Assembly: GCA_000002445.1 (NCBI GenBank) | Contig: CH464491.1 | Coordinates: forward strand, 1,344,001-1,408,000 | Direction of reading: 5' to 3' | DNA from: Trypanosoma brucei | Lineage: Eukaryota | Length of the DNA stretch: 64,000 nucleotides | In this document: positions 1 through 64,000 of the stretch, in pieces | Layout: each line of letters opens with the position of its first letter | How positions within the stretch are numbered: position 1 is the first letter of the stretch | Program-made: the position numbers and the translations under genes | The notes under the pieces: generated by a model | What the model was told of the DNA's origin: nothing | What the model saw: the letters and a program-made list of their open reading frames with translations, nothing else | The model's database searches: none

Positions 1-1036
1 TAAATTAATCGGCGTGAGAAATGTCGTGGCTGCCAATGGGGCTCCATTGGTTTAAGAAGAAAAAAGAAAACACGGAGCGTCAGCTTCACAGAGCACTGTA
101 AACAAACGCCTTAACCACCACCGGATCCCATGTTACGCTGCATCCATGCATTCTCAAGTGCTGGATGCGTTTGCGTTTGTATTTGTATGTGTGCGCTTCT
201 CCTTGAAACAGTAAATATTTTACGCATTACATTTGACATTACGCATATTCCCTTTTCATATTCATTGAAAAAAGTGATGACAATATCTTTTATGCAAATA
301 ATAATGAAATTCCACAACTATCGCTACCGCTTCAGTATTTTTCTTTCTCGTAACTGTTTCAACCTATTTTGTCATTGTATCCAAAAATATACATCACACG
401 ATTCAGTACCACATCTTACAACATTTAATAGCATCTTCCTGCTTCCGGTTGCCGTTGTTCCCATTCACATTAATTTTATTCACAAACACTTACAAGCACC
501 TTAACTTCTCTGTTGAAACATTCCCAATACAAAATGTTGTTTCCTTTTCATAAAAATAAAAATTATCAAGGGAAAACATAATAAGGGGTTAAAGTTATGA
601 AATCAACTATTAATATATGATATAAACGATGGCTCAGTGTTTCCATCAACACGCGTATTCCTGCGACAAATGCTTTCCATATGTAATGTTAATCATCCTG
701 AGCTTAATAATGGCAAAAAAAATAAATAAAATTAATCAATTCTGGCACAATGGTACGCACTCATTAGTTGTTTATGCTGATTGCACCTCAACTTTGATTC
801 GGAGTGCACAACTCCATTGGCGTCAGGTTGGGCTGAAAGGACATTTACGACAACTTTTCCTTTCCGTATATTCCGTAACCTCTGTTTTATCATTATTATT
901 CGTTATTCGTCACTTCTCTTGCCTCGTGCGCAGCTGGTGGAGGTGTGGCACCATTCAGCTCCGCAAAACGTGCAACAGTTAATGCCTTAACAATATTAAC
1001 GTCAAATTTGACGAGGTATTGTTTGACATCATTTTT

Positions 1037-3340
1037 CTAAAACACTTCAACATGCCTGTGGTTTTCATCATCTGCTTTACCATCTGTGAGATCACATCGC
1101 TGCTTGACTCTCATTGGAGTGGCGTCAGGGTGCTGAACATAAATCATTTCCCATCGATACTTCCCCATAACTGCTTTCCAATATTCATCACTTGGATTAG
1201 TGGTTGGATTTAAAAGTTTCTTCAGCATGCCAAGGAATGTTCCTGTCTTCGTATCATGCGATTCAGCAGTTGTGTACTGCAACATCACTATTGTCTTTTG
1301 TTTTCTCTGTTGTTTTTTATCCTCAGCAATTGCATCAGGGTCAACAACAAAGAAGGCATCCAAAACAGGGAAGTTAGGAAGCGCCTAGTATGCCTGAAAG
1401 AGACTTGGGGAACGTGTTATCATGCCACAACCGTCTGTAAAATCGGCAGCGTTGCCAAAGTTCAGGTATCTCTTCTGTACATGCCTCAAGACAGTGATAT
1501 TCTGCGCAACTTCCTGTTCCTCTACTCCCCTTTCGGGAAGTGGCTTGGTCATTTCGGTGATCGTACTCAACACTTTGGGAAATCCAAGTGCTTTTATAGC
1601 ATTGTACTCAAATAAAGCTGGAATTATCTCACGGGTAGGAATAAGCCCCGCCAACTGAGCTAAATTTTGAGCGGTTATTTCAGTTTCTCAATTATTCTCT
1701 TCTTTATGGATTCAGAGTGAGGTACGCATATGTATATCTCACCATTGTTTCTCCCACAGGCACGAACAATCTTCACGAGTTTGTGAGACGCGTCACTTTC
1801 CTTCCATTCGCCTTTGTTACCCACCACGCCAATATAGAGTTCACGTCGCTCATGGGATTTGATGGAATTTATTTCTTTGTCTATGTCGACCTCACGCGTG
1901 ACATACTTTGCTTCATCAAACACATAACGAAGTGAAGGTCCGACAAACTCCACACGGCTCTCATGCATCTCCCACTTTTCCCTCAACCCGACAGGTGTGG
2001 CTCCAGGATACAGCATGGGTCCAATACGTGAGAAGAAAGCCCGCATTTCAGTCATTTCCCAGCAGTTAACAAAGATACGTGTACATCTTTCCCTTTGCTG
2101 GAACCAGCTGTCAAAATTTCTCAAATTGGGTGAACTGATCAAAATGCTTCCCCATTTTGGAGCCACATCTGCCGGTGGCTGCTCGCCTTTGTTGACGAAG
2201 TCATAAATAACATAACCACGTGTATTAGATGATATAACCTTCATAAACGTTATAGCCGCTTCTTTACTGTACTCCCTAACTCTGCCAACGCCACCACCAC
2301 CAGATTTCTCAAATATATATGCGGCTACACCACGGAAGTACGCAACAACAGGCAACTCTTCCGCATCATAATGCAGTAAGTTGTAGAGTATGAAAGAACC
2401 CAAATTCTGAGATTTACCAATCCCAGGATTACCAATGGCAACGTATGATCGTGGAAAATAAAGACATCCCGGTAAAGCACGCTGTGTACGCCATAATTCA
2501 ACTCCACTCCTTACAACTTTCCATACGCGGAGCTCTTCTCTACGGGTGAATATTCTTTTGTTACTTCCGTCGGTAAACTTGGCTTATTATCACCCCATTT
2601 GAGATGTTAGAACCATTGCTTCAACTTCTTCCCTGCGTTCTGGTTTCTTCTCAACAGCTTCCTCAATTTCAGGGACAACATTAAGTTCTTCATCCTTCCA
2701 CATTACATTGCCACCACGCGTTCCATCAACAAACTCCATCCCGAGCAGTTGAGTTCCATTGTCAATTTCAATATGACTCCATTTCGCATTATAAACAGAG
2801 TCGTAAACTCCTGGAAGGTCAGCACCGTCAGCTAGTTAAATATATCGTTCCCCCGCCTTCCTGGCAATGCACCGTACCGTGTCCAACCTTGATGTCGCTG
2901 CGGAGCCAACTTGTTTCCTCATTTGGGCAGTTGCCTTCTCGCCCCACTGCCGCAGGGAGTAAATTCCATTACCGTTTAGATAGTTTATCCAACCTTGTAT
3001 TTCAGGCAACTGCTCACATATCCTTTATCGCTTAAACTGGAGGAGATTCTCTATGTCTTCAAGTAACTCGGCATCCCTAGTGTACCTTCCTGGGTTGGTA
3101 ACACACAAACTCATTGCTACATTCTTCATGTTGTTCGTGTTCAGAAAGAATTGCATCAGAAATTCGTGCAGGCTCATTTTAGCCAACGCCGCATAGTCTT
3201 CCAGAAGCACATCCTCAACCCTACTTTCCATCGTCCAGTTGGTGTCCCCTTCATTTCTCCACCACTTCTTTCTTTTTTTTCCTTGTACGGTCCCTTGGTC
3301 GTCCTTCCGAATTCACCCCACTTACGTTTCGTTCATACAT
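1037..3340 (-). pseudogene. Retrotransposon hot spot (RHS) protein pseudogene, broken into at least four frames
   Basis: Consecutive minus-strand ORF pieces in different frames (3231-3025, 2507-2325, 2403-1675, 1654-1385, 1363-1037) together span about 750 codons. The frame of the 2403-1675 piece continues upstream through a Walker A P-loop GNPGIGKS at about 2411-2433, which is typical of RHS proteins. The N-terminal piece (...NWTMESRVEDVLLE...MSLHEFLM...NPGRYTRDAELLEDI) resembles the conserved RHS N-terminus. An upstream out-of-frame ATG at 3340 suggests the original start. Confidence 0.6.
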
Positions 3341-4148
3341 GAAAAAGAGGTATCCGACACTGGCGGTTCAGGTTATCCATTGTGCTTTTCCACTAAATTA
3401 CACAGGATAAGATAGGGTGATGGTACATATTTGCTGAAGTGTAGTGATATCCATGCGCACACCCCGCGCTATCTTTGCAGGGGGTGCATCATATTCGGGC
3501 TTCGCCGCTCAGTGCAGGCACTTGGTGCCGTGGCCAGTTTTTGGTTGACCCGAAAATGGTTGTTGATGCAGCGCCGCATTAAAGTTTCTCCTTTGCTATG
3601 TGGCTGGATGGTGCGGCATCAGGAAAGCGTGCGGGCACGAGCGCCAGCACCAATGAGTTACGCAAGTCAGGTTACGCGCACTGGCTTATTTACCCCTAGC
3701 ATAAAAGTGTGGCGTGACAGAGTTACTAGTGAAAGCGACGATTTGCACCATATCTTGTAAATAGGCGATGGCCTGCGTATCTCAGAGGTGTGAAATGACT
3801 TCTATTCATGGATGTGCTGGTGGCCGCAAGCGTTGAAGCAACCTACTTCTACAGCTCTCATTCTTGTCCTACTCAAAAGACAGGACACCATCCGCTCATC
3901 GTCGAAGGCGTGGTGGAGTACGTCGCTTCCCTCGATCGTTTGTTCTTCGGTGGTGCCAGGGTCCAGTACCCCGTATCATCGGGGGAAGCCAAGAGCTACC
4001 AGTGTTACTCTCTTTTGGAACACTGCTTTGCTTAGACTACGGCATCGTACAGCACAGGGATCAGCAGCGTCTTGCTGGGACACCGTTTTTCGTTTGTCGG
4101 TCCCTGGGCACGTGCCAGCGTGCCATCAGCAGTATCATCCGCACTAAG

Positions 4149-4187
4149 ATGCTGCTGTCCGGTGATGTGGAAGAGAATCCCGGCCCA
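4149..4187 (+). other. 2A-like StopGo (ribosome-skipping) peptide MLLSGDVEENPGP at the start of the retroelement ORF
   Basis: Direct translation atg ctg ctg tcc ggt gat gtg gaa gag aat ccc ggc cca. The D(V/I)ExNPGP consensus is complete. The preceding residues (SSIIRTK) match my recollection of the 2A sequence reported for T. brucei TSR1/ingi elements. Confidence 0.85.
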
Positions 4188-7100
4188 TCATTGCGCGGGG
4201 TGCAGTGGAACTCCGCCGGGCTATCTCAAGGAAAGAGATTAGCACTCCACAAAACCCTTGTTGATGAGCGGATCGCCTTTTGTCTGTTGAGCGAGACAAG
4301 GATGAAACCTGGAGAGGCGGCTTGCTTTAGCGTTGCTGGCTACCAACATTACGGAATAGCTCGTAACTGCAAAGGAGGTCGTGTATCAATACTAGTGAGG
4401 GCGGACCTGCCAGTCGAGACCGGTATGGCCGTTGTTGGTCGCATTGAACAAGTGCATGCAACAATTCACCTTGCACGTGGAGCAGCGCTGACTGTCACGT
4501 CGGCATACATCCCACCAAAACACACCTTCACGGCAACTGACCTAGATACGCTTCTGACGACTGACGGTGCCCAGATCATCGGTGCAGACGCTAACGCACA
4601 CGCGTTGGCATGGGATCGCGCGAGCCCACCAAATACCAAGGGTGAAACCCTCACACAGTGGTGCATTGACAACCAGTTTCTGGTCTGCAACACTGGTGAG
4701 TGCACCAGGTACGCGCGCCACCAAGGGAAGTCCACCCCTGATGTGACACTGTCAAGGAATTGCACAGTGTACACGTGGACATCGCTGTATTCTCCCGATA
4801 GCGATCACCATCACATATTTTTCGACGTTATGGTTGGAGACGACACAGATGCACTGAGTTGCCCGCGGCTTCGAAAGCCCATGTGCGCATGGCTAAAAGC
4901 TGACTGGAGGAATTTCCGTCTCAAGGTTGACGAGTTCTGCAGGAAAATTGGTAGAGAGAAGAACGTCAACACCCTGGAACAGAAATTGAGCTCCGCCATC
5001 CGCATTGCGATGAAGGTCTCCGTCCCCCGTGGCTGCAGAGCAACGCCACCACATTGGACACCTGAGCTCGCGAAACTCGATGAAGAGATCACTGGATGCG
5101 GACCCTCCCACCGAAGGGAAAAGTTGGTAGCCACGCGTAAGCAGATCCTGGACCGTACCACAAAGAAGAGATGGAGCACACTATGCTCCAGACTTGCGGT
5201 GTCAGACCGCTGCAGTTGGCACATTGTCAAGAAGGTATATGCGCCACGACCACTAACCACACAGGCTGTACTTGTAGATAACGCGGCCATCACGGACTAC
5301 CGTCGAGCTGAGAGGTTCAATAAACTGTACTCGTCCCGCGCAAGAAGGCACCCCGACTCACACCCACCGGCACCAATAAAGACGATAGCGAGTGAGTTCA
5401 GTCCAATCACGATGGCTGAACTACGGAGATCGATCAAACTGCTACCGTGTGGATCCGCAGCCGGACCTGATTGCTTATACAACGAGGCGCTACAACATCT
5501 CGGTATAACAGCGCTGAATGTTGTTCTGAGGCTATTCAATGAGAGCCTACGAACGGGAGTCGTGCCACCTGCATGGAAGACTGGTGTTATCATCCCCATC
5601 CTGAAGGCCGGAAAAAAGGAGGAGGACCTCGATTCTTACAGGCCTGTGACGCCCACGAGCTGTCTCTGCAAAGTCATGGAACGCATAATTGCCGCAAGGT
5701 TTAGAGACACTGTTGAGTCCCAGCTGACGCCGCAGAAATCAGGCTTTCGCCCCGGATGCTCAACGCTCGAACAGCTGCTGCACGTCCGCGCTGCCCTCTG
5801 CCGTCCCACGCACCAATCACGTACGGGTGTTGTATTCGTCGACTACGAGAAGGCATTCGTTACTGTAGACCACGACAAAATTGCGAGGGAAATGCACAGA
5901 ATGAAGGTATCACCCCACATTGTGAAGTGGTGCGTATCATTTCTGAGTAACCGAACTGGCAGAGTGAGATTCAAGGAGAAGCTTTCCAGAAGCAGAACAT
6001 TTGAGCGAAGAGTGCCACAGGGAACTGCCCTTGGCCCAATCATGTTCATTATTGTCATGAACTCGTTGAGCCAGCGCCTTGCAGAAGTGCCGTTACTGCA
6101 GCACGGATTCTTTGCAGACGACCTAACGCTACTTGCGAGCCACACAGAGAGGGATGTCATCAACCACACACTACAATGCGGCCTAAACGTGGTGTTACAG
6201 TTGTCAAAAGACTACTTCATGTCTGTCAACGTAGCGAAAACAAAGTGCACACTCTTCGGGTGTATAGAGCGCCACCCCCTTACATTACAACTGGACGGCG
6301 AAAGAATAGGAGCTGACAGAACACCGAAGCTTTTAGGAGTAACATTCCAGTGTCTGCAAGGGATGGCAACACATGCGGCCGAAACGAGACGCAAGATGGA
6401 CTTCAGACTACTGCAGATAGCAGCCATCTCAGCTTCTACATGGGTACCAAGACGACAAGTGCTGAGAACTTTTTATCTAGCGCTCGTACAGGCACACACC
6501 ATGTATGGCATTGAGGTATGGTACTGGGACGCTTCGGAACGAAGTCGCGACCTCCTTGCATCAGCACAACACAAAGCCAGTCGCATCATAGCCGGCATAC
6601 CGCATGGGACGCGCAAAGAGGACTCTCTGCTGGAAGCAAACCTCCTGCCACTCAAGACGACCACTCTTGTGCGCAGCATGAAATTCATGCTGATGTGTGA
6701 GTCACGAGGCGGATGTTTGCGGCGCAGTGCTGAGGAAGTATACCACAGCAAACACCCAGTCAGAGTCTTACATTCCCGCATCATGCGGTCTTATCCCCAC
6801 CTCCGCATTGAGCCACGCGAGCACCCACTAGAGACATCGACGCTCCGCCACAGCTGCCGACCGCTATTTCACACGCAGATAAAGCCTGTGTGCGCTGATG
6901 ACCCTGACGATGTCAAAAGGGAGGCTTCCGAAAAGTGGATTGAACGGCATTTTGTACGGAGGGGGAAGGAGCTACCGCGGCGAGAGCACTACGAATTGTG
7001 GACTGATGGATCCGTGTCCCTCGGTGAGAAGTCCGGAGCAGCTGCCCTGCTCTATAGAAACAACACGCTGATTTGCGCACCCAAAACTGGAGCAGGGGAA

Positions 7101-7223
7101 CTCTCATGCAGTTACAGAGCGGAATGCGTAGCATTAGAGATAGGACTGCAACGGCTGCTGAAATGGCTTCCGGCATACAGAAGCACACCGAGCAGGTTGT
7201 CCATCTTCTCTGACTCGCTGTAA
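4149..7223 (+). CDS. Retroelement polyprotein segment 1: 2A peptide, AP endonuclease-like domain, reverse transcriptase, N-terminal part of RNase H; ends at an in-frame TAA
   Basis: Frame 0 is open from 3864 (TTG in the ORF track). The first in-frame ATG is at 4149, directly before the 2A peptide. RT motifs include FADD (6111-6122). TDGS of RNase H lies near 7000-7020. A TAA at 7221-7223 is followed in the same frame by the rest of RNase H. Confidence 0.8.
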   Translation: MLLSGDVEENPGPSLRGVQWNSAGLSQGKRLALHKTLVDERIAFCLLSETRMKPGEAACFSVAGYQHYGIARNCKGGRVSILVRADLPVETGMAVVGRIEQVHATIHLARGAALTVTSAYIPPKHTFTATDLDTLLTTDGAQIIGADANAHALAWDRASPPNTKGETLTQWCIDNQFLVCNTGECTRYARHQGKSTPDVTLSRNCTVYTWTSLYSPDSDHHHIFFDVMVGDDTDALSCPRLRKPMCAWLKADWRNFRLKVDEFCRKIGREKNVNTLEQKLSSAIRIAMKVSVPRGCRATPPHWTPELAKLDEEITGCGPSHRREKLVATRKQILDRTTKKRWSTLCSRLAVSDRCSWHIVKKVYAPRPLTTQAVLVDNAAITDYRRAERFNKLYSSRARRHPDSHPPAPIKTIASEFSPITMAELRRSIKLLPCGSAAGPDCLYNEALQHLGITALNVVLRLFNESLRTGVVPPAWKTGVIIPILKAGKKEEDLDSYRPVTPTSCLCKVMERIIAARFRDTVESQLTPQKSGFRPGCSTLEQLLHVRAALCRPTHQSRTGVVFVDYEKAFVTVDHDKIAREMHRMKVSPHIVKWCVSFLSNRTGRVRFKEKLSRSRTFERRVPQGTALGPIMFIIVMNSLSQRLAEVPLLQHGFFADDLTLLASHTERDVINHTLQCGLNVVLQLSKDYFMSVNVAKTKCTLFGCIERHPLTLQLDGERIGADRTPKLLGVTFQCLQGMATHAAETRRKMDFRLLQIAAISASTWVPRRQVLRTFYLALVQAHTMYGIEVWYWDASERSRDLLASAQHKASRIIAGIPHGTRKEDSLLEANLLPLKTTTLVRSMKFMLMCESRGGCLRRSAEEVYHSKHPVRVLHSRIMRSYPHLRIEPREHPLETSTLRHSCRPLFHTQIKPVCADDPDDVKREASEKWIERHFVRRGKELPRREHYELWTDGSVSLGEKSGAAALLYRNNTLICAPKTGAGELSCSYRAECVALEIGLQRLLKWLPAYRSTPSRLSIFSDSL

Positions 7224-7679
7224 ATGTTAACAGCACTGCAGACAGGCCCCCTAGCCGTAACGGACCCAATTCTGAGACGACTATGGAGGCTTCTGCTTCA
7301 AGTTCAGAGAAGGAAGGTGCGTATCCGACTGCAATTTGTGTTTGGCCATTGTGGCGTGAAACCGAATGAGGTTTGTGACGAAATGGCCAAAAAGGCCGCA
7401 GATTTACCACAGTTGCGAGACACATGGATCCCCGACATCATTGCTTATGCGAAGCGAGTGCTTAGGTCGGAAGAAGTCCATGAGAACACTCATAGGTTTG
7501 GTATCACGGGCAACCACTTTCCAACAAAACATAGGGAAGAACTGACGAGGGAAGAAGAAACGGCACTGGCACGCTTTCGGGTTGGGTCTTCAAGACACTA
7601 TGGATGGATGTTGCGAAAGATCAACCCGAGTGTAGTGTACCCTCACAGTGCCGATGGTGTAACCCGCAACATGCAGTGA
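7224..7679 (+). CDS. Retroelement polyprotein segment 2: C-terminal part of the RNase H domain (same frame as segment 1, beyond the in-frame stop)
   Basis: Translation contains VRIRLQFVFGHCGVKPNEVCDEMAKKAADLPQ, an RNase H-type signature. The frame is identical to 3864-7223 (both start positions are divisible by 3). Confidence 0.6.
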   Translation: MLTALQTGPLAVTDPILRRLWRLLLQVQRRKVRIRLQFVFGHCGVKPNEVCDEMAKKAADLPQLRDTWIPDIIAYAKRVLRSEEVHENTHRFGITGNHFPTKHREELTREEETALARFRVGSSRHYGWMLRKINPSVVYPHSADGVTRNMQ

Positions 7680-8916
7680 TAGGACCAACAATACAAACAC
7701 AAACAGCCTACCTGTTGCGACACGCACTCTTCAGAGAACCTCCGAACCGACCAAATGTACGGAGTGTGATGCCACATACCAATGCCGCTCGAGTGCTGTA
7801 ACGCACATGGTAAACAAACATGGCTTTGTGCGAGCTGATGCCCTCCGGAGGATCAAATACGGCGATGCAACACCCGCAGTGGATATCCCCCCGGAGCCCC
7901 CTCCAGTGGTGGCGATCGTTCCTCTACCATCGAGCACACGAGTCCCGATGAGACCGCAGGTGTTTCATTGTACCCTCTGTGCCTCCAAATTCGCAGTGCA
8001 AGGCCGACTATTACACCACCTTAGAACAATACATGGCATAGGCAGCGGTAGTTACCGCGTGAAAAGGGAGCGAGAGAACGAGGACTCAGTGCAAGGAGAT
8101 GGTAGAGCCCCAGCAGCGCCAGCCTCTCAGGATACACGGAAGCTGCCGTTTCAATGTGACCTGTGCGAGGCGAGCTTCGGTACACGCTCTTCCCTGTCAC
8201 TACACAAGAAATTCAAACATAAGAGCATAGTGACGGAGGACGGTACCGTGGTGGTGGTGCAATTCCCTCGTAAGCGTGCCCGTGAGGGAAACGTTGACGT
8301 CCCGGGGAAGGGCGAGGTGCAGTGCGGTGTGTGCCAAAAAGTGCTCAGTTGCAGGGACTCCCTCATCCGACACTGTAAGGCTTTCCACAAAGGTGAGGGA
8401 GTCGAGCTTAAATGCAGCAAAAGCACAAAATTGTGTTCCACGGATTCCCCGCATACAAATGCATCCATGTTGGTGTGCCCGACATGCGGAAGGCAGTGTG
8501 CTAGCAAAACTGGCCTCACCCTACATCAAAAGAAGATGTACGGTATGAAGGTAGAGCGCGCTGTTACCAGCCAACGCGGCGACTGCGAAGAAACGTCGCT
8601 GTACCTGATGAGCTGGCCCGGTTTGAAGGAGTTACGTGTCAGGTTTGCGGTAGAAGGTGTATGTGTGCAGGATGTATGCTTCTCCAAAAGGCTGGCGCAG
8701 TTTCTCATTGCGGTTGAACGGAGCCGGCCGCAGGTGAAGTCCTCACCTAAGGTAACAGTCATACAACCCACTCTCCCTTCTGCAACTTTCCCCCTTATTG
8801 CCGAGTGTGGAGCTTGCAGGAAAGGCACTGGACGCAGGAATAGTCCAGAAACCCTCAGAGACAGAGGGGGTATGCAGTCAACAAGCAACAGAAACAGAAA
8901 GAGGGGGAGAGAATAA
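7663..8916 (+). CDS. Retroelement polyprotein segment 3: C2H2 zinc-finger domain (five fingers), in a different frame from segment 2
   Basis: This frame is open from 7663 and overlaps the end of the RNase H frame (7679), implying a frameshift lesion at about 7636-7680. Fingers: CTECDATYQCRSSAVTHMVNKH (7756-7821, upstream of the ORF-track start at 7807), HCTLCASKFAVQGRLLHHLRTIH, FQCDLCEASFGTRSSLSLHKKFKH, CGVCQKVLSCRDSLIRHCKAFH, CPTCGRQCASKTGLTLHQKKMYG. Confidence 0.65.
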   Translation, partial: PATCSDRTNNTNTNSLPVATRTLQRTSEPTKCTECDATYQCRSSAVTHMVNKHGFVRADALRRIKYGDATPAVDIPPEPPPVVAIVPLPSSTRVPMRPQVFHCTLCASKFAVQGRLLHHLRTIHGIGSGSYRVKRERENEDSVQGDGRAPAAPASQDTRKLPFQCDLCEASFGTRSSLSLHKKFKHKSIVTEDGTVVVVQFPRKRAREGNVDVPGKGEVQCGVCQKVLSCRDSLIRHCKAFHKGEGVELKCSKSTKLCSTDSPHTNASMLVCPTCGRQCASKTGLTLHQKKMYGMKVERAVTSQRGDCEETSLYLMSWPGLKELRVRFAVEGVCVQDVCFSKRLAQFLIAVERSRPQVKSSPKVTVIQPTLPSATFPLIAECGACRKGTGRRNSPETLRDRGGMQSTSNRNRKRGRE

Positions 8917-9920
8917 TAAACGAATAACAAAAATCAAAACAAAAGGATTGCTAATTGACATCTTTTGGAGAGTCTGGGGTGGGGGGCTTCTCGCCCCATC
9001 TGCTGTATTCCGTTCAAATGCGGAGCTACAAAAAAAAATTATAGAGGGTGTGTTAGGATGAATAAAAAAGGGAGACTCTGCCACAGTCGCCAGACCGATA
9101 GCATCTCAGGGCTCTACGGTGATGGCTGACGGCCGTGCCAGTGGGGGGAAACTCTCCCGAAGGCACGAAGAAAATTTCAAAAAAAAAACTTGCTGTTTCG
9201 ACCAAATGAACTTTGCAGCGACATCCAGAGTGGTGACCGTTGATGCAATCACTGCCCGGAGCTGACATTGCCGGCTACCCATCTCGTGGCCTCCGGGTGC
9301 GGTGCATATGGTGATAGGACTCGGTCGATCGCTTGATTTTTAGTTGGTACGGGGTCGGCTCCGCTGCATGGTGCTGCGCGTATAGAGTTGCTCACGGTGG
9401 AGCCGTTGTTCCTCTTGCGTTGCTGATGGTGACATTTTTCGACCTTTATATTGATGGGTGAAACGATAAGACGAAAAAAAGGTGTTTGTAGCGATTGTAG
9501 TGGTGGCGCTTCTTTTTCCCCCCTATTTTTAACGGGTGTCTAATACATAGTCACTGTTTATGCTACGCTGCACTACTCTCTTCGTGCGGGCGTGAGGCAA
9601 CGTTAAGTTTCTGCTACATATGTATCGCATAGACTGATTAACAAGCTTATCATAACCTATTTATCCCTCCGTTAGAGACTTTCCTATAACGAGGCGTGAT
9701 GTTTCTATATTCTTCATGGCTCTGCAATCACCCTGTGCTATTTTTGCCCCAGATTTGCTAATGCTCACTTCTGGGAAGTATATTCCCCTCGTGGACGACT
9801 CAAATATTTCAAGAGCTGAGGGACACGGTGCTTCAACCCCTGTAACCCTCTTTACCGCTGCGCATATTTATTAATTTAGGATTTCGAGGAGCCCTTGATG
9901 TGGTATGGTATGTGTCCTTG

Positions 9921-9962
9921 ATGTGACTGTTATTCTCATTACATCTTTATTTTCCATGTGTG
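9921..9962 (+). promoter_or_regulatory. Polypyrimidine tract and downstream AG; candidate trans-splicing signal for the first gene of the plus-strand unit
   Basis: tgtccttgatgtgactgttattctcattacatctttattttccatgtgtg, followed by gcAAGaat, about 25 nt upstream of the ATG at 9986. This is the typical kinetoplastid splice-acceptor arrangement. Confidence 0.45.
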
Positions 9963-9985
9963 TCGCAAGAATATAGGTAAAGAAA

Positions 9986-11323
9986 ATGTTTCGGTGTTAT
10001 GGACGAAAACTGAGTCCCCAACTACGTGACATTATACACCGACTGGACTTTATTGAAAAACAGATTATTGATCTCAAGGCTTTTCGAGATGCGGTTCAGG
10101 CGACGTTGCCAAGCGTTGCGACCGCTGCTGATGCTCTAGCTAGGAAGCGCCAAGAAACAGCAAACCAAATCAATGTAGTGGCGAAGGATCCTTTGACGTC
10201 CGAGGAGTTCGTAGAACTGAATCAATATTATGCCGTTCAAATGGTTCAAACGTTAGCACTTCGTAATATGGTGCACATAAGGACGCATGAGGATCTATAT
10301 TCACACGCCCGATTAATTCACAGAGAGTATCTTGTACGTGTTGCACAGCGGGCCCGCGCACTTAGTCATGCATGTGTGGGGTTGTCTCAGATGCCTTCTA
10401 TTCAGGAACTACGCAGGTGGTATGAGTGGAGTTTCCATGATGTGAGGAGTACGAAAGCTCCAGTCGATGCTGAGGGCGCTCTGAAATTTGATACACTAGT
10501 TAGACGTCTTTTTTTGAGGCACTACAACGTGAGCGCACTTCTTAGCGAGGGCATGCACGAACTTGGGGAGCGCCAAAGGTGGGATGAACACTCTCACTCC
10601 GATGACCTCCTTACCGAAACATTTGACGAGCTTCAACGGTTCTTCGATGAATTTTGTATGGGTCGTGTGAGGTTGCGTTTTCTCGTGGGAAATTATGTTC
10701 AGTTGTCGACGCAAATTTTGCGGGTGGAACCACGGTACTCTGAGAAGCTTACAGCTCCCATGTATTTTGACCACGACCCCGAGAGCTTTGTTGGACAAAT
10801 ATGCCAACGATGCTCATTAATAAAACTAGTAGAGTGCGCGATACGTTCTGCAAGGGCGTCTTACAGTGAGTTGGGTATTGAGCTCCGTGTAGCTGTAGAT
10901 CCTGATGCAACGCTATCTGGGATTCCATACATTACGTATGATATTTTATCTGCGTTAATTGACGATGCCATTCAGGCTAATGTTCTACGGCAGGAAAAGT
11001 ATGGAATACCATTCACGCCAGTTGTGATCACTATTGCTCAACGCAATGCCAATGAGCAGTTTAGTGTCCGTGTTTCCGATACTGCCGGCGGGATGCCCCT
11101 TCATCTTGCCCGACACGTGTTGAAATATTGGTTTGCGTACAAGTGCACGGATGACATGTTGAAACTCGCTAAAACATGGACACATAGTCCCATACGTCTA
11201 CCATATGCTTACTGTGCAGCCAAGGTTTTAGGGGGGGATATATCAGTGGTTTCCATTGATGGTTATGGCACCGACCGTTTTCTTCATCTTCCGTCCGACG
11301 GGATAGAGAGGGTTCGTTTTTAG
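9986..11323 (+). CDS. Mitochondrial-type protein kinase of the PDK/BCKDK (GHKL ATPase) family
   Basis: ATG checked at 9986. The C-terminal HATPase-like boxes are VRVSDTAGGMP (11066-11098, G1 DxGxG) and DGYGTDRF (11258-11281, G2 GxGxG). RLRFLVGNYVQL resembles the PDK RIGIRMLINQH motif. The N-terminal helical domain resembles the BCDHK/PDK dimerisation domain. Confidence 0.55.
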   Translation: MFRCYGRKLSPQLRDIIHRLDFIEKQIIDLKAFRDAVQATLPSVATAADALARKRQETANQINVVAKDPLTSEEFVELNQYYAVQMVQTLALRNMVHIRTHEDLYSHARLIHREYLVRVAQRARALSHACVGLSQMPSIQELRRWYEWSFHDVRSTKAPVDAEGALKFDTLVRRLFLRHYNVSALLSEGMHELGERQRWDEHSHSDDLLTETFDELQRFFDEFCMGRVRLRFLVGNYVQLSTQILRVEPRYSEKLTAPMYFDHDPESFVGQICQRCSLIKLVECAIRSARASYSELGIELRVAVDPDATLSGIPYITYDILSALIDDAIQANVLRQEKYGIPFTPVVITIAQRNANEQFSVRVSDTAGGMPLHLARHVLKYWFAYKCTDDMLKLAKTWTHSPIRLPYAYCAAKVLGGDISVVSIDGYGTDRFLHLPSDGIERVRF

Positions 11324-13788
11324 CAGTCAGCTTTTGCTAATCTTAATTTGTTTAACTGAGATACTTACGTTTACACCTAAGCGGGAGAGCGAACTGACAC
11401 ACAGTTTACTACTTTTTTCTGAACTTGTTAACTATCGCTCGATTTTCGTTAGCATTCACCATTTGTTTTACTCGTATTTTAACGTGGAATCCTCTAATGA
11501 AATTACGGAAACGAACGACTTTATCTTTTCCTGCTTATGGACATTTACCACCTTACTCTTCCTCTCTATTTTTTGCTTTGCGTTCCTCTGTTCGTGGAAG
11601 GTGGTTACTTGATGCTTTACCCTCATAATTATATCTGTACGACTACAAAATTTTTGTTCACCATTAGCAAGCATAGCCGTTGCCTGTTTCTACAAAAAAA
11701 AAACAACAAGCGACAGGGTAAGTGAATGTATAGATTAAGCGGGATATTTATGTGAAAGTCTACTAGAGGAAAGCCGTTCAAAAGTCCAACTTCCCCCCAC
11801 ATAGGACATTTTAGTTGTGCTGAGAGGTGTACCTGCTAACTCGTGCGCTCGTGCGGGACTACAACGTGATCAAGGCAGTTGTTGAGAAGTATAAGTAAGT
11901 TCTTACTGTTTTCTTTCCCTGAGATTAATAAAGACAAGGGTTCTCGGCGGAGGGGTATCGAAAAAAGTGATCATGTAGAGGGATATATGCGCTTGAAAAC
12001 TGCCGTTAGCGTTTCTTCTGGAGCGAAGATCATGTTTGTGGAAGTCACTGGTGATGCCGTGCTGTACCCACGACGGGCTGTATTATCTTACATTGCTTCT
12101 TGCGAGCCCCACGGTATGCAGTTTGATATTTGCCCGCCCTTACTCTCCGAGAAACACACATGTGCCCTGGATGTTGTTGGGTTGCTCCGGGGCGTAATAT
12201 GCATATCGTCTTTAACCCTGGGAATGCGCAGTGTGGCGGGCTGCATGAGAGTTAGCAAACCACACCTTACTCGCCAGCAAAGCTATGTTTTCTTTCCTTT
12301 TTGTTTTATTCCCACTTCTTCAGTGCCGTTTGTTGCTGGTCGATATTCCGCCGTAATTAAAGAGAAAATGATTCGTATGCACGGTAAACACTACTTTTGT
12401 ATAAAAGTGCCAGTGTTGCGCCTTACAGCTTTCCAAGGCGTGCAGGGCGGGGGGGGCAGGGTGTTATTCGAGGTCACTTGAGTGGCTGCGGCGCGGTGAG
12501 TTGTGTTCTTTTCAGATCTAAAAAGGCCGCGGTAATGATGTGTACGATGGATTCGTTTTTTAAGGCGATGACGAGCTGGTAAAGTGAGAAAAAGTTGTGC
12601 GGTGCCGACGTTGGTGCATTCATCCCAATTATAGGAAGAGCCTTCTATCTCTCCATCACATATTTTGGTTGTAGCAACGATTTTTGTTGGATGTATTTGG
12701 TGACTTTAGGCATATTCTTCTTTGCGGATATGGATATTGAATGAGGGCATATAGTTGTATTCCATCACGGTGATCTGCGACAGGTTTTAAATAAATTAGC
12801 TTTAGCCCCGTTGTTAACATCCGTTTTGAGACCCGTGTACGACATTTGGGTGACACCTTCATGATTCTATGCTCGAATAACTGCCTTTTCATTGCTAGAG
12901 ACTTGATTACTGGATAATTATACAAACATTTGAAGGGAAGGGCGCGTTACAGAGGTAAACAAACACACAACGCAAATTTTCGATTGCTGACCTTTTTTGC
13001 TCTCAGAGACGCCGAGGGAAAGGAAGCGAAAAGCCTTCTTCTGTGAAGACGTGAGCGCAAGGCTCACAGCAAAGAGGGAGGTTGCAGTGATACGAATCGA
13101 CGGTAAACGTGCTTGTGTGTTTTTCTGTGGCGATGTTTTTAAATATTACTGTTTATGAACCACTGACGTCAGTAACACAGATTTCACTACTTATATGGTC
13201 TCCTCTTTTTATTTCTTTAAGTTTGTTGTAGAGAATGTGAAACATATGAAGGTAATACAACTGTTCTAACTTCCCCCCTGGGTGACAGTATAGTTCAACG
13301 AAGAAGACGGAAGGCCATGACCTGTGGTGCTGTACAGGTGGGATACTTCGCACAAAGGGCGCATAACGGAAAATATTGCGTATGTTAAACGCGATTTTAT
13401 TTTGTTTCTTTTGAGTTCTTCAGACGTTTGTCTGTACAGGTGGAAAGGGGGAAAAGACTCGTATTTTAATTTTACCGCAAAAAAAAAAAAGAAATTAAGT
13501 TTTTGTTAACTAGTGTGTGACTCACATAAGGGAGCACACTTAGATGAGCGGATCACATGAGGTGGGATAAAGGTGCAGGCGTGTGTCCATGATGCTCCTT
13601 TCTTCTTCTTTTTTTTTTTTTGAGAGAGTTTTGTGGTTGTCATCTGTCTTTTATTCTGTTGGCCTTATGCTCTTTCTTGGTTGAGTGAGGTAGTAAAGGG
13701 TATGGTGGGGTATTGTCGTGAAGAGGAGCTACGGTTGCGTTTTGTGCATGATGGATTGCAATGGAAACCGTAATGTTACCTGTGTTTA

Positions 13789-13812
13789 GTGTGTGTGTGT
13801 GTGTATGTGTGG
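13789..13812. repeat. (GT)n microsatellite
   Basis: gtgtgtgtgtgtgtgtatgtgtgg, read directly from the sequence. Confidence 0.9.
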
Positions 13813-14890
13813 TTGTGTGCCGTCATTGACAGGAGATCGCGTCTCTTGTGAGAGTCTATATTACAGTTCGGCGCAACGGTTTTGCCGCGTTAACGCTGCT
13901 GGAATCTAATCAGAGATGTTGGGATGCCTTGAAGTGTATGTTTGCTGCTAAGGTTGTTCGCAGTGTTGTGCCTCTATTGTGTTGCGTAAGTAAAGGGTCG
14001 ACTGCCCTTGTTGCCGGTGTGGGAAGTAATGAGTCCGTGCATGCTTTCCCTTGTTCGCGTTTGTGGCGTATGGGTTGTGTGTAAATCGTTATTCTTTTCT
14101 GTTAATCATCGTGAGGAGCATGTTGATATAATTTTTGGTCTTTTTCGTTCATTTGTGACAGGGGGTCAGCTCCAGGTGGTGCAAAAGTACCAGAATGAGT
14201 GGTGTAATGCCGAGGCGGATGATTCCACTGCGGCACCATACGATGCTGTCTCAAAAGGTTGAAGCGTCCTTTCACAGTGTGTTTGGGGGGGGGGTTCTGC
14301 TTTGTTGAAGTGAGCGCTGGTGGTGTTTTGATTGCAAGTGCTGAACAAATGGCAACATTACATGATTGCCCTTGAAGTGTCTGTATACACCCTGATGGGT
14401 GAGCGGAGCACATTTCTTTATGTTAGACGGCGGTTGTGGTGCTGAAATTTATCATAGCTGCCTGTGAGTGCCCATCTCGACCATCCAAGGATACTTAGAT
14501 ATTGTTCACTGTTTCCATATTCTTTGTTATTTTTTAAAGGCGAGGTTAAGTAAAAGTAGATTGCTGCATATTGCATTTGTGCGTAGGCCAGTACCGGCGG
14601 TTGATCTCACGAAAATTACTTTTATTTATTTTTGTGGTTAACAATAACCCCTCTCCTGCCTGGTTATTCCCAACGAGTGTGTATGGATCTGATGTTCTCT
14701 TCCAACCACAGTGATTGGACCCACTGCTGTATTGGTCGGCGCAGAATTTGCCGAAGCTTTTGTTTTAATATCTACCTTGCGGTAAGAGGAATCTTGCGAA
14801 TAACGTGTAAGCAAAAGTGTCAAAAACCGAACGCTTCGATGTCCCCCTCCAAATTCGAAGTTTGAGAATTTACCTGGATGCTGGTGCCTA

Positions 14891-14930
14891 ACCTACCCTA
14901 TTTCCCCCTTTTTTCCCCTGCGATTGTGTC
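14891..14930 (+). promoter_or_regulatory. Polypyrimidine tract upstream of the ANTH/CALM gene (candidate splice-acceptor signal)
   Basis: ctaacctaccctatttcccccttttttcccctgcgattgtgtctcgtgtAG, followed about 50 nt later by the ATG at 14987. Confidence 0.45.
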
Positions 14931-14986
14931 TCGTGTAGTCAGGTTGCCGAAAGGCTCAAAGTTAATTACATCGCAACATCGGTTCG

Positions 14987-16465
14987 ATGAACTCTAAAGA
15001 CACGAATGAGTTGAAAAGGGGTGCTGGGTACCTAAAAGAAAAAGCAATAATTGGGCTTACGCGTGTGACGGGAAATGAACTGGATCGTGCCATATACAAA
15101 GTTACAAGTCACAAGCTTAAGGCCCCTAAGGAGAAGCACATGCAGCGGGTTTTGGCCGCGACACGCGGATATAGTAGCCAGAAAACTCACAAAGGTCGCA
15201 ACACATGCGAGTACATTGTTTCTGAGTTTGAGAAGCGTCTTCATACACACAACTGGATCGTTGTATTGAAAACGTTGGTGACGTTTCATCGCTTAATGAA
15301 GGATGGTTCGGACGAGGTGAATAATTGTATACAGCAGAACCGTAATATTTTTTGCTTTCGCAACATAAAGGACCTTTCAGAGAGTTCCGAAGGGGCCGTA
15401 CAAAGTGTGTTTATCCGCCAGTATATGTATTACCTCGAGGAGCGTTCCTCTTCTCAACGGAAGCTAGGTGCTTCTAAACGTATGGAAAACAGTGAATTTG
15501 GCGTTTTTCTTCGGTCCCTCGATGTTGACACTCTTGGCCCCGTCTTTGAGTCGCTGTTGGTGCAACTTTCTGCACTTGTCGAGGTACAGTACAAGGAGGC
15601 TATAGTTGACAACTTTTGCACGATGGAGGCTTTTCAAAGGCTGGTGAACGATGGGAAGCTACTCTATCAGATACTTTCAGACCGGGCAATCTTTATACTT
15701 GACGGCTTTAGTGGGTTTACTCTTCAGCAGAAAAAGGATTGGGTAAGGCGGTATCGGGAATACACTGTAGTGGGAGAGAGACTGCGCTTACTTTTCGAAT
15801 CAATCGCAAACTCAAAAAGGATGTTTGACGAACCTCCTCCACCCCTAAAGGCGCTTCCCGGGTCTTTATTAGAGAGCCTGGAGAGAGAAGTCCGTTTGAG
15901 TAGCATAGCTCACGAGGACATAACCGAGACGCTCGAGAGTCTGGGTATAACTGCCGATGAAAAGACCCCACTGAAGGCGACAACTTCAGATGGCACAATG
16001 GCAATATACTCACCAGTGGCGACTGAGAAGGCGCTTGACACCACAGAGACAGGAGCACCTCCGGTCACTGAGCCCAAAAAAGAGTCTGGTTTCTCAATTG
16101 ATGATCTGTTTGTACCTCCTCCTGTCACCGACTCTCATCAACAAACATCTTATAACCCGTCCACAATACCTCAAGGTACCCAGATGGAGGGGCCCCTTAT
16201 TCAAACTGAGGCGAACCCAAACATGACCTACACTTTCCCAACCGGGGTTCCTGTTGGTCAAAACTTCTTCGGCCAACAACCGACAGGGAATTCATTGACG
16301 TGGGAGGCCCCCAGCCCTGCACCGGGTTCGATGCAACCGCAGTCTGCGGCGGGCATCGTTCCCTCGTGGAGTGATTCGTCAGCATCATGGGGTCGAGGTA
16401 ATTGCGGTAGCAATACTGTGGATCCGTTTAAGGATCTTTACGCGAGCCAGAAGGGAGGCCAGTAG
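14987..16465 (+). CDS. ANTH-domain clathrin assembly protein (CALM/AP180-like)
   Basis: ATG checked at 14987. The N-terminal ...LTRVTGNELDRAIYKVTSHKLKAPKEKHMQRVL (15098-15139) matches the ANTH signature (K/A)TxH plus a basic PIP2-binding patch. The C-terminal half is low-complexity and Pro/Gln/Ser-rich with DLF/DPF-like motifs (DDLFVPPP, VDPFKDL), typical of clathrin adaptors. Confidence 0.7.
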   Translation: MNSKDTNELKRGAGYLKEKAIIGLTRVTGNELDRAIYKVTSHKLKAPKEKHMQRVLAATRGYSSQKTHKGRNTCEYIVSEFEKRLHTHNWIVVLKTLVTFHRLMKDGSDEVNNCIQQNRNIFCFRNIKDLSESSEGAVQSVFIRQYMYYLEERSSSQRKLGASKRMENSEFGVFLRSLDVDTLGPVFESLLVQLSALVEVQYKEAIVDNFCTMEAFQRLVNDGKLLYQILSDRAIFILDGFSGFTLQQKKDWVRRYREYTVVGERLRLLFESIANSKRMFDEPPPPLKALPGSLLESLEREVRLSSIAHEDITETLESLGITADEKTPLKATTSDGTMAIYSPVATEKALDTTETGAPPVTEPKKESGFSIDDLFVPPPVTDSHQQTSYNPSTIPQGTQMEGPLIQTEANPNMTYTFPTGVPVGQNFFGQQPTGNSLTWEAPSPAPGSMQPQSAAGIVPSWSDSSASWGRGNCGSNTVDPFKDLYASQKGGQ

Positions 16466-16566
16466 TCGAGTGGCAGGATGAAAACGTTTTCCAATTATTC
16501 AGGTCGTGTGTTGGTGCAGTGGTTGGGTCTGGGTAAAATACTGTGTCCTTATCACTGAGGTAGTGA

Positions 16567-16590
16567 ATATATATATATATATATATATAT
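16567..16590. repeat. (AT)n microsatellite
   Basis: atatatatatatatatatatatat, read directly from the sequence. Confidence 0.9.
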
Positions 16591-18006
16591 GTTGATGTGT
16601 GCCTGATAGGCGAGATCACCACCTATTGGCCCGTGCGGCGACTGCTTTCCTTCTTTTGTGCGGTACTAGGAGACTGAGGGTTGTAAGGGACTTCCCCTAT
16701 TCCTATGTTGCCCTTTTGGGACGGCCTAGCGAGGGCGTGACAGTAGTGGTGCTACTTGAGGTGGGAAAGATTTTGGAACCTCTGTATTTGCGTTTGGTAG
16801 AGGTGGGTTGGCCGCACATCGGGGGTGGACGAAGAAAAATCAGTTGTGTTTTTTTGATTACTGTTTTTGTTCTCGGGGATGCTTATAGCGGTGCACGGTT
16901 TTCGAATCTGGTGCCCGGGCTACGAAAGGGTGTTTTGAGGAGGGGGAGGATCAAAAGTAACGCCCTTTTCGTAATTCTGATGCTTATTACCCTCCATTTT
17001 ATTGATGCTCGTGTTTCGAGGTTGTTTAATGGTGGCATTTCCCTTGTAGGGAAGCTTCTCTTTGTTGTTTGTGGCCCTTTTTTGTTCCTTAAGGAAAACC
17101 CGGACCGCACCCGTACTTGCATGAATCAGGTTTTTACGCAATAGGTCGGCGGTATTTGGGGTCCTCTACCGCGACCCGAAACCGACACCCAAACAAGTTA
17201 TCATTTCTCTTTTTTTTTTTTTTGCGGGACTTTATTCTTGTGGTATAGAATGGCTTGGATTCCCCCCTTACTGACTGTACTCCCAACACGCTCGGCCCTT
17301 CCGTACGGCCGCATTTTCGTGTAGGCGACGCAACCGGCGGGTGGTGGTTGTTTTTATGCTTTGCGTGGGGCTTGGTGACCTGTGGCACATGTTCGGTGAC
17401 TTCAGGTCAAGAATTATTTTTTATGTGCCCGCTTTCAGTTGATTCTATTCGTACCACCACTTTCCCCCTTCTATTCATAACTTAGTAGACGGTATTTGTG
17501 AAAATGTGCTAGGGAATTGTCGCACTTCAGTGCGTTGTGGGCGTTTTTGAAGATACGGAGTTCTTGTTAATTCCCACGTTGACATACTTTATTTGCTTTC
17601 TTACTTGTGCTTCAGATTCCTAAGCTCCTCAATATTTTTGAGTGTTACATTTTTTTAATGATGTTGTTGTACTACGTAGGGCATCCATGGAAGAGCAAAG
17701 TAAAGCATATATCATTTGTGATGGGTGAAGGAAGGGCGTTTTGACAAGTGCAATGCATGCCCGTGGTCGCTGCAGTTTTTTGCCGTTGTATGACCGCTCA
17801 CAAAACTCCCATCCCTCGAGTGAGTATGCACGTTGCTCAATCGTAGTGTGGTGCGTGTGGTGCCCGTTATTTTCGTACTTTTCAAACATTTTCATGCACC
17901 GAGTATATGCTGCAGTTTCCGCTCATATTTCATTTTACCCCCGATTTTTTATTCTTTGACTTCCTCCCTCCAGTTGTTCAACGATTAGAAGCGTTCCGAC
18001 AAGGTT

Positions 18007-18531
18007 ATGAGGGCTCTCCGCCTAACTACATTTATCACTGCCACTAGTGCCGTTCGCTTACAATCAGGAGGAAATTATGGTCGGCAACCTCCACGCGAAT
18101 ATCGCCAACGACCCCACCAACCTCAGCATCGTTTTGGTGGCCCCCGTGACGGACGGCCGCAGAGGGGTTCCCCGCCTCCTCAGGGGTCTTCCTATGGCGG
18201 GTCTTGCAATAGGTTGAGCGAACCGCAGTTGGTGGCCAAACTGTTAGAGCACTTTCCTGTGGGTAAGACATCTATCCCAGTAAACAAGTGGGCGCCTTTT
18301 GTGCCCGAGGACATTCAAGAAGCGTTGGTACCCTTTGGGGGGTTGGCTCATTTTGCAGCGTCACAGACTAATTTCTTCATTGTTCGCAAGGAAAACGGGT
18401 TGACAGTTGTAACGCTTTCTACGATGGCCTCCACGTTGTGTGTAGAAAGGGAGAAAAGTATCAAAAAACGTGAAGAGAAGGCAGCAGCTTACGCTGCTCG
18501 CCGCCGCGACCAACCGCGGCGTTCACACTAG
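18007..18531 (+). CDS. Hypothetical protein (174 aa) with an N-terminus resembling a mitochondrial presequence
   Basis: ATG checked at 18007. MRALRLTTFITATSAVRLQ is Arg/Leu/Thr-rich with no acidic residues. It is followed by a Pro/Gly/Arg/Gln-rich low-complexity stretch and a globular C-terminal part. No motif recognised. Confidence 0.4.
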   Translation: MRALRLTTFITATSAVRLQSGGNYGRQPPREYRQRPHQPQHRFGGPRDGRPQRGSPPPQGSSYGGSCNRLSEPQLVAKLLEHFPVGKTSIPVNKWAPFVPEDIQEALVPFGGLAHFAASQTNFFIVRKENGLTVVTLSTMASTLCVEREKSIKKREEKAAAYAARRRDQPRRSH

Positions 18532-18645
18532 AGCAACCAAACTGTTGACGGTATGACTCAGCGTAGTTTCTAGCGAGGTTTTCCCCCTCTTAATGTTAAG
18601 TAGGTATGCGTACGGAGCGAGCCTGTCATTCCACCCGTATGCTGT

Positions 18646-18705
18646 CTTCTCATTTCTTGGCCATCCTTTCCTTTGTTCTCACTTTTCTATATTATTATGA
18701 TTGTC
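18646..18705 (+). promoter_or_regulatory. Polypyrimidine tract upstream of RPL17 (candidate splice-acceptor signal)
   Basis: cttctcatttcttggccatcctttcctttgttctcacttttctatattattatg, about 50-100 nt upstream of the ATG at 18750. Confidence 0.45.
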
Positions 18706-18749
18706 ATTCGGTATGTTTGATTTCTGTTGCAAGGGGTAGGGATTAGGCC

Positions 18750-19250
18750 ATGGTGCATTACTCCCGCAAGCCACAGGTTTCCTCGAAGACAGCCAAGGCG
18801 AAGATCGCCGACCTCCGCTGCCACTACAAGAACACCTTCGAGACGGCTAATGTGATCAACGGCATGAAGCTGCGTAAGGCCCAGCAGTTGTATCGGCAGG
18901 TCCTCGCCAAAACCCGCTGCATTCCCTTCAAGCGTTACAATGGAAAGATTGGCAATACGGCACAAGCCAAGGAGTGGGGACAGACGAAGGGACGCTGGCC
19001 ACGCAAGTCCGTTGTAGCGATGCTCTCATTGTTGAAGAATGCTGAGGCAAATGCCATCGAGAAGGGACTCGACCCCGGAAAGATGGTCATTAAACACGTT
19101 CAGGTGGATCAGGCCCCTCGCGTGCGTCGCCGTACGTTCCGTGCCCATGGCCGCATAACGCCGTACATGCGCAGCCCGTGCCACGTACAGCTCTTCATGA
19201 CCCAGCCCCAGGAGCGCGTCCCTGTTCCCAAAAGCAAACCCAAGAAGTAG
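18750..19250 (+). CDS. RPL17: 60S ribosomal protein L17 (uL22)
   Basis: ATG checked at 18750. MVHYSRKP...IADLRCHYKNTFETANVINGM...CIPFKRYNGKIGNTAQAKEWGQTKGRWPRKS...RRRTFRAHGRITPYMRSPCHV is collinear with eukaryotic RPL17 (MVRYS..., ...[22 protein letters not shown]) over the full length. Confidence 0.9.
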   Translation: MVHYSRKPQVSSKTAKAKIADLRCHYKNTFETANVINGMKLRKAQQLYRQVLAKTRCIPFKRYNGKIGNTAQAKEWGQTKGRWPRKSVVAMLSLLKNAEANAIEKGLDPGKMVIKHVQVDQAPRVRRRTFRAHGRITPYMRSPCHVQLFMTQPQERVPVPKSKPKK

Positions 19251-19506
19251 GCCGCTGATGGGCTTGTCCTTAACACTCATTTATTGGTACAAGTATTTAC
19301 TTTATTTTTTCTGAACATCATGAGCGCATCATCATGCTGCTGGTGCTGAAGTAGAGTTCCATGTGACCAGATATTTTCCGTTATCTTGGTTGTGGTTCTC
19401 GGCAGCTTGATAACGACTCAGCTCGCAGTGTTTTCACTCTCTCCTGTCTTTCTTTCCTTTATGCTTTTTTTTTCCTGCGCTCCTTCTGGGTTAGTCGGCT
19501 ACGGGA

Positions 19507-20922
19507 ATGTTCACTGTATCTTCATCGATGCGCTGCGGAACTGCATATCGGACGGCCGCCGATCGATGTCAGGTGAGTCGTTATCATCAGCAACTCGTAG
19601 ATAGCAGATACTGGAACTGTTCAACCCCTTCACAAGCGTTGTCCACTTTGAGCGTACTGGTTCGATCACGCACGGTCGTTGATGCACTTGACGTGGCCGC
19701 GTTAGGAGCGCTGGAAGCCATGGCTCCCAGCATGACGCAGGGTGAACGTACATTGCTTCAGAAGTTTTCAACATTTTTGAAATTCAAAAATACCACTTGT
19801 CTACCGCCCGCTTCACCTCATGAGTCGAATGCGTCCCCCCTCACGGGGGACCCTAACGTCAATGTAGTCGCCTTGTACACTAAGCTTATGGGGGAGAAGC
19901 CTTCGGTAGCTGTGGAGGAGATCGGGTCCATTTCGTTTTCATCCGATTCGATCCTTCAACTCAGCACGGTGGGTGCTCTGATGTTATTTGAGATGATGGT
20001 TTCTACGACATTTCAACCTTGTGCCAGTTGGCGGATTGAGGATAACATCGTCGCTCTTCTTAACCACCTAAGGAATACTGTGATCCGCGGTGATACTGTC
20101 GATTCCAGAACTCTAGGGTGGATCATGTCGAAGCTTAACAGCGCAGGCTCGCCTATTGCTTGTCGTCCCTCAGAGTGTGGCCGCCTTTTCAAGGCTTGTG
20201 TGAAGCGTCTCAATGATATCCTACCGCAGATGTCGGTGAATGAATGTCTTCAGATACTACCCCTAATCGACACTACAGCTTACGAGAGGCCGTTTATAGT
20301 TTGTGTGGAGATTGTTAAACGTCTCGATGCTTGCTCTGAGATAGAACTCAGTGACGTGCGGACATCGACGCTGCTTTCCGCATTGAGGTGTGAAGATGTG
20401 ACGTTAAAGACTTTCATGAAAATCTGCCGTGTTATTTCGAAGGAATTCCGTATAGTGGAGCTCAGTAAGGGTGAAAGTTTGCTTTTTCTTACAATTTTAG
20501 TGGCACGCCTCAACTCCAGTGCTTCGGCCGAAGATGTTGGAATCATTGGGAACAATGGGAAGGTGTGGGAGGCCCTTTTTGCGCAACTTTACGTGGATAC
20601 CGGTGACATGAGCGTCGTCGAGTGCATTGAAGCGCTTATGTGTTTGGAGGTTTTATATTTTTCTCCCCTCATAACTGCGGTCCCAGGTGGCTTGGTTGAG
20701 AAATTGAAGAAGAGAGTGTTTTTTGTTATTCGGAAGGCCATGAAACAAAGACATGTAACCGCTCAGGAGGTTGAGCTCTTTCTCAAATCCCTACAGCGCC
20801 TAGGGGAATTGCTCAAGAGGTGTCTTCTTTTCCCTTTGCTTGAGAAAGACACGGCAATAATCACGGAGCTTCAGGCAGAACTGGCACTTCGTTTAGTACA
20901 GCAAAGTGTAAATACAGCTTGA
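19507..20922 (+). CDS. Hypothetical protein (471 aa), Leu-rich alpha-helical
   Basis: ATG checked at 19507. Long ORF in the common coding orientation with no recognisable catalytic motif. Repeated Leu-rich helices could be a helical-repeat RNA- or protein-binding fold. Confidence 0.45.
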   Translation: MFTVSSSMRCGTAYRTAADRCQVSRYHQQLVDSRYWNCSTPSQALSTLSVLVRSRTVVDALDVAALGALEAMAPSMTQGERTLLQKFSTFLKFKNTTCLPPASPHESNASPLTGDPNVNVVALYTKLMGEKPSVAVEEIGSISFSSDSILQLSTVGALMLFEMMVSTTFQPCASWRIEDNIVALLNHLRNTVIRGDTVDSRTLGWIMSKLNSAGSPIACRPSECGRLFKACVKRLNDILPQMSVNECLQILPLIDTTAYERPFIVCVEIVKRLDACSEIELSDVRTSTLLSALRCEDVTLKTFMKICRVISKEFRIVELSKGESLLFLTILVARLNSSASAEDVGIIGNNGKVWEALFAQLYVDTGDMSVVECIEALMCLEVLYFSPLITAVPGGLVEKLKKRVFFVIRKAMKQRHVTAQEVELFLKSLQRLGELLKRCLLFPLLEKDTAIITELQAELALRLVQQSVNTA

Positions 20923-21319
20923 CAGGTAAGTGTTTCACTGTCCGTGGCTGCGGGTCGTTCTTTTTTGTTTGCCACGTTTTCCCTCTCTAATGTCGGAGTA
21001 TCGAGGTTCTGAGTGTGTATTATGTTGTTGTGGACCGTTTTTCTCCTTTGTCGTATTTGGGGTTCACTTGCGATTGGCGGCCAGGGCTTCAGACACGTCA
21101 TTAAGAAAAAATTTAAGGGCGTGATGGGAAAGGGATTTTCTTCGCTTTTATGGTATCTTCACGAAGTTATACCTTACGCTGTGAGAATGAAAAGTGTTTC
21201 TATTTTCCTTCTTTAAAGGTTAGCCAATTCATATATATTGAGAAAGAAAAGAGGAACACAAGTTATCGACCACGTAAGTCGGCGACTGGAAGAACAAGCG
21301 AAAAGAGGGGCAGTAGCAG

Positions 21320-22480
21320 ATGATTGTTAGGGCGAAGTCCCTTTGGCTTCTGGCCTTCTTTGCACTCAACACCGCGCTTTTAGCGGATGCTGAGAATGTC
21401 ACGTTAAAGATTGTCCGAGAGTTAGTTCTACGTGATGTTGGAGATGTGGTATTAACTCCCCGTTTTCGGGAGAATGTTGACAAGTACCTCCGCCGTCATA
21501 CGGATCGAAATGTGAAGGCAAACGCTTACAAGTCGCAACCCGATGTCATTGTTGTGGCGCGTGCGTGGTTCACGGGAGACTCCAAAGAGGCCACTGCCTC
21601 ATACAACAGGGTGAAGGACATTTTCGACAGCTGGGAGGCGCAACCAAATGACACGCTTATTAGTGACTTGAACAACGTCTCTCTCAGGGAGCTTGGAGTA
21701 CAACCGCGCTTGATTGAGCTGTCAGATCAATGTAAATACGGGGAAAGTTACATAGATCAATCTGCCGAAAATTTTGGGTTCAACAATCTCACACTTGAGA
21801 TACGCATGTCTACAAACCCTCAAAGCGATTTGCGCTCTCGGCTCTGCCGTATGCTTCCATTTGTTGACTGCTCCCTCATCGTGCTTGATGTAGTCAAACG
21901 GGTTAATAATCTGTACACCACGAAGGTGACGATCACTTCTCCTAATAGGAACTACTGCCTTGTGGTGCTGATGAACAATTTCCACTATGCCGCGGCTCTC
22001 TTACCCGATATAATAGAGAGTGTTGTGATTGCAGACAAGGAGGTATTTAGACGTCCCTCCGTCAACATGGTTGAAGATGGAAGACTTCAGTCCCCATGCG
22101 CTCGCCGTTTTTGGTACCTTATCTTTCTCCTCCTGCTGATTCCCTTGAGTTTATTTGTGGGACACAAGATGTATTACAGTGGGCTTGAGTCCGGGAGAAA
22201 GGCAGCGCGTGCGTTGGAGCGGGACATCCGTGGTGGTGTCCGTTATCAAGGACAAGCCTCTTCACAACCACTTGAAGGATGGCAGTATATGGAGTCCAAT
22301 TACGCTGGATCCTCGTCGAATGGCAGTCCACGCATCGGTAGTAGCAGCCGGCAAACCAATCAGTCACAACGAAAAGTACATCACATGTACTACGACCCGA
22401 ATGAAAACTGGCAGAACAACGAGGTCCAGATGATGCGATCTTCTTCTACAATACCCTCTGCTTCCAGCCGCCAGCAGTAG
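21320..22480 (+). CDS. Hypothetical type I membrane glycoprotein
   Basis: ATG checked at 21320. N-terminal signal-peptide-like segment MIVRAKSLWLLAFFALNTALLADA. Multiple N-x-S/T sequons (NVT, NDT, NVS, NLT). One C-terminal transmembrane helix FWYLIFLLLLIPLSLFVGH, then a Ser/Gln-rich cytoplasmic tail. Confidence 0.5.
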   Translation: MIVRAKSLWLLAFFALNTALLADAENVTLKIVRELVLRDVGDVVLTPRFRENVDKYLRRHTDRNVKANAYKSQPDVIVVARAWFTGDSKEATASYNRVKDIFDSWEAQPNDTLISDLNNVSLRELGVQPRLIELSDQCKYGESYIDQSAENFGFNNLTLEIRMSTNPQSDLRSRLCRMLPFVDCSLIVLDVVKRVNNLYTTKVTITSPNRNYCLVVLMNNFHYAAALLPDIIESVVIADKEVFRRPSVNMVEDGRLQSPCARRFWYLIFLLLLIPLSLFVGHKMYYSGLESGRKAARALERDIRGGVRYQGQASSQPLEGWQYMESNYAGSSSNGSPRIGSSSRQTNQSQRKVHHMYYDPNENWQNNEVQMMRSSSTIPSASSRQQ

Positions 22481-23374
22481 ATCTAACGCGCATATTCGCA
22501 CTTTAGTAGACTAAATCCCATAGAAACAAGTGATTTTCCTACATAACGTTTTCTTCCTTAAAGATTCTATTTCTTATCGTCTTAGTTTGTGCTGTGTGTC
22601 CACACATCTTTTTGCTCCTTAGCGGAAGATGCAGGTGGCGTATTCCCATTAAATTTGCTGCGATTCGATATCGTTTGGGCAACACTTGCCCTATCAACCG
22701 CTGCGTGTCTCTTCATTTCCATCTTGCTACGGGTTGTGATAATCACGTGCTTTCTAAATTTCAAGTTAGGGCTGGTGCCAGTGGGTTATGGTATGGTTAT
22801 GGTGAAAACGGGTTACGGAGAGGCCGAACGACAGCGTAGCAACTCTTACTTCATTTGATCTTTCATGTTCAGAAGGGCTGACATAAATCCGTGACTAACC
22901 TCGGTGCAGAGTTCCCATGTGGCGTTTTACGGGGAGCCAACATGCCAAGCTGTCGCTTGCGTGAAGTTCCCCCCCTCCCCGAAACTGAGAGCAAATACGT
23001 GGGTGATACGCTGATCGAGATCCACTACTTCATTTTTTGTGGGGTCGACTCAGGTTGAAAGTCGTGTACAGAGTGCTTCTATGCGGGAGGGTTTTATTAA
23101 GTGCATCGGTTGCTGCTGCACTACCTACTTCTGGCTCAGTTGCCTGCTGGGGTTGGAGGGTACCAGGCAATGCTTCATTGAACGACTGCATCCACCCTCT
23201 ATCGGAAGGCGGTCGAAGATATCACAGGACTTGTGGCGATCTTCGCACACCGCGTATGCGTTTCTTAAACCGTGTGGGGTCGCCGTACGCTTGCGCTGTG
23301 CTTCAGATGCCAGCAGAGCCATCAACGCAGAATGAAGAGGAAATGAAGGAGCTCAGATGGCGGTCTCCGTGATG

Positions 23375-23394
23375 GTGTGTGTGTGTGTGTGTGT
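23375..23394. repeat. (GT)n microsatellite
   Basis: gtgtgtgtgtgtgtgtgtgt, read directly from the sequence. Confidence 0.9.
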
Positions 23395-24271
23395 TGAGCG
23401 TAGTCCCGCGACGTGTGTTACTGCGGCAGCACGTCACGTGTGTTTGGGCCCGTCCGGCTCTTCCACTGGTATCATTCAGTGAAGGTAATGAGGTGCTATT
23501 CCCCCTACCGTTTCCTTTTCTGTTGGATAACGGTCCTGCGTGGACTAACCCACCTTTCCAAACCCTTCCGCAACAGAGCTTTACCCATAAAAAAAAAGGA
23601 GAGGGACAGGGAAACAGTTATCTATACGGTTAAGCAAATCGGCGTATGAAAGGGGACAGCTGTTTGCGAAGCAGACTTACTGCCATCAACCAACCGAACG
23701 AGTAGACCCCCGCATCTGGACTCTGTAGCAGTCGGTTCTTTGCAAGTGCAGGAAGCGGGGGTCATTTAGCTTGGGTGTGCTCTACCAGATGTTGGCCTTC
23801 AAAAGGCCGAAGATTCAAAAGCTGGCTTTATCAAATCGATTTTCAAGGTTAGGTAGGGTGTGTGGATGTGCGGTAGAGTGAAGTGTTTTCGCTGCCAATG
23901 TCATGTAGTTAGGTGCCAAATGGGTTGACAGCCGCTGCTTCATTTTACTATTAACTGAAGGTGAATGCTGTGGTTCTGTATTCTAACACACACCATGCCG
24001 TTCACACCGCGGAGGTGCTTCACGACGGTATGTATGACACGAAAAGCCTCGGGGCTTTGCCTCTTGCCGCTTTAGAATAATTTTTGAAACCCAAAGCGTT
24101 TCTCGTTTGTGTTTTCTTTAGCGGCGTAGTGTACGTCACTGCCCTACCTTGCGTTTCGGAGTGTGTGTCTTTCTTCTAGAAGCCGGTGGTTGTAAAAATG
24201 TTACGTGTATTCTTGAATTTTATTTGCTTGTTTGTCTAGTATTTGGAGCAGTTACCTTCGGCTGTCATTGC

Positions 24272-25603
24272 ATGCTTCGGCCGAGATCGGTACTTTTATG
24301 CTCCTCGCTGCAACGTGTGGCGGGTGCTATCGAACTTTCAAAGGATTATCAGAGCATTGAGGCCAGGTCTTGTGAATCAGCAGAGGCAGAAGAAAAGAGG
24401 AAGGAATATGAAAGATTTCCCCTGCGCTATCAACTATTAGAGTGCAAACCAGGTGTTCCATTGGCGCTCATGAAACTGAAATATCTCCTAGCCTGTCGAA
24501 GGACCCACCCTGATGCAGGTGGTGATGCGGAGGACTTTTTAAGAGTTTGCCTCGCATATCAGGATGTCATGAAGGATTACGGGGTGGAGACTATTGAGAA
24601 CAAGATTGTGAACCTGGGCAACTTTCAGGTGGATCGACACGAGGCGCGTAATTATCTGGAGGGCCGAGCCCAGATAAAGGGTTTCATACCCGTATCTACT
24701 TTGGAGGATTACATCAGTAAGTTGGAGGAGGTTAAGGCACGCATTGGCGATGATTTGGCTGAACGCCTTGCCACCAATGATGACGAAGCTCTCCTGCTAC
24801 TAGAGGATATCGAAGAGATTATGGAAGCGAACGGCCTGCGAACTGTCCGGCTGGAAGTGTTGGAGAGTGGTGATGTAAGGGTGTTAGAGAAACCAACACT
24901 TACAGACGGCACAGAGCGGCCTTTGCTCATTGGGGATCTTGACAACCTTAACAGAGGGACACTTGAAGTGGATCGACCCTTCGGCCCCCCCTCTGGTGTT
25001 AGTGAGGATGGGGGTGTGCATTTCGTTAGGGAGAATGAAAGTCACGATGAGCAAGGACTTGATGCAGCTGAGGGCCAACGGGCACTCAGGACAGCGGAGA
25101 TCACTGCTGAAGACATTGAAGTGCTGACGGCGAAGCATACGGTTCAAGACCGAACTGATGTGGCCGGACTTGCGTCCCGCACGGCTACAGAGGTGATGAA
25201 CAACACGGAAGAAGTGTATAAAATACGGCTTGAGTCGAGCGTCCTCTACGTTTTTGTAATCTCTGTTTTTGTTCTTCTATACGTCTATGTCGAGGGACTC
25301 ATGCGGGCGAAGGTTCAGGAGAAAAAGCGTCCGCAAGTAATGAGTCATGTGACAACGGACACGATGCTCCCGTGGTGGGGAAACGATGCAGAGTACGAGA
25401 GTCAAGTGAAGCGCATTTTTGTGGAGGAATGGCGTCGCGCCCGTGCGAGTTCGCGTCGTGTGCAGACCTTCCAGGACGGTGTGAGCCGCGAGTCATTGGA
25501 TGAGAACACCAAGAAAGAGCTGGATCTTGGCATATTTACTGTGACGGCTGAGCGGCTGCGTGAGATGAGAGAGCGTGCGGAAAAACACACTGGGCTTCGG
25601 TAG
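24272..25603 (+). CDS. DnaJ (J-domain) protein with a predicted transmembrane segment
   Basis: The ORF track starts at 24149 with TTG. The first in-frame ATG is at 24272. The J-domain signature is KYLLACRRTHPDAGGDAEDFLRVCLAYQDVMKDYG, with HPD at 24506-24514. A hydrophobic helix VLYVFVISVFVLLYVYV lies near residue 330. Acidic coiled-coil regions follow. Confidence 0.65.
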   Translation: MLRPRSVLLCSSLQRVAGAIELSKDYQSIEARSCESAEAEEKRKEYERFPLRYQLLECKPGVPLALMKLKYLLACRRTHPDAGGDAEDFLRVCLAYQDVMKDYGVETIENKIVNLGNFQVDRHEARNYLEGRAQIKGFIPVSTLEDYISKLEEVKARIGDDLAERLATNDDEALLLLEDIEEIMEANGLRTVRLEVLESGDVRVLEKPTLTDGTERPLLIGDLDNLNRGTLEVDRPFGPPSGVSEDGGVHFVRENESHDEQGLDAAEGQRALRTAEITAEDIEVLTAKHTVQDRTDVAGLASRTATEVMNNTEEVYKIRLESSVLYVFVISVFVLLYVYVEGLMRAKVQEKKRPQVMSHVTTDTMLPWWGNDAEYESQVKRIFVEEWRRARASSRRVQTFQDGVSRESLDENTKKELDLGIFTVTAERLREMRERAEKHTGLR

Positions 25604-26059
25604 TGACCGCAGCTGAATATTATGTCTTTATCTTGTCATATTTACCCCGTTTTCTTTTCCTTAATCTTGGATGTTTGCACAGATACATTACTATCGTTCG
25701 AAGCTATGTCCCTCCCGGAAGGGGAGGCTTGAAGAAAATCAAGAAGCAAAAATGCTGTGCAAACCACGTGATCAATGGTGTAGGAGTGTGGGGAGAGGCG
25801 AAGAAACAAGACCGTCGACCACTCGGTGGAAATCTTAGTTGATGTGTGTACGCGTGCGCTTGTATTTTATCCTTTACTTTCTCTTTTCCTTACTTTCCTC
25901 TTTCGCTCTGATCCATCGCGCCACCGAATCTTTGCGCGAAGAAATCAGTATCAAACGGGGACACGCAAGGGGTAGGAACATTACGTAGTAACGGTTTCGC
26001 GAGTAAAGCAGGAGGGGGAAAAGGCGAAACACGTCGAAAAGGAGTGAGTACATAACAAA

Positions 26060-27460
26060 ATGGCCGTGGCCTACGTTTTCGATGGAGCCGTACTGAAGCA
26101 AATGAGTTTGGAGGCAGGGCACCCCAAATTTACTGTGCTTGATACCCCATTGTGTTCAGATTCTGCAGTTACATGCTTCGGCAAGGACGAGTTTTACTTC
26201 ATTAACGGGAGCGTTCCCAATGTATTGCGGCATTTTGGCGGAAGAAGCGGCTGCACTGAGCACTTTCTCCCAGGCCCAGCTCATTGCTTGCTGGTGCACC
26301 GTCAGAAGGTGTACTGTTGCGGTGTGGATTGCTTGTATGTATTTGATCCTCTTGGTGAGGAGGTGGAAACCATAGAGCTTGGGCAGCAAATCAAAGAGCT
26401 TACTGCAGCAGATCATGGATTTGTATTTGTCAACGACCGACACGAGCTTTACGCTTTCCACTTCACTCGCGGGGTCAAGATTGTGGGAACCAAAGGACCT
26501 GTGTCCAAACTGTTGGGGCACCATAATCGCTATGCTGTCGTTCTTCTCGACAACGGCGACGTGATTTCCGTTAATGAGGAAGCGGAAGTGCGGGAGAATC
26601 TTTTTCCACTAAAAATTAAGGAACGCTTTGTTGCACTCGACACTGGCATGACCCTTGCGCTGCGAGAAGACGAATTGGCTCTTCATATGAATGGCACCTG
26701 GTTGTGCCTGGATGGTTTTAAGGGTCGCGAGCTCCAGTTCCTTGGCGTGCCGCTAACCCCCGCGGAGGATGCGTGCACCATTTGCTTTTGTGATTTTGAG
26801 GATGGCGACGGTGTTCGACTTGACTGCGGCCATCCGTTTCATCGTGATTGCCTTGCTGAGTTCTCGACACACGCAAAAAGTTTTGTTGAGAAGGGTGAAC
26901 ATATTGTTTTTACGTACGCCGTTTGCCCATCGGGCTGCGGAACCCACATCCGTCATGCCGCTGCACCGCTCTCTGCGTACATGAACGACTTGTACCGGGC
27001 TGTTACCAAGGATGCTGAAGGGAGGCTTCGCGAGATGGAAAACAAAACCCTTGAAGATTTGTATTACTATGTCTGTTGTCGATGCGAGAAGCCTTACTAC
27101 GGCGGCAACCGTTGGTGCTCCCGGACAATCTCCGGGGAACCTTGCAAAAAACCAAGCGAGCTTATCTGCTCGGACTGCAACGACGACTTTCTTTGCCCTT
27201 CGCACAATCATGATTTCGTGCTTTACAAGTGCCGGTACTGTTGTAACCCTGCCACGCACCTGTCTTTCGGTAACCGTTATATGTGCGATGCTTGCAACAA
27301 GAAGTGGGAAGGCACGGAACCGGAACCAATGGAATGTCCAGGGGCTGAAAAGTGTCCTCTTGGTGGTGCCCATCCTACCGGTGGTTCACAACCGCTTGGG
27401 TGCATGCTCTGCACCCTCTTTGATAAATGTGATGCTAAACACTTCTTCCCACCGCAGTAA
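26060..27460 (+). CDS. RING/RBR-type E3 ubiquitin ligase-like protein
   Basis: ATG checked at 26060. RING-H2-like CTICFCDFEDGDGVRLDCGHPFHRDCLAEF (from 26774). An IBR-like CPSGCG at 26924-26941. A C-terminal Cys/His cluster follows (CCRCEKPYYGGNRWC...CSDCNDDFLCPSHNHDFVLYKCRYCCNPATH...CDACNKKW), consistent with a RING1-IBR-RING2 arrangement. The N-terminal 230 aa have no recognised motif. Confidence 0.55.
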   Translation: MAVAYVFDGAVLKQMSLEAGHPKFTVLDTPLCSDSAVTCFGKDEFYFINGSVPNVLRHFGGRSGCTEHFLPGPAHCLLVHRQKVYCCGVDCLYVFDPLGEEVETIELGQQIKELTAADHGFVFVNDRHELYAFHFTRGVKIVGTKGPVSKLLGHHNRYAVVLLDNGDVISVNEEAEVRENLFPLKIKERFVALDTGMTLALREDELALHMNGTWLCLDGFKGRELQFLGVPLTPAEDACTICFCDFEDGDGVRLDCGHPFHRDCLAEFSTHAKSFVEKGEHIVFTYAVCPSGCGTHIRHAAAPLSAYMNDLYRAVTKDAEGRLREMENKTLEDLYYYVCCRCEKPYYGGNRWCSRTISGEPCKKPSELICSDCNDDFLCPSHNHDFVLYKCRYCCNPATHLSFGNRYMCDACNKKWEGTEPEPMECPGAEKCPLGGAHPTGGSQPLGCMLCTLFDKCDAKHFFPPQ

Positions 27461-27741
27461 ACAGGGTTCTTCCCATGTTACTTTTGATCTATTTATCATT
27501 TGCTTGTGTTTAAGGTTGGTTATGAATTGCACGAGGAGTGAACCGAGTGTTTAAATATTTGTGTTGCAGTTTTGTACGCACCTTCCTTTGTAGTTTGTTA
27601 TAGTCCTTTCTCCCTTTACGCCGTTTTCTCCCCCTTCTTGCTGGCACCTATCCAAAACCAGAGGACTTGCTTCTTGTACAGTATTTGGGCGGGAATAAAA
27701 CTCTTGTATCAGAATTAGGTAACGTGAGCTGTAGTGCACTA

Positions 27742-28404
27742 ATGTCCGGTAGAATTTACAAGCTTTTCACAGGGAGGGAGCAACCGCAATGGATGTGGGA
27801 CCTGGCCTTAGAAACGCGCATTCCGGCTCTCTTTATGGCCTACGCTGTATATGTCAATACACGCTGTTACTACGATGCTCTGAGTTCCTATAAAGCGAAC
27901 TCGAAATGGGGCATAACTCGTGGGAAATTGTTGGAGCTTAGAAGGCTTGACTACCGTTACATTAGTGTCCCTCGCTACGCATTGCGCTACGAGTACGAAG
28001 TGGATGGCAAGAAGTACGTGTCAACGAGGGCGACAACCGGTTCGCCCTACAGGAATTGGATGGAGCGCTTTTACAATGATACCATTACTGAGTCTGAGTA
28101 CCTTCAAGCCATTCCAGTGCTGCGCGTGGGGGAAAACTGTACCGTCTTTTATAGTAAGAAACATCCGGGAGTTCATTCGGCGCTTGCACACGATGCAAAC
28201 TCATTTGAAATATCAATACTGTGCTTTTTGGCCGTTTTCCCGCTTCTCATGGGATACAATATGAAAGCGCAGTGGTGGATGATAAAGCGGGCTTACAGGC
28301 CAAACAAAATGTTACGCATTCGGTTCCCCCCGAACTGTCGCACCCCACCGCCTCCTGAGGCACCATCGAGTCCATGTCACATCTCAGCTATCCCTAAATC
28401 GTAG
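27742..28404 (+). CDS. Hypothetical protein with a C-terminal transmembrane helix
   Basis: The ORF track start 27667 is TTG. The first in-frame ATG is at 27742. The hydrophobic segment ISILCFLAVFPLLMGY lies near the C-terminus. No motif recognised. Confidence 0.4.
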   Translation: MSGRIYKLFTGREQPQWMWDLALETRIPALFMAYAVYVNTRCYYDALSSYKANSKWGITRGKLLELRRLDYRYISVPRYALRYEYEVDGKKYVSTRATTGSPYRNWMERFYNDTITESEYLQAIPVLRVGENCTVFYSKKHPGVHSALAHDANSFEISILCFLAVFPLLMGYNMKAQWWMIKRAYRPNKMLRIRFPPNCRTPPPPEAPSSPCHISAIPKS

Positions 28405-28877
28405 GGTTGACTCCTTTCTTGTTTCCATTAGTCTCCAGGGAGAAGGTATGGCTGATGATGATGGAACGGCCGCAGGAGAGGGGTGTGCGGAGTAGATGTG
28501 GAATAACGGTCTCTCTTTATATAATATTTTTTTTTCGTAGCTGTGACACTTTTACCTGTTTGTTATTCTAGCAGAGGGTGCCAAGTTAGCGCTACACATC
28601 TTATCGTTACTTTAGGAGTTGTTGTGGCGTTCGCATTTTTTCTGACTCCATTTCTTGTAAAAAAAAAACAAAAAGTGTTGACACATAATTGAACATCTGT
28701 GTGTTTGAGTTTGTCTACCTGAGTGCACCTACACTGACGATGTTTTCGCCGCTTTTGGTTTTGCAGCTTTCCCATTTTCTTTGAGTAAAAAGTTTGCTTC
28801 CTTTCTTCCTTTGAAAGTGGGGACGAGGAAGGAGAGACAACATCAAGAAAGAATAAAGGAGCATACTGGAAAGTGTG

Positions 28878-29702
28878 ATGTCGGGTGAGAGTGTCTTCAA
28901 CCTGATCGAGCCAGATGTGGAGTCGGTGCAACCGCAACCGCTGCGGAAAGTAAAACTCGGAAAGGGAACTGCTGCCCCTCCGACGGCATCCACATTCGGT
29001 TTCCATGGGACAAGCGCAGTGGTGGCAAACGTAGGCGGCGAGAATACGGAGCCGTCTGTGCACCCAGCAAAGAAACCAACGGGTACATTCGGTCGCGAGG
29101 CCTCCAGCAGCGTCAACCCTAGTAAATTTCTCAAGAAAAACGAAGGTGTCGGTACTGCCAGCCGCGGAGTACCAATCGTGGACGCTACCAAGTTTGTCAA
29201 AGCCGAAAAAGATGCCTCGAAACGGAAAGATGACGTTCCCAATAGGTATGATAAGCCGGTTATGGGTGTAAAGACTGAAAAAAACTACGTTGTGGCGAAT
29301 GCCGTAGAGAACGTTCTTGCCCTTCCTACAAAGTGTATTCCAACTCCAATGAATCGTGCGGTTGATCGAGCTGACTTCGGTAAGGTGCCCAAGTACCTGA
29401 AGGAAGTGAAGGCCGACATCGAGGAACGACACGCTTTAGTAGAGAGGCTGAAGGCTGCCAAACGTGAGGCCGAGGAGAGGTGGTCGGAGTTGTCTGGGGA
29501 GGAACTCGAGCAACTAAAACAGGGATTACAGCGGCGCTGGGATTCTCTCAACAAAGATTATCAGTCCCGTGGTTTCAGTAAGCTGCAAACTCCCTCTCAG
29601 AAGGCCCAGCACGAGGCTGTGGGGAAGGAGCTGAATGCGGTAGAGTTTGCCATGCAGAAATTGAGTCGTGCACATGTATTTGTTTACGATGATCGAAATT
29701 AG
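28878..29702 (+). CDS. Enkurin-domain protein (flagellar/ciliary family)
   Basis: The ORF track start 28875 is GTG; the ATG is at 28878. The C-terminal 100 aa (29379-29699), GKVPKYLKEVKADIEERHALVERL...LSGEELEQLKQGLQRRWDSLNKDYQSRGF...AHVFVYDD, match the enkurin domain pattern (VPxYL...EE...L...L..kW..vN..YQ...vfV). Confidence 0.6.
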   Translation: MSGESVFNLIEPDVESVQPQPLRKVKLGKGTAAPPTASTFGFHGTSAVVANVGGENTEPSVHPAKKPTGTFGREASSSVNPSKFLKKNEGVGTASRGVPIVDATKFVKAEKDASKRKDDVPNRYDKPVMGVKTEKNYVVANAVENVLALPTKCIPTPMNRAVDRADFGKVPKYLKEVKADIEERHALVERLKAAKREAEERWSELSGEELEQLKQGLQRRWDSLNKDYQSRGFSKLQTPSQKAQHEAVGKELNAVEFAMQKLSRAHVFVYDDRN

Positions 29703-30247
29703 AGATTAATTTTTTTTCTTTGACTACTCTCCTTTTCTCACCACAACTTACCGCATGTTTGTTTGTTTTGCACTTTTTGCATGTGTGGAGGTGCTGAGGG
29801 AGAAGAGGGCGCACGGCCGTCGGAGATAGAGGGCGAATAATTATGCGAAAGTGGAGGGTTGGTTGGCTTCTCATGTGCTCGTGGCTAAGAACCGGTTTGC
29901 AGGAGCAGTTTAGTTTCGTGCTAGCGAGTCTACATACCCCCAGTCTATTCCAGATTCCTCTTTCTTTTTCTTTTAGCGCCATCTCCGTCATCCGGCTACG
30001 TAGATGTGTCAAGCAGTTTATGATATGTATAATTGTGTGCACCTCATCATTCTTGAAAGCAATTAAACGATGCATATGCGTATGCCCGCTGGCACCTGTG
30101 TTGACTCACTAATGATTGATCACGCCATAAGCTCAGTGTACTATTCTTCTTTATTTCTCTTATTATTTCCTTGTGTTTTGGTTTAAATCGATCTGGATGA
30201 TTATGAAGGAAATTTGACGGCTTCCCCCCCAACCCGACAGACCATCA

Positions 30248-31501
30248 ATGAACTTTCCGGATAGTAGGGTACTTAGTGATGAGTTCCCCCGCCGGAAATA
30301 CAAACCATCATCTGCGACCCGGTTGGAAGATATAGTTCTGAAGGGGCTTCACTATGGGCAACGTAAGTTGCTCTTGTCTGAGATTGAATTTCTTTCGGCA
30401 TATTTGGAAGGCAGGCAGGCTGGGGCGAAGCCCACGCTAGTGGTTTATGCGGGTGCGGCGAACGGCTCACATCTTCCCTTCCTCTTTCAGCTTTTTGAAG
30501 CGGTAAAGTTTGTTCTTATCGATCCTGCCCCATTCTGTGATGCTGTGCGGGAAATTTCACTGAATAAGCAAGGACCCATTTTGGATCTAGTGCAAGGATT
30601 CTGCACCGATGAGTTGTGCAAGCAGCTCTCTAGCTCCTACGGTTCAACCTATGATATTCTTCTTGTTAGCGATATTCGTTCGGGGGTACCAGAGAAGCAG
30701 TCGAATCGGGAGAATACGCTGATGATCATGCGTGATAACGATATGCAGCGAAGTTGGTGCTGGACGCTAAAGGCAGAGGCGGCTCTGCTGAAGTTTCACC
30801 CACCTTATCCACCTTGCCGTGATAGAAACTCACGGCACTACGATGAGGCGGATGACACGCCTGAAAGCATAGAGTATTTGGATGGAGTTCGCCTGTTTGG
30901 AGTGTGGGCACCCAAATCGTCTTCCGAGTTGCGGTTGTGCGTGCAAGGGCCGTTCCTCCAGGGGACTAGTTTCCCGATGCGCCGATATGACTGCACTACG
31001 CATGAGGAACAGTGTTATTTTTATAATACAGACAACCGGTACACGCGTGACTGTGCTGCTGAGAGTGGGATATTGGAACGATACCTTCAATTGTTTCCCT
31101 CCGCGCCCTATAGCGACCCCACGGCCCTATCAATGACGATTAGTAATTTTCTCGGGTTTCCTCTTTTTCTCCCACTCGACTCGTCGTTTAGCGAGAGTGA
31201 CGCTCGCTGGGTAACTTTGTTATACTCCACGCGGATCCCTACCTGCTTGGAATTGTTCACCACCCTGCGCGGAAGGGTGACGCATACCGTCATGAAGCAA
31301 CTTGCTGAGGAATGGCAGAGCGCAACCACCGTTCCGAAGGGGGTCAGTATTGATTCCGTTGAGCTAACTTCTGAGTTCTGGAAGGCAGTTTGCGCTGGTG
31401 ACCTTACTGAGGCGTACAGCTTTCCTAACATTCGCTGGCGTTTCGCCAATCTACTTATCTCGAGAAGAAGGAAGAGGTCAGCCTCTGATCGTGCACCGTG
31501 A
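30248..31501 (+). CDS. Poxvirus VP39-like mRNA cap ribose 2'-O-methyltransferase (kinetoplastid cap-4 enzyme family; size fits the 48 kDa MTr2-type)
   Basis: ATG checked at 30248. LHYGQRKLLLSEIEFLSAY (30350-30394) resembles vaccinia VP39 DGQLKLLLGELFFL. It is followed by a Gly-rich AdoMet-binding motif VVYAGAANGSHLPFL and LLVSDIRS (VP39 ILISDVRS). Confidence 0.7.
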   Translation: MNFPDSRVLSDEFPRRKYKPSSATRLEDIVLKGLHYGQRKLLLSEIEFLSAYLEGRQAGAKPTLVVYAGAANGSHLPFLFQLFEAVKFVLIDPAPFCDAVREISLNKQGPILDLVQGFCTDELCKQLSSSYGSTYDILLVSDIRSGVPEKQSNRENTLMIMRDNDMQRSWCWTLKAEAALLKFHPPYPPCRDRNSRHYDEADDTPESIEYLDGVRLFGVWAPKSSSELRLCVQGPFLQGTSFPMRRYDCTTHEEQCYFYNTDNRYTRDCAAESGILERYLQLFPSAPYSDPTALSMTISNFLGFPLFLPLDSSFSESDARWVTLLYSTRIPTCLELFTTLRGRVTHTVMKQLAEEWQSATTVPKGVSIDSVELTSEFWKAVCAGDLTEAYSFPNIRWRFANLLISRRRKRSASDRAP

Positions 31502-32078
31502 TTTGATGGAGGAGGTAACGAATAAGTGTGGGGTTTTTGCTTGGAGGAGGTCCTACCCCTCCGCACCACACCAGCTGGAAGTTGGCTTGTCTGTGGTATT
31601 TTTGTGAGGCGTTTTCCTTCTGCTCTCTTTCTGTGGGGTGTTTTTTCGTTGTGTGCTGCCCTACTTTTTCTCCCTTATTTTTGTTCTTTTCCATCATCAG
31701 GGTGCCCAGCTCAGCTCTGAGAGGCATGACATGTGGTGAAGAGAAGTAAAAAATGGCTCACAAATACCTGTGGAGGTTAGTATCGGCTGGAAAAGCCGAA
31801 GAGAATCTGCAACAACTACTATAGTGTGCACTCAGTAGGGGCATAATGGCGAAAAATCGTATCATGCGCCAAGCATGAGTAGTTCGAACGCTGCGCCATT
31901 GGTGACAGCTGCGGCGAAGGAAAGGAAAGTTGTAATTCCTGTTGCTGCGTGTGGTAGGGGCTAGTGAAACGGCTTAGGTTTCTGTTTACTTGTTTGTTTT
32001 TTTCTTTTTGGATCCTTATTTTAGCGATTTGGGAAGAACTAAGTTAGGAAAAGAGTCACAAGGAAATAAGGAAGGGAA

Positions 32079-33761
32079 ATGCGAATCAAGGTAGACGTTG
32101 AGCTGCACAAGCGGGAGATTAACAATATCACCCACGTCCAGGAGGTGTTCAAATCACTTTCGGATACTGTGGAGACGCGCCTAGTTACCGACAAGGAGGC
32201 ACTCACTCGCCTGGTTAGCAATGCACTAGCTAAGGGGACGTTGAGAACCATCGTTCCTGAACTTACGGAAAGGCTTTGCCATCCAGCTCTCTACGAGGAT
32301 TGCCTAAGTGTTTTGTGCGGCGTTATGTTTGACTCCGAGAGGGTTGAACGGGGGGAGTCTCTTGACGGCTTTGTTTCGTTTATCACGCAGCTTCCTGACA
32401 ATGAGCAGAAAAAAGCGAAGGGCGACATTGTGCAACGGGCGATGACGTACCTCTCGAAACCGCGTCGTCTGGATTGCAGTAGGAACCTCCTTCTTCCTTA
32501 CGCAGAGGTCATCGCTGTCCTCACCAAGGTCGACATGCTAAATATCCGTAACGTTGTCGTGGCGCTTATGCAGATGATACGTTTAGATACAACTCGAACT
32601 GCGGGAATAACGTGTTTAGGGAAGTTGGTGGAAGTCGCCCATGGGTTACTGCTTGAGCGGTTAGACCAACATACCCTTCAAACACTCCGCGACACAGTGA
32701 TATTTGCGCGGCAGGATGACATCTTGTCGTACGACGTGGAGTACATCATGGAAGCCTTTGGGTGGGACCAATCCCCCAAGTTTGTGAACTTTTCCGTGCG
32801 ACACTCAGGGGTACACCACAAATCGGCTATTCTAACCTTGGCCTACAGTGGCGGGAACGGCTCCCGCGAAGTGGTCGTGACTTCCTCCGTAGACGGTACT
32901 ATTGGAACGTGGGATCATTCAGGTGCCCTTACGGAGAACCTCGTTCTTTCGCGTCATTACGCCTCCTCAATAGATTTTGCGGACCATGGACGCGCCCTAA
33001 TCGTCGGTACGGTCGGAAGAACGGCTTCCATTCCCCCCGCCATTGTCATATATACTGCTCAGCCAACATACAATGAAGAGTCCAATTGGCAAGAGAAGTG
33101 TGGCGCTGAGCCGCGTGATGCTATGTTTATAACCACTGTGAAGTGCCTCCGGAGTTTTTCGTCTATGAGATATTGTTGTGGCGCAACCGTTGCAACGGGA
33201 AGCACGTTGATCCTTTACGACGGGACGCAGGTTATCCAGGAGTACAATGGTCACAGTGATGTGATATCCGCCATGCACGTTATACCGGACAGGGACAATA
33301 CTGTTGTGACGGGGTCGAGGGACTGCTCGGTGATGGTTTATGATCTTCGTATGCCCCAAAGCGTCACGACAACCTCCGCCCATCGGCACTATAGCACAGT
33401 AACGTCCATTGGGAGCTGTGGTGACTTCCTTTTTACCAGTGGCCTTGACCGCCGCGTTGTCGTGAACGACTTACGCATGATGGGGCAAGGAATGGCCACA
33501 CAGGATTTGGATAGTGCTGTACTTAGTATATCCGTGAACTCAAGTATGGTTTGCGCCGCTTCCACGCTGACAGGTGTGCATCTTATTAATTTTGGGAACA
33601 ATCCGATACTCACCTGCAGGGCAGATAGCATGAAGATGAGTCCACGATATAACGCCGTTTCCTGGAACGCGCAAGGTGACGTTCTGTACGCAGGAGGCGA
33701 TAATAACACGTTGGATATGTTCACGCGGCGCTTCCCTGAGACTGAAGCGTATGCTGCGTAA
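32079..33761 (+). CDS. WD40-repeat protein (helical N-terminal half, beta-propeller C-terminal half)
   Basis: ATG checked at 32079. C-terminal repeats include GH and WD-like dipeptides (VTSSVDGTIGTWDH, YNGHSDVISAMHV, TGSRDCSVMVYDLR, SGLDRRVVVNDLR). Specific family not recognised. Confidence 0.6.
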   Translation: MRIKVDVELHKREINNITHVQEVFKSLSDTVETRLVTDKEALTRLVSNALAKGTLRTIVPELTERLCHPALYEDCLSVLCGVMFDSERVERGESLDGFVSFITQLPDNEQKKAKGDIVQRAMTYLSKPRRLDCSRNLLLPYAEVIAVLTKVDMLNIRNVVVALMQMIRLDTTRTAGITCLGKLVEVAHGLLLERLDQHTLQTLRDTVIFARQDDILSYDVEYIMEAFGWDQSPKFVNFSVRHSGVHHKSAILTLAYSGGNGSREVVVTSSVDGTIGTWDHSGALTENLVLSRHYASSIDFADHGRALIVGTVGRTASIPPAIVIYTAQPTYNEESNWQEKCGAEPRDAMFITTVKCLRSFSSMRYCCGATVATGSTLILYDGTQVIQEYNGHSDVISAMHVIPDRDNTVVTGSRDCSVMVYDLRMPQSVTTTSAHRHYSTVTSIGSCGDFLFTSGLDRRVVVNDLRMMGQGMATQDLDSAVLSISVNSSMVCAASTLTGVHLINFGNNPILTCRADSMKMSPRYNAVSWNAQGDVLYAGGDNNTLDMFTRRFPETEAYAA

Positions 33762-34660
33762 CAGAGGGTTCTAAAAAACAATCGGACAAAAAAGAAAAAT
33801 AATCAAAACAAAATGATTTAAAATATAAAAGAACATCTCTTTATTCCTCTTGCCTTTTTTGACCCTTCTAGTATCCTCCCCCAACACCTACCTGCCCTTT
33901 CTTCCCTCGTTTCCACCCGTACACGTGTCCGTCAGTCGAGCTTATGAATGAGTGTGCGATGGAAACTGATGCGGAGGGGTGGGGTTGGGGGGGAGGAGGG
34001 AAGGGCCAACGCGTGTGAGTAGGGAGGGAATTGTTGCTGTAACTTTAACTTTCCACCAAACGATGTGTTAGTGAGCGAGTTGTGCATGGGAGTTGGAAAC
34101 AGACAAAAACTATGAAAAAAAGGAGGAAGTTTTAAAATTTACTGAGTTTGACGTATATGCGTGCAAGTTTATATATATATAGGAAGGATCAGGAGAGAGA
34201 AAGCTGAAGATGAGACTTAATGGAGGCGAGGCAACAACGGAAGGAAAAAAGTTAAACAAAAAAAGATCTAATAATTATGTTTATATGATGGTTTCAGGGA
34301 AAAGGTGACTATTAGCACAAAATCTTCATTTTCTTTGTTTCTTACCTTTTCTTCGTGTTTTATCCCACTGAATATTTAATCTTCACACGACTACTCCCTC
34401 CGTTTTATGCAATAATATATATTACTCTCTCCACTACATCGGCGTACCTCGGCTAGATGCTTCGACCTTTATCCATCTGCTCTTTGTTGGCTTGTTTGGC
34501 CACTCTTAACTTATTATCACCTTCTTTCCCTTTGTATTCTCTTCTCCATTGAACCGACGGGTTTCCAAGCTTTTCATCCTCTTCCCCGATTCGTAGTGGC
34601 CCTCCTTTAAGTTCTCATTAGTCGACGGCTCATACATTCACTTTCACACACGATAGGCCC

Positions 34661-35839
34661 ATGGACAACGGTAAGCGCATTGCCGAGGACGTTGAGGTGT
34701 TTCTTCGCGCCGCACGTGCGAAGGATGTGCTGAAGTGCTCCGAAATGCTGAAGCAGAAACCCTCGTTGATCGACTCTGTGGAGGCAGGGGGGTTCTCGGC
34801 ACTGCACTTCGCGGCGTTTAACGGCGATCTTGATATGCTTTACATGCTTTTAGAATACAAACCAACGCTGAGTCTGAAGAACTATGATGGTAATACACCG
34901 TTGATCATGGCGGCGAAGGTTCGGCAGCATGAAGCTATCAAAGTCTTGGTCGATGCCGGTGCCGATGTTAACTTCAGGACACCTACTGGCGGGACGGCAG
35001 CGCACTTTGCTGCATCGATGGGTCATGTAGACACAGTGAGATATTTGGTAGGGCTCGGTGCCGATGTCATGCACGTGGACTGTGAGACGGGCTCCTTGCT
35101 TCATTGGGCTGCTCATTCGGGGGACGTGGACTGCTTGGGGGCGATGATTTATGAGTTCAGAGTTCCCATCGACATCAAAGACTCCAACGGTGGGTCACCT
35201 CTCTTCACGGCGTTGTTTATGAAGAAAGTTGAAGCTGTTGAGTTCCTACTGGAGCACGGTGCCGATCCCCACACCGTGGTTGAAGGGGATCTCTCCACGC
35301 CTTTGCACATTGCCGTAGAACACTCCAACACGGAGTGTGTGAAACTCCTCCTAAGTTACGGTGCCAACCCCAACTCCAAAAACAAGAGTGGAGACACCCC
35401 CGTGGCCATTGCTGAGAGGGAAAAGAAACAATCCGCCCTCAAGGAACTTCTTAAGCTCCCCGTCAGCGAGGAGAAGAGGAAGGAAGAGGCTAACCGCTTC
35501 AAGATGCAGGGGAACAAGGTGTTTGAAGATGGAGAGAATGTAAAGGCTGCCAAGTATTACACGCTGGCGATACGTATGGACAATACAAATCACGTCTTCT
35601 TCAGCAACCGGGCTGCGGCATACTTCAACCAGCGCCATTACAGCGGAGCTTATTGGGACTCATTGAGGTGTATCACGCTAGCACCACAATGGGCCAAGGG
35701 ATACTTCCGCAAAGCAGCAACCGAATTGGCTATGAAAAAGCGCGACGAGGCACTCCGGACGTGCGAGGAAGGTCTTCGTTTGGATCCTCAAAACAAAGAC
35801 CTTCTGACAATAAGGGAAGAGACGCGGAGGTCGAAGTGA
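34661..35839 (+). CDS. Ankyrin-repeat plus TPR-repeat protein
   Basis: ATG checked at 34661. Five or six ankyrin repeats (GFSALHFAAFNGDLDMLYMLL, GNTPLIMAAKVRQHEAIKVLVDAGADVN, GGTAAHFAASMGHVDTVRYLVGLGADV, GSLLHWAAHSGDVDCL, GSPLFTALFMKKVEAVEFLLEHGADP, STPLHIAVEHSNTECVKLLLSYGANPN), then TPR-like helices (ANRFKMQGNKVFEDGENVKAAKYYTLAI, AYFNQRHYSGAYWDSLRCITLAPQWAKGYFRKA). Confidence 0.7.
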   Translation: MDNGKRIAEDVEVFLRAARAKDVLKCSEMLKQKPSLIDSVEAGGFSALHFAAFNGDLDMLYMLLEYKPTLSLKNYDGNTPLIMAAKVRQHEAIKVLVDAGADVNFRTPTGGTAAHFAASMGHVDTVRYLVGLGADVMHVDCETGSLLHWAAHSGDVDCLGAMIYEFRVPIDIKDSNGGSPLFTALFMKKVEAVEFLLEHGADPHTVVEGDLSTPLHIAVEHSNTECVKLLLSYGANPNSKNKSGDTPVAIAEREKKQSALKELLKLPVSEEKRKEEANRFKMQGNKVFEDGENVKAAKYYTLAIRMDNTNHVFFSNRAAAYFNQRHYSGAYWDSLRCITLAPQWAKGYFRKAATELAMKKRDEALRTCEEGLRLDPQNKDLLTIREETRRSK

Positions 35840-37407
35840 CTAAGCAACGATGCAACAGTCTAACTGTTGTTATTTGCTGCTTTTCTTCTTATTCTTCTAT
35901 TGTTGATAGTTGTCGTCATATTGGCCCTCCTTTCCGCTCCTCCTGCTTCTTTGTTGTTGTGCTGTCGTGGGTCTTTTTGATGCTGTTTGGTGCTTCACCA
36001 AACACAGTGGATCGGCAGCACGTGCTCTGTTCCTCGACATATGAGATGGGCTTGTGTCGTGATTGGAGGATCGCTGTGTAGCCTCCTGCGCTTGGTGGCA
36101 AGCCGCACCAGTTGGGTTTTCTGTATCTAATTCCTGCTGGGTTGGTTTTTCCTCATCCTGTTGCAGAGGCTCGCACGTAAGTAATTTAACGAAAACTAAA
36201 TTTAAGGAGGTTTGTTATTACTGTTATTGTTATTGTTTTTTTTTTCGGTTCAAGAAGAAAAGGTGAGAAGAAAAACAAGTAAGAATAGTCTGATCTTCTC
36301 AGGAGGGTGAGCCATTGTAGAGAGAAGGTGCTGCGGAGGAGGAATACTAACTAGAAAGGAAAGAAAGACGAGGCTGGTTTGACGTGGGCAAAAAACAACC
36401 AACAAGAAAAAGGCTCTAAGCGTTCCCAGAGAGGAGACGTGACGCATATCGCTCTCCAGTATCTCCCTTTCCCTTGGGTCGTTCCAATTCTCTCACCCGA
36501 CACCACATGTGCGTGAATATATACTGCACTCTCCTTATTTTTCTACCTCTTTTTCTCTTTTCATCCTTTCTTCTTAACTTGCCGATTTCCCGCTTCACTC
36601 TATATTTTATTCTTCTCCATCTTCCCTCCTTCTTTTTCTTCAAGTGACCACTATTTACTTTTCCATGTACCAGTGAATGTTAGCGGTTCTGACAGTCTGA
36701 TGCGCGCTGGGAGAGGCCAATATCGCGGTGGAAGAGGTTGGCATGGACCGCCTACCAATGCCTAATCATACGAAACTCGTGTGCGCCATTCTTTAGTTTT
36801 TATTTCCTCTTTTGCAGTTCTCGGCAGGGTGTCCTGTCCCGGCTATTAGTTCTGATGTGCTGCAGTCACCATCTGTTGCGCATGTCATGACAGCTTTGTG
36901 AGGTTACCGAATGGTATATTCCAGAAGACCCTCAAATAAATATCGGTAGGAGCCGGCGTATTTAAATGGTAGGAACGACACAGGAGCCTTCAAAGTATTG
37001 ATACAAATATGTGCCATCTCGTGTTATTTTTGATCAGGTGGAGTGAACGTTCTTCCGTTGGCAGCACAAGTCTTCTTCCTCTCGCTGTAAATTTGAATGG
37101 GAGTGTGACCCCCCAGCAGTGAGAAGCATAGCCCACACCAATGCGTTGCATTATGTCATTTGTTCACATAGCACTACTGTTGTGCACACTTTTTAACATA
37201 AAAGTGCGCATTAATTCGGTATCGTCTTGTATACGTATTTCAGTTGCCCATCAGCGCCAAATGTTGGCACGCAGTCGGTCTTCACGTGTCCCCCAGCTTC
37301 CTACTACCACTTAGTTTTCCTGCCTGTTCTTTTTGCTTTTGTGCTATATCAAATGTACGTACCAAAAATGAAAGTAATTAGAATTTAGTACATAGGATTA
37401 CTTTGCA

Positions 37408-38226
37408 ATGTCTACAATCTACAATGCAGTGGATGCCTCTACGCTAAATGACCGGTGCCGCACGGACCTACTGGATACCGTGGCGCAGTTGGGCCGCCAT
37501 TGCGAAACATTACCCAAGAAGGCCGTCACTACTGCGGATGCGCCACTCCCGTCATGTACATTTAACACAACTGTCTCCCGCTCGCAAAAAGAAATTAACT
37601 GCTCTAACGAGGCAGCACTCGATAAGTACATAGAGGAGAAGGGTGCGACCCGCTGGAGGACGACACAGGCGTTGGCATCGACTTATTTCAAGGACCACAA
37701 GCCAAAGTTCCACGGCGCGTTGCGTACACAAGATTGCTTCCGTGACACCCGCGACATAACACAACTCTCCTCGAAGGAAAAGGATTTTGTACATCGCTAC
37801 GCTGAGGCGAAGATGAAAAAATCTATTCCTCGTGAAGAGAGCGATGATGTGGCCAAAAAGGTCGCAACAGAGGCTTACACGGAGGCCTTCCGCAAGTTTA
37901 AGGGGAGGGACCCCACGGAGAAGGAATTGCTGGAGGTTGAGCGGCTCTACTTTGCCTATGCAGATGACGGAGCGGTCGGTGTTGTTCAGAAGCCGCATTT
38001 CCATGGGCCACATATGCATGTTTCTATTTGTAACAGGAAATATGTTACTTGCCCGAATCAGGTATACCGAGCGTCTCTGCCGGCCGTACGGAATGCACGC
38101 TCTCGTTTCCCTGGGCCCATCCCCGTCTGGACGTCCACGAAGAACTTACACGCAGTGGCGTCTAACGATACCTACAGGCCGGGAGTCCACAACGTTAGCA
38201 AGTTTGGGGAAACATCGAGCAAGTAG
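37408..38226 (+). CDS. Hypothetical protein (272 aa)
   Basis: ATG checked at 37408. Long ORF in the coding orientation with no motif recognised. Confidence 0.4.
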   Translation: MSTIYNAVDASTLNDRCRTDLLDTVAQLGRHCETLPKKAVTTADAPLPSCTFNTTVSRSQKEINCSNEAALDKYIEEKGATRWRTTQALASTYFKDHKPKFHGALRTQDCFRDTRDITQLSSKEKDFVHRYAEAKMKKSIPREESDDVAKKVATEAYTEAFRKFKGRDPTEKELLEVERLYFAYADDGAVGVVQKPHFHGPHMHVSICNRKYVTCPNQVYRASLPAVRNARSRFPGPIPVWTSTKNLHAVASNDTYRPGVHNVSKFGETSSK

Positions 38227-38724
38227 CTTCAAATAACAACATCACTAGATGATCGCCAATCACCAGAGGAAGCAAATGTACAGAAACAGTAGAGAGGAGG
38301 GGATTGTGGAAGGAACCAATTTTTTTTGTTTTTTTAAATGTGATGTATGGATGTGTGAGGAGGATGTGTATTCCGTGTCCAAATATCGTACACTTACGTG
38401 TACATTCCTCTTGTGGTTCAGCTGTTTGTTTATTTTCCCTATCCCTTCCCTCTGCCTCCGTTGGTGGTAGAAGGTTGTCACACGATTCCCCCCTGCTTTG
38501 AAAAAAAAAAGGAGAGCAATTGATCGACCTTTTCCGCAAGTGCACGGCACCTTTCTCGTGTGGAGGTTGCTACTTCCTCTTCCTAGCTTTCTGCGTGTTT
38601 ATTTTTCTTTGATTCGGAAAAACTTGAATTCTTTCCCTTTTTTTCCATTACTTTGCTTTTGTTCTTTAATGAGTTAGTGAGTGCGAGGTGGACCGCGCTC
38701 TGGTAAGGCTGCTGTGTTACATAG

Positions 38725-39456
38725 ATGGTCGAAAGAACAGCGGATCAGCGGATTCGTACGACGGAATGGGAGGAGGTGCAGTACAAATTCGGAAATCGCG
38801 TTGGGAAATATGCCACTAACGAGGTGGAGCTACTCGCCCAAAAGATTGCTGATAACAATTTAAATGCTCCTCTCAAAGCATACGATCCTCATGAAGAGAA
38901 GGTGATGGACAAAGTGGAGCGTGGCGGATACGACACGGGACGGGCTGAGGAAGAAGGAGGCCCAGCTTTTGATGATGCATTGCCTGATGATGACGATGAG
39001 GCTCTCGCTGCATTTCGTAGGAAGCGACTGGCGGAGCTGCAGCGGCAGAAGGAAGTGGAGCGGTTTGGTGTACTTCGTCATGTCTCAGGTGCGGATTACA
39101 TGACGGAGGTTACCGAGGCCTCTAGCACTAACTGGGTTGTTGCGGTGCTAATTAAGCCTGGCCATGACAACTGCGAGGCGTTGCTGTCAGTCATGCGAGT
39201 AGCGGCCCAGCGTCATCGTGACGTGAAGTTTCTTTCTATGGTGTCAACGGAGGCTATAAAAAACTTTCCCGACCGTCACCTCCCTTGTGTGCTGCTGTAT
39301 AGGGATAAGAAGCTGGAGAACCAGCTGACGGAGGTTGCTTCGTGGAAAGGGAAGCAAAATAGACTTTCTCTAGAATCGGTGGAGCGGGTTCTACATCGCT
39401 ATGGTGTGATCCGAAACACTGATTATGACCACGATGATGATGATGATGATGCATGA
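38725..39456 (+). CDS. Phosducin-like protein (thioredoxin-fold, PhLP family)
   Basis: ATG checked at 38725. N-terminal TEWEEVQYKFGN... and acidic helix. The C-terminal thioredoxin-like block (FGVLRHVSGADYMTEVTEASSTNWVVAVLIKPG...CEALLSVMRVAAQRHRDVKFLSMVST...LPCVLLYRDKKL) matches the phosducin/PhLP architecture. Poly-Asp tail. Confidence 0.65.
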   Translation: MVERTADQRIRTTEWEEVQYKFGNRVGKYATNEVELLAQKIADNNLNAPLKAYDPHEEKVMDKVERGGYDTGRAEEEGGPAFDDALPDDDDEALAAFRRKRLAELQRQKEVERFGVLRHVSGADYMTEVTEASSTNWVVAVLIKPGHDNCEALLSVMRVAAQRHRDVKFLSMVSTEAIKNFPDRHLPCVLLYRDKKLENQLTEVASWKGKQNRLSLESVERVLHRYGVIRNTDYDHDDDDDDA

Positions 39457-39534
39457 GTAAGTGAGCAATGTGGTACCCGCTGGTTCAGGTAGCGTATTAC
39501 CCATCTTTGGATGCATTCACCCTTCACGAATAAA

Positions 39535-39560
39535 GATATATATATATATATATATATATA
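39535..39560. repeat. (AT)n microsatellite
   Basis: atatatatatatatatatatatatat, read directly from the sequence. Confidence 0.9.
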
Positions 39561-39647
39561 CGTATATGTGCTTGTGCGTGCACTTACCTTGCTTTTTTAT
39601 ATGAGCTGATTGGGTGTGCTTTCATCAATTACACAAATTATGCAGGA

Positions 39648-41279
39648 ATGTCAGTAACTGCAGAATTGCACTGTCGTTACTCTGTTTCTTTTCAGCCTGT
39701 AGTCATCATGTCCGTCGATGGGGCGATTATATCTGACATGTACCGCCTACTTTCAGAGAAGCAGCCCATATCGTTTTTTATTCTTTTGTGCGGGCAAAGT
39801 GGGTGCGGTAAGTCTACCACCCTGCGTGCTGTAGGCGATGGGGCCGCTGCCCGCGGCATGAATGTGACGTATGGAGCCCCTATACTCGAAGAAGCGGATA
39901 CGCTAGAGTGGAATGTGGAAAAAGCAAACCTGCACATTGTAGATTTTAATACGATGCGGTCGATGGACGTCAAGGGATATCCCGATTCGTCCTCATACCG
40001 GCCCGGGACAGTAGTTATTCTCGACGACATCGAGTCTATCTACCACCTTATGCACATGCAGGGAGTGTCGCACCGCCTTGAACTCTTTCTGCGGCTCCTA
40101 CTGAGTTCATCTCGCAGTGCTCTGATCACATCCGCGATTGATGCTTCCCGTGTACCGCAATGGCTAATTGACATGAAGGCTCCAGTGGTGTACCACATAC
40201 CAGAACTCACAGGGAGTGCTACACGACGCTACATCCGTACACTTCCTGAAGCGGATGTCTACGCAAGCTGCGCTGACGAAGGTGGTGGGGATATATTGGC
40301 GTCATGCCTCCGTACACAGCGGGATCTCACGTTATATTTATGTTGCGCAAAGTTTAGGGGGGAGACGCGGCACCCCATCAACTCCGGTGCATTACACTTT
40401 TCTGGCCATCTGCGTGCGCCTCTACAGCAGTTGTCTCAACCTGATAGGAAGTTGTTTGGTCTTGACGCTGTTGCTGACAGGATAGATGCTCTTGTACGAC
40501 ACTTCATTGGGCGGGACGGGTCTTCCATAAGTGGGTTACTTTCAACTGTTGCTTCCACCACTGGGATATTACTGCATGGCCCACCTGGTAGCGGGAAAAC
40601 TGCCTTGGCAATGCGCTACCACTCACTCTATCCTGGAAAATTCTTTTCCGTAAATTGTGCTACACTCTTTTCAAAGTACCTGGGCGAAAGTGAGCAGCGA
40701 CTCCGCGAAGCTTTTGTGCTGGCCCGATCTCGGGCCCCATCAATATTGTTTTTAGACGGCGTGGATGTGATCGGGTCATCGCGTGGTTCCATGTCGTCTG
40801 ATAACAATGGTGGAGGTGTGGACATCTCGAGAAGGATGCTCGCTGCTCTTCTTTGTGAACTCGATGGACTCAGTGATGGCGGCCGTGTTCTCGTGATTGC
40901 TGCAACAGCTGTACCGAATAAACTTGATTCTGCCCTTCTTCGACAAGGCCGTTTCGAGACACTTCAGTACGTCCCACCGCTGAGCTATGGTGCATCCTGT
41001 GAGATGGCACTTGACTTCTTCGAGCGTTTCATTGATGCTACCGAATATAGGGACAAAGTGAAAAATCTGGCAGCGCTTGTTGCAACACGGTCGGAGGGGA
41101 GCACGCCCGCATCGCTCAGGGCGTTCCTCCGAGTTCTTCTTGAGAAACAGCTCGAATTGTCGAATGGGCACTGCGTGGACGGGACAGAGCTTCCTTTGCC
41201 TTCCGCCACATTGGTTAGGGACGCTTTAGGGGAAACGAATCAACTAATACGTGCTGATTATGCATTTGCTGCCCTTTGA
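39648..41279 (+). CDS. AAA+ family ATPase
   Basis: ATG checked at 39648. Canonical AAA module: Walker A LLHGPPGSGKT (40578-40601), Walker B ILFLDGVD, second region of homology and Arg finger LLRQGRFETLQYVPP, and SKYLGESEQRLREAF typical of classical AAA. An N-terminal degenerate P-loop CGQSGCGKST is also present. Confidence 0.7.
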   Translation: MSVTAELHCRYSVSFQPVVIMSVDGAIISDMYRLLSEKQPISFFILLCGQSGCGKSTTLRAVGDGAAARGMNVTYGAPILEEADTLEWNVEKANLHIVDFNTMRSMDVKGYPDSSSYRPGTVVILDDIESIYHLMHMQGVSHRLELFLRLLLSSSRSALITSAIDASRVPQWLIDMKAPVVYHIPELTGSATRRYIRTLPEADVYASCADEGGGDILASCLRTQRDLTLYLCCAKFRGETRHPINSGALHFSGHLRAPLQQLSQPDRKLFGLDAVADRIDALVRHFIGRDGSSISGLLSTVASTTGILLHGPPGSGKTALAMRYHSLYPGKFFSVNCATLFSKYLGESEQRLREAFVLARSRAPSILFLDGVDVIGSSRGSMSSDNNGGGVDISRRMLAALLCELDGLSDGGRVLVIAATAVPNKLDSALLRQGRFETLQYVPPLSYGASCEMALDFFERFIDATEYRDKVKNLAALVATRSEGSTPASLRAFLRVLLEKQLELSNGHCVDGTELPLPSATLVRDALGETNQLIRADYAFAAL

Positions 41280-41572
41280 GGAGGAAGGCGCTCCCTTTTA
41301 TCCTTGCTGGTGCGTTTGATGGAGCCGGCATGCGTTGCATATGTTTTGTACATGAGGCCATGGGCGGTGAAGGTTGTGATTATTATTAATGCAGTATTTA
41401 CCGGATAATGGGGCATTCAACGTTATTCGTAAACCCATGATAATGTGTGTATGGTGTGATGCATCCTTTCCCCCCTCTGTTTCGTTATGTTGACTCGTTA
41501 CCTGACCTCCTCCCACCATTTCCTCGTCTCCTTTCATCGCTTATCCACGATATAGTTAGTCATAAGGGGTAG

Positions 41573-43933
41573 ATGGAATACAAATCTGTTTTTGAACTTC
41601 GACAGCATATAGCAGACAATGTGACCCCTCCCAAGGGAAGGCATCGGCCCCCGGTGAGCGGGTGTAGTGGGTCAAGTGTTGAGAGTTCTCCAAGTTCCGG
41701 TTATTCAGGTGATGCTGGTATGGATGCAATTTTGGACGACCCAACAGCTCTCGTTTGTGAGGTTCCTGGACTCGACAAACTAAGGGCTCTCAGCGTCTCA
41801 TTAAAAAATGAAGAGGCCGTACAAAACTATGTGGAGGCGCGAAATCTTTCGGTGGAGGAGGCCACGCGGTACATTATGAATAACGGAAGTACTGGACAGA
41901 AGAAGTCTCTGTTTCAGCGGCTGGGCGACACACTTAACGGGTTGGAAATGACTGCTATGTCACAAGTGTTGATGATTGTCGTTGATTTTATGTGGGTGCA
42001 GGATCCCGAGTTGCAGTGCTTTGCCCCTGGAGCACTATTAGGTGTCCTGCCGCTGCTGAGTAGTTCTGTGGTTAGGGAACTTATGATGGTGACTAGCACT
42101 ATGCTAAACGTGAAAACCGCAGAAATCCGAATAGCGTGGAATAAACTTTTCCTTGCCTTTGTAGATCACCTCACCGCGAAGCAACTTGACAATGACATGG
42201 TTCCACTAGCTCTGAAGAAAGCAGAACATATAGAACCACAGGATCAGCGTGAGCTTAGCTGCGATCTAATCGGTGCCGTTTGTCATCATCTGCCCCGCGA
42301 TATTGTGGAGCGCAAATTGCTTAATAAGGTGCTTGCGCTTTGCCAGGACACTAACGTGGGCGTAAGGCGACATATGTGTCAGCAGTTGGGCACAGTTGCC
42401 CGTTCACTTGGTGTCGACAAGGCGAAAGAGAAGGTCGCTCAGGAGCTATTTGAGCTACTTAACGACGAGGATCAAACTGTGTCACGTGCAGCATTTTCTT
42501 GTTTGATAGACTTGGTCGAGTTTTTCGGCCCTGCCTATCGCCGCGAGCGTCTCTACCCGATAATAAGGGGGTTTATATCTCACCCACCGGAGGAGGTAGT
42601 GAGCCTTATTGTTGGTGAATTTGGGCGCTTTTTGTGGGAAATCAAGGCAGACATTCAGACAAGTGATGACGTCGCTATGTTTGCCACATTTTATCAGGAT
42701 GCAGCGTTGAAGGGGGACGACCACACCCGTTACCGGTGTGCATACAATCTACCTTCTGTTGTTGCTTCGCTACCCGTTGATGTGTTTCCAACCCACTTGG
42801 CTCCTTGTTGTGAGGCACTATCAACCGATGTTTGTGAGTCTGTTTGTCAGAGCCTGGCTTCTGGATTGCATGAATTAGTCAAGCTTATCGGTGACCGAGC
42901 CGCTGAGTATTTGCGGAAACCGTTCCTGAACCTCCTCCATAGTTCTAAAAAGAGTGTCCTGAAGGCCCTCTCCGGTCACACATGTGTTTTACTTGATTGC
43001 TTCTCCCAGCAACTCAAACCGGCGGACCGTACGGCGTTCTTCTCGACGATAGAGGATATTTTGCTGGACCTTGCCTCCCGTGCTGACAGGGACTGGCGGA
43101 TCATGGAATACGTGCTGAACATTCTTTGCTCTTACTACAAGGAGTTGAATGAGACGTCTTTGCACGAAAAGTTTCTGCCAGTGCTCCTAAGATATGAGAA
43201 ATATGGGGCGTACTGTTTGAAAAACCAGTGCGCTGAAATGTGTATAAAGATTTCTGCAGCGCTATGTAGCGTTAATAGCAAAGTACAATTCTTCAGTAAG
43301 TTGAACAATGAGTATGCACATAGCCCTCTGGCTTCCGTGCGTCAGGGTTATCTACGCTTTGTAAGAGCTGCTTGCGGTGAGTTTTCTCGGCGTTTTATTA
43401 GAGAACGGATGCTTGAATGCTGTTTTGAGCTTCAACATGATAATATGGAAGGAGTGCGACTGGAGCTGGCTCGCATACTGCCGCTGCTGCGGAAGGTGCT
43501 GGAACCGTTAACGACAGGCACTGTGCTAGATGAGTATCAGGACATGGTGCGTCGTCTGCAAATGGATGACAGTAGTGAGGTGCGTGCTGTGGCAGTTGAC
43601 AGTGTGGATATAATAGAAGCCCGTGAGCGGGAGTTGAAGCGAGACGCAGGAAAGAACAAATTCGAAGAAGAATCCAGGGAGGACAGACGGCGTGAAATGT
43701 CTGAAGGTCAGCTTCTGGACGTAGCGAAAGAATATGACAAAGCTGAACGCAGGTCGAAGCTGCGAGACCTCCTCAAATCTGAGAGGGAAAAGGAGCAAGC
43801 GGAAGCTACGCGGAAACTTGGGGTGGGGCGACGATCAATGAAACCGAGTTCGGCACAATCGCAGGTGAAACGGCCACAGCAAAGTCCCGTGAGAGCCCCA
43901 ATAGCTGGTCCTTCCCGGCAGAAACGGCATTAG
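41573..43933 (+). CDS. Hypothetical HEAT/ARM-like helical-repeat protein with a charged coiled-coil C-terminus
   Basis: ATG checked at 41573. 786 aa with repeated amphipathic helix pairs (for example LGTVARSLGVDKAKEKVAQELFELLNDEDQTVSRAAFSCLIDLVEFFG). The C-terminal 120 aa are a Glu/Arg/Lys-rich coiled coil. No catalytic motif. Confidence 0.5.
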   Translation: MEYKSVFELRQHIADNVTPPKGRHRPPVSGCSGSSVESSPSSGYSGDAGMDAILDDPTALVCEVPGLDKLRALSVSLKNEEAVQNYVEARNLSVEEATRYIMNNGSTGQKKSLFQRLGDTLNGLEMTAMSQVLMIVVDFMWVQDPELQCFAPGALLGVLPLLSSSVVRELMMVTSTMLNVKTAEIRIAWNKLFLAFVDHLTAKQLDNDMVPLALKKAEHIEPQDQRELSCDLIGAVCHHLPRDIVERKLLNKVLALCQDTNVGVRRHMCQQLGTVARSLGVDKAKEKVAQELFELLNDEDQTVSRAAFSCLIDLVEFFGPAYRRERLYPIIRGFISHPPEEVVSLIVGEFGRFLWEIKADIQTSDDVAMFATFYQDAALKGDDHTRYRCAYNLPSVVASLPVDVFPTHLAPCCEALSTDVCESVCQSLASGLHELVKLIGDRAAEYLRKPFLNLLHSSKKSVLKALSGHTCVLLDCFSQQLKPADRTAFFSTIEDILLDLASRADRDWRIMEYVLNILCSYYKELNETSLHEKFLPVLLRYEKYGAYCLKNQCAEMCIKISAALCSVNSKVQFFSKLNNEYAHSPLASVRQGYLRFVRAACGEFSRRFIRERMLECCFELQHDNMEGVRLELARILPLLRKVLEPLTTGTVLDEYQDMVRRLQMDDSSEVRAVAVDSVDIIEARERELKRDAGKNKFEEESREDRRREMSEGQLLDVAKEYDKAERRSKLRDLLKSEREKEQAEATRKLGVGRRSMKPSSAQSQVKRPQQSPVRAPIAGPSRQKRH

Positions 43934-46900
43934 GCTTTTTCCCCATTCCTCAACACTCTGCGGCTTGTAGTTTTTGTAGGGTCGAATGGTAACCATGTAG
44001 CATCTTTTTTTTTTCTTGTTGGTGTTGGGCGGCGACGGCGCTATAAAACGAAAACGACAGGAGACGGGGAGGGGAGTTGTGACGGAGATCGTAGGTGTTT
44101 TTTTTTCTTTTTTGTTGCCTTCGTTTGTCCTTATTGTTTTTGTATGGGAGAAGAGGAAACTACATAAACAAGTAACAAAAAACAACATGACGATGTGAAA
44201 AAAACAACAACAACTAATGAGTAGAGCACAAATGACTGACTACGAATATGAACGAAGACTCGGCTCTAGCGGTATGAAGGCGATGAAGTACTGTGAAAAG
44301 AGGAGACGTAAGGGAAACAAAAAAGAGAGAGGAATGAAAGAGGAGATTTAAGACACCATCACCAACACCAACAACAAAGAATTTCATGAGAGAAGAGGAA
44401 TAATTTATTAACAACAGGGGAAGAGGAGGAAGGAAAAATAAAATAAAATTAATCAAAAGATAAATCAAAAGATAAAAACAAACAAACAAAAAAGAAACGA
44501 ATAAAAGAACAGAATGAGGGTACTTTAAATTTAGGATTTTTGGGAAGTGATGTGGAATTCAGATGTGCCCCTCCCCCCGTATGTTTTCCCTCTCTAGTTT
44601 TTTTTTCATTTTCTCCCTTTCGTTTCTTCTTTGCGGCAACATTGGTGTCAGCTTACCTATGCAAATTTCTCCATTTTGTGACGGTTTACTTTCTTTGGGT
44701 TGCTGTTTCTTTTTTTTTTTTACTTCTGCTTTGTGTTTTGTTTCACCTTTACCATTTTCTTCCGTCTTTCTATTACGTGTCTTTTTTCTTTTTTTTTCTT
44801 TCGTCGTTTTGTTGTTGTTGTTGTTGTTGTTTTATTCGTTACGGGACGCCAAGATCAGAGTACTTTTTGCATGTTGATATGTATATTTTTATATATTTAA
44901 TTGTAAATATAGTTGTATATATACATATATACATACACATATGTGTGTGAAGCGCGTGGGGTAAAAAAAAAGAAAAAAAAGAAAGGACAATAGCCAAAGA
45001 GGGAATAAAAAAGGAAGAGAGATGAGTCACATATATGTGTATTTATATATTTATATATCTGTATATATATATATATATATATATGCGTATGTGTCTTTCT
45101 TTCTTTGTATGCCCTTGCGTGTGGTGGGAACTATTGAGAGGGCGAGTTAAATAATAAGCAGCATGAGGAAATTGAAGGTGAAATGAGGAAGAAGAAGAGG
45201 AAGAGGAACAAGGACGGAGAGGGTGAGGAATCGTGAAGACGGCAGCAAGGGAAATAATAAGAAAAAAATGAGGTAAATCAGGAGAAGGAAAGTAAATAAA
45301 TAAACACATCCGAATATGAATGAATAAAAAAAGAAAAAAAATATATATAACATTTAAACACGCAAGCAATATATTTATACGAATGTTTATGTTTATATGG
45401 AGGTTAGTGTTACTTGATGGAGCACGTGTGTGTGTGTGTGTGTGTGTTTGTTTGTTTGTTGAGGGGGAGGGGAACGCCTTCATGTTCTGTATCTGTCTTC
45501 TCTTCTCTTCTTTTTTTTTTTGTTGCGTGTGCGTGCGTGTACGTGTGAAGTTCACATGTACATGTTTTTTTTTTTCTTCGGGTAAAGGAATTTGTTTCAT
45601 TAAGCGGCCTTCAGGTACTTCATGAGAGGAACTAAATGGGGGTATGCAAATGAGAGGTGAATGTGTGGCGGGGAGCGGAAGGGGTAATGGTAATATCTCC
45701 ATTTAGTGTTTGAGGAAATCTACTGTGTGTGTGTTTTTTTGTGTGTGTAAAATATTGTGCCCTCCTTCTCGAAAGTTGCAGGTAGTTGGGTCTCTTTCAG
45801 CGTTTTTATTTTCTTGCACTCATATATTTGATTTGTTGTTTCTTTTTTCTTTTCCTCCTCCTTGTCATCACTCTGTTATTATGATTACAACTATTACTCT
45901 TATTGGTATTTTTTCCGTTTCCCCGTCAGTGCTTTCTGTTTTTTTCTTTTTTTATTCATTCCCCCCACTCCTTTCAGCCGCATTTGTTTCCTTTCCTCTC
46001 CTCTCCTCTGCGCTTCTTGTTTCTCTTCTTTTCCCTCTTTACCATATTTTATTTAATAACAACTTTACGAAATGCATTATTCACAAATGCCGCTATTGCT
46101 CTTCTTGTGTTTGTTTTCTGCTTTACTTTTTATTTTGTTTTTTTTTCGTTTCTTTTTTTTTGTTTTCCCGTAACTTCCACCTCACCACCCTCCACCTCCT
46201 CCTCCACCTCCTTTTCTTCTTTTTCATTTTCCTCCAGTCGATTACGTGCTTCGAATGATAGTTTGAAGAAACGGCGAGCAATTTGTGTTGCCGCCGTCGT
46301 GTTATGTTCAGCTTTTTAATGTCGGTAATTTATTGACTCATTCACCCGCTTTTCCTCTTCCTTTTCCTTTTTTTTTTACAAATGCATATGTGTATTTGTA
46401 TTGCACTGTGCTTGTGCATATACATATGTCTCATCATGTTTGTTATTATTACTTTGGTTATTACTCCCACTACCATACACACTCCCCTCCCTCATTATTA
46501 CTACCCTCAAAACCCGAATCGTGAAGAAAGTTAAAAAAAAAAAATAAACACACAATAAAAAAAAAAGAAAAAAGAGAATTAAGACAAAGAAACAAAAAAA
46601 GAAAGACGACAGGAAAGAAAAGTAAGGGTCGAAACAAAGAAAGCGAAGAAAAACAAAAAAAAAAGAGAAAGATTTAAAAGAAAAACAAAAGAGACAAAAG
46701 AAGAGAAGAGGTGATTAAACAAATTGCCGCGTTTTTGTTGCTCTTGTGTACGTGTGCAAGAGTGGGTGGGGAGGGACTGCATAGGTGGTGACTTCACCTC
46801 CTCCCTTATGATGTTCAACCTTGTAATTTCTAACTTATTGATGTTTATTCTTGGTTGATTGGTATCTGTTGTTTCACACTCTTTCCATCCATGCAACTTT

Positions 46901-47858
46901 TTCTTTCCATTCTCTTTCATTCTTATTCTTATTCTTGATCTTTTTTTTTTTTTGAGTCTATTTTGTGTATACTTGTGTTTGTGTATGGAGGCACTTGTGC
47001 AATGACCACCGTGGCATCTCCGTGGTTGCATATGCGCGCTTGTAACATTCATTAAACATATATGTGAGTTTTACTATTAGTGAAGGAGTAAATAAAAGGA
47101 AAAAGGGATGTAAAGGTGGGGACAGTAGTCCTTCCAGTTGCAAGTGTGTGGTGTCTTTAATTTTGGTATTTCTGTGCGTAATGTAGTGCGCAGAGGAGTG
47201 TGTGTGTGTGTGTGTGTGGAAGCATTTGCATCAGCATGGAAAAATGATATTAAATAGTTCTCTCATATTGTATCATTAATGGATGCGCGGATTTACTCGC
47301 AGTGGGTTAAAAATGATCTGACCTCTCAAGTCTGGAGGTTATGGAGCTTATTTGATCTCGGAAGAAAGTTGAGTGTTTTATTCCTGCACTTTTAGGGTCA
47401 CTGATTCTCAACGTATCACGAGGATGTGGAGTCCTAGAAGACATTAGTTGATTGTTTTTTTTTTTCCTATAAATAAATATATATGCTCTTCTGTTTGTCT
47501 ATTCGCTTTGATGGTGTGCTCGTTAACAACGCGTCGCTCGTTTTTTTTCTTTCGCCCGTCATTACATTCTTATTCTTTTGATTTTTTGTTCCTTCCTTTC
47601 TTCTTTTACTGACGTTTACCCTCCACCCCCCCCCCCCACACACACACATCCACCACGCTGTTGTTAATTGAATCAGTGGGGGAAAGGTGGAAAGGTAAAA
47701 AAAAAAAAAGAGAACAAACGAGAGGAGACTGCAAAGGCACGCTGCGTCTCCTTCTCAGCGTTCGTACGTGACAATTTCTTTCTCTTCTTTCAGCACAGGT
47801 TTAAACGGGAAAGAGAGAGAGAGAGTCTCAAAAGTTTGCAGCGTACGTGCAGATTCCA
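43934..47858. repeat. 3.9 kb low-complexity intergenic spacer with alternating homopurine and homopyrimidine blocks plus microsatellites
   Basis: Block structure read off the plus strand. A/G-rich at 44190-44520, 45150-45400 and 46497-46740. C/T-rich at 44560-44880, 45700-46500, 46800-46960 and 47540-47650. Embedded repeats: (GTT)n 44808-44832, (TA)n 45062-45084, (GT)n then (GTTT)n 45426-45460, (TG)n 47199-47218, C13 at about 47626-47640, (GA)n 47812-47825. All ORFs here are low-complexity translations. Confidence 0.8.
47551..47660 (+). promoter_or_regulatory. Long polypyrimidine tract upstream of the TFIIS-like gene (candidate splice-acceptor signal)
   Basis: cattacattcttattcttttgattttttgttccttcctttcttcttttactgacgtttaccctccaccccccccccccacacacacacatccacc, about 200 nt upstream of the ATG at 47859. 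Confidence 0.45.
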
Positions 47859-48500
47859 ATGGGTAAGGATTCCAATGATGGGAAAATAGGCGTAAAGCGC
47901 TTCAGAGAGGAGTCCAAAACGGCTTTGGGGGCACCCACATCGCCTCCGGTGACACCCAATTGTATAAATAACACATCTGTCACAGTGAGAAATATTGAGG
48001 GAAGACAAGGGGACACCCGCTTAACAAAGTGGAAAACGCTGTTATGCAAAGCACTCATGCAAGGACGGAAAGAAGAGGATGAGGGACGTGTTGCGGATAT
48101 GGCGTTGCGTATTGTAAAGGCTATTCCGGGCGGGCGCTCAGAGTCCGCTGACACATTCCGTATGTTGTTAGTTCATTTGGGTGATGCTAAAAATAGGGAA
48201 CTTCGAGAGAGTATTATTGAAGAAAAGTTTAGTGTGGAGGTTTTGGTGCGTATGAAAGAGAGGGATTTGTTGAATCCCGAAGAGCGTGAGCGCCAGGAAG
48301 CGGCCTTCTTGGCACGTAGCAGGGATACGGATCTAACAGAAATACGGAAAGCGACGTCCACCACTTCTACCCTCTTTCCTTGTCCATCTTGTAAGGCCAA
48401 GAACTGTACTTGGACACAAAAACAGACACGATCAGCCGACGAACCGATGACTATATTTTGTATCTGTAATATCTGTGAGCACAAATGGCGTCGCTATTAG
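47859..48500 (+). CDS. Transcription elongation factor TFIIS-like protein (C-terminal zinc ribbon)
   Basis: The ORF track start 47847 is GTG. The first ATG is at 47859. The C-terminus CPSCKAKNCTWTQKQTRSADEPMTIFCICNICEHKWRRY (48381-48497) matches the TFIIS C4 zinc ribbon, including the RSADE acidic loop. Confidence 0.7.
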   Translation: MGKDSNDGKIGVKRFREESKTALGAPTSPPVTPNCINNTSVTVRNIEGRQGDTRLTKWKTLLCKALMQGRKEEDEGRVADMALRIVKAIPGGRSESADTFRMLLVHLGDAKNRELRESIIEEKFSVEVLVRMKERDLLNPEERERQEAAFLARSRDTDLTEIRKATSTTSTLFPCPSCKAKNCTWTQKQTRSADEPMTIFCICNICEHKWRRY

Positions 48501-49144
48501 ACGGGACGGTTGTTGTTCACGCCAGGGGCAAAATGTAGGGCGAGAATGAGTGAAGCTCAAACAGGAAAGTCGAAGCGGTAATACGCGTAGCGTGTATGCA
48601 CTCGCGTGTACGGAGGCCGATGTTGGCTAGGATTTTTGGTGGGTCAGTTTTTTATCCTTTCTTTCTCCTCCTCAATGACGTCTTTTTTTTTGTTTTTCCT
48701 TTTCCCCCATGCTTAACGACCGAATTAGAACTCATCAAAGTTGTTTTCAACGTTTAAGCTGAGCGAGTTCAGTTGTGAGTGCTCGGGACTTGACTTCCCA
48801 CCCCCGACATAATACCGGTGATATAGATAATGTGCCACATGTACCTCCGTGAACCTCGTATAAGAAGTGTGTGTGAGTGGGCGGTTGCTCTCGAGTTAAG
48901 TGGGACATCACCTGACAAGGGGACACACTATTAAGGTTGCCTTTCGCACTTAACCCAGTTCACACGTTTTTACCGATGTAAGTTCGTGTCTTGTATGCCA
49001 TTGTAGGGGAGTGAACCCTCAACTGGAGGGATTTTGCGCCGTTTTTCGTCCCTTCTGCTAACCATTTTATCTTCCTTCCTGTTTTGCTCTTTTCGTCTTT
49101 CGCATTTCCTGGTTGTATCTATTTGAGTCTCTTTAGCACTATCC

Positions 49145-50548
49145 ATGCGAAAAGCCTTGGTGGAACCCCATGAAGGAGGCGAGGCCCTCCCCATAAAGGA
49201 GTCGTCACCGTCAAGCTCCGTAGCGGCTACGGGAGTTGGCGAGGGTTCCTACCAGGAGACAAAAAGGTACCGCACGTGGCGAAAACACACACGTGATCTC
49301 TACCAGAGGTTAACTCACATCGACCTTGTATGGGAGAGTCCGGCAGTACGTTTAATGCCATTCAGCACCTCAAAACCAGGGCTACTCACTCGCACGCTTC
49401 TGTGCTGCACGCGTGCATGTAATGGAGACCAATCTTACCTGCAGTTGCTTTCTGTCACAACACCAAGTTGTGCTGAATCTCTTGATGCCACGTACAGCAC
49501 ATACTGTGAGGCTACGGGTGAGGTTGGTGGCTACGGAATGGCACCCTCTGCTGTTGGGCTGCGCATAGAGCGTTCTATACTTCATGATGGTGAACCACTC
49601 ACCGCTCGATACATGCACGCCAACCCACTCATTATTGCTTCCGGTTCTAAAGATGGCAATGCTTATGTATTTGACTGGTCAAGAATCTCGCTGAATAAGT
49701 TTCCTAATGACCCACCGCGCCCACGTGCTCCGCTTCCTCCAAATGAACCCAGTGAAGGGGATACCGGTGAGGAGCGTGCACTTTATAACAAGCGAATGTC
49801 CGCTCTGCAAGCTGTGGTTAGGGAGCAAGACCGTTGGGACAAGAGGCACGGTGAGGGGCAACACCTTTTAACCCTAACGGGGGGAAATGGCCCGTGTGGT
49901 GCACTCGACTGGAGCACAACTACCGATGGTACCGTTGCGGCCGGGTCCCTCGGTAGAATTTGTGTTTGGCAAATCGCAAACATGTCCAAAGATGACCCTC
50001 GGGTTGTTTCCTGCGTCCAAAAATATACCATAGAAAATGAGTCGCGCGTGAACGAGGTTTCCTTTTCATGGATGGAGCCAACCAGCTTCGTAGCATCAGT
50101 AGAGTCTGGCGCTGTCTTGCGAGGCGACATACGTGACCCTCAGTTATCTCAACTGTTCCGTCTGGAAGTGCCGGCAACGTCTTCTTCGGTTTCTCCACTT
50201 GATGGTACCTCGCTTCTAGTGGGCTCGGAGGAAGGTGAAGCGTTTTATTATGATCTTCGTTACACGTTGCACCCTGTAATGACTGTAGAGCTTCACGAAG
50301 GCGCTATCTCATCGGCACAATGGTGTCCACACTCGCGACACCTCTTCTGTACTGGTGGCGAAGGTGATGCCATGTGCTGTGTGTATAATGTGACAGCCAA
50401 TCGTCTGCTGTTTAAGCACGCCGGTCATGTCGAGAATGTGACTGATGTGTCATGGGATTGGCAGGAGGGATGTGAGGGTCAACTTGTTTCTGCTGATGCG
50501 TGGAGTGTCATGCTGTGGAGACCAAGGGATATTTTCTATACTTCTTAA
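49145..50548 (+). CDS. WD40 histone-binding protein of the RBBP4/RbAp48/CAF-1 p48 family
   Basis: ATG checked at 49145. The N-terminal helix YQETKRYRTWRKHTRDLYQRLTHIDLVWESPAV parallels RbAp48 [27 protein letters not shown]. WD repeats follow (LIIASGSKDGNAYVFDW, FCTGGEGDAMCCVYNV, LVSADAWSVMLWR). Confidence 0.6.
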   Translation: MRKALVEPHEGGEALPIKESSPSSSVAATGVGEGSYQETKRYRTWRKHTRDLYQRLTHIDLVWESPAVRLMPFSTSKPGLLTRTLLCCTRACNGDQSYLQLLSVTTPSCAESLDATYSTYCEATGEVGGYGMAPSAVGLRIERSILHDGEPLTARYMHANPLIIASGSKDGNAYVFDWSRISLNKFPNDPPRPRAPLPPNEPSEGDTGEERALYNKRMSALQAVVREQDRWDKRHGEGQHLLTLTGGNGPCGALDWSTTTDGTVAAGSLGRICVWQIANMSKDDPRVVSCVQKYTIENESRVNEVSFSWMEPTSFVASVESGAVLRGDIRDPQLSQLFRLEVPATSSSVSPLDGTSLLVGSEEGEAFYYDLRYTLHPVMTVELHEGAISSAQWCPHSRHLFCTGGEGDAMCCVYNVTANRLLFKHAGHVENVTDVSWDWQEGCEGQLVSADAWSVMLWRPRDIFYTS

Positions 50549-50878
50549 AGAAGGGTTTTCACGATAGGAACCAGAAAAATCACTACCACTGTTAATCCTT
50601 TGTTTTAATTTTCACCGTTCTACTGGCTTCTTGAACATGGTAGGGGAGGGCAAGAGGGAATTTACGGAGGTAGGTGGGGGAGGTCTTCCACTATGTCGCA
50701 GTTTCCCTCTTTTTGGACGGTGGGTAATATTCACTGCTTTTCTATACCTTTCTGTGTCTTCTCTTTATTTGTAAAAGTTGAGGTGAAAGAGGGACGATAA
50801 CCGAGAGGCTACACGGTTATAGGCTTCGGTAGTGGAAAGAGGAGGGCATACGTTTACGGAGCGTCTGGGAAGGTAGAG

Positions 50879-52684
50879 ATGAGTGGGTCACCGAGTGACG
50901 TTGTACGCAAGGCGTGGTCGGATATAGCGTTAGATAGCCGATTGGTGGAGGCTATTAAGAAACTGAAGTGGAAGGCCCCTACCCCAGTGCAGAGCGCATG
51001 TATTCCGTTGGCGATGAAGGGGAGAGATTTGGCGATTCAGTCACAGACAGGTACCGGTAAAACTGGGGCCTTTCTCATTCCAGTAATACAGCGCATTATT
51101 ACCGAGAATGAACGTGCATGTGGCCGCCGCAACGCGCAAAACCCTGTCGCTCTAATATTGTTGCCATCGGAGGAACTCTGCAAGCAGACGGTGGAGGTCG
51201 CTAATGCGCTGACAAGATATGTGAAACCGCGAATTATAGTGAATGATTTAACCTCACGTGTATCCACCGCAAATGCGTTGCGCCTCACCGCTGCACCAAT
51301 ACTTGTTAGCACCGCTGCCTCGCTGGGCAAACTGTGCCGCAATGGTTCTGTTACCTCAGATGACATGAAGCCGCTGCGTTGCGTTGTGATTGACGAGGCC
51401 GACCTGATCATGTCGATTGCGGAGGGCTCACTACGAGCAGTGCAATCAGTGCTACCAACGTCTGCGCAGACAATCTTGGCTTCCGCCACGTTAACGGATG
51501 GTGTCGCTCAGATTAAGGGCCAGCTACTTCATAATCCAATAACGGTATCACTTAAGCCAGATGACGGGGAGAAGGAACCGACAGGTTGTGAAGGGCCAGT
51601 GGGGGCAGAGGACGTTGTGTTGGAGTCACGTGTGACGGTTCGCGGTGGTGCAGCAGCCGCTGGTACGTTGCGCCATTACTACTTGGTGTCAACTGATGAG
51701 TGCCATCATCACACCCTGTTGTATGCACTTTACCGTCTAGGGCACATTAAGGGTAAGACCCTTGTCTTCGTGAACTCTGAGGATACAACATACAAGTTGC
51801 ATAATTTCCTTGCGCAGTTGGGCATCAACGCTCTCGTATATGACAGCAACTTACCGATGAATGTTCGTGTGGATGCGCTTCGCCGCTTTCAAACTGGGAA
51901 GGTTGGCACACTTGTGTGTACAGATGGGACGCTTGAAAGCTTGGACCGCATGCGGGGTGCAACTGACGGTGATGAGGAGACGACTACCTCTACTCCAAGG
52001 TCTAATTCACGGGGAAAGAGGAAGTCTCTCGCTGCGGGTGGTGATGAGGGTGGTAGTGCATTGCATCGTGGTATTGATTTCTCTGATGTGAGCAATGTTA
52101 TTCTCTTTGATGGTGTTACCAATGCCACAACCTCGGACTTCTCCCGTTACACGCACCGTGTGGGGCGTGCTGGGCGCGGAAACAAAGATGGAGTGGCCAT
52201 CACATTTTTAACCCTTCATCAAGCGAGGAAGGTGAAGCAGCAACTACGTGACTACCTGGGGGGTACATTCCAATCTTTCGCTCCTTTCAAGCAGCTGGAT
52301 CGACATGCGGCGTCACGATTGCAGTACCGCGTGGACAATGTGTTGGCATCGATCACCCGCTCCTCTACTCGCCGTCAGCGCGTTGCAGCCGTCGCGGCGG
52401 AGCTTACGCGTAGTGCGCACCTCATGAGCCATATGGGTGATAAAGACAGTGGCGTCCTCAAGCGTATTCTCTCACGCTCCAAGGGAGATACAAAGTGCGA
52501 CCAAACAGTGGTGGATGTGCCGGAATATATGCGTATTAAAGGAGCTGACTCTGCGGAGAGTTACCGTAGGCGGGTGCGCGCACCAAAAAAACATACGACA
52601 GCGGTTGCCAAACGGTCAGCCCAAAAAAGGTCTCGTGACCCACTTGGTAGTTTGACGAGTTCGTTGAAGCGGCGCAAGTTGTAA
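50879..52684 (+). CDS. DEAD-box ATP-dependent RNA helicase (possibly the DDX56/Dbp9 ribosome-biogenesis subfamily)
   Basis: ATG checked at 50879. Q-motif/motif I PTPVQSACIPLAMKGRDLAIQSQTGTGKTGAF, DEAD at 51393-51404, SAT, motif VI HRVGRAGRGNKDG. Basic C-terminal tail. Confidence 0.85.
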   Translation: MSGSPSDVVRKAWSDIALDSRLVEAIKKLKWKAPTPVQSACIPLAMKGRDLAIQSQTGTGKTGAFLIPVIQRIITENERACGRRNAQNPVALILLPSEELCKQTVEVANALTRYVKPRIIVNDLTSRVSTANALRLTAAPILVSTAASLGKLCRNGSVTSDDMKPLRCVVIDEADLIMSIAEGSLRAVQSVLPTSAQTILASATLTDGVAQIKGQLLHNPITVSLKPDDGEKEPTGCEGPVGAEDVVLESRVTVRGGAAAAGTLRHYYLVSTDECHHHTLLYALYRLGHIKGKTLVFVNSEDTTYKLHNFLAQLGINALVYDSNLPMNVRVDALRRFQTGKVGTLVCTDGTLESLDRMRGATDGDEETTTSTPRSNSRGKRKSLAAGGDEGGSALHRGIDFSDVSNVILFDGVTNATTSDFSRYTHRVGRAGRGNKDGVAITFLTLHQARKVKQQLRDYLGGTFQSFAPFKQLDRHAASRLQYRVDNVLASITRSSTRRQRVAAVAAELTRSAHLMSHMGDKDSGVLKRILSRSKGDTKCDQTVVDVPEYMRIKGADSAESYRRRVRAPKKHTTAVAKRSAQKRSRDPLGSLTSSLKRRKL

Positions 52685-52718
52685 CGTTTGGGTGTTGGAT
52701 CGCAAGAAGGAACTGTAC

Positions 52719-52737
52719 GTGTGTGTGTGTGTGTGTG
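52719..52737. repeat. (GT)n microsatellite
   Basis: gtgtgtgtgtgtgtgtgtg, read directly from the sequence. Confidence 0.9.
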
Positions 52738-53717
52738 CGCGTCATCCACCGAAACCTTCATGCCACGATTTAATAGAAGGGAGAGGTGAATACGTTGGAA
52801 TAGTGCGGTGTCGAGACGATCTTTATAAGTAACCCGCGCTCAACTGAGGTCAACAGCCGACGACCCGAATCGCAACGCTCTAAAGTTTCTCCTAAAGTAA
52901 AGTGTGAGAAAAAAAATGATAACTCTAATGTGTATGCCATACCTCCCTTTTTCTGTTATTTGATATGTTTCTACATATACCTGTATATGTTCACATGCGC
53001 CGTATTGCTGTGTGATCGTGCTTTCTTCTCTTTTCTCCTTTCCGCATTTTGCTCTCTTTTAGTGGTAGTGCCAAACATGTGGGTACCGACGTTACGTCAC
53101 TTAATGTGTAGGGAAGGCGTTTGAGTGAGTGTGGATAATATAAGCGCTCCCTTTTTTCTCTTGCGCGCGGTTTTTCAGTTAGACTGCAGTGGAAAAGCAC
53201 AGCGTTGGTACGCACTTCCTTTCCATTTGGACTCACCGTGGCGCAAACTGAAGGCAGCGAGAAATAATGAGATGTGGATGGGTTAATATTTGGGACCGCT
53301 GCTCAGTTGCAGCAACTTTCAAGTTTCGCAGCGGACGGGTGATAAGAGCTTTTTTTTAAAAGGTGTCTGTTGCAGCTGATCTTATTGTTATTATTATAGC
53401 TATTGTCACTGACTTTTACTACTAGTTCTTTTGCTCGTTAATTGATTGTTGCCTGTTGACACTGGTTACTTCTTGGTGCAGTGGTTAACGCGTGTTGGTG
53501 CGGTGATTTGGGGGTTTAATCAGGAGATAAATATGAAGTTGATAGATTGGGTTGATCATGAGTGTCTTGAATCGGCTTCCCGCAATCTGGTCGATTGCTT
53601 TCACCACCCTTTTAGTGTTATCAGCATGCACATCCTTCTTTACCATTCTTTACCCCCTTCTTGACGTTAGATAAGGACTAAGTTGTTTCAGTTTCAGGCC
53701 TTCTTTCCTCTTTGCAT

Positions 53718-56219
53718 ATGGATTTAAACACAGTCGACGAGAGGTATGTATTTGTCACACCAGGCACAACCATACGCGTCGGTTGGGATGAGAACTGCGA
53801 TGTCGTTCTACCCGCACTGGGACCCTGTTTATTTAACGGCCGTTGCATTACTACTCGAAGGGGTTGTGATGTCCTCGTCTCGTGCACGACCGAAGGTGAC
53901 CTTCTGTTGGCGCTTACGGGTAATGGCATCCGCGTGATAATCAACGGCGTTCAGATAAAGCCGTCGTTTGCTCCCAGGAAGCTACCGCCGGGGGCCGTTG
54001 TTTCATTCAACAAACTCTCTCGGGAGTTTTCTTTTATCTTCGTTGCACGCGACTTGCGTGCGGCTAAGGCGGATGTGAAGCATGTGCCTCCGCCAGAAAA
54101 TTCCGCTGCCGATATTGCGCGCTTGGAGGAGTTTTTGTTAACCCTTAATCCGCAACCTCTTTTGTCCCACGCGCAGTTTGATCCGGAAAGTGCCTCGTTG
54201 CGGTCGCAGCACTTCGTGACTCTGGTTGATTCAGAGACCATTACGCACCAAAAGGTGAGCACAGATGAAACCTTACCGTCAACCCTAACCGTGACAGAGG
54301 TGGCGCCCACGGAAGAAGAGCTTGTCGCTGACGCGCGCACCAGTGCTCAAAGCCTAACAAGTCAAAGTGTGTCGCTGCATAATTATGTGAGGCGCTTTTC
54401 CACTAGCGGTGGGTTCACAAGCCTCTACTACAATGAGGAAGCAGAATTTTTGCAACCCCATCCAACTCCGTATCGTCAACAAGGTTTGTTGAACAACGTT
54501 GGAGCATCCCCGCACATTATTTCGTCTGTCGTTGTTGAACTTTGGGGTCGACGTGTGGCACTGCGCAACGTCGCTGATTTTTGCGATTCGAACGTGGACC
54601 AGCCTCAGATAAATCTAACAGGCGATGCGGAAGATCTCAATGGTGCCGAAACAAATCCATACATAACGTTTCATGGTGTAAAGAAAATGGGAGGAAGGCA
54701 ACAACGATGCATGGATAAGGAGATCCGTTCTGCCGCAGAAAACGTTTTGGAGTATCTCAACGATGCTTATGAGAGTGACGACGACAACTTTATCGAACTT
54801 CCTCAGCAAACAAAAGATAAGATTTTTGAATATTTCCTGCTTCTGGCAACTCACATGATGAAAGCAGTAAAAGCGATGCCCGTAGCGCTACGACTTACCT
54901 CTCCTGTTGTATGCTGTGGTGACGTGCACGGTAGTTTTTCTGATCTCAAACAAATCTTTGATAACGTTGTCCCCTTCAAACACTGGTCGCTTATGACGAG
55001 GCCGGTGTTATTCCTTGGAGATTACGTGGATCGGGGCCCACATGATGTTGAGGTAATGCTTTTTTTGTTCGCATGGTGCACTTTGTGTCCCGAAAACGTG
55101 TTTTTGCTTCGAGGTAATCATGAGGATGACCGGGTGAATGGTGATACGGAGCTCTATGGCGAAACGTCATTCCTGGTTAAGTGTTTGACCTTTTTCGGTG
55201 AGGAGAAAGGTAGCATATTTTGGAGACGCGTTAACGATGTTTTTGCAGTGCTTCCCCTAGTGGCCATAATTGATGACACGACTTTTGTGTGCCATGGTGG
55301 TATTCCGCGACTTCGTGGGAGACAGCTCGTGCAAGCTGGCACCACGATGGGCGACAATGAAGATGGAGGGAACGCAGCAGCTCCATTTCCGGAATGGAAA
55401 CTTTGGCAAGAACACGGTGCAGAGAATGGTAACTCGTCGTACAGTTGCGATGGGCTTTCCTCTACCAATGATGCGATTGCACAAGTTGAAGATGATATCC
55501 CTGGGGAGGATTTGATGCAAGAGCTTTTGGAGAGTGTACCTGGTGGCCCGGGTGATGTTCGTTTTTACAGTGTTATGCCAGATGATAACGATGACTGCCT
55601 GACTGCTAAGCGCCGGCGCATTGCTCGTGAGTTACTTTGGAACGATCCGTGTACGACCCCATCGTTGCGTAAGAGACACTCGCTTCCACAAGGTGTGTCG
55701 GATATGATGGGATCTTTTACAGACGAGGAAAGTGGTAATATGGCTGCAGTAATGCCGCTGCCGCAGCGAAATGGTTTCAATTCTCAAGGTTTCCGCTGCA
55801 ACCACGCGCGCGGTTGTTCGGTAGATACTTTCCATGAGTTCAATTCGTTTGCACTTGATAACTTTCTGCAGCGGTGGGGGTTCACATTGGTGATACGTGC
55901 GCACGAGCAGAAGGATGCTGGGTTGGAGGTGGGGCTCGCTCAGCGTGTCCTCACACTCTTCTCCTGTAGTAATTACACTGGTGGCGACAATAATGGTGGG
56001 GCTTGTGTTATTGTCGGTGGTGAAGTGCGTCCCGTGTCATGGCGTCGCCCTTGTCCCGTGCTGGGCAGGAGTCCCTCAGCAGATGATCCCGATATTTGGA
56101 AAATGAAGCGCTTGAGGGAGGAGGTTGGCCGCAACAATTCGTGCAGCTCTTATCTGCATTTCCCCGGGCCTCAAATCGTGCCGTCTTATGTCGGTAAACC
56201 TGTGGTTAACCTTGATTGA
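53718..56219 (+). CDS. PPP-family serine/threonine protein phosphatase with a long N-terminal extension and catalytic-domain insertions
   Basis: The ORF track start 53712 is TTG; the ATG is at 53718. Catalytic signatures are GDVHG (54918-54932), GDYVDRG, GNHE (55113-55124), HGG (VCHGGIP), LLWNDP and RAHE. About 390 aa precede the catalytic core. A roughly 100 aa insertion lies between HGG and LWNDP. Confidence 0.8.
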   Translation: MDLNTVDERYVFVTPGTTIRVGWDENCDVVLPALGPCLFNGRCITTRRGCDVLVSCTTEGDLLLALTGNGIRVIINGVQIKPSFAPRKLPPGAVVSFNKLSREFSFIFVARDLRAAKADVKHVPPPENSAADIARLEEFLLTLNPQPLLSHAQFDPESASLRSQHFVTLVDSETITHQKVSTDETLPSTLTVTEVAPTEEELVADARTSAQSLTSQSVSLHNYVRRFSTSGGFTSLYYNEEAEFLQPHPTPYRQQGLLNNVGASPHIISSVVVELWGRRVALRNVADFCDSNVDQPQINLTGDAEDLNGAETNPYITFHGVKKMGGRQQRCMDKEIRSAAENVLEYLNDAYESDDDNFIELPQQTKDKIFEYFLLLATHMMKAVKAMPVALRLTSPVVCCGDVHGSFSDLKQIFDNVVPFKHWSLMTRPVLFLGDYVDRGPHDVEVMLFLFAWCTLCPENVFLLRGNHEDDRVNGDTELYGETSFLVKCLTFFGEEKGSIFWRRVNDVFAVLPLVAIIDDTTFVCHGGIPRLRGRQLVQAGTTMGDNEDGGNAAAPFPEWKLWQEHGAENGNSSYSCDGLSSTNDAIAQVEDDIPGEDLMQELLESVPGGPGDVRFYSVMPDDNDDCLTAKRRRIARELLWNDPCTTPSLRKRHSLPQGVSDMMGSFTDEESGNMAAVMPLPQRNGFNSQGFRCNHARGCSVDTFHEFNSFALDNFLQRWGFTLVIRAHEQKDAGLEVGLAQRVLTLFSCSNYTGGDNNGGACVIVGGEVRPVSWRRPCPVLGRSPSADDPDIWKMKRLREEVGRNNSCSSYLHFPGPQIVPSYVGKPVVNLD

Positions 56220-57275
56220 AGTGCGGTGGTTCACGCACGGGGAAAGGGGTGATAAGACTACGGTGCTCTGCTGGTTTTCGGCACTCAGCTGATATTGTAT
56301 CATTTCTAAGCTGTTCTTTTTCTCTTATAAATAGTTGTTTATCGCGCGTATTTTTGTATATGTTTTTTTCGTTGTTGTTGGATCAACCAAATAAATAAGT
56401 ACATGTATTTGAGCTGCGTACGATGTTGCACTTGTCGCTGCAGGGCAGCGGGTTTACAAACTGTTCCTGAGCGTCAGTCCAGAGAACCGCTTCTGTTAAA
56501 GTGTAAATAAACTTTCAATGAGACCTTTTCTCCTCTTTTCATTGGTGGCCTCATGAGGTATCACCTTTTCTCCTCTTTTCATTTTGCCTTCATCTTCGTG
56601 AGCCTCACTCTTCAGTCACGGGCGGTGCGACGTTGTCGATGACTGCCCGATATGTTGTGCGTGGCATATTATTTATCTATTTTTTGCTCTTATTTTCACA
56701 TCACAAATGTGGGCGTGCAGATTTATCATTTGAATTGCCTGTCATAAGTTTGTTTTCATCTCTTTCCCGACTTCTTTAGCTAATCTTATGTTTTTTCTGT
56801 AATATTTGCTGTTCTTACGTTTCTTTAAATACTTTTTTTTTTATAATGGGAACAGGCGCTAACGCATCCGTCGTAATTCTCTAACACAGTGAAAAGAGGA
56901 GGTTAAACGGATGTCATAAGGGCCGCTGGCCTCAAATGTGTTTATGTGAATTTGGATTAATTTTTGGACCATTGCCTCGCGCATTTGTTCTCAGGTTGGA
57001 CCATCTACTTGCAATTTCTCCATGTGGCTCCGGTGGCGACTGAGTAGTGAATCACTTTATGTCTTTTCCTTTTTCCTCTTTTCCTAAGATACAAACGGGT
57101 GTGCACCTTTTGACGTAGAAAATAAACAAAATAAAAACCGAAAAGAGGATATATACACACACTTATTACAACCGCCGAAGCAACCGTAGAGGACTCCGTA
57201 GTTGCTGAATTCTTTACCCCAGTTATATAGAAAACTCTTAAGGTCATTTTTTTTTATCATTACGAAGGGGTTAAA

Positions 57276-59243
57276 ATGGATACCAATGCACGCCGAGCAA
57301 GCGGTGGGAGTGCTGCTTCCGTAGATGCGGCTCCAGTAGCTGCTGCTCCCCCAGAGGATGACCGCGACGCAGTGATTGAGCGCATTTTAAAAGCTACTGA
57401 TCCTGTTGTCATGTCCACACCAGTGTACTTTGACTACAGAAAGGATGCCCGCACTTATCGCTTCTTTCCGAGTGTTGGCCAAACTGCCAGGCACTTTTCC
57501 GTTGATGGCGGCTCCGTACTGAAGGATGATCCCGAAGCGATACAACAACGTGAGGACCGGCAACGCCGTGAGCACGACACAGAGCTCGCTGCCCGTGCGG
57601 AGTTGAATCCGGACCTGGTCGATAAGGGTGTTTCTACGAGTATTTTGAAGAATCAGTTTAACTACAGCGATCGTGGGAGTCAAACAATGAATAATGCGAT
57701 GGTGGAGCGATGCGTGCTGACTGACCCGCCGCCGTCAGCAACCTTCAGTGCTATGGCAACGGCGTGGGAGATATACGATGCCTACGAGGAGGATCGGATC
57801 CAGACCGAAAAGTCTGCTGCGGCGGTTCAGAAAAAGACCACTAGTCATCGCCCAACTAAGGAAGATAAACTCAGCAGCACTGCCGATGAATCAGGTGGTG
57901 CTAAGACAGCTGAAGAGGTGCTCAGTTCGGCTGCGTACAAGCACTCCCTCAAGATCATCGAGCGCATGGTGAATCAGAATGACTGCCATGATATTATTGA
58001 AGACTTCAAGTACTGGGAAGATGAGAGTGACCTTTACAAGGAGGATGGTAACCTACTGCCCTTATGGCAATTCTTCACCAACAAGGTGAAACATCGTGCG
58101 GTAACCAGCATTGCCCTTAACAATCGTTACAAGGACCTGTTCGCTGTAGGCTTTGGTAGCTACGACTTCCAGCGACAAGGAAAAGGTGCGATTCATTGTT
58201 TCACGCTGAAGAACACGGTTCCCACTGTCCCCAATTCTCCACTTCCTGCTCATCCAGAGATGTCCTTCACTGTTTCAAGTGGTGTTATGTGCCTGTCGTT
58301 TCACCCAGTGGAGACATCTTTGCTTGCCTGTGGGCTCTATGACGGGTCGGTCTGCGTATTTGACTTGCGCATGCATGATAAACCAAAGGAGGAAGCCAAA
58401 CAGATTTGTCAGGCAACCGTAAGATCGGGGAAACACACTGAACCGGTATGGGAAGTGCAGTGGTGTCGCAGCACTGTAGACCTTCGCTTCTATTCCATCA
58501 GTACAGACGGCCGCATCACCAGTTGGTCACTGCAGAAGAAAGAATTGATTTTCAAGGATGTAATGAAAACAACAACGGGCGCATGTGTCTTCGATCCTGA
58601 ATCACTGGTACTTAGTCGCCTTAGTGGAACCTGCTTTGACTTCTCCAATGCGTACGAAAACCTTTTTATTGTGGGTACGCAGGAGGGCGCTCTGATGCTC
58701 TGCAGCAAAGGGTACAATGGTCAGTGCCTAGAGAGATATGAGGGTCACACCATGCCCGTGTACACTGCACGCTGGAATCCGTTCCATCCCGATGTCTTCC
58801 TCACGTGTTCTGCCGATTGGACCGTGAAATTGTGGTTGAGGAGTTCGACAAAACCGCTGTTAACATTTGATGCGGGTGATTCTGTTGGTGACGTCGCGTG
58901 GGCGCCGTATAGTTCTACTGTCTTTTCGGCTGTAACGTCCAACGGTAAAGTGATGGTCTTTGACTTAAATAAGAATAAGCGCGAGCCACTTTGCTCTCAA
59001 ACGGTTGTAAAGAATGCCAAACTCACCCATGTTGTCTTCCACAAGCAAGATCCGGTTGTGCTGGTAGGAGATTCACGTGGCTCAGTACTTATTCTTAAAT
59101 TGTCCCCCAACCTCCGTACTCTGTGTAAACCGAAGAAAGGTGAACCAGAGGACCCGCAGCATATGCGCCAGATGGAGGTAGACAAACTGAACCGCCTAAT
59201 AGATATCACCTTGAAGGATAGAATTCTCCTGGGGCAGGCGTGA
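57276..59243 (+). CDS. Axonemal dynein intermediate chain (WD40; DNAI1/IC78-like)
   Basis: ATG checked at 57276. KNQFNYSDRGSQTMNNAMVERCVLTDPPP (57651-57686 onward) and WEIYDAYEE resemble the conserved NQFNFSERASQT...PPP block of dynein intermediate chains. The C-terminal half has WD repeats (LACGLYDGSVCVFDLR, LTCSADWTVKLW, AVTSNGKVMVFDL). Confidence 0.6.
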   Translation: MDTNARRASGGSAASVDAAPVAAAPPEDDRDAVIERILKATDPVVMSTPVYFDYRKDARTYRFFPSVGQTARHFSVDGGSVLKDDPEAIQQREDRQRREHDTELAARAELNPDLVDKGVSTSILKNQFNYSDRGSQTMNNAMVERCVLTDPPPSATFSAMATAWEIYDAYEEDRIQTEKSAAAVQKKTTSHRPTKEDKLSSTADESGGAKTAEEVLSSAAYKHSLKIIERMVNQNDCHDIIEDFKYWEDESDLYKEDGNLLPLWQFFTNKVKHRAVTSIALNNRYKDLFAVGFGSYDFQRQGKGAIHCFTLKNTVPTVPNSPLPAHPEMSFTVSSGVMCLSFHPVETSLLACGLYDGSVCVFDLRMHDKPKEEAKQICQATVRSGKHTEPVWEVQWCRSTVDLRFYSISTDGRITSWSLQKKELIFKDVMKTTTGACVFDPESLVLSRLSGTCFDFSNAYENLFIVGTQEGALMLCSKGYNGQCLERYEGHTMPVYTARWNPFHPDVFLTCSADWTVKLWLRSSTKPLLTFDAGDSVGDVAWAPYSSTVFSAVTSNGKVMVFDLNKNKREPLCSQTVVKNAKLTHVVFHKQDPVVLVGDSRGSVLILKLSPNLRTLCKPKKGEPEDPQHMRQMEVDKLNRLIDITLKDRILLGQA

Positions 59244-59282
59244 GAGGTTGCGCGTAGAGGCTTGAAGGAGGGTTTGTGCGTT

Positions 59283-59283
<1 letters not shown>

Positions 59284-59315
<32 letters not shown>

Positions 59316-59316
59316 T
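59284..59316. repeat. (TA)n(TG)n compound microsatellite
   Basis: tatatatatatatatatatgtgtgtgtgtgtg, read directly from the sequence. Confidence 0.9.
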
Positions 59317-60804
59317 TGTGATGGATTATGAATGAGGCAAGTCCTATTGATGGTGTACTTGAAGGATGGTGGTGGTGTGGTGCTTAGATGTGTATATATG
59401 CATGTGTGTTTATGTGTGTGACGGAGCCGCCAGAGTGTGGCCAACCGCGAGAGGATTAGAGAGAAATATGAGTGAGTGATGTTTAGGGGGGTTGGGAGGC
59501 AATGGAATACCGGGAAGAGCGATGAAGGAGAAGGTGATAGAGAAAGGACGAAGCAACAACAACAAAAAGAAGTGTGCAACCCCGGAAGAAGAAATGAAAC
59601 AAGCGCTTATGATGGAGTGGTGAAGGGAAAGGAAGGAGATACAAGTGATAATTTCTCTTCTCCCCCCTTCGTTACCCAATATTGAGGCTCTAGAGGTGTC
59701 GCTAGCAGGCTGCTCCCTCCTTTCTTCTCCAGTAAGAAGAAAAAAAAATACGAAACCAACAACACGAGAGATGAAAAAAAAAAAGAAAGTAAATTAAGAG
59801 AATGTATAATTATTGTTTGTGTGGTCGTAGGTCGGAGGGATGCCAACACCTGCAGCGAGCTGTGAGCTGCAGTGACTGTAACAATAGATAGAAGGACAGT
59901 TGTTGTTATTGTGGCAATTAGGTGTAGGCAATGGTGTGTCCTTCCCACTGCCTTCGCCGTCTCCCTCTTTTGTTTTCCCTCTTCTCTATATTATTTTTAT
60001 CCTTCTTGCAATAATGTACATATATGCAAACGCGAACCAGAAACATGTATGTGTACGGTTCAGCTGTGCATGTGGTGACGTGACTCATGCACTAACGCCC
60101 GTAGCGCTTCTCGTTAGTGACCACAATTTGTGAAGGCTACTCATGTTCGTTATGTGTTTCTGCCAATACGTTATGCAGTTTCAGTTGGTGATGCATTGTT
60201 TGGCCGAGCTTTTCTCGCACTGTGTCCCGTTCCACTTTTTTTTTTTTTGTCTCTCAAGCATCTTCCTGTGGGTTTAATCATTTCTTTTTTCATACCGCAA
60301 TTTCTCTCCTTGCTCCTAACTGTGCCTTTCCCCTTCTGTTTTGCTCTAATGCAGTTCCTAGACCTTAATTAAGGATCTTTACATCCTGTGGCGTGCAACT
60401 GGCATTGGTTCGGCGCTCTGTGAGTGAACTTGACCGGTGGTAGGGTCCCCCATAAATTCATTCATTCATTTCGCTTTCTGCCGACTGCTTGCGGTCTTTG
60501 AGGGTGAGCATACCGTTCCACGCTTATTGAACGTTGTGTGAGATTCTTGGGAACAGGAAGTGTGTAAAACACACTAAGCAGTAACCGCTGATTTTGCACG
60601 ATTAAACAAGTAGCCGAGTGGTTGTGACTGAGCAACTCAGACCAAAGGTTGCTCACTGGGCACAGTTGCGGTAGTCAGTTGGAGTACAACGTTGCAAATA
60701 CGAGAGCTGGAAACCACTGCGTGGTGAAGTGAGACGACTTGCACACAAGGTTTAGCGTCTGCCCCCGGTAATAGGTAAGCAAGGAGGGAAAGGCAGAGGG
60801 CCGC

Positions 60805-61914
60805 ATGTCGGATCTCCGTCGAGTTGAGAGTCTGAACGCGGACACCTTCCGCCGACTCAACGCAACCTCCGTTGTGAAGTCTTTTTGGCACACTCAACTA
60901 CGAGCTGCAACGGCTGCATCACGTGGAGCCAAGGACGATTCACTTGCGACTGCTAATGAAGAAACACCTGTTGCCACCAGAAAGCTGCGTTCAGCGGCCT
61001 CATCTGCGGAGAAGAGTGCAGGAGGGCTCACAGACTCTACGGTGTACAGTAGCAGCAGCAGTAGTAGTAACTCACGCTTATCTGTGAGCGCCACTCTCCC
61101 CGGGTTTCCCTCTCCAACAGAAACGCGCCGTCGTCTACGGGCCGCAGCGCTGTCGGCAGAGCGCCACCGTGCTGAGGAGTCGGATGAAGAGAAACCTGAT
61201 CCCGTTGCGAGAACGCTGTTTCAGAACTTTTTACTGCAGGAGTATGATGCTCTCGACAGCCGCCCAGTTCTTACAGTTGTTCTTGATTTGGACGAGACAC
61301 TTGTGAGCAACCGTGACTCTGGAGCTACCGGTGCAATTCTTCGACCCTACTGTCTGCACATGTTGAATGCTTTGCGGCACATGCAGGGACTAGAGGTTGT
61401 ACTTTGGACTGCTTCAACCAAGGAAACGGCGGCCCCCGTAATTCGACAGCTTAGTCAGAGTGGCCCCGTCTTTGATGATGTCATTTGCCGCAATAGCTCG
61501 TGGTTTACGGAGCCGTTGCATACCAAAGATCTCCGACTACTGGGTCGTGACATGAGCCGGGTAATAATCTTCGATAATTCCACTGCCTGCTGCAAACTGA
61601 ACCCGCGTAATGCTGTTATTGTTGATGACTTCCGTGGTGTTCGCAACACATCTGACGCAGCTCTGGTGAACGTGTACTACATAATTGAGCGCTCCTTTAA
61701 TGGCTGTTGCGCAGGTGTTTCGGTGCTGGAGACGTTGGTGAAGTTAGCTGTGGAGAAACAGTTGTGTATGCCGGAAGTGCTCCACCTTCCTGAGTCATGG
61801 AGGCATATTCCACTGAGGGAAATCGCGCCACTAAAGGTACCACCGCATGGTATTTTCTTTCGAGCGCACAGTACCCCGCTTAATGACAGCATTATGCAGC
61901 ACTGGACGGTGTAA
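60805..61914 (+). CDS. NIF/FCP1-like (CTD-phosphatase-type, HAD superfamily) protein phosphatase
   Basis: ATG checked at 60805. HAD motif I DLDETLV (61285-61305) lies within VVLDLDETLVSN. It is followed by LEVVLWTASTKETAAPVIRQL and RVIIFDNS, typical of SCP/NIF phosphatases. The N-terminus is Ser/Ala-rich and low-complexity. Confidence 0.7.
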   Translation: MSDLRRVESLNADTFRRLNATSVVKSFWHTQLRAATAASRGAKDDSLATANEETPVATRKLRSAASSAEKSAGGLTDSTVYSSSSSSSNSRLSVSATLPGFPSPTETRRRLRAAALSAERHRAEESDEEKPDPVARTLFQNFLLQEYDALDSRPVLTVVLDLDETLVSNRDSGATGAILRPYCLHMLNALRHMQGLEVVLWTASTKETAAPVIRQLSQSGPVFDDVICRNSSWFTEPLHTKDLRLLGRDMSRVIIFDNSTACCKLNPRNAVIVDDFRGVRNTSDAALVNVYYIIERSFNGCCAGVSVLETLVKLAVEKQLCMPEVLHLPESWRHIPLREIAPLKVPPHGIFFRAHSTPLNDSIMQHWTV

Positions 61915-63208
61915 AACAATAAACAAACTATTCATAAATTTTCATAGACGGTACTTACGCATACAGCGCGTACGTGTGCGTATGCTTGTGCATTTCGACA
62001 CACATAGTGATAGGACTGTGGAAGGTGGAAGTGGTTTGGTCTTGTTGCTGAGTTGTTTAGCACATGGCTTTTTTTACTCACTTTCCACTGACCCATGACC
62101 ACTGTGGCTCGAGAGGTGTATTAGAGTCGCACTGATAGATGGAGAAGCAAACGAAAAGAAAGGGAGGTGATGTGAAGAAGAGGAAACGCCGAGCGGTGCC
62201 CCGAAGTTTATGGGCCGCGTGCGACGGTAAGCATACATCCAAACGTTTCTTGCTTCACCTTTTGCCCGGATTTCTTTTTTCGTTTTATTTCTCCAAACAT
62301 ACATTCCCATCTTATTTTCTATCTTCTTCAAACCTGGTGCCGTTTCCTCTGCCTCACTATTGTGTAGTAGAGGATCTGAGGGGCCGTAACCTTGGGTGCA
62401 CTACACGATGGTGCGAAGAGGAAAGATTAGGGACTGACAAAAAAAAACAAAAACAAACAAAAAAGTGCCGTGTTACTTGTTTAACTTTCTGTTACCCGCG
62501 AAAGTGGGTCGGGTCAAAGAGAGAGAATTTGTGCGGAGGAAGGAACGGAGAAACTGCTTGGGTGTTTTGTACTCTTTAGTTGCCGCACCTCTTCAGTTCT
62601 TACGTTTCTCAACGATGGTACAACTCTCTTTGCTGCTAAGGTACTTCCTCTTCATCCCTTTGATGATTGCACGTGTTACTGCGGAGATGGTTGAAAGGAA
62701 ACCGGAAAACTTAGCGCCTGAAGATGCGCTGCCACCTCATAGATTCGTATCCATAAAGCCACACCAGGTTATTTTTTTGTTTTATTTTGTTTTGTTTGCT
62801 CCTTTTTCTTTTTTTTACATGCACGCACCCAACTCTCTACGCGTTGAGACTGCATTTTCTTCACTTGCTCAACTCTGAAATTCACTCCTTCCTCTTCTGT
62901 TTTCGCGCGTAATCACGTGAAAGCCTCTCCGTAACTCAGCAGTGGAAAGGCCACATCACGCCGCACTAGTATCCACCCCTTTCTGTCCTTTCTTTTTGAA
63001 TTTTCAAACCTCGGACCGTCACTGTTTGCTTCAGCTTCCACTTATCACTGATTGTGTGGAAACAAAAGAGACTTACGGTGCGTGTTTTAACAACAACAAT
63101 AAGTTAACGGATAGGAACAATAATAATACCAATCGTTCTTGTTATCTGGGGGCTACTGCACTAAACGTGTTAACCAACGTGAGTTAGGGCAGTAACATCG
63201 GCGGTGTA

Positions 63209-63227
63209 CATATATATATATATATAT
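63209..63227. repeat. (TA)n microsatellite
   Basis: tatatatatatatatatat, read directly from the sequence. Confidence 0.9.
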
Positions 63228-63400
63228 GTACATCAGATAAAAAGAGTATTCCAAGCAAAAGTAAAAAAGAACAACCAAACCAATTAAGGAGTAGGTGAGA
63301 AATCGAATAAAGTGGGAAATATTTGTAACAGTGGTAATAATACCAGTGCTTTCCGTCTCTGTGTATTTTAAACACCTTCCCAATACCAACGTTTTCAGCT

Positions 63401-64000
63401 ATGCCGCCGCGACCAGCAAAGGGACGTGCCGCGTTGTCATTTGTTGCATCTCGTGGTATTCCAGACAGCTTAGAGAGTTTTTTGGGCGATTTTTCACAAC
63501 CCGTCAAGAGCAACACAGAAGGGTCCGCTATGATGGAGGTGAATCTGAAGTTGCTGCAGAAAAGCAATGAAACAACCGTGCTCAAAGCTCTCGTGGAGCT
63601 GAACCGGGGGGCATCTGCTATGTCGGAGGAGGAGTTGGTGCATTACTTGCCGCAAGTCGTCGAGGCGGTCGTGCGGCACGCGGAGCACTCAAATGCATCG
63701 GTTCGCTCGGGTGTGTTTGCGCTACTGCATGAGTTTCTGTTACGCGGTTCATTGCTCCAACAAGCTGTGACCAAGCGCTTACCGAAACTTGCTTCTGCAT
63801 GGGTAAGTCGCATGTGTGACATGGAGCCGTCTGTACGCAGGGATGCATCGGATGCATTTAACGCTGCATACACTACGGAAGTACTTAAGCAACATGCAGA
63901 CAGTATTGTAACCGATCTTATTAGCAATTATGAGGAAATCATTGCCCAGAGCCGTGGAAAACCACTGCAGGATGACACGTTGGACCGTCGGTCGAACGCC
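63401..64000 (+). CDS. 5' portion of a gene running off the window edge; helical-repeat protein, possibly listerin (LTN1/RKR1)-like N-terminus
   Basis: ATG at 63401 (frame 2) is open to position 64000 with no stop. It is not in the ORF track because it is unterminated. MPPRPAKGRAALSFVASRGIPDSLESFLGDF...TTVLKALVELNRG...VRSGVFALLHEFL resembles the N-terminal region of listerin E3 ligases (G.PGFIGF...LRKLSKKD..TKLKALQE). The assignment is tentative. Confidence 0.4.
   Translation, partial: MPPRPAKGRAALSFVASRGIPDSLESFLGDFSQPVKSNTEGSAMMEVNLKLLQKSNETTVLKALVELNRGASAMSEEELVHYLPQVVEAVVRHAEHSNASVRSGVFALLHEFLLRGSLLQQAVTKRLPKLASAWVSRMCDMEPSVRRDASDAFNAAYTTEVLKQHADSIVTDLISNYEEIIAQSRGKPLQDDTLDRRSNA

What the first reader, a model, noticed from the sequence alone, without database searches (positions are those of the whole stretch)
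1037..9985. RHS pseudogene and ingi element occupy an apparent divergent strand-switch region at the head of a 54 kb plus-strand gene array
The only minus-strand coding sequence in the window (the RHS pseudogene, reading leftwards from about 3340) and the first plus-strand housekeeping gene (ATG at 9986) point away from each other. The 6.6 kb between them is filled by the retroelement. In trypanosomatids, divergent strand-switch regions are RNA polymerase II transcription start regions. From what I recall of T. brucei, RHS and ingi/RIME sequences accumulate there. The element is co-oriented with the downstream unit, so read-through from the element, or initiation around or within it, could contribute to transcription of the 24 downstream genes.
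Basis: inference. Interest (0 to 1): 0.5.

Follow-up and report, generated by a model that had tools for sequence, protein, structure and literature searches.

The report
Retroelement-filled head-to-tail transcription unit boundary
This is a known boundary between two same-direction gene arrays on Trypanosoma brucei chromosome 11, holding a dead RHS gene and a crippled ingi retroelement; published data already place a transcription start there, so it is ordinary.

Summary
The window is T. brucei TREU927 chromosome 11 (Tb927_11_01_v4:1,344,001-1,408,000). The observed parts are real, with corrected limits:
- An RHS6-type pseudogene lies on the minus strand at 899-3369. It has 7 in-frame stops and 1 frameshift.
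- An ingi element lies on the plus strand at 3950-9188.
- PDK (Tb11.02.2390 / Tb927.11.4780), ATG at 9986, heads the plus-strand array.

Tb11.02.2370 is a transcribed plus-strand gene whose transcript ends 283 nt left of window position 1. Kolev et al. 2010 (Table S14) list two plus-strand units, Tb11.02.2030->2370 and Tb11.02.2390->3720. They class the second start as "Internal". So this is a head-to-tail, non-divergent start region. Pol II initiation upstream of PDK is supported by published data.

The ingi lacks the first 25 nt of its Pr77 internal promoter, including the start site and part of the essential CGTG element. The same truncation is present in T. b. gambiense and T. b. equiperdum. 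Element-driven initiation is therefore unlikely.

PDK also heads its gene array in T. cruzi, T. theileri and L. donovani. Retroelement relics lie upstream of it in four Trypanosoma lineages. This is an ancestral unit head and synteny break that collects insertions. It is already known and of low interest.

The parts
1..898 (.). AT-rich intergenic DNA (GC 0.36) downstream of Tb11.02.2370. That gene is the last plus-strand gene of the upstream unit and lies off-window; its transcript ends 283 nt left of position 1.
   Evidence: No ORF in this stretch was tested for homology or domains (ORF list).
899..3369 (-). RHS6-type retrotransposon hot spot pseudogene. It is full length, with 7 in-frame stops and 1 frameshift near 1684.
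   Evidence: Pfam RHSP 2e-48 and DUF7578. tblastn of RHS6a (AAL14357, P0185) aa 39-833 aligns to 3255->899. The upper limit 3369 is extrapolated from the 38 unaligned N-terminal residues.
3370..3949 (.). Unassigned 580-bp spacer between the RHS 5' end and the ingi 5' end, which point away from each other. GC is 0.50.
   Evidence: No Pfam hit on its 109-aa ORF. No match to the Pr77 profile. Conserved at 97% in T. b. gambiense and T. b. equiperdum.
3950..9188 (+). ingi non-LTR retrotransposon, 5239 bp. It is truncated by 25 nt at the 5' end. Its ORF is broken by stops at 7221-7223 and 7677-7679 and by a frameshift before 7807. It is co-oriented with the downstream genes.
   Evidence: Pfam Exo_endo_phos_2, RVT_1, RNase_H and zf-C2H2 in order. 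ORF frames. Limits.
3950..4001 (+). Partial Pr77 hallmark, covering profile positions 26-76 only. Missing are the start site, the CCACC motif and the first base of the CGTG downstream promoter element.
   Evidence: nhmmer with a profile built from Macias 2016 Additional file 1 gives E 2e-11 for HMM positions 26-76. Alignment to the ingi consensus shows the same truncation in three subspecies.
9179..9188 (+). A10 tail of the ingi. No target-site duplication was found.
9189..9985 (+). Unique 797-bp stretch upstream of the PDK ATG. It is moderately GT-rich and contains a pyrimidine tract around 9511-9530. It is the most likely place for the first splice acceptor, and it is the nearest unique DNA to the published start region.
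   Evidence: Sequence and composition. The location of the start region here is inference.
9986..11323 (+). PDK, pyruvate dehydrogenase (lipoamide) kinase (EAN79441 = Tb11.02.2390 = Tb927.11.4780). It is the first gene of the plus-strand unit Tb11.02.2390->Tb11.02.3720.
   Evidence: Exact protein match. Pfam BCDHK_Adom3. Gene-ID assignment. Kolev Table S14.

Best explanation
The region is a head-to-tail (non-divergent, 'internal') boundary between two plus-strand polycistronic transcription units on T. brucei chromosome 11.

Layout. The upstream unit (Tb11.02.2030->2370) ends just left of the window. The downstream unit of about 130 genes (Tb11.02.2390->3720) starts at PDK. The roughly 10.3-kb gap between them holds two decayed passengers: an RHS6-type pseudogene on the minus strand and a 5'-truncated, ORF-broken ingi on the plus strand.

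Initiation. Pol II initiates in a dispersed, chromatin-defined start region upstream of PDK. This is shown by published 5'-triphosphate RNA mapping. The ingi's own Pr77 promoter does not drive it, because that promoter has lost its start site and part of its essential CGTG element. This last step is inferred.

Origin. The site is an ancestral unit head and synteny break. PDK is the first gene of its array in T. cruzi, T. theileri and L. donovani, and what lies on the other side differs in every lineage. Such gene-free, open regions tolerate or attract retroelement and RHS insertions (inferred, and in line with the literature).
For: - Mapping to v4 coordinates, and the plus-strand neighbour Tb11.02.2370.
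- Table S14 gives the units Tb11.02.2030->2370 '+ Divergent' and Tb11.02.2390->3720 '+ Internal'. The method is described.
- PDK equals Tb11.02.2390. This follows from the EAN order (EAN79441 to EAN79452 = Tb11.02.2500) and from CALM = Tb927.11.4800.
- The Pr77 truncation is shared by three subspecies. The CGTG element is essential for Pr77 activity in L1Tc.
- The RHS + ingi layout is colinear in T. b. gambiense and T. b. equiperdum.
- PDK is the first plus-strand gene in other species. In T. cruzi a DGF-1 gene sits 4 kb upstream on the minus strand. In T. theileri two GP63 genes sit upstream on the minus strand. In L. donovani PDK lies 3.3 kb from the start of the chromosome 24 record.
- Pr77-bearing or ingi-like relics lie upstream of PDK in T. 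congolense, T. cruzi and T. theileri.
- Published context: head-to-tail and non-divergent start regions are defined classes, and transposons near promoters have been reported.
Against: - No chromatin or nascent-RNA track could be viewed, so the start position within -282..9985 is unresolved.
- Table S14 calls its units 'putative'.
- Kolev et al. report that all start sites are intrinsically bidirectional. The RHS pseudogene may therefore be transcribed antisense, which gives the locus a divergent look.
- A truncated Pr77 does not exclude initiation elsewhere in the ingi, or read-through from the upstream unit.
Confidence: 0.8

Rival explanations
1. This is a true divergent strand-switch region. 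A bidirectional start region lies between the RHS pseudogene (minus) and ingi/PDK (plus), and the RHS pseudogene acts as a one-gene minus-strand unit.
For: RHS (-) and ingi/PDK (+) diverge from the 3370-3949 spacer. Kolev et al. find antisense 5'-triphosphate reads at all start sites. In T. cruzi and T. theileri the same PDK head is a genuine divergent region.
Against: The next gene to the left, Tb11.02.2370, is on the plus strand and is transcribed. Kolev Table S14 lists single-gene divergent units at other loci but classes this start as 'Internal'. The RHS copy has 7 stops and a frameshift.
Confidence: 0.1
2. The ingi drives or feeds the downstream unit. Transcription starts at its Pr77 internal promoter, or reads through the element, and supplies the 24 or more downstream genes.
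For: The element is co-oriented with the array and ends 797 bp before PDK. Pr77 is a Pol II promoter in L1Tc and has been proposed to drive adjacent polycistrons.
Against: Pr77 positions +1 to +25 are absent, and the CGTG element is reduced to GGTG, in all three subspecies. PDK heads its unit in species that have no co-oriented element. ingi transcripts are RNAi targets and ingi loci are H3.V-enriched. In SET27 mutants, starts shift upstream and promoter-proximal retroelement transcripts are derepressed. This implies that wild-type starts lie downstream of such elements (general, not specific to this locus).
Confidence: 0.07
3. There is no start here. The RHS and ingi are simply insertions inside one long plus-strand unit, and transcription runs through them from Tb11.02.2030 onward.
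For: The genes on both sides are on the plus strand. No tRNA or other structured RNA gene that could force termination is present.
Against: Kolev Table S14 records a separate start at Tb11.02.2390. The same PDK head is a unit start in three other genera or species.
Confidence: 0.03

Closest known systems
Non-divergent / head-to-tail ('internal', sTSR/ndTSR) Pol II transcription start regions of T. brucei (Kolev 2010; Wedel 2017; Briggs 2018; Staneva 2022)
   Same: There are plus-strand genes on both sides. A published start is assigned to the first gene, PDK. No tRNA lies nearby. Retroelement sequence lies close to the promoter, as Staneva 2022 describes.
   Different: Nothing differs in kind. 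This locus is one of the entries in Kolev Table S14. The start position within the gap was not resolved here.
Divergent strand-switch regions (dSSR/dTSR)
   Same: A minus-strand and a plus-strand coding sequence point away from each other. The orthologous PDK head is a genuine divergent region in T. cruzi and T. theileri.
   Different: In T. brucei the only minus-strand element is a dead RHS copy, and the neighbouring unit on the left is on the plus strand.
ingi / L1Tc-clade non-LTR retrotransposons with the Pr77 internal promoter
   Same: The domain order (endonuclease, RT, RNase H, C2H2), the length near 5.2 kb, the poly(A) tail and Pr77 positions 26-76 all match.
   Different: The first 25 nt of Pr77 are missing. 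No target-site duplication was found. The ORF is broken.
RHS (retrotransposon hot spot) family, subfamily RHS6
   Same: It has the RHSP P-loop domain and is colinear over its full length with RHS6a, at 67-88% identity.
   Different: It is a pseudogene. The neighbouring ingi lies 580 bp outside the coding region and in the opposite orientation, not inside the gene (no element interrupts the alignment to RHS6a). It is chromosome-internal and solitary, not part of a subtelomeric cluster.
Synteny-break and centromere-type retroelement-rich regions between gene clusters (Obado 2007)
   Same: It is a gap between gene clusters containing an ingi, at a break in synteny with Leishmania and T. cruzi.
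   Different: There is no AT-rich repeat array, and the gap is only about 10 kb.

Membership tests
Divergent strand-switch region | Two protein-coding transcription units are transcribed away from each other | tested here: not met
   The left neighbour Tb11.02.2370 is on the plus strand, with a mapped transcript at 1342190-1343718. The unit Tb11.02.2030->2370 is '+'.
Divergent strand-switch region | Marks of Pol II initiation (H2A.Z, H4K10ac, 5'-triphosphate RNA) | not testable with these tools
   Only the published summary is available. Kolev Table S14 lists a start before Tb11.02.2390 and classes it 'Internal'.
Head-to-tail / non-divergent start region | Same-strand genes lie on both sides of the gap | tested here: met
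   Tb11.02.2370 (+) lies to the left and PDK (+) to the right.
Head-to-tail / non-divergent start region | Independent evidence that a new unit starts there | tested here: met
   Table S14 gives Tb11.02.2390->Tb11.02.3720, '+', 'Internal'. PDK also heads its unit in T. cruzi, T. theileri and L. donovani.
Head-to-tail / non-divergent start region | Termination marks (H3.V, H4.V, base J) at the end of the upstream unit | not testable with these tools
   No ChIP tracks are available.
ingi (ingi/L1Tc clade) | AP-endonuclease, reverse transcriptase, RNase H and C2H2 domains in order, in about 5.2 kb | tested here: met
   Pfam hits. The span 3950-9188 is 5239 bp.
ingi (ingi/L1Tc clade) | Complete 77-79-nt Pr77 hallmark at the 5' end | tested here: not met
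   Only profile positions 26-76 match (E 2e-11). The upstream 25 nt do not align to the consensus.
ingi (ingi/L1Tc clade) | Poly(A) tail and a flanking target-site duplication | tested here: inconclusive
   An A10 tail is present at 9179-9188. No direct repeat of 8 nt or more flanks the element.
Functional Pr77 promoter | Start site at +1, and the CGTG element at +25 to +28 | tested here: not met
   Positions +1 to +25 are absent. The copy reads GGTG where the consensus has CGTG, in all three subspecies. CGTG is essential in L1Tc.
RHS family | RHSP P-loop domain and colinearity with a named RHS protein | tested here: met
   PF07999 at 2e-48. RHS6a aa 39-833 aligns.
RHS family | Intact coding sequence | tested here: not met
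   7 in-frame stops and 1 frameshift.
T. brucei centromere | Array of AT-rich repeats (147 bp on chromosome 11) beside the retroelements | tested here: not met
   TRF finds no such array anywhere in the window.

The most novel reading that the evidence does not exclude
The conserved head of the PDK unit may be a recurrent landing site for ingi/L1Tc-clade elements. Relics lie upstream of PDK in T. brucei, T. congolense, T. cruzi and T. theileri, in different positions and orientations. In T. brucei, retroelement-derived sequence (the ingi body or its 3' end, not Pr77) may have become part of the dispersed promoter of a unit of about 130 genes.
Probability: 0.08. Interest if true: 0.45.

Novelty: already known. 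Interest (0 to 1): 0.15.

Why it matters
It matters little beyond annotation. The locus is in the reference genome, its start site is in a published table, and the link between retroelements, RHS genes and unit boundaries is textbook for trypanosomatids.

Two modest points have some value:
- It gives a clear case where a lone antisense pseudogene imitates a strand switch in a sequence-only reading.
- It shows that a unit head can stay fixed at the same gene (PDK) across Trypanosoma and Leishmania while everything on the other side is replaced (DGF-1, GP63, a chromosome end, or RHS + ingi + another unit).

Tried and rejected
1. Reaching the DNA left of the window through orthologous contigs. 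The T. b. gambiense and T. b. equiperdum loci end at window position 2335 or 53. The question was settled from Kolev's coordinate tables instead.
2. Using the T. cruzi upstream gene to find a T. brucei left neighbour. It turned out to be DGF-1, a T. cruzi-specific family, so the search was wasted.
3. Testing whether the ingi splits the RHS gene at its hot spot. Rejected: RHS6a aligns without interruption from aa 39 to 833.
4. A first guess that the ingi 5' end lay at about 3360, and later at 3929. Rejected by the Pr77 profile, which places the start at 3950.
5. An eyeballed second Pr77-like motif at about 9255. Not supported by nhmmer, E > 10.
6. A search for a target-site duplication. None found.
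7. GT-richness and G-runs as a promoter signature. The strongest GT-rich stretch is at 13.5-14.5 kb, but 16.5-17 kb is equally GT-rich, so the measure does not discriminate.
8. A centromere reading. There are no repeat arrays.
9. tRNA or other RNA genes as a cause of an internal start. None found.
10. Supplements of Staneva 2021 and 2022, Kim 2021 and Tiengwe 2012. None held locus-level data.
11. Siegel 2009 is not held in the library.
Full report
**Identity of the window**

Eight plus-strand ORFs are exact matches to T. brucei brucei TREU927 proteins EAN79441-EAN79463 on a 5.26-Mb record. The ANTH-domain protein at 14987-16465 is TbCALM, Tb927.11.4800.

Kolev et al. 2010 (PMC2936537, Table S3) give Tb11.02.2500 an ORF at 1374248-1375501 and Tb11.02.2560 an ORF at 1385573-1387933. 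These match window ORFs 30248-31501 and 41573-43933 with one offset of 1,344,000. The window is therefore Tb927_11_01_v4:1,344,001-1,408,000, in chromosome orientation.

EAN accessions and old gene IDs both rise one step per gene. EAN79452 is Tb11.02.2500 and EAN79458 is Tb11.02.2560. It follows that PDK (EAN79441, 9986-11323) is Tb11.02.2390, which is Tb927.11.4780.

**Check of the observation**

The minus-strand RHS pseudogene is real.
- Pfam RHSP scores 2e-48 on 1675-2403(-), and DUF7578 hits 3025-3231(-).
- A search of 1.8 billion representative proteins returned RHS6a (AAL14357) as the closest full-length relative.
- RHS6a residues 39-833 align to 3255->899, with 7 in-frame stops and a frameshift near 1684.
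- The pseudogene therefore spans about 899-3369. It is full length and is not interrupted by the retroelement.

The plus-strand element is an ingi.
- It carries endonuclease, RT, RNase H and C2H2 domains in that order.
- I built a profile from the Pr77 alignment in Macias et al. 2016 (PMC4748587, Additional file 1). It matches only profile positions 26-76, at 3950-4001 (E 2e-11).
- Direct alignment to the ingi consensus shows that the 25 nt upstream do not align to it.
- The tail is A10 at 9179-9188.
- The element is therefore 3950-9188 (5239 bp) and is 5'-truncated. No target-site duplication was found.
- Its ORF is broken by stops at 7221-7223 and 7677-7679 and by a frameshift before 7807.

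The element does not fill the whole gap. 580 bp (3370-3949) and 797 bp (9189-9985) are not element sequence.

No other minus-strand ORF of 150 aa or more outside the ingi has a Pfam hit. The two antisense ORFs inside the ingi were not scanned.

**Is it a divergent strand-switch region?**

No. Table S3 of Kolev et al. lists Tb11.02.2370 on the plus strand, with its ORF at 1342241-1343059 and a mapped transcript at 1342190-1343718. The transcript ends 283 nt left of window position 1.

Tb11.02.2370 is a real gene. It is a Fam50 (BARP/GARP-related) surface protein with a T. congolense orthologue.

Table S14 lists Tb11.02.2030->Tb11.02.2370 as a plus-strand unit. It lists Tb11.02.2390->Tb11.02.3720 as the next plus-strand unit, with type 'Internal'.

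In current terms the locus is a head-to-tail or non-divergent start region.

**Is it a Pol II start region?**

Yes, on published evidence. Table S14 was built from enrichment of 5'-triphosphate RNA reads at sites that also carry the start-associated histone marks.

I could not view tracks, so the start position within the gap is unresolved. No tRNA or Rfam family is present to explain the start.

**Comparative evidence**

The RHS + ingi layout is colinear at 94-97% identity in T. b. gambiense DAL972 and T. b. equiperdum. It therefore predates the split of the subspecies.

PDK heads its plus-strand array elsewhere too:
- In T. cruzi a DGF-1 gene sits on the minus strand 4 kb upstream.
- In T. 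theileri two GP63 genes sit on the minus strand upstream.
- In L. donovani PDK is the first called gene, 3.3 kb from the start of the chromosome 24 record.

The unit head at PDK is therefore ancestral, and the other side is lineage-specific. In T. brucei another plus-strand unit has been joined on at that point.

Relics of the ingi/L1Tc clade lie upstream of PDK in other lineages:
- T. congolense has a near-complete Pr77 on the minus strand 3.1 kb upstream (E 5e-17).
- T. cruzi has Pr77 positions 1-53 on the minus strand, between DGF-1 and PDK (E 8e-11).
- T. theileri has RT and zinc-finger remnants on the minus strand.

Only in T. brucei is the element co-oriented with PDK.

**Does the ingi contribute to transcription?**

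That Pr77-bearing elements at strand-switch regions might drive adjacent polycistrons is a published suggestion.

For this copy it is unlikely to act through Pr77:
- Positions +1 to +25 are missing, including the start site and the CCACC motif.
- CGTG is reduced to GGTG.
- All three subspecies share these losses.
- CGTG at +25 to +28 is essential for Pr77 activity in L1Tc.

General context points the same way. ingi transcripts are RNAi targets and ingi loci are H3.V-enriched. Promoter-proximal retroelement transcripts are derepressed only when SET27 is lost and starts shift upstream.

Read-through from the upstream unit, or initiation elsewhere in the element, cannot be excluded with these tools.

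**Rivals rejected**

A centromere-type region is excluded because there is no AT-rich repeat array. A second Pr77-like motif that I thought I saw at about 9255 is not supported statistically. GT-richness does not single out the region upstream of PDK.

**Verdict**

The anatomy is real, with corrected boundaries. The 'divergent strand-switch' label is wrong. The statement that a Pol II start lies at the head of the array is right, and it is already published. The element-driven mechanism is unlikely. The finding is ordinary and already known.

Noticed in passing
window 1-14500 compared with 14500-21000 (against L001, L002): Identity to T. b. gambiense and T. b. equiperdum is 94-98% across the whole boundary zone and the PDK-CALM intergenic stretch. 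Further downstream it is 98.4-100%, mostly 99% or more, including in intergenic DNA. The PDK coding sequence itself is 99.6% identical.
   Followed up: partly
window 2001-2500: The RHS P-loop segment is only 83% identical between TREU927 and T. b. equiperdum, while its flanks are 92-97% identical. This suggests gene conversion from another RHS copy in one lineage.
   Followed up: no
L001 1551-4797 (T. b. gambiense FN554974.1): The gambiense assembly carries a partial duplication of the ingi 5' half next to a 100-N gap. This is probably an assembly artefact.
   Followed up: no
window 11324-14986: This 3.7-kb stretch between PDK and CALM holds only a 184-200 aa hypothetical ORF. T. cruzi and T. 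theileri have a conserved 588-aa gene at this position, and a CutC gene after CALM. tblastn finds no relic of either in the first 22 kb of the window; the one marginal hit (E 0.01) lies outside this stretch. The stretch is GT-rich at 13.5-14.5 kb, with a (GT)15 run at 13789-13819 and a G10 run at 14285-14294.
   Followed up: partly
window 43900-47800: This is an AT-rich block (GC about 0.36) with low-complexity A/T repeats and two minus-strand ORFs without Pfam hits (45043-45702, 46579-47052). Kolev Table S3 maps an alternative 3' UTR of Tb11.02.2560 to 1390831 (window 46831), which covers most of the block.
   Followed up: partly
window 4164-4187: The N-terminal part of the ingi ORF encodes DVEENPGP, a 2A-like self-cleaving peptide motif.
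   Followed up: no
L005 73-459(+) and 3559-3945(-) (T. vivax): The GC-rich 10 kb upstream of T. vivax PDK contains an inverted repeat that encodes near-identical 128-aa ORFs. It has no recognisable genes or ingi homology.
   Followed up: no
off-window, Tb927_11_01_v4:1342241-1343059: The last gene of the upstream unit, Tb11.02.2370, belongs to the African-trypanosome Fam50 (BARP/GARP-related) surface protein family. It is therefore a lineage-specific surface gene sitting at the end of a unit.
   Followed up: partly
L003 7975-8027(-), L009 5184-5253(-): Pr77 hallmarks lie upstream of PDK in T. cruzi and T. congolense, oriented away from PDK. The T. cruzi copy has no ingi coding similarity next to it, so it is probably a short or degenerate element.
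   Followed up: partly

What the first reader, a model, noticed from the sequence alone, without database searches (positions are those of the whole stretch)
3356..9187. Nearly intact ingi-clade retrotransposon disabled by only two lesions
A single frame carries 2A, AP endonuclease and RT uninterrupted for 3.3 kb. It is then broken by one in-frame TAA (7221-7223) in the middle of the RNase H domain. The RNase H frame ends at 7679 while the C2H2 zinc-finger frame is already open from 7663, implying an indel at 7636-7680. Beyond these two lesions, the conserved catalytic residues I checked (the RT FADD box, RNase H TDGS and HCG motifs, and all five zinc fingers) are retained. This looks like a recent copy, a copy maintained by gene conversion, or a sequencing or assembly artefact at two sites rather than an old decayed element. 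The ORF track hides the fifth zinc finger (7756-7821) because it starts the segment at the downstream ATG at 7807.
Basis: partly seen in the sequence, partly recalled or inferred. Interest (0 to 1): 0.5.

Follow-up and report, generated by a model that had tools for sequence, protein, structure and literature searches.

The report
Decayed, 5'-truncated ingi retrotransposon copy
This is an ordinary, already catalogued kind of dead copy of the Trypanosoma brucei "ingi" jumping gene: it is missing its first 25 bases and start codon, is broken in three places rather than two, carries many damaging amino-acid changes, and is old enough to be shared by three T. brucei lineages.

Summary
The window is T. 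brucei brucei TREU927 chromosome 11, and the element is a copy of ingi (Tbingi), the known 5.25-kb LINE.

The raw observations hold. One frame is open from 3837 to 7220 and carries the 2A motif, the AP endonuclease and the RT. There is a TAA at 7221-7223, and the frames change around 7663-7679.

The boundaries and the "only two lesions" reading do not hold:
- **Extent.** The element runs 3950-9188 (5,239 bp), not from 3356. The stretch 3547-3918 is an older, inverted, degenerate ingi-like fragment next to an RHS pseudogene.
- **5' end.** The copy lacks the first 25 nt of canonical ingi (CCCTGGCGATG...), so it has no start codon and no 5' third of Pr77.
- **ORF breaks.** The ORF is broken three times: the TAA, a 5-bp duplication at 7629-7633, and a 1-nt deletion near 7706. 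The CRWC segment lies in the third frame.
- **Missense changes.** Eight missense changes hit positions invariant across the ingi clade, including AFD>AFV in the RT. The last His of the fifth zinc finger is lost.

The same insertion sits at the same site in T. b. gambiense and T. b. equiperdum. Substitutions seen only in the window copy fit neutral decay (30.6% synonymous, 27.9% expected). Its lesion count is mid-range among eight copies.

Verdict: already known, low interest.

The parts
3950..9188 (+). The ingi (Tbingi) element proper: 5,239 bp, lacking the first 25 nt of the canonical 5.25-kb element.
   Evidence: blastn against five paralogous ingi copies and the orthologous copy starts at 3950 and ends at 9188-9199, at 95-96.5% identity. 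The 5' and 3' ends are shown.
3950..4183 (+). 5' RIME-A-like half, including the residual 79-bp signature (Pr77) positions 26-79 at 3950-4003. The first 25 nt (CCCTGGCGATGCCGGCCACCTCAAC, which contain the initiator ATG) are absent.
   Evidence: nhmmer with a profile of the first 260 nt of five paralogues gives model positions 26-259 on window 3950-4183, E 2e-79. The same junction is present in the orthologous copies L004 and L005.
3997..4041 (+). Patch of 13 substitutions found only in this allele.
   Evidence: Eight-way alignment. The patch is absent from the orthologue, from all paralogues and from every T. brucei N-terminal ingi/RIME protein retrieved.
4164..4187 (+). 2A ribosome-skipping motif DVEENPGP, intact.
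   Evidence: Motif search. 2A activity in Ingi is reported in PMC3708506.
4203..4817 (+). AP endonuclease domain. Carries G149R at 4380 in the invariant GGG(V)SILV motif.
   Evidence: Pfam PF14529 and PF03372; substitution table.
5616..6347 (+). Reverse transcriptase domain. FADD is intact at 6111-6122. Q601K (5736), D642V (5859, AFD>AFV), G692R (6009) and W756L (6201) fall at invariant positions. L573P (5652) falls at a position conserved in 9 of 11 distant homologues.
   Evidence: Pfam RVT_1, E 5e-39.
7002..7379 (+). RNase H domain (TDGS, AECVAL, SDSL, GHCG...D), interrupted by the stop codon.
7221..7223 (+). Nonsense mutation TCA>TAA (Ser1096>stop), specific to the TREU927 allele.
   Evidence: The orthologues and all paralogues have TCA.
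7629..7633 (+). 5-bp tandem duplication (AGTGT). It shifts the frame from 0 to 2 and is specific to the TREU927 allele.
7693..7707 (+). In-frame 6-nt CAAACA insertion, shared with the orthologues and with paralogue L008, followed by a 1-nt deletion near 7706 (CCCC>CCT) that shifts the frame from 2 to 1. The deletion is specific to the TREU927 allele.
7756..8541 (+). Five C2H2 zinc fingers (7756-7821, 7969-8034, 8155-8220, 8323-8388, 8476-8541). The fifth has lost its second His (H1532Y at 8539-8541).
8596..8619 (+). C-terminal conserved H-x4-C motif, SLHLMSCP>SLYLMSWP. Both the His and the Cys are substituted (H1553Y, C1557W).
   Evidence: Invariant in 7 ingi copies and in all 9 distant homologues aligned at these positions.
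8929..9188 (+). 3' RIME-B-like half, ending in an A10 tail (9179-9188). The ORF stop codon is at 8914-8916.
   Evidence: nhmmer with a 3' profile, E 2e-93.
3547..3918 (-). Older, inverted, degenerate ingi-like AP-endonuclease fragment (DIRE-like).
   Evidence: tblastn with the intact ingi protein, residues 105-251: 31% identity, 4 stops, E 4e-9 to 9e-9. blastn shows an inverted match between 3815-3919 and 4244-4348.
1675..3231 (-). RHS (retrotransposon hot spot) pseudogene fragments. Context only.
   Evidence: Pfam RHSP E 2e-48 (1678-2403), RHS_N (2593-2739), DUF7578 E 2e-11 (3028-3231).

Best explanation
Window 3950-9188 is a fixed, retrotransposition-incompetent copy of Tbingi, the 5.25-kb autonomous LINE of Trypanosoma brucei, in TREU927 chromosome 11. 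It lies just upstream of the pyruvate dehydrogenase kinase gene and in the same orientation as the gene cluster.

Shown:
- The copy lacks the first 25 nt of the element. It therefore lacks the initiator ATG at nt 9-11 and the 5' third of the Pr77 promoter / HDV-like ribozyme hallmark.
- The same truncated junction is present in T. b. gambiense and T. b. equiperdum, so the insertion and the truncation predate the split of these haplotypes.
- Each allele has since collected its own lesions. TREU927 has TCA>TAA, a +5 duplication and a -1 deletion. The equiperdum allele has 3 stops and a -2 deletion.
- Substitutions unique to the window copy have a neutral synonymous fraction.

Inferred:
- The copy was either dead on arrival (5'-truncated reverse transcription) or lost its 5' end and target-site duplication through an early deletion.
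- It cannot make an ORF product or a correctly processed RNA.
- It is probably only co-transcribed with the polycistronic unit and feeds the ingi siRNA pool.
For: - **Source of the window.** Nine window ORFs are exact matches to TREU927 chromosome 11 proteins.
- **Identity and extent.** The element is 95-96.5% identical end to end to five paralogous ingi copies, including one with an intact 1,656-aa ORF.
- **Truncated 5' end.** A profile of the 5' end matches from model position 26. All five paralogues start CCCTGGCGATG.
- **Shared insertion.** The orthologous locus in L004 and L005 has the same junctions.
- **Lesion census.** Window copy 3; orthologue 4; paralogues 0, 1, 1, 6, 7 and 7.
- **Amino-acid changes.** 71 differences from the consensus, counting the stop. 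Eight missense changes are at positions invariant across the distant homologues aligned there, and a zinc-finger His is also lost.
- **Neutral pattern.** Window-only substitutions: 88 across the element (1.68%), 85 of them in coding codons, split 26 synonymous to 59 nonsynonymous. That is 30.6% synonymous against 27.9% expected under neutrality, p = 0.63.
- **Typical age.** Divergence from the consensus is about 2.5%, against a published INGI divergence peak of K2P about 3 in T. brucei (PMC12278014).
- **Canonical features from the literature.** Length and ORF (PMC3447711), TSD and target signature (PMC3820030), Pr77 and ribozyme (PMC4035085), 2A (PMC3708506).
Against: - No clean 12-bp target-site duplication: 7 of 12 matches at the expected position, reached by 31 of 2,000 shuffles. 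The ingi4 target signature (GGxT at -19 to -16), seen upstream of four or five of the five paralogues, is absent. The history of the 5' junction is therefore unresolved.
- The orthologous alleles (96.0% identical) are no closer to each other than paralogues are (95.5-96.8%). The ingi differs more between alleles (4%) than the flanking non-coding DNA does (2-2.8%). Some ectopic exchange therefore cannot be excluded.
- The 13-substitution patch at 3997-4041 is not explained by uniform decay.
- The consensus rests on only six paralogues, none from TREU927.
- Raw reads could not be checked.
Confidence: 0.9

Rival explanations
1. One reading: a recent, nearly intact and potentially autonomous ingi copy, separated from function by just two point lesions.
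For: A 3.4-kb uninterrupted frame. The 2A, FADD, TDGS and HCG motifs and four of the five fingers are intact. There are only three ORF breaks, and all three are absent from the orthologous alleles.
Against: - The 25-nt 5' truncation removes the ATG and the start of Pr77 and is shared by all three lineages.
- There are three ORF breaks, not two.
- Eight substitutions fall at clade-invariant residues, including the RT AFD Asp and the C-terminal H/C motif. A zinc-finger His is also lost.
- The insertion is shared across T. brucei subspecies, with 4% divergence between alleles.
- Copies that are really young look different: L006 has 0.48% singletons and a perfect TSD.
Confidence: 0.03
2. The copy is being homogenised or maintained by gene conversion with other ingi copies. 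On this view it would look young despite sitting at an old locus.
For: - The orthologous alleles are no more similar to each other than to paralogues; the identity matrix is star-like.
- 27 window-private variants are shared with at least one paralogue, and of the 24 that fall in coding codons 18 are synonymous and 6 nonsynonymous.
- Small paired variants are shared with L003 (6445/6446, 7376/7379) and with L008 (6791/6794).
- The dense patch at 3997-4041 could be a short tract from an unsampled donor.
Against: - No run of consecutive sites matches a single paralogue.
- The 88 singletons (1.68%) are as many as in other dead copies and are neutrally distributed between synonymous and nonsynonymous sites.
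- Lesions and invariant-site hits persist uncorrected.
- No donor for the patch was found among eight loci or among database proteins.
Confidence: 0.1
3. The stop codon and the frameshifts are sequencing or assembly artefacts of the reference, and the real copy has an open ORF.
For: All three ORF breaks are private to the TREU927 sequence. Two of them are small indels in short repeats, which are error-prone contexts.
Against: - The allele differs from the orthologues at about 200 other positions across the element and at 2-2.8% in flanking non-coding DNA. It is therefore a truly divergent haplotype, not a lightly mis-read one.
- The nine flanking genes are exact matches to deposited TREU927 proteins.
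- Even with the three sites repaired, the copy lacks an ATG and the start of Pr77 and carries the invariant-site substitutions.
Confidence: 0.05

Closest known systems
Tbingi (ingi / TRS-1), the autonomous LINE of Trypanosoma brucei, ingi4 subclade
   Same: 95-96.5% nucleotide identity over the whole 5.24 kb to other ingi copies. Same order: 2A, AP endonuclease, RT, RNase H, CRWC, five C2H2 fingers, H-x4-C. RIME-like halves at both ends and an A-rich tail.
   Different: - Lacks nt 1-25 (the ATG and the 5' end of Pr77).
- The ORF is broken by one stop and two frameshifts.
- Eight substitutions fall at clade-invariant positions, and a zinc-finger His is lost.
- No clean 12-bp TSD and no ingi4 target signature upstream.
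L1Tc of Trypanosoma cruzi (ingi6 subclade)
   Same: Same clade and architecture: the Pr77 hallmark, an N-terminal 2A, and APE-RT-RNase H-zinc finger in a single ORF (PMC4035085, PMC3708506, PMC5814959).
   Different: A different species and subclade. No L1Tc sequence was compared directly. The nearest non-brucei proteins found are only 38-41% identical (T. vivax and T. congolense).
DIRE (degenerate ingi/L1Tc-related elements)
   Same: Non-functional ingi-clade remnants. The inverted fragment at 3547-3918 fits this class: 31% amino-acid identity with multiple stops.
   Different: The main element is far too well conserved to be a DIRE. It is about 2.5% from the ingi consensus, and all domains are recognisable.

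Membership tests
Tbingi (T. brucei ingi LINE) | Element of about 5.25 kb, homologous end to end with reference ingi copies | tested here: met
   5,239 bp aligns without large gaps to five paralogues and to the orthologue at 95-96.5% identity. Published length is 5.25 kb (PMC3447711).
Tbingi (T. brucei ingi LINE) | RIME halves at both ends (about 250 bp each) | tested here: met
   Profiles of the first and last 260 nt of the paralogues hit 3950-4183 (E 2e-79; the first 25 positions are missing) and 8929-9186 (E 2e-93).
Tbingi (T. brucei ingi LINE) | Complete 79-bp signature / Pr77 hallmark at the 5' extremity | tested here: inconclusive
   Only positions 26-79 are present. CCCTGGCGATGCCGGCCACCTCAAC is absent in this copy and in its orthologues. 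It is a truncated member, not a different family.
Tbingi (T. brucei ingi LINE) | Coding content: APE, RT, RNase H and C2H2 zinc-finger domains, with an N-terminal 2A | tested here: met
   Pfam hits and motif positions. tblastn against an intact ingi protein gives 92.8-94.6% identity.
Tbingi (T. brucei ingi LINE) | A-rich 3' tail | tested here: met
   A10 at 9179-9188, at the same place as the tails of the paralogues.
Tbingi (T. brucei ingi LINE) | 12-bp target-site duplication | tested here: inconclusive
   GTTTGTTCTTCG against CTTGCTGTTTCG gives 7 of 12 matches, reached by 31 of 2,000 shuffles. Paralogues L006 and L002 have perfect or near-perfect TSDs.
Tbingi (T. brucei ingi LINE) | ingi4 target-site signature upstream (…GTxGGxTxxx, then the 12-nt TSD; PMC3820030) | tested here: not met
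   GGxT at -19 to -16 is present upstream of L001, L006 and L008 and, shifted by 1 nt, upstream of L002. The window has CTCG there. This is a property of the insertion site, not of the element, and it fits a remodelled 5' junction.
Potentially functional (autonomous) ingi | Single uninterrupted ORF of 4,971 bp / 1,657 aa starting at the ATG at nt 9 | tested here: not met
   The ATG is absent. There is a stop at 7221 and frameshifts at 7629-7633 and about 7706. The reference ORF size is from PMC3447711. An intact example, P0038, has 1,656 aa.
Potentially functional (autonomous) ingi | Conserved catalytic and structural residues of APE, RT, the zinc fingers and the C-terminal H/C motif | tested here: not met
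   G149R, Q601K, D642V, G692R, W756L, G837V, H1532Y, H1553Y and C1557W.

The most novel reading that the evidence does not exclude
The patch of 13 substitutions in 45 bp (3997-4041), found only in the TREU927 allele, is a short gene-conversion tract copied from an unsampled, divergent ingi/RIME/DIRE lineage. On this reading, together with orthologous alleles being as divergent as paralogues, it would show that ectopic conversion keeps reshuffling even dead ingi copies in T. brucei.
Probability: 0.2. Interest if true: 0.2.

Novelty: already known. Interest (0 to 1): 0.08.

Why it matters
It matters little beyond correct annotation. Ingi is a long-characterised element, and published work states that all ingi, RIME and DIRE copies of the TREU927 genome have been identified and annotated (PMC2323293).

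The useful outcome is corrective:
- The element's boundaries are 3950-9188.
- It is a dead, 5'-truncated, ancestrally shared copy.
- The apparent near-intactness is the normal state of T. brucei ingi copies. Lesion counts of 0 to 7 were seen among eight copies, and the published divergence peak is about 3%.

The locus could serve as a small neutral-rate marker between T. brucei haplotypes.

Tried and rejected
- **Start at 3356.** A profile of canonical ingi 5' ends finds nothing there. The best 12-mer match between its flank and the 3' flank is non-adjacent and at chance level. Rejected.
- **Other copies in the window.** I looked for other ingi, RIME or DIRE pieces by self-blastn, tblastn with nine ingi-clade proteins, and profiles of both ends. 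Only the inverted fragment at 3547-3918 turned up.
- **Rfam.** Scans of the element, of a canonical ingi 5' end (L002) and of the whole window gave no family hit. The Pr77 ribozyme could therefore not be tested by covariance model.
- **Donor for the 3997-4041 patch.** None was found among eight loci or among database proteins.
- **Conversion tracts.** I looked for runs of variants shared with a single paralogue. None was longer than two sites.
- **dN/dS.** dN/dS against the consensus is 0.45. I rejected this as evidence of constraint. It mixes inherited master-lineage variation (18 synonymous, 6 nonsynonymous) with singletons that are neutral.
- **Literature and look-ups.** Bringaud et al. 2009 (Eukaryot Cell) could not be retrieved. 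An exact look-up of the PDK product for the source contig failed. The source was identified through cluster membership instead.
Full report
**Origin of the window.** Nine large ORFs of the window are exact matches to deposited proteins of Trypanosoma brucei brucei TREU927 on a 5.26-Mb record. They include pyruvate dehydrogenase kinase EAN79441 and AAA ATPase Tb11.02.2550. The window is therefore TREU927 chromosome 11. The best protein match of the element is a T. b. equiperdum 'reverse transcriptase' at 91% identity. T. vivax and T. congolense relatives are 38-41% identical. The element is ingi (Tbingi), the classical 5.25-kb LINE of T. brucei.

**The observation.** One frame is free of stops from 3837 to 7220. 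TAA follows at 7221-7223. The same frame is open over 7224-7676 with stops at 7677 and 7680. Another frame is open over 7663-8913. Pfam finds the endonuclease and RT domains in the long ORF, the end of RNase H after the stop, and C2H2 fingers in the last segment.
- DVEENPGP at 4164-4187
- FADD at 6111-6122
- TDGS at 7002-7013
- GHCG at 7344
- a zinc finger at 7756-7821

**Boundaries.** I retrieved the DNA of five full-length paralogous ingi copies (L001, L002, L003, L006, L008) and a partial one (L007). L002 encodes an intact 1,656-aa ORF. Every full-length alignment begins at window 3950 and ends at 9188-9199, at 95-96.5% identity.
- All five paralogues extend a further 25 nt upstream, CCCTGGCGATGCCGGCCACCTCAAC, before their flanks diverge. 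This stretch holds the ATG of the canonical ORF (MPATSTWCQGP…).
- A profile of the first 260 nt matches the window from model position 26 (3950-4183, E 2e-79). A profile of the last 260 nt matches 8929-9186 (E 2e-93).
- The element is therefore 3950-9188 (5,239 bp) and lacks its first 25 nt. That removes the start codon and the 5' third of the 79-bp signature, Pr77. Published work assigns Pr77 both promoter and HDV-like ribozyme activity (PMC4035085, PMC1874656).
- The TTG 'start' at 3864 and the open frame over 3837-3949 lie in flanking DNA and are fortuitous.

**What lies in 3356-3949 and further upstream.**
- tblastn with the intact ingi protein finds a degenerate AP-endonuclease fragment on the minus strand at 3547-3918. 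It is 31% identical over 147 residues, contains four stops, and scores E 4e-9 to 9e-9. This is an older DIRE-like remnant in inverted orientation.
- Further upstream, on the minus strand, lie fragments of an RHS pseudogene: RHSP E 2e-48 at 1678-2403, RHS_N at 2593-2739, and DUF7578 at 3028-3231.
- Retroelement remains next to an RHS pseudogene, at the head of a plus-strand gene cluster, is a familiar T. brucei setting.

**Lesions.** Against the paralogues and orthologues the ORF is broken three times, not twice:
1. TCA>TAA at 7221.
2. A 5-bp tandem duplication (AGTGT) at 7629-7633, which moves the frame from 0 to 2.
3. A 1-nt deletion near 7706 (CCCC>CCT), which moves it from 2 to 1. It sits next to an in-frame 6-nt CAAACA insertion.

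The segment between the two shifts, which encodes the conserved PQCRWCNPQH motif (7649-7660), is in the third frame.

**Missense load.** Translated in the consensus frame, the copy differs from the six-paralogue consensus at 71 positions, counting the stop. Eight missense changes hit residues invariant in all the distant homologues aligned at that position. Seven of them are also invariant in all seven other ingi copies; G837V recurs in paralogue L003:
- G149R (endonuclease GGGVSILV)
- Q601K (RT QxGF)
- D642V (RT AFD>AFV)
- G692R (RT GVPQG)
- W756L
- G837V
- H1553Y and C1557W (the C-terminal H-x4-C motif)

H1532Y removes the second His of the fifth C2H2 finger, so not all five fingers are retained.

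**Age.**
- The orthologous locus upstream of the PDK gene was fetched from T. b. gambiense DAL972 (L004) and T. b. equiperdum (L005). Both carry the same ingi with the same truncated 5' junction (…TTGTTCTTCG|GTG…) and the same 3' flank. The insertion and the truncation predate the separation of these haplotypes.
- The TAA, the +5 duplication and the -1 deletion are absent from both orthologues. The equiperdum allele has its own three stops and a 2-nt deletion.
- Relative to the paralogue consensus, the window copy has 114 substitutions not shared with the orthologue and 16 shared ones. The orthologue has 84 private ones.
- The window copy has 88 substitutions (1.68%) found in no other copy, 85 of them in coding codons. 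These split 26 synonymous to 59 nonsynonymous. That is 30.6% synonymous against 27.9% expected for unconstrained mutation at the observed transition bias, p = 0.63.
- Total divergence from the consensus is about 2.5%. This is close to the published INGI divergence peak of K2P about 3 in T. brucei (PMC12278014).
- Among the eight copies, ORF-breaking lesions number 0, 1, 1, 3 (window), 4, 6, 7 and 7. A 'nearly intact' look is therefore the norm for ingi, not a distinguishing feature.

**Points that do not fit neatly.**
- There is no clean target-site duplication: 7 of 12 matches at the expected position, reached by 31 of 2,000 shuffles. The youngest paralogue, L006, has a perfect one.
- The ingi4 target signature (GGxT at -19 to -16; PMC3820030) is visible upstream of four or five of the five paralogues and absent here. 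I cannot decide between a 5'-truncated insertion and an early deletion of the 5' end together with its TSD.
- The two orthologous alleles (96.0% identical) are no closer to each other than paralogues are (95.5-96.8%). The ingi differs by 4% between alleles, against 2-2.8% in neighbouring non-coding DNA and 0.45-0.85% in coding DNA. This fits a deeply divergent TREU927 haplotype, with the ingi evolving at or slightly above the local neutral rate. Some ectopic exchange cannot be excluded.
- I found no conversion tracts.
- A patch of 13 substitutions in 45 bp (3997-4041) is private to this allele. No donor was found among the loci or among database proteins.
- Rfam has no model that recognises either this 5' end or a canonical one.

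**How it works.** A functional ingi is transcribed from Pr77. Its RNA 5' end is defined by the Pr77 ribozyme. A single 1,657-aa polyprotein is translated, with 2A-mediated skipping near the N-terminus, and the element integrates by target-primed reverse transcription with a 12-bp TSD (PMC3447711, PMC3708506, PMC3820030, PMC4035085). This copy lacks the ATG and the first 25 nt of Pr77. It terminates in the RNase H domain, loses frame twice before the zinc fingers, and carries substitutions at invariant endonuclease, RT and zinc-binding residues. It therefore cannot be autonomous; this much is shown. Because it is in the sense orientation within a plus-strand gene cluster, it is probably co-transcribed and contributes to the abundant ingi siRNAs. 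That is inferred from PMC3447711 and was not tested here.

**Verdict.** This is a correctly recognised family with wrong boundaries and a wrong lesion count. It is an old, neutrally decaying, 5'-truncated ingi copy of a kind already described and annotated in this genome (PMC2323293). Interest is low.

Noticed in passing
window 1675-3231 (minus strand): Fragments of an RHS (retrotransposon hot spot protein) pseudogene: RHSP P-loop domain (E 2e-48), RHS_N and DUF7578, in separate short ORFs. This stretch is also the most divergent part of the locus between TREU927 and gambiense/equiperdum (90.5-93% identity over 2335-2999).
   Followed up: partly
window 3547-3918 (minus strand): Inverted, degenerate ingi-like AP-endonuclease fragment (31% amino-acid identity, four stops). 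It ends 32 nt from the 5' junction of the ingi. Its missing N-terminal part was not found downstream of the ingi, so the ingi did not simply split it.
   Followed up: partly
window 3810/3811: The TREU927 allele lacks 73 bp that are present at this point in both T. b. gambiense and T. b. equiperdum.
   Followed up: no
window 3997-4041: 13 substitutions within 45 bp of the ingi 5' region. They are private to the TREU927 allele and are not found in the orthologue, in six paralogues or in any retrieved T. brucei ingi/RIME N-terminal protein. This could be a short conversion tract from an unsampled donor or a mutation cluster.
   Followed up: partly
window 9189-21300 against L004 and L005: The gambiense and equiperdum haplotypes are 99.9-100% identical to each other here. 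TREU927 differs from both by 2-2.8% over most of the adjoining non-coding DNA (9189-14986), less beyond 16.5 kb, and by 0.45-0.85% in coding DNA. TREU927 therefore carries a markedly divergent haplotype at this locus.
   Followed up: partly
window 44000-47000: A 3-kb AT-rich stretch (GC 0.35-0.37) full of short low-complexity repeats (AT, GT, A-rich and T-rich units). It lies inside a gene-free gap of about 5 kb between the ORFs ending at 43933 and starting at 49145.
   Followed up: no
proteins P0074 and P0075 (T. b. gambiense), aligned in A1: Short annotated 'T. brucei-specific' proteins follow the ingi N-terminus up to GDVE and then diverge into A-rich-encoded sequence. They look like RIME-encoded ORFs whose internal deletion junction lies inside the 2A motif.
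   Followed up: no

What the first reader, a model, noticed from the sequence alone, without database searches (positions are those of the whole stretch)
4149..4187. Viral-type 2A StopGo peptide as the first 13 codons of the retroelement polyprotein
The sequence shows MLLSGDVEENPGP, the complete D(V/I)ExNPGP ribosome-skipping consensus. It begins at the first in-frame ATG of the ingi-type ORF, with AP endonuclease directly downstream. 2A-like sequences are known at the N-terminus of trypanosome L1Tc/ingi elements, and this one matches what I recall for the T. brucei TSR1/ingi 2A. If translation starts at 4149, the skip between G and P would release only a 12-aa leader, so essentially all product would be the downstream endonuclease-RT. 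That arrangement can tune ORF translation. The frame is also open for 95 codons upstream with no ATG, so trans-splicing position may determine whether an upstream leader exists.
Basis: partly seen in the sequence, partly recalled or inferred. Interest (0 to 1): 0.55.

Follow-up and report, generated by a model that had tools for sequence, protein, structure and literature searches.

The report
Known ingi 2A in truncated copy
The ribosome-skipping "2A" peptide is really there, but it is the already described 2A of the Trypanosoma brucei ingi retrotransposon, and it looks like the first 13 codons only because this dead copy has lost its first 25 bases, which hold the normal start codon 72 codons upstream.

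Summary
Window 4149-4187 (+) encodes MLLSGDVEENPGP, in frame with an AP-endonuclease/reverse-transcriptase ORF. About 7e-5 such motifs are expected by chance per window.

The window is T. brucei brucei TREU927 chromosome 11. The element (3950-9188) is a Tbingi copy, 95% identical to three T. b. equiperdum copies. Its 20-residue 2A, SSIIRTKMLLSGDVEENPGP, is identical in four other T. brucei-group ingi proteins, including one from TREU927. The papers I read describe 2A sequences in ingi/L1Tc as known and as active in earlier tests.

Full-length copies start CCCTGGCGATGCC, with an ATG at element nt +9. That ATG opens an 84-residue leader (MPATSTWCQGPVPRII...NPG), so this Met is codon 73 and the skip falls at G84/P85. 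Sixteen annotated proteins from T. brucei, T. grayi and T. theileri carry that start. Met73 is Leu or Ser in the T. grayi and T. theileri copies.

The window copy begins at element nt 26. It lacks the start ATG, the 5' strand of helix P1 of the HDV-like ribozyme, and the CCACC and intact CGTG promoter motifs. It also has an in-frame stop (7221) and a frameshift.

Published cDNA data show that ingi transcripts are not trans-spliced.

Verdict: already known, low interest.

The parts
4149..4187 (+). Core of the ingi 2A StopGo peptide, MLLSGDVEENPGP. The skip site lies between Gly (GGC, 4182-4184) and Pro (CCA, 4185-4187). These are codons 73-85 of the canonical ingi ORF.
   Evidence: codon numbering from the alignment to full-length copies
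4128..4187 (+). The 20-residue 2A, SSIIRTKMLLSGDVEENPGP, identical in four other T. brucei-group ingi proteins
   Evidence: identical string in P0025, P0027 (TREU927), P0034 and P0036
3951..4148 (+). Remnant of the ingi N-terminal leader coding region, codons 7-72 (WCQGPVPRII...SSIIRTK). Codons 1-6, including the ATG, are missing.
3950..4003 (+). Truncated Pr77 / 76-79-bp signature, element nt 26-79. It keeps the 3' strand of ribozyme helix P1 (GCCAGGG, 3955-3961) and the P4 hairpin. It lacks nt 1-25: the transcription start and cleavage site, the P1 5' strand CCCTGGC, the +9 ATG, CCACC at 16-20, and the first base of the CGTG element at 25-28.
   Evidence: motif positions from PMC4748587
3950..9188 (+). 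Tbingi retrotransposon copy of 5239 nt, 5'-truncated by 25 nt, about 95% identical to three T. b. equiperdum copies. It is a pseudogene.
4203..4808 (+). AP endonuclease domain (Pfam Exo_endo_phos / Exo_endo_phos_2)
5616..6347 (+). Reverse transcriptase domain (Pfam RVT_1)
7221..7223 (+). In-frame TAA that interrupts the polyprotein. Further stops lie near 7677-7682, and a frameshift precedes 7807.
7224..7679 (+). RNase H fragment of the polyprotein, in the same frame as the upstream ORF
7807..8916 (+). C-terminal C2H2 zinc-finger region, in a different frame
9179..9188 (+). A10 tail at the 3' end of the element
3938..3949 (+). Possible decayed 12-bp target-site duplication, GTTTGTTCTTCG. Its partner CTTGCTGTTTCG lies at 9189-9200. 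7 of 12 positions match, and 2.3% of background 12-mers match that well.
   Evidence: 12-bp TSD rule from PMC3820030
3547..3918 (-). Decayed AP-endonuclease coding relic of an older ingi-related (DIRE-like) element, in inverted orientation. It makes up part of the open upstream frame.

Best explanation
Window 4149-4187 is the C-terminal core of the known 2A ribosome-skipping peptide of the T. brucei ingi (Tbingi) non-LTR retrotransposon. It sits in a 5'-truncated, mutationally dead copy on TREU927 chromosome 11.

In an intact element the single ORF opens at an AUG at element nt +9, inside the Pr77 promoter / HDV-like ribozyme region. The ribosome translates an 84-residue leader. At ...NPG(84)|P(85) the Gly-Pro bond is skipped, the leader is released, and translation either carries on from Pro85 to make the AP endonuclease-RT-RNase H-zinc finger protein or stops, which lowers its yield.

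Shown here: the motif, its frame, the element anatomy, the position of the canonical start, and the truncation of this copy.
Taken from the literature: 2A activity and the promoter and ribozyme functions.
Inferred: that AUG +9 is the start codon used in vivo.

In this copy nt 1-25 are absent, so the Met inside the 2A is the first ATG only by default. With no full promoter or ribozyme, an in-frame stop and a frameshift, no functional product is expected.
For: - Motif and frame.
- Organism: four downstream proteins are exact matches to T. b. brucei TREU927 entries.
- The element is 95% identical over 5.24 kb to L001, L002 and L004.
- The window matches only from query nt 26.
- Full-length copies begin CCCTGGCGATGCC with unrelated upstream flanks, and L004 has a perfect 12-bp TSD, TTCTCACAATGC.
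- In those copies CCACC at nt 16-20 and CGTG at nt 25-28 fall exactly where PMC4748587 places them in Pr77.
- P1 (nt 1-7 with nt 31-37) has two compensatory pairs in T. grayi.
- Sixteen annotated proteins start or continue with MPAT..W, and none of those that start there has another Met before the 2A region.
- There are no indels from the ATG to NPGP between T. brucei and T. grayi.
- The 2A segment shows dN/dS of about 0.2-0.35.
- Literature: ingi and L1Tc 2As are reported active and lie 40-80 aa from the N-terminus (PMC3708506). Upstream context raises L1Tc 2A efficiency (PMC5814959). The transcripts are unspliced (PMC1874656, PMC3820030).
Against: - No experiment in the papers I could read maps the ingi initiation codon.
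- An AUG 8 nt from an uncapped or 5'-OH end is an unusual start site. The L1Tc literature calls this region a 5'-UTR and suggests IRES-like entry (PMC3383444).
- L1Tc reads GAG, not ATG, at nt 9-11 (primer sequence in PMC1874656), so the +9 start is not universal in the clade.
- Promoter activity of the ingi 5' end was not detected in T. brucei (Garcia-Salcedo 2003, as cited in PMC1874656).
- Substitutions in leader codons 27-65 show no third-position excess, so the sequence comparison gives no positive evidence that the leader is selected as a protein.
Confidence: 0.85

Rival explanations
1. Translation starts at the AUG at 4149, so 2A is the extreme N-terminus. StopGo releases a 12-residue peptide, essentially all product is endonuclease-RT, and this tunes expression.
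For: In this copy there is no ATG in any frame for 288 nt upstream. All T. brucei-group copies keep ATG at this codon. Gene callers start there when the upstream frame is broken (P0001 and P0023). An AUG 8 nt from the 5' end could be skipped by leaky scanning.
Against: - Codon 73 is Leu or Ser in the T. grayi and T. theileri copies, which nevertheless keep the 2A. The 2A is therefore maintained where it can only be reached from upstream.
- Canonical T. brucei-group copies have the +9 ATG, plus an out-of-frame ATG near nt 89 (TTTCATGGGG in L001, L002 and L004) that scanning ribosomes would meet first.
- A 12-residue nascent chain lacks the upstream context said to be critical for 2A activity (PMC3708506).
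- This copy is truncated and carries a stop and a frameshift.
Confidence: 0.06
2. A complementary role. The main job of 2A is to separate endonuclease-RT from whatever was translated upstream. That may be the leader peptide, whose sequence is dictated by DNA/RNA functions (promoter, ribozyme, 5' structure), or a host ORF that reads into the element after an in-frame insertion.
For: Differences in leader codons 27-65 are spread evenly over codon positions (for example 17/16/14), against 43/31/82 in the endonuclease (Fisher p = 0.002-0.012). Synonymous sites are more conserved in the leader (codons 27-72) than in the endonuclease (pS 0.46 against 0.78). P0040 and P0042 are GP63-like host ORFs fused in frame to the leader up to NPGP, and P0041 and P0002 have upstream extensions.
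Against: Only four cross-species sequence pairs were compared, and most copies are decaying pseudogenes. The fusions are gene-caller products, not shown proteins. No test of leader function exists. The published proposals differ: down-regulation of ORF2p, or release of an ORF1-like function (PMC3708506, PMC3894237).
Confidence: 0.3
3. The motif is a chance match with no relation to 2A.
For: None beyond the short length of the motif.
Against: The expected number is 6.7e-5 per window. The motif sits at the same place in homologous elements of three trypanosome species. The papers I read report ingi and L1Tc 2As as active in earlier assays (PMC3708506).
Confidence: 0.01

Closest known systems
Tbingi 2A-like sequence of T. 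brucei ingi (Donnelly et al. 2001 and Heras et al. 2006, as cited in PMC3708506)
   Same: Same element family, same organism, same position upstream of the AP endonuclease. The 20-residue sequence is identical to other T. brucei-group ingi copies.
   Different: Nothing in the peptide differs. This copy has lost element nt 1-25, including the start codon, and is a pseudogene.
L1Tc2A of the T. cruzi L1Tc retrotransposon (Heras 2006; reviewed in PMC5814959)
   Same: A DxExNPGP motif at the 5' end of a single-ORF element with APE, RT, RNase H and zinc fingers, downstream of the Pr77 / HDV-like ribozyme region. A proposed role is to lower the endonuclease yield.
   Different: Different subclade (ingi6 against ingi4; PMC3820030). 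L1Tc has GAG rather than ATG at nt 9-11 (primer in PMC1874656). From memory, its 2A reads ...LLLSGDIEQNPGP, with no Met at position -12.
Viral class A 2A peptides, such as Thosea asigna virus T2A and limnipivirus 2As (table in PMC11512398)
   Same: The C-terminal GDVEENPGP is identical to that of T2A (from memory). The Leu-rich stretch before Gly resembles ...RLLLSGDVEQNPGP of limnipiviruses.
   Different: It is cellular retroelement sequence, not viral polyprotein. It releases a short leader rather than separating two functional proteins.
TbRIME, the non-autonomous partner of ingi
   Same: It shares the first ~245 nt, that is the leader coding region and the start of 2A (P0041).
   Different: The internal deletion junction falls after ...MLLSGDV, so RIME lacks NPGP and cannot skip.

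Membership tests
2A / StopGo peptide (class A) | C-terminal D(V/I)ExNPGP motif | tested here: met
   DVEENPGP at 4164-4187
2A / StopGo peptide (class A) | Suitable upstream context of about 10-20 residues, which is critical for activity | tested here: met
   SSIIRTKMLLSG is encoded in frame upstream and is identical in four other T. brucei-group ingi proteins. The requirement itself comes from PMC3708506.
2A / StopGo peptide (class A) | Reached by ribosomes that started well upstream, so that the nascent chain fills the exit tunnel | tested here: not met
   This copy has no ATG upstream in any frame. The feature is met in canonical copies, where ATG +9 lies 72 codons upstream.
2A / StopGo peptide (class A) | Demonstrated peptide-bond skipping | not testable with these tools
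   PMC3708506 states that trypanosome Ingi and L1Tc 2A-like sequences had previously been tested and found active. This exact copy has not been assayed.
Tbingi (ingi4 subclade) non-LTR retrotransposon | Domain order APE - RT - RNase H - C2H2 zinc fingers on one strand, about 5.2 kb, with an A-tail | tested here: met
   (5239 nt, A10 tail)
Tbingi (ingi4 subclade) non-LTR retrotransposon | High nucleotide identity to other Tbingi copies | tested here: met
   94.9-95.2% over about 5240 nt to L001, L002 and L004
Tbingi (ingi4 subclade) non-LTR retrotransposon | Complete 76-79-bp 5' signature (Pr77) | tested here: not met
   Only nt 26-79 are present
Tbingi (ingi4 subclade) non-LTR retrotransposon | 12-bp target-site duplication | tested here: inconclusive
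   7 of 12 matches at the junction, against a 2.3% background rate. This is below the 65% identity used for vestigial TSDs in PMC3820030.
Tbingi (ingi4 subclade) non-LTR retrotransposon | Single uninterrupted ORF (a potentially active copy) | tested here: not met
   TAA at 7221-7223, stops near 7677, and a frame change before 7807
HDV-like ribozyme of the L1Tc/ingi Pr77 hallmark | P1 helix formed by element nt 1-7 with nt 31-37, with cleavage 5' of nt +1 | tested here: not met
   The 5' strand is absent from the window copy. P1 is present in full-length copies, with compensatory changes. Rfam has no matching family.

The most novel reading that the evidence does not exclude
The 84-residue ingi leader may have no protein function at all. 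It would be the unavoidable translation product of a 5' region whose sequence is set by promoter, ribozyme and RNA-structure needs, and 2A would exist to discard it (or any host-ORF fusion) so that the endonuclease-RT starts cleanly at Pro85. A second reading is less likely, at about 0.06. In it, the T. brucei-specific Leu-to-Met change at 2A position -12 gives 5'-truncated copies like this one a back-up start codon.
Probability: 0.3. Interest if true: 0.35.

Novelty: already known. Interest (0 to 1): 0.1.

Why it matters
It matters little for discovery. 2A sequences in ingi and L1Tc have been known since 2001-2006 and are part of the standard description of these elements.

The useful outcome is a correction. 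A 2A at the very N-terminus would be mechanistically odd, because the nascent chain would be too short. Here the oddity disappears once the copy is recognised as 5'-truncated. Gene callers make the same mistake (P0001, P0023).

The question that remains open is where, and how, ribosomes initiate on the unspliced ingi RNA, whose canonical AUG lies only 8 nt from the 5' end and inside a ribozyme.

Tried and rejected
1. I first took CCCTGGGC at 4102 for element nt +1, by analogy with L1Tc's CCCTGG. This was rejected: homologs are conserved much further upstream, and full-length copies place +1 about 177 nt earlier.
2. An Rfam search of 3800-4500 at E<=10 gave no hit, so no curated family covers the L1Tc/ingi ribozyme.
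3. Full-text searches for the exact peptide strings SSIIRTKMLLSGDVEENPGP and SSIIRTK found no paper. SGDVEENPGP hit only a picornavirus table. Heras 2006 (PMC11136212) and Bringaud 2009 (PMC2756862) are not held.
4. I tried to fetch the orthologous locus through the downstream PDK protein, to look for an empty site. That protein is not on record.
5. One tblastn used a mis-framed translation and was repeated correctly.
6. One TSD comparison was off by one base and was redone.
7. The T. brucei ingi4 insertion signature (GTxGGxT upstream of the TSD; PMC3820030) fits L004. By eye it does not fit upstream of the window junction, so I make no claim from it.
8. The profile search reached no T. cruzi, T. 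congolense or T. vivax proteins, so L1Tc, Tcoingi and Tvingi starts were not compared.

Full report
**Observation.** The + strand reads ATG CTG CTG TCC GGT GAT GTG GAA GAG AAT CCC GGC CCA at 4149-4187, which translates to MLLSGDVEENPGP. It lies in the frame of a long ORF (3864-7223) with Pfam matches to Exo_endo_phos_2/Exo_endo_phos and RVT_1. RNase H (7224-7679) and C2H2 zinc fingers (7807-8916) follow. This is the only D[V/I]ExNPGP, and the only NPGP, in the six frames of the window. About 6.7e-5 such motifs are expected by chance, and 300 shuffles produced none. There is no ATG in any frame from 3861 to 4148. The frame is open back to a TGA at 3834.

**Where the window comes from.** Four proteins encoded downstream are exact matches to Trypanosoma brucei brucei TREU927 entries on a 5.26-Mb contig: a PDH kinase, a clathrin coat assembly protein, a PP4 regulatory subunit and a DEAD/H helicase. 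From their accession series I take this to be chromosome 11. The element sits at the head of a long + strand gene array. Upstream lie an RHS pseudogene on the minus strand (1675-2403) and an inverted, decayed endonuclease relic of an older ingi-related element (3547-3918).

**What the element is.** Window 3950-9188 (5239 nt, ending in A10) is 94.9-95.2% identical over its whole length to three T. b. equiperdum ingi copies that I fetched, L001, L002 and L004. It is a Tbingi copy and a pseudogene. It has an in-frame TAA at 7221-7223, further stops near 7677, and a frame change before 7807.

**The real 5' end and start codon.**
- I first suspected that CCCTGGGC at 4102 was the element start. Homologous proteins showed conserved sequence far upstream of the 2A, MPATSTWCQGPVPRII...SSIIRTKMLLSGDVEENPGP.
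- The three T. b. equiperdum copies all begin CCCTGGCGATGCCGGCCACCTCAACGTGGTGCCAGGG, and their upstream flanks are unrelated to each other.
- L004 is bracketed by a perfect 12-bp duplication, TTCTCACAATGC. This is the TSD length reported for Tbingi (PMC3820030).
- With that numbering, CCACC falls at nt 16-20 and CGTG at nt 25-28, as described for the Pr77 promoter (PMC4748587).
- Nt 1-7 (CCCTGGC) pair with nt 31-37 (GCCAGGG). Two of those pairs change on both sides in T. grayi. This fits helix P1 of the HDV-like ribozyme reported for this region (PMC3185411, PMC4035085).
- The ATG at nt 9-11 opens the ORF. The Met of MLLSG is codon 73, and the skipped bond is G84/P85.
- Sixteen annotated proteins from T. 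brucei (TREU927, gambiense, equiperdum), T. grayi and T. theileri contain this MPAT..W start. Those that start there have no other Met before the 2A region.
- No indels occur between the ATG and NPGP across T. brucei and T. grayi, at about 73% nucleotide identity.

**Why 2A looks N-terminal here.** The window copy aligns to the canonical element only from nt 26, which is window 3950. The 25 nt before that are unrelated. The copy therefore lacks the transcription start and ribozyme cleavage site, the P1 5' strand, the +9 ATG, CCACC and the first base of CGTG. The 12 nt abutting the junction match the 12 nt after the A-tail at 7 of 12 positions, and 2.3% of background 12-mers match that well. 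This is suggestive of a 5'-truncated insertion but is not proof. Of the 104 open upstream codons, 66 (3951-4148) are leader codons 7-72. The rest is flank that happens to be open, part of it antisense to the old relic. Codon 73 is Met only in the T. brucei group. It is Leu or Ser in T. grayi and Leu in T. theileri, so it is not a conserved initiator.

**How it most likely works.** In an intact ingi, ribosomes start at AUG +9 and translate the 84-residue leader. They skip the Gly84-Pro85 bond and release the leader. They then either continue, making endonuclease-RT-RNase H-zinc finger protein that begins with Pro, or fail to continue, which lowers the downstream yield. That lowering is the role proposed for L1Tc (PMC3708506, PMC3894237, PMC5814959).
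- The motif, the frame and the anatomy are shown here.
- Skipping activity comes from the literature.
- Use of AUG +9 in vivo is inferred from conservation.

The 20-residue SSIIRTKMLLSGDVEENPGP is identical in four other T. brucei-group proteins, including one from TREU927. The 2A segment shows dN/dS of about 0.2-0.35 between species. This particular copy, lacking its 5' end and carrying a stop and a frameshift, is not expected to make anything.

**A side result on the leader.** Between T. brucei and T. grayi, differences in leader codons 27-65 are spread evenly over codon positions, for example 17/16/14. In the endonuclease they concentrate at third positions (43/31/82; Fisher p = 0.002-0.012 in four pairs). 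Synonymous sites are more conserved in the leader, measured over codons 27-72 (pS about 0.46 against 0.78). The leader thus looks constrained as nucleic acid rather than as protein. This fits the idea that 2A serves to discard it. Some annotated proteins are host ORFs (GP63-like) fused in frame to the leader up to NPGP (P0040 and P0042), and 2A would also release the endonuclease from such fusions. The sample is small and most copies are pseudogenes, so this remains a hypothesis.

**Uncertainties.**
- The initiation codon of ingi has not been mapped in any paper I could read.
- An AUG 8 nt from an unspliced, possibly 5'-OH end is unusual, and IRES-like entry has been suggested for L1Tc (PMC3383444).
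- L1Tc has GAG at nt 9-11 (primer in PMC1874656).
- Promoter activity of the ingi 5' end was not found in T. brucei (cited in PMC1874656).

**Verdict.** The motif is real. It is the already described Tbingi 2A. The claim that it forms the first 13 codons is an artefact of a 5'-truncated dead copy. Novelty: already known. Interest: low.

Noticed in passing
window 4149-4172 and 8941-9048; protein P0041 (T. b. gambiense): A RIME-encoded ORF (P0041) runs through the ingi leader to ...MLLSGDV and then jumps to the ingi 3' region. The RIME internal-deletion junction therefore lies inside the 2A motif, and RIMEs carry the leader but no NPGP.
   Followed up: partly
window 3547-3918 (-): A decayed AP-endonuclease coding relic (31% identity over 147 aa, with stops) of an older ingi-related element lies head-to-head against the ingi 5' junction. 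The ingi appears to have landed in or beside an older element.
   Followed up: partly
window 1675-2403 (-): This ORF matches the Pfam RHSP family (retrotransposon hot spot protein P-loop domain, E = 2e-48). It looks like an RHS gene fragment or pseudogene upstream of the ingi, on the opposite strand from the downstream gene array.
   Followed up: no
L001 5993-6072, L002 2486-2565, L004 7045-7124; window 3950-4003: The ingi start codon (nt 9-11) and the first ~26 codons lie inside the Pr77 / HDV-like ribozyme region. P1 (nt 1-7 with nt 31-37) shows two compensatory pairs in T. grayi. The same ~79 nt are thus promoter, ribozyme and coding sequence.
   Followed up: partly
leader codons 27-65 (window 4011-4127) compared with the endonuclease (4188-4562): Substitutions between T. 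brucei and T. grayi show no third-position excess in the leader but a strong one in the endonuclease. Synonymous sites are more conserved in the leader. This suggests nucleotide-level rather than protein-level constraint.
   Followed up: partly
proteins P0040 (T. grayi) and P0042 (T. theileri): These are annotated proteins with a GP63-like (Peptidase_M8) N-terminal part fused in frame to the ingi leader and 2A. They suggest in-frame insertions into host genes, where 2A would release the element's protein.
   Followed up: no
L002 and L004, alignment A2 column 221 (about element nt 191): Two T. b. equiperdum copies share a 1-nt insertion (GTGTCTAGCG and GTGGCTAGCG) that frameshifts the leader and creates a TAG. 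L002 also has a mutated 2A (DVEKNTGP).
   Followed up: no
window 44001-48000: G+C content drops to 0.36-0.39 against about 0.48 elsewhere, in a stretch that has no ORF of 250 aa or more.
   Followed up: no
window 4200-4202: The Met five residues after the skip site (GMQWN) is kept in nearly all T. brucei-group, T. grayi and T. theileri copies retrieved. It is Val (GTG) in this copy. It lies at the start of the endonuclease domain.
   Followed up: no

What the first reader, a model, noticed from the sequence alone, without database searches (positions are those of the whole stretch)
43934..47858. 3.9 kb gene-free spacer of alternating homopurine and homopyrimidine blocks inside an otherwise compact gene array
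Intergenic distances elsewhere in the array are about 0.3-1.8 kb. Here, about 3.9 kb separate the HEAT-like gene stop (43933) from the TFIIS-like ATG (47859). The sequence is organised in blocks: plus-strand A/G-rich at 44190-44520, 45150-45400 and 46497-46740, alternating with C/T-rich at 44560-44880, 45700-46500 and 46800-46960. It is interspersed with (GTT)n, (TA)n, (GT)n, (GTTT)n, C13 and (GA)n tracts. Pyrimidine blocks on the plus strand are potential splice-acceptor signals. Purine blocks are the same signal on the minus strand. The interval could hold an unusually long 3' UTR, an unannotated non-coding transcript, or a structural element. Homopurine-homopyrimidine mirror tracts of this length can adopt H-DNA.
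Basis: seen in the sequence. Interest (0 to 1): 0.5.

Follow-up and report, generated by a model that had tools for sequence, protein, structure and literature searches.

The report
Long trypanosome 3' UTR plus lncRNA
The 3.9 kb "empty" stretch is mostly the long, alternatively processed tail of the upstream Trypanosoma brucei gene, followed by a short non-coding transcript; both are already in published transcript maps, so the region is real but ordinary.

Summary
The window is Trypanosoma brucei TREU927 chromosome 11. The 3,925 bp spacer (43934-47858) lies between the HEAT/PP4R4-like gene Tb927.11.4950 and TbTFIIS1 (Tb927.11.4960).

It is the longest spacer in the conventional gene array, has GC 0.37, and has purine-rich and pyrimidine-rich blocks far beyond chance.

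Published maps explain most of it (Kolev 2010):
- 43934-46831 is the 2.9 kb 3' UTR of the upstream gene, flagged for alternative internal processing.
- 46957-47510 is a trans-spliced, polyadenylated 553-nt transcript, Tb11.NT.64.
- A lncRNA, KS17gene_3620a, is annotated between the two genes.

A simple rule (pyrimidine tract, then first AG) reproduces the mapped splice site exactly.

I found no tRNA, no Rfam family and no excess RNA folding. The ORFs inside break in sister strains. The blocks are only 71-77% pure, so long H-DNA is not supported.

In T. cruzi, T. grayi and T. melophagium this position holds a paralogue gene, TFIIS1-2. That gene is absent, without a detectable relic, in T. brucei and T. 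vivax.

The two strongest A-to-T junctions of the window match the sequence signature reported for T. brucei replication origins. I could not test that.

Verdict: already known, low interest.

The parts
41573..43933 (+). Coding sequence of the HEAT/PP4R4-like gene Tb11.02.2560 = Tb927.11.4950 (context; its mRNA starts at 41556).
   Evidence: Pfam HEAT hits. Exact protein match to EAN79458. ORF 1385573-1387933 in Kolev Table S3 fixes the offset: window coordinate = v4 coordinate - 1,344,000. An AG precedes 41556. Modern ID.
43934..46831 (+). 2,898-nt 3' UTR of Tb927.11.4950, with alternative internal processing. It contains purine-rich blocks R1 (44190-44520), R2 (45150-45400) and R3 (46497-46740), and pyrimidine-rich blocks Y1 (44560-44880) and Y3 (45700-46500).
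   Evidence: Kolev 2010 Table S3 gives transcript 1385556-1390831 with the flag 'alt 3UTR'. Block composition.
44598..44651 (+). Predicted, not mapped: the best internal processing module. A 35-nt pyrimidine tract (44598-44632) is followed by the first AG at 44650-44651. The coupled poly(A) zone, 44472-44552, falls in the A-rich end of R1. Use of this site would give a short mRNA with a 3' UTR of about 0.55-0.6 kb.
   Evidence: Tract-then-first-AG rule applied. The same rule reproduces the mapped sites. Distances follow Kolev's statistics.
46832..46956 (+). 125-nt gap between the mapped poly(A) site and the next mapped splice acceptor. It carries the pyrimidine tract 46897-46953 (including T13) and the AG at 46955-46956.
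   Evidence: The gap is close to the genome median of 142 nt.
46957..47510 (+). Tb11.NT.64: a 553-nt trans-spliced, polyadenylated transcript at 0.83 RNA per cell. The longest ATG-initiated ORF is 39 aa. It may be the same as, or a neighbour of, the annotated lncRNA KS17gene_3620a.
   Evidence: Kolev Table S7. AG and pyrimidine tract sit directly upstream. ORF scan. lncRNA annotated between Tb927.11.4950 and Tb927.11.4960.
47511..47676 (+). Gap containing pyrimidine tracts 47582-47610 and 47619-47637 (including C12), with the first downstream AG at 47675-47676. This is the predicted TFIIS1 splice acceptor.
   Evidence: The predicted poly(A) zone 47497-47577 contains the mapped Tb11.NT.64 end at 47510.
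47677..47858 (+). Predicted 5' UTR of TbTFIIS1 (182 nt, or shorter if the AG at 47797 is used).
   Evidence: Consistent with a Northern blot showing TFIIS1 mRNA only about 800 nt longer than its ORF (Uzureau 2008).
47859..48500 (+). Coding sequence of TbTFIIS1 (Tb11.02.2600 = Tb927.11.4960) (context).
   Evidence: Pfam TFIIS_M and Zn_ribbon_TFIIS. Published primer sequence matches the window. Modern ID.
44520..44560 (.). Strongest A-rich to T-rich polarity junction in the 64-kb window (A 0.51 in the 300 bp upstream, T 0.54 in the 300 bp downstream).
   Evidence: The signature is described in Stanojcic 2026.
46724..46800 (.). Second-strongest A-to-T junction in the window. It has A runs of 8 or more upstream, T13 downstream, and a + strand G-run (46764-46788) between them. 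It coincides with the mapped poly(A)/splice pair at 46831 and 46957.

Best explanation
The spacer is ordinary trypanosome inter-coding sequence, unusually long but not a special element. RNA polymerase II reads through it as part of a + strand polycistronic unit, and the RNA is cut into pieces by coupled polyadenylation and trans-splicing.

Mapped pieces (shown by published data):
- 43934-46831 is the 2.9 kb 3' UTR of the HEAT/PP4R4-like gene Tb927.11.4950.
- A 125-nt gap follows, carrying a pyrimidine tract.
- 46957-47510 is the short, apparently non-coding transcript Tb11.NT.64.

Predicted pieces: a second pyrimidine tract follows, and then a 5' UTR of up to about 180 nt for TFIIS1.

Inferred mechanism: the T-rich pyrimidine blocks supply splice-acceptor tracts, and the mapped poly(A) sites lie 100-180 nt upstream of the splice acceptors. 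At two A-rich to T-rich junctions (about 44540 and 46770) the A-rich block ends just upstream. The many unused pyrimidine tracts inside the 3' UTR act as cryptic or alternative sites. Their use would shorten the 3' UTR and release UTR-internal non-coding RNAs. PTB-like proteins such as DRBD3 are reported to restrain such sites.

Origin of the blocks (inferred): they are low-complexity sequence built and kept variable by replication slippage. The interval occupies the position of the TFIIS1-2 paralogue gene, which salivarian trypanosomes lack.
For: Identity and mapping:
- Exact protein matches identify the locus, and a published TFIIS1 primer matches the window.
- Kolev Table S3 gives the Tb11.02.2560 ORF at a constant offset of 1,344,000. 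It gives transcript 41556-46831 with the flag 'alt 3UTR'.
- Table S7 lists Tb11.NT.64 at 46957-47510.
- Six of the seven mapped splice sites I checked in the window sit directly after an AG with a pyrimidine tract upstream. This validates the offset.

The processing rule works:
- The tract-then-first-AG rule returns 46957 exactly.
- Its predicted poly(A) zones contain both mapped ends, 46831 and 47510.

Independent support:
- TFIIS1 mRNA is only about 800 nt longer than its ORF, so the spacer cannot be its 5' UTR.
- lncRNA KS17gene_3620a is annotated between the two genes. It rises 2.5-fold on DRBD3 depletion while the upstream mRNA is unchanged.
- Kilobase-scale 3' UTRs and 394 genes with alternative 3' UTR processing are reported genome-wide.

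Nothing else is hidden there:
- No tRNA and no Rfam family above threshold.
- The ORFs inside have no Pfam hit, are low-complexity, and are broken in sister strains.

Evolution:
- Substitution divergence from T. b. gambiense is 0.98%. Other spacers show 0.5-3% and coding sequences 0.2-0.55%.
- Nearly all of the 39 indels are microsatellite or homopolymer slippage.
- TFIIS1-2 sits at this position in T. cruzi, T. melophagium and T. grayi.
Against: - The transcript map comes from one study of procyclic T. b. rhodesiense. I obtained summary tables only, not the per-site lists for chromosome 11.
- The positions of the internal alternative sites and of KS17gene_3620a are therefore unknown.
- A-rich internal tracts (A10-A13) can create false poly(A) sites by oligo(dT) priming.
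- No function of the long 3' UTR has been shown.
- A gene-free spacer of 2.7 kb with a similar purine block and T18 tract also exists in T. vivax. That hints at some constraint this account does not explain.
- DNA-level roles (replication initiation, R-loops, nucleosome exclusion) are not excluded and could coexist with this account.
Confidence: 0.85

Rival explanations
1. DNA-level element. The A/G-rich to T/C-rich junctions (about 44534 and 46724) are replication initiation sites, or R-loop-prone and nucleosome-depleted sites, of the kind recently described for T. brucei. This is not exclusive with the RNA account.
For: - Stanojcic 2026 reports SNS-seq origins mainly in intergenic DNA, with A (and G) enriched upstream and T (and C) enriched downstream of the centre.
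- In that study, 37% of origins have at least 8 As upstream and at least 8 Ts downstream, against 9% of intergenic controls. Origins also show + strand G4s in the A-rich side and overlap with R-loops.
- The two top A-to-T polarity positions of the whole 64-kb window are in this spacer.
- 7 of the 23 G4Hunter hits in the window fall in this 6% of the sequence.
- R-loops in T. brucei concentrate at intergenic and UTR sequence near poly(A) sites.
Against: - The signature is the same as a poly(A)-site region followed by a splice-acceptor tract, so it is confounded with RNA processing.
- Only about 1,200-2,000 origins were mapped against thousands of intergenic regions.
- No origin list was available to me.
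- The 44534 junction lacks an A run of 8 or more within 500 bp upstream.
Confidence: 0.3
2. Tb11.NT.64 is the 'ghost' of the lost TFIIS1-2 gene. The splice and poly(A) signals of the former gene survived while its coding sequence decayed beyond recognition.
For: - TFIIS1-2 lies directly upstream of TFIIS1-1 in T. cruzi, T. melophagium and T. grayi. The gap between the two genes is 330-509 nt.
- Tb11.NT.64 ends 349 nt upstream of the TFIIS1 ATG, and its length (553 nt) is gene-like.
- TFIIS1-2 orthologues were found only in non-salivarian trypanosomes.
- Uzureau 2008 already noted that the gene is absent from T. brucei.
Against: - tblastn and a six-species profile HMM find no trace in the T. 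brucei, T. b. gambiense or T. vivax spacers. Positive controls scored 3e-134 and 9e-20.
- There is no nucleotide or translated similarity between the T. brucei and T. vivax proximal regions beyond low complexity.
- Phytomonas also lacks the gene, so the ancestral state rests on the literature report for Leishmania.
Confidence: 0.2
3. The purine and pyrimidine blocks form H-DNA (intramolecular triplex), or another stable nucleic-acid structure, that acts as a structural element.
For: - Uninterrupted purine or pyrimidine runs of 15 nt or more are about 5.6-fold enriched here: 27 of the 78 in the window.
- Mirror repeats occur at 3.3 per kb, against 0.2 per kb elsewhere.
Against: - The blocks are only 71-77% pure, and the longest pure runs are 25 and 29 nt.
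- Most mirror repeats are (TA)n, (GT)n or (GTT)n microsatellites.
- Only three mirror repeats are at least 90% purine or pyrimidine, with 10-13 nt arms and 3-8 nt spacers.
- RNA folding of block pairs is no better than shuffles.
Confidence: 0.05
4. A missed protein-coding gene, pseudogene or mobile element fills the interval.
For: - ORFs of 157-219 aa exist.
- The T. b. gambiense annotation calls two minus-strand ORFs in the interval.
Against: - The ORFs have no Pfam hits.
- Their translations are low-complexity, and frames are broken by stops or indels in sister strains.
- No TFIIS relic is detectable.
- The spacer has no similarity to the rest of the window, which includes an ingi retrotransposon.
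Confidence: 0.03

Closest known systems
T. brucei genes with long, alternatively processed 3' UTRs (the 'alt 3UTR' class of Kolev et al. 2010; for example Tb927.4.4370, or the 3' UTR of at least 3.5 kb of TFIIS2-1)
   Same: - A spliced-leader to poly(A) transcript spans the region.
- Internal pyrimidine-tract/AG sites are present.
- The gene is itself listed in that class.
- The length lies within the reported range of up to about 6 kb.
   Different: At 2.9 kb it is about 7 times the median of 388 nt. Its purine/pyrimidine block contrast is the most extreme in this 64-kb window.
Trans-spliced, polyadenylated intergenic lncRNAs of T. brucei (Kolev 'NT' transcripts; Guegan 2022 KS17 set, including grumpy)
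   Same: - Tb11.NT.64 has a pyrimidine tract, an AG acceptor and a poly(A) end.
- It has low abundance and low GC.
- It has no ORF above 39 aa.
- KS17gene_3620a is annotated in this interval and responds to DRBD3.
   Different: - No embedded snoRNA or other Rfam family was found.
- No function is known.
- Whether Tb11.NT.64 and KS17gene_3620a are the same transcript was not established.
Cryptic splice-site control by PTB-like proteins DRBD3 and DRBD18 (Ceballos-Perez 2025)
   Same: The upregulated lncRNA lies next to an mRNA whose level does not change. This is the pattern the authors attribute to activation of cryptic acceptor sites.
   Different: This locus was not one of the five studied in detail. 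DRBD3 binding here was not examined.
SNS-seq replication-origin topology in T. brucei (Stanojcic 2026)
   Same: The A/G-rich upstream and T/C-rich downstream polarity, poly(dA) and poly(dT) runs, and G-runs on the A-rich side are all present.
   Different: No nascent-strand, nucleosome or R-loop data for this locus were available. The signature overlaps the RNA-processing signature.
HEAT gene / TFIIS1-2 / TFIIS1-1 gene order in non-salivarian trypanosomes
   Same: The flanking gene order is fully conserved: phosducin-like, AAA ATPase, HEAT, TFIIS1, RBBP4-like, DEAD helicase.
   Different: - The middle gene is missing in T. brucei and T. vivax.
- The interval is nevertheless longer: 3.9 kb and 2.7 kb, against 1.5-1.9 kb including the gene.

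Membership tests
Long, alternatively processed 3' UTR (Kolev 'alt 3UTR' class) | One transcript runs from a spliced-leader site upstream of the coding sequence to a poly(A) site far downstream. | tested here: met
   The published table gives 41556-46831. The AG and pyrimidine tract at 41556 were verified in the sequence.
Long, alternatively processed 3' UTR (Kolev 'alt 3UTR' class) | Internal spliced-leader and poly(A) tags lie within the UTR. | tested here: inconclusive
   The gene carries the flag 'alt 3UTR' in Table S3. The per-site tables for chromosome 11 were not held. I can only predict candidate sites, such as 44652.
Trans-spliced polyadenylated lncRNA | A spliced-leader acceptor (AG after a pyrimidine tract) and a poly(A) end define a separate transcript. 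| tested here: met
   Tb11.NT.64 at 46957-47510 in Table S7. T13 plus GAG lie immediately upstream.
Trans-spliced polyadenylated lncRNA | No coding potential: no conserved ORF, no ribosome association, no peptides. | tested here: inconclusive
   The longest ATG ORF is 39 aa. It has no translated similarity to T. vivax. It is not in Kolev's lists of conserved or peptide-supported transcripts. Ribosome data were not examined.
H-DNA-forming homopurine/homopyrimidine mirror repeat | A near-perfect purine or pyrimidine tract with mirror symmetry, arms of about 10-15 nt or more, and a short spacer. | tested here: not met
   For the 160-800 bp blocks, purity is only 71-77%. Only three short motifs qualify, with arms of 10-13 nt.
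Structured RNA element or known RNA family | Folding energy below shuffled controls, or a match to a covariance model. | tested here: not met
   z-scores from -0.9 to +1.4. All Rfam hits are far below gathering scores and lie on microsatellites. No tRNA.
T. brucei SNS-seq origin topology | A/G enrichment upstream and T/C enrichment downstream of a centre, with runs of 8 or more As and Ts within 0.5 kb. | tested here: met
   Junctions at 44534 and 46724 rank first and second in the window. The A8/T8 criterion is fully met at 46724 and half met at 44534.
T. brucei SNS-seq origin topology | Divergent short nascent-strand peaks, low nucleosome occupancy, DRIP-seq overlap. | not testable with these tools
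   No origin coordinates are held in the supplements.
TFIIS1-2 pseudogene | Residual protein-level similarity to TFIIS1-2 in any frame. | tested here: not met
   All tblastn hits have E above 0.3, apart from one 17-residue low-complexity match. All HMM hits have E above 0.5, while controls scored 3e-134 and 9e-20.
Retroposon (ingi/RIME-type) insertion | Nucleotide similarity to ingi sequence. | tested here: not met
   blastn of the spacer against the rest of the window gave no hit. That sequence contains an ingi element.

The most novel reading that the evidence does not exclude
The alternating A/G-rich and T/C-rich blocks may do two jobs at once. They would direct coupled polyadenylation and trans-splicing on the RNA. 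They would also mark replication-initiation and R-loop sites on the DNA. On this reading, the interval left by the loss of TFIIS1-2 has been kept long, since before the T. brucei / T. vivax split, because of this DNA-level role. Tb11.NT.64 would be the surviving transcription-unit shell of the dead gene.
Probability: 0.1. Interest if true: 0.45.

Novelty: already known. Interest (0 to 1): 0.15.

Why it matters
It matters little beyond annotation. The case shows that in trypanosome genomes a long "empty" interval with striking strand-asymmetric blocks is best read first as UTR plus processing signals. Published splice-site and poly(A) maps already resolve this one.

Two modest points may be useful:
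- The interval marks the place where salivarian trypanosomes lack the TFIIS1-2 paralogue, yet it is longer than the intervals that still hold the gene.
- The sequence signature recently proposed for T. brucei replication origins cannot be told apart, at the sequence level, from a poly(A)-site region followed by a splice-acceptor tract. This locus would be a clean place to separate the two experimentally.

Tried and rejected
- tRNA scan: none found.
- Rfam scan at permissive threshold: only sub-threshold miRNA-model hits on (TA)n and poly-C/poly-A tracts.
- Pfam on the three ORFs inside the spacer: nothing. The ORFs are low-complexity and broken in sister strains.
- TFIIS1-2 pseudogene search by tblastn and by a six-species HMM on six-frame translations with stops masked: nothing, with working positive controls.
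- Long hairpins between purine and pyrimidine blocks. The blocks do pair in the minimum-energy fold: 152 of 229 pairs. The energy is no better than shuffles. A first attempt timed out.
- Inverted and direct repeat searches: only low-complexity matches at 60-85% identity.
- T. brucei against T. vivax spacer by blastn and tblastx: only compositional matches. Every T. brucei purine block hits the single T. vivax purine block.
- Dispersed repeat or retroposon: no hit to the rest of the window.
- Per-site splice and poly(A) tables: Siegel 2010 has no held supplements. Nilsson 2010 has no entries for these genes. Kolev's large tables are cut before chromosome 11.
- Guegan 2022 lncRNA coordinates: supplements not held.
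- Origin coordinates from Stanojcic 2026: not in the held supplements.
- T. congolense locus: the protein is not on record in the contig index.


Full report
**Where the window comes from.** The two flanking proteins match GenBank entries of Trypanosoma brucei brucei TREU927 exactly. These are EAN79458, a HEAT-repeat protein that UniProt names PP4 regulatory subunit 4, and EAN79459, a TFIIS-type elongation factor. Pfam confirms HEAT repeats in the first, and TFIIS_M plus the TFIIS zinc ribbon in the second. A primer published for TbTFIIS1 (Tb11.02.2600) matches the window at the ATG. Kolev et al. 2010 list a 2,361-nt ORF, Tb11.02.2560, at 1385573-1387933 of Tb927_11_01_v4, which is the HEAT gene. 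So window coordinate = v4 coordinate - 1,344,000. I tested that offset on seven published splice sites in the window. Six sit directly after an AG with a pyrimidine tract upstream. The modern IDs are Tb927.11.4950 (HEAT) and Tb927.11.4960 (TFIIS1).

**The observation.** The spacer is 3,925 bp (43934-47858).
- It is the longest interval among the conventional + strand genes. The others measure 133-2,505 bp.
- GC is 0.37.
- The variance of purine fraction across 100-nt windows is 0.0387. The maximum over 1,000 shuffles is 0.0042.
- The spacer has 46 purine-extreme and 57 pyrimidine-extreme windows. No other spacer has more than 13.
- Other spacers show the same tendency more weakly, with variance up to 0.029. 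The pattern is therefore a general property of this genome, at its most extreme here.
- The microsatellites are as described, except that the C run is 12 bases rather than 13.

**What published transcript maps say.**
- Kolev Table S3 gives the Tb11.02.2560 transcript as window 41556-46831. That is a 2,898-nt 3' UTR. The table flags it 'alt 3UTR', a class the authors define as having unambiguous alternative processing. Such genes yield a full-length mRNA, a shorter ORF-containing mRNA and a putative non-coding UTR-internal RNA.
- Table S7 lists a new trans-spliced, polyadenylated transcript, Tb11.NT.64, at window 46957-47510. It is 553 nt long and present at 0.83 copies per cell.
- In the sequence, 46957 follows T13-GAG.
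- The 125-nt gap between the poly(A) site at 46831 and the acceptor at 46957 is close to the genome median of 142 nt.
- Tb11.NT.64 has no ATG-initiated ORF above 39 aa. It is not in Kolev's lists of conserved or peptide-supported new transcripts.
- A Northern blot showed TFIIS1 mRNA to be only about 800 nt longer than its ORF, so the spacer cannot be its 5' UTR.
- The current annotation holds a lncRNA, KS17gene_3620a, between Tb927.11.4950 and Tb927.11.4960. In bloodstream forms depleted of DRBD3 it rises (log2FC 1.34, FDR 9e-29). The upstream mRNA is unchanged and TFIIS1 falls slightly. I could not obtain its coordinates.

**How it most likely works.** I applied a simple rule: find a pyrimidine tract of at least 18 nt and at least 90% pyrimidine, then take the first AG downstream.
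- The rule returns 46957 exactly.
- It predicts 47677 as the TFIIS1 acceptor.
- The zones 100-180 nt upstream of those two sites contain the mapped poly(A) ends, 46831 and 47510.
- The same rule finds a dozen further tracts inside the 3' UTR.
- The best-formed internal module is tract 44598-44632, with AG at 44650 and its poly(A) zone in the A-rich end of the first purine block. It would give a 3' UTR of about 0.55-0.6 kb. This is a prediction, not a mapped site.

So the mapped poly(A) sites lie 100-180 nt upstream of the splice acceptors, and the predicted internal poly(A) zone falls in an A-rich block. The T-rich pyrimidine blocks supply splice-acceptor tracts. Most internal tracts appear to be kept silent or used as minor alternatives. 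DRBD3 and DRBD18 are reported to repress such cryptic acceptors. The steps shown are the transcript ends and the sequence signals. The regulatory use of the internal sites is inferred.

**What it is not.**
- There is no tRNA and no Rfam family above threshold.
- The 157-219 aa ORFs have no Pfam hit. They translate to low-complexity sequence and are interrupted in T. b. gambiense, T. equiperdum or T. b. equiperdum.
- The spacer shares nothing with the rest of the window, which includes an ingi retrotransposon.
- Purine and pyrimidine blocks pair with each other in predicted RNA folds, but the energies match shuffles, with z from -0.9 to +1.4.
- For H-DNA, the longest uninterrupted runs are 25 nt (purine) and 29 nt (pyrimidine).
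- Thirteen perfect mirror repeats exist. Most are (TA)n, (GT)n or (GTT)n. Only three are at least 90% purine or pyrimidine, with 10-13 nt arms.
- Short triplexes cannot be excluded, but the 160-800 bp blocks are not H-DNA motifs.

**Evolution.** Among T. brucei subspecies the spacer differs by 0.3-1.0% in substitutions. Other spacers differ by up to about 3% and coding sequences by up to 0.6%. Nearly all of the 39 indels lie in homopolymers or microsatellites. Slippage is therefore actively shaping the low-complexity blocks.

Gene order around the spacer is conserved across trypanosomes. In T. cruzi, T. melophagium and T. grayi a paralogue, TFIIS1-2, sits between the HEAT gene and TFIIS1-1, and the whole interval is only 1.5-1.9 kb. 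T. brucei (3.9 kb) and T. vivax (2.7 kb) have no gene there.
- TFIIS1-2 orthologues were retrieved only from non-salivarian species.
- Uzureau et al. already noted the gene's absence from T. brucei and its presence in L. major.
- Neither tblastn nor a profile HMM finds a relic, and the positive controls worked.
- Phytomonas also lacks the gene, so the direction of change rests partly on the literature.
- The T. vivax spacer has a 90%-purine block followed by a G/T-rich patch and a T18 tract. These lie about 1.1-1.2 kb upstream of the TFIIS1 ATG, as in T. brucei. The similarity is only compositional.

**A DNA-level reading that remains open.** A 2026 study reports that T. brucei replication origins lie mainly in intergenic DNA. 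A and G are enriched upstream of the origin centre, and T and C downstream. The origins also show poly(dA)/poly(dT) runs, nearby G4s, low nucleosome occupancy and overlap with R-loops. R-loops themselves concentrate at intergenic and UTR sequence near poly(A) sites.
- The two strongest A-to-T junctions in the whole window are at about 44534 and about 46724.
- 7 of the 23 G4Hunter hits in the window lie in the spacer.
- This signature is the same as a poly(A)-site region followed by a splice-acceptor tract. Sequence alone cannot separate the two, and no origin list was available.

**Verdict.** The explanation is ordinary and already in the literature: a long, alternatively processed 3' UTR, a short non-coding transcript and a short 5' UTR, built from slippage-prone low-complexity sequence that doubles as processing signals. 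Novelty: already known. Interest: low.

Noticed in passing
window 3864-8916 (+): An ingi-type non-LTR retrotransposon. One 1,119-aa ORF carries endonuclease and reverse-transcriptase domains. It is followed by an RNase H fragment (7224-7679) and a C2H2 zinc-finger ORF (7807-8916). GC is about 0.53, higher than the surroundings.
   Followed up: partly
window 1675-2403 (-): A 242-aa ORF on the minus strand matches the retrotransposon hot spot (RHS) protein P-loop domain (E 2e-48). It is probably an RHS pseudogene fragment next to the ingi element. The first 3.8 kb of the window has no conventional + strand gene.
   Followed up: partly
window 12675-13130, 13222-14821, 22733-24094, 36645-37241, 53063-53600: Several other long spacers of the window also hold published 'novel transcripts' of Kolev 2010 (Tb11.NT.60, 61, 62, 63 and 65). 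Tb11.NT.61 is itself flagged 'alt 3UTR'. The mapped acceptor of Tb11.NT.62 follows GG rather than AG in this strain.
   Followed up: partly
L004 7271-10000 (T. vivax): The syntenic T. vivax spacer is gene-free and 2.7 kb long. It carries a 100-nt block of 90% purine (8671-8770), then a GT/G-rich patch, then a T18 tract. The layout and distance from TFIIS1 resemble T. brucei 46497-46953. Homology cannot be shown because the sequence is low-complexity.
   Followed up: partly
L008 11046-14683 and L010 8880-12404: In T. melophagium and T. grayi, extra genes lie between TFIIS1-1 and the RBBP4-like gene. T. brucei and T. vivax lack them. They include a 330-333 aa protein and, in T. grayi, an FHA-kinase. 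The neighbourhood has therefore lost or gained more than TFIIS1-2.
   Followed up: no
window 41280-41572: The short spacer upstream of the HEAT gene shows 3.1% substitutions against all three sister genomes. That is the highest value among the spacers compared, and TREU927 is the odd one out.
   Followed up: no
L003 (T. b. equiperdum GCA_003543875.1): Single-base deletions in homopolymers occur throughout this assembly, and its gene calls are truncated (AAA ATPase 145 aa, no HEAT gene called). This suggests assembly indel errors rather than biology.
   Followed up: no
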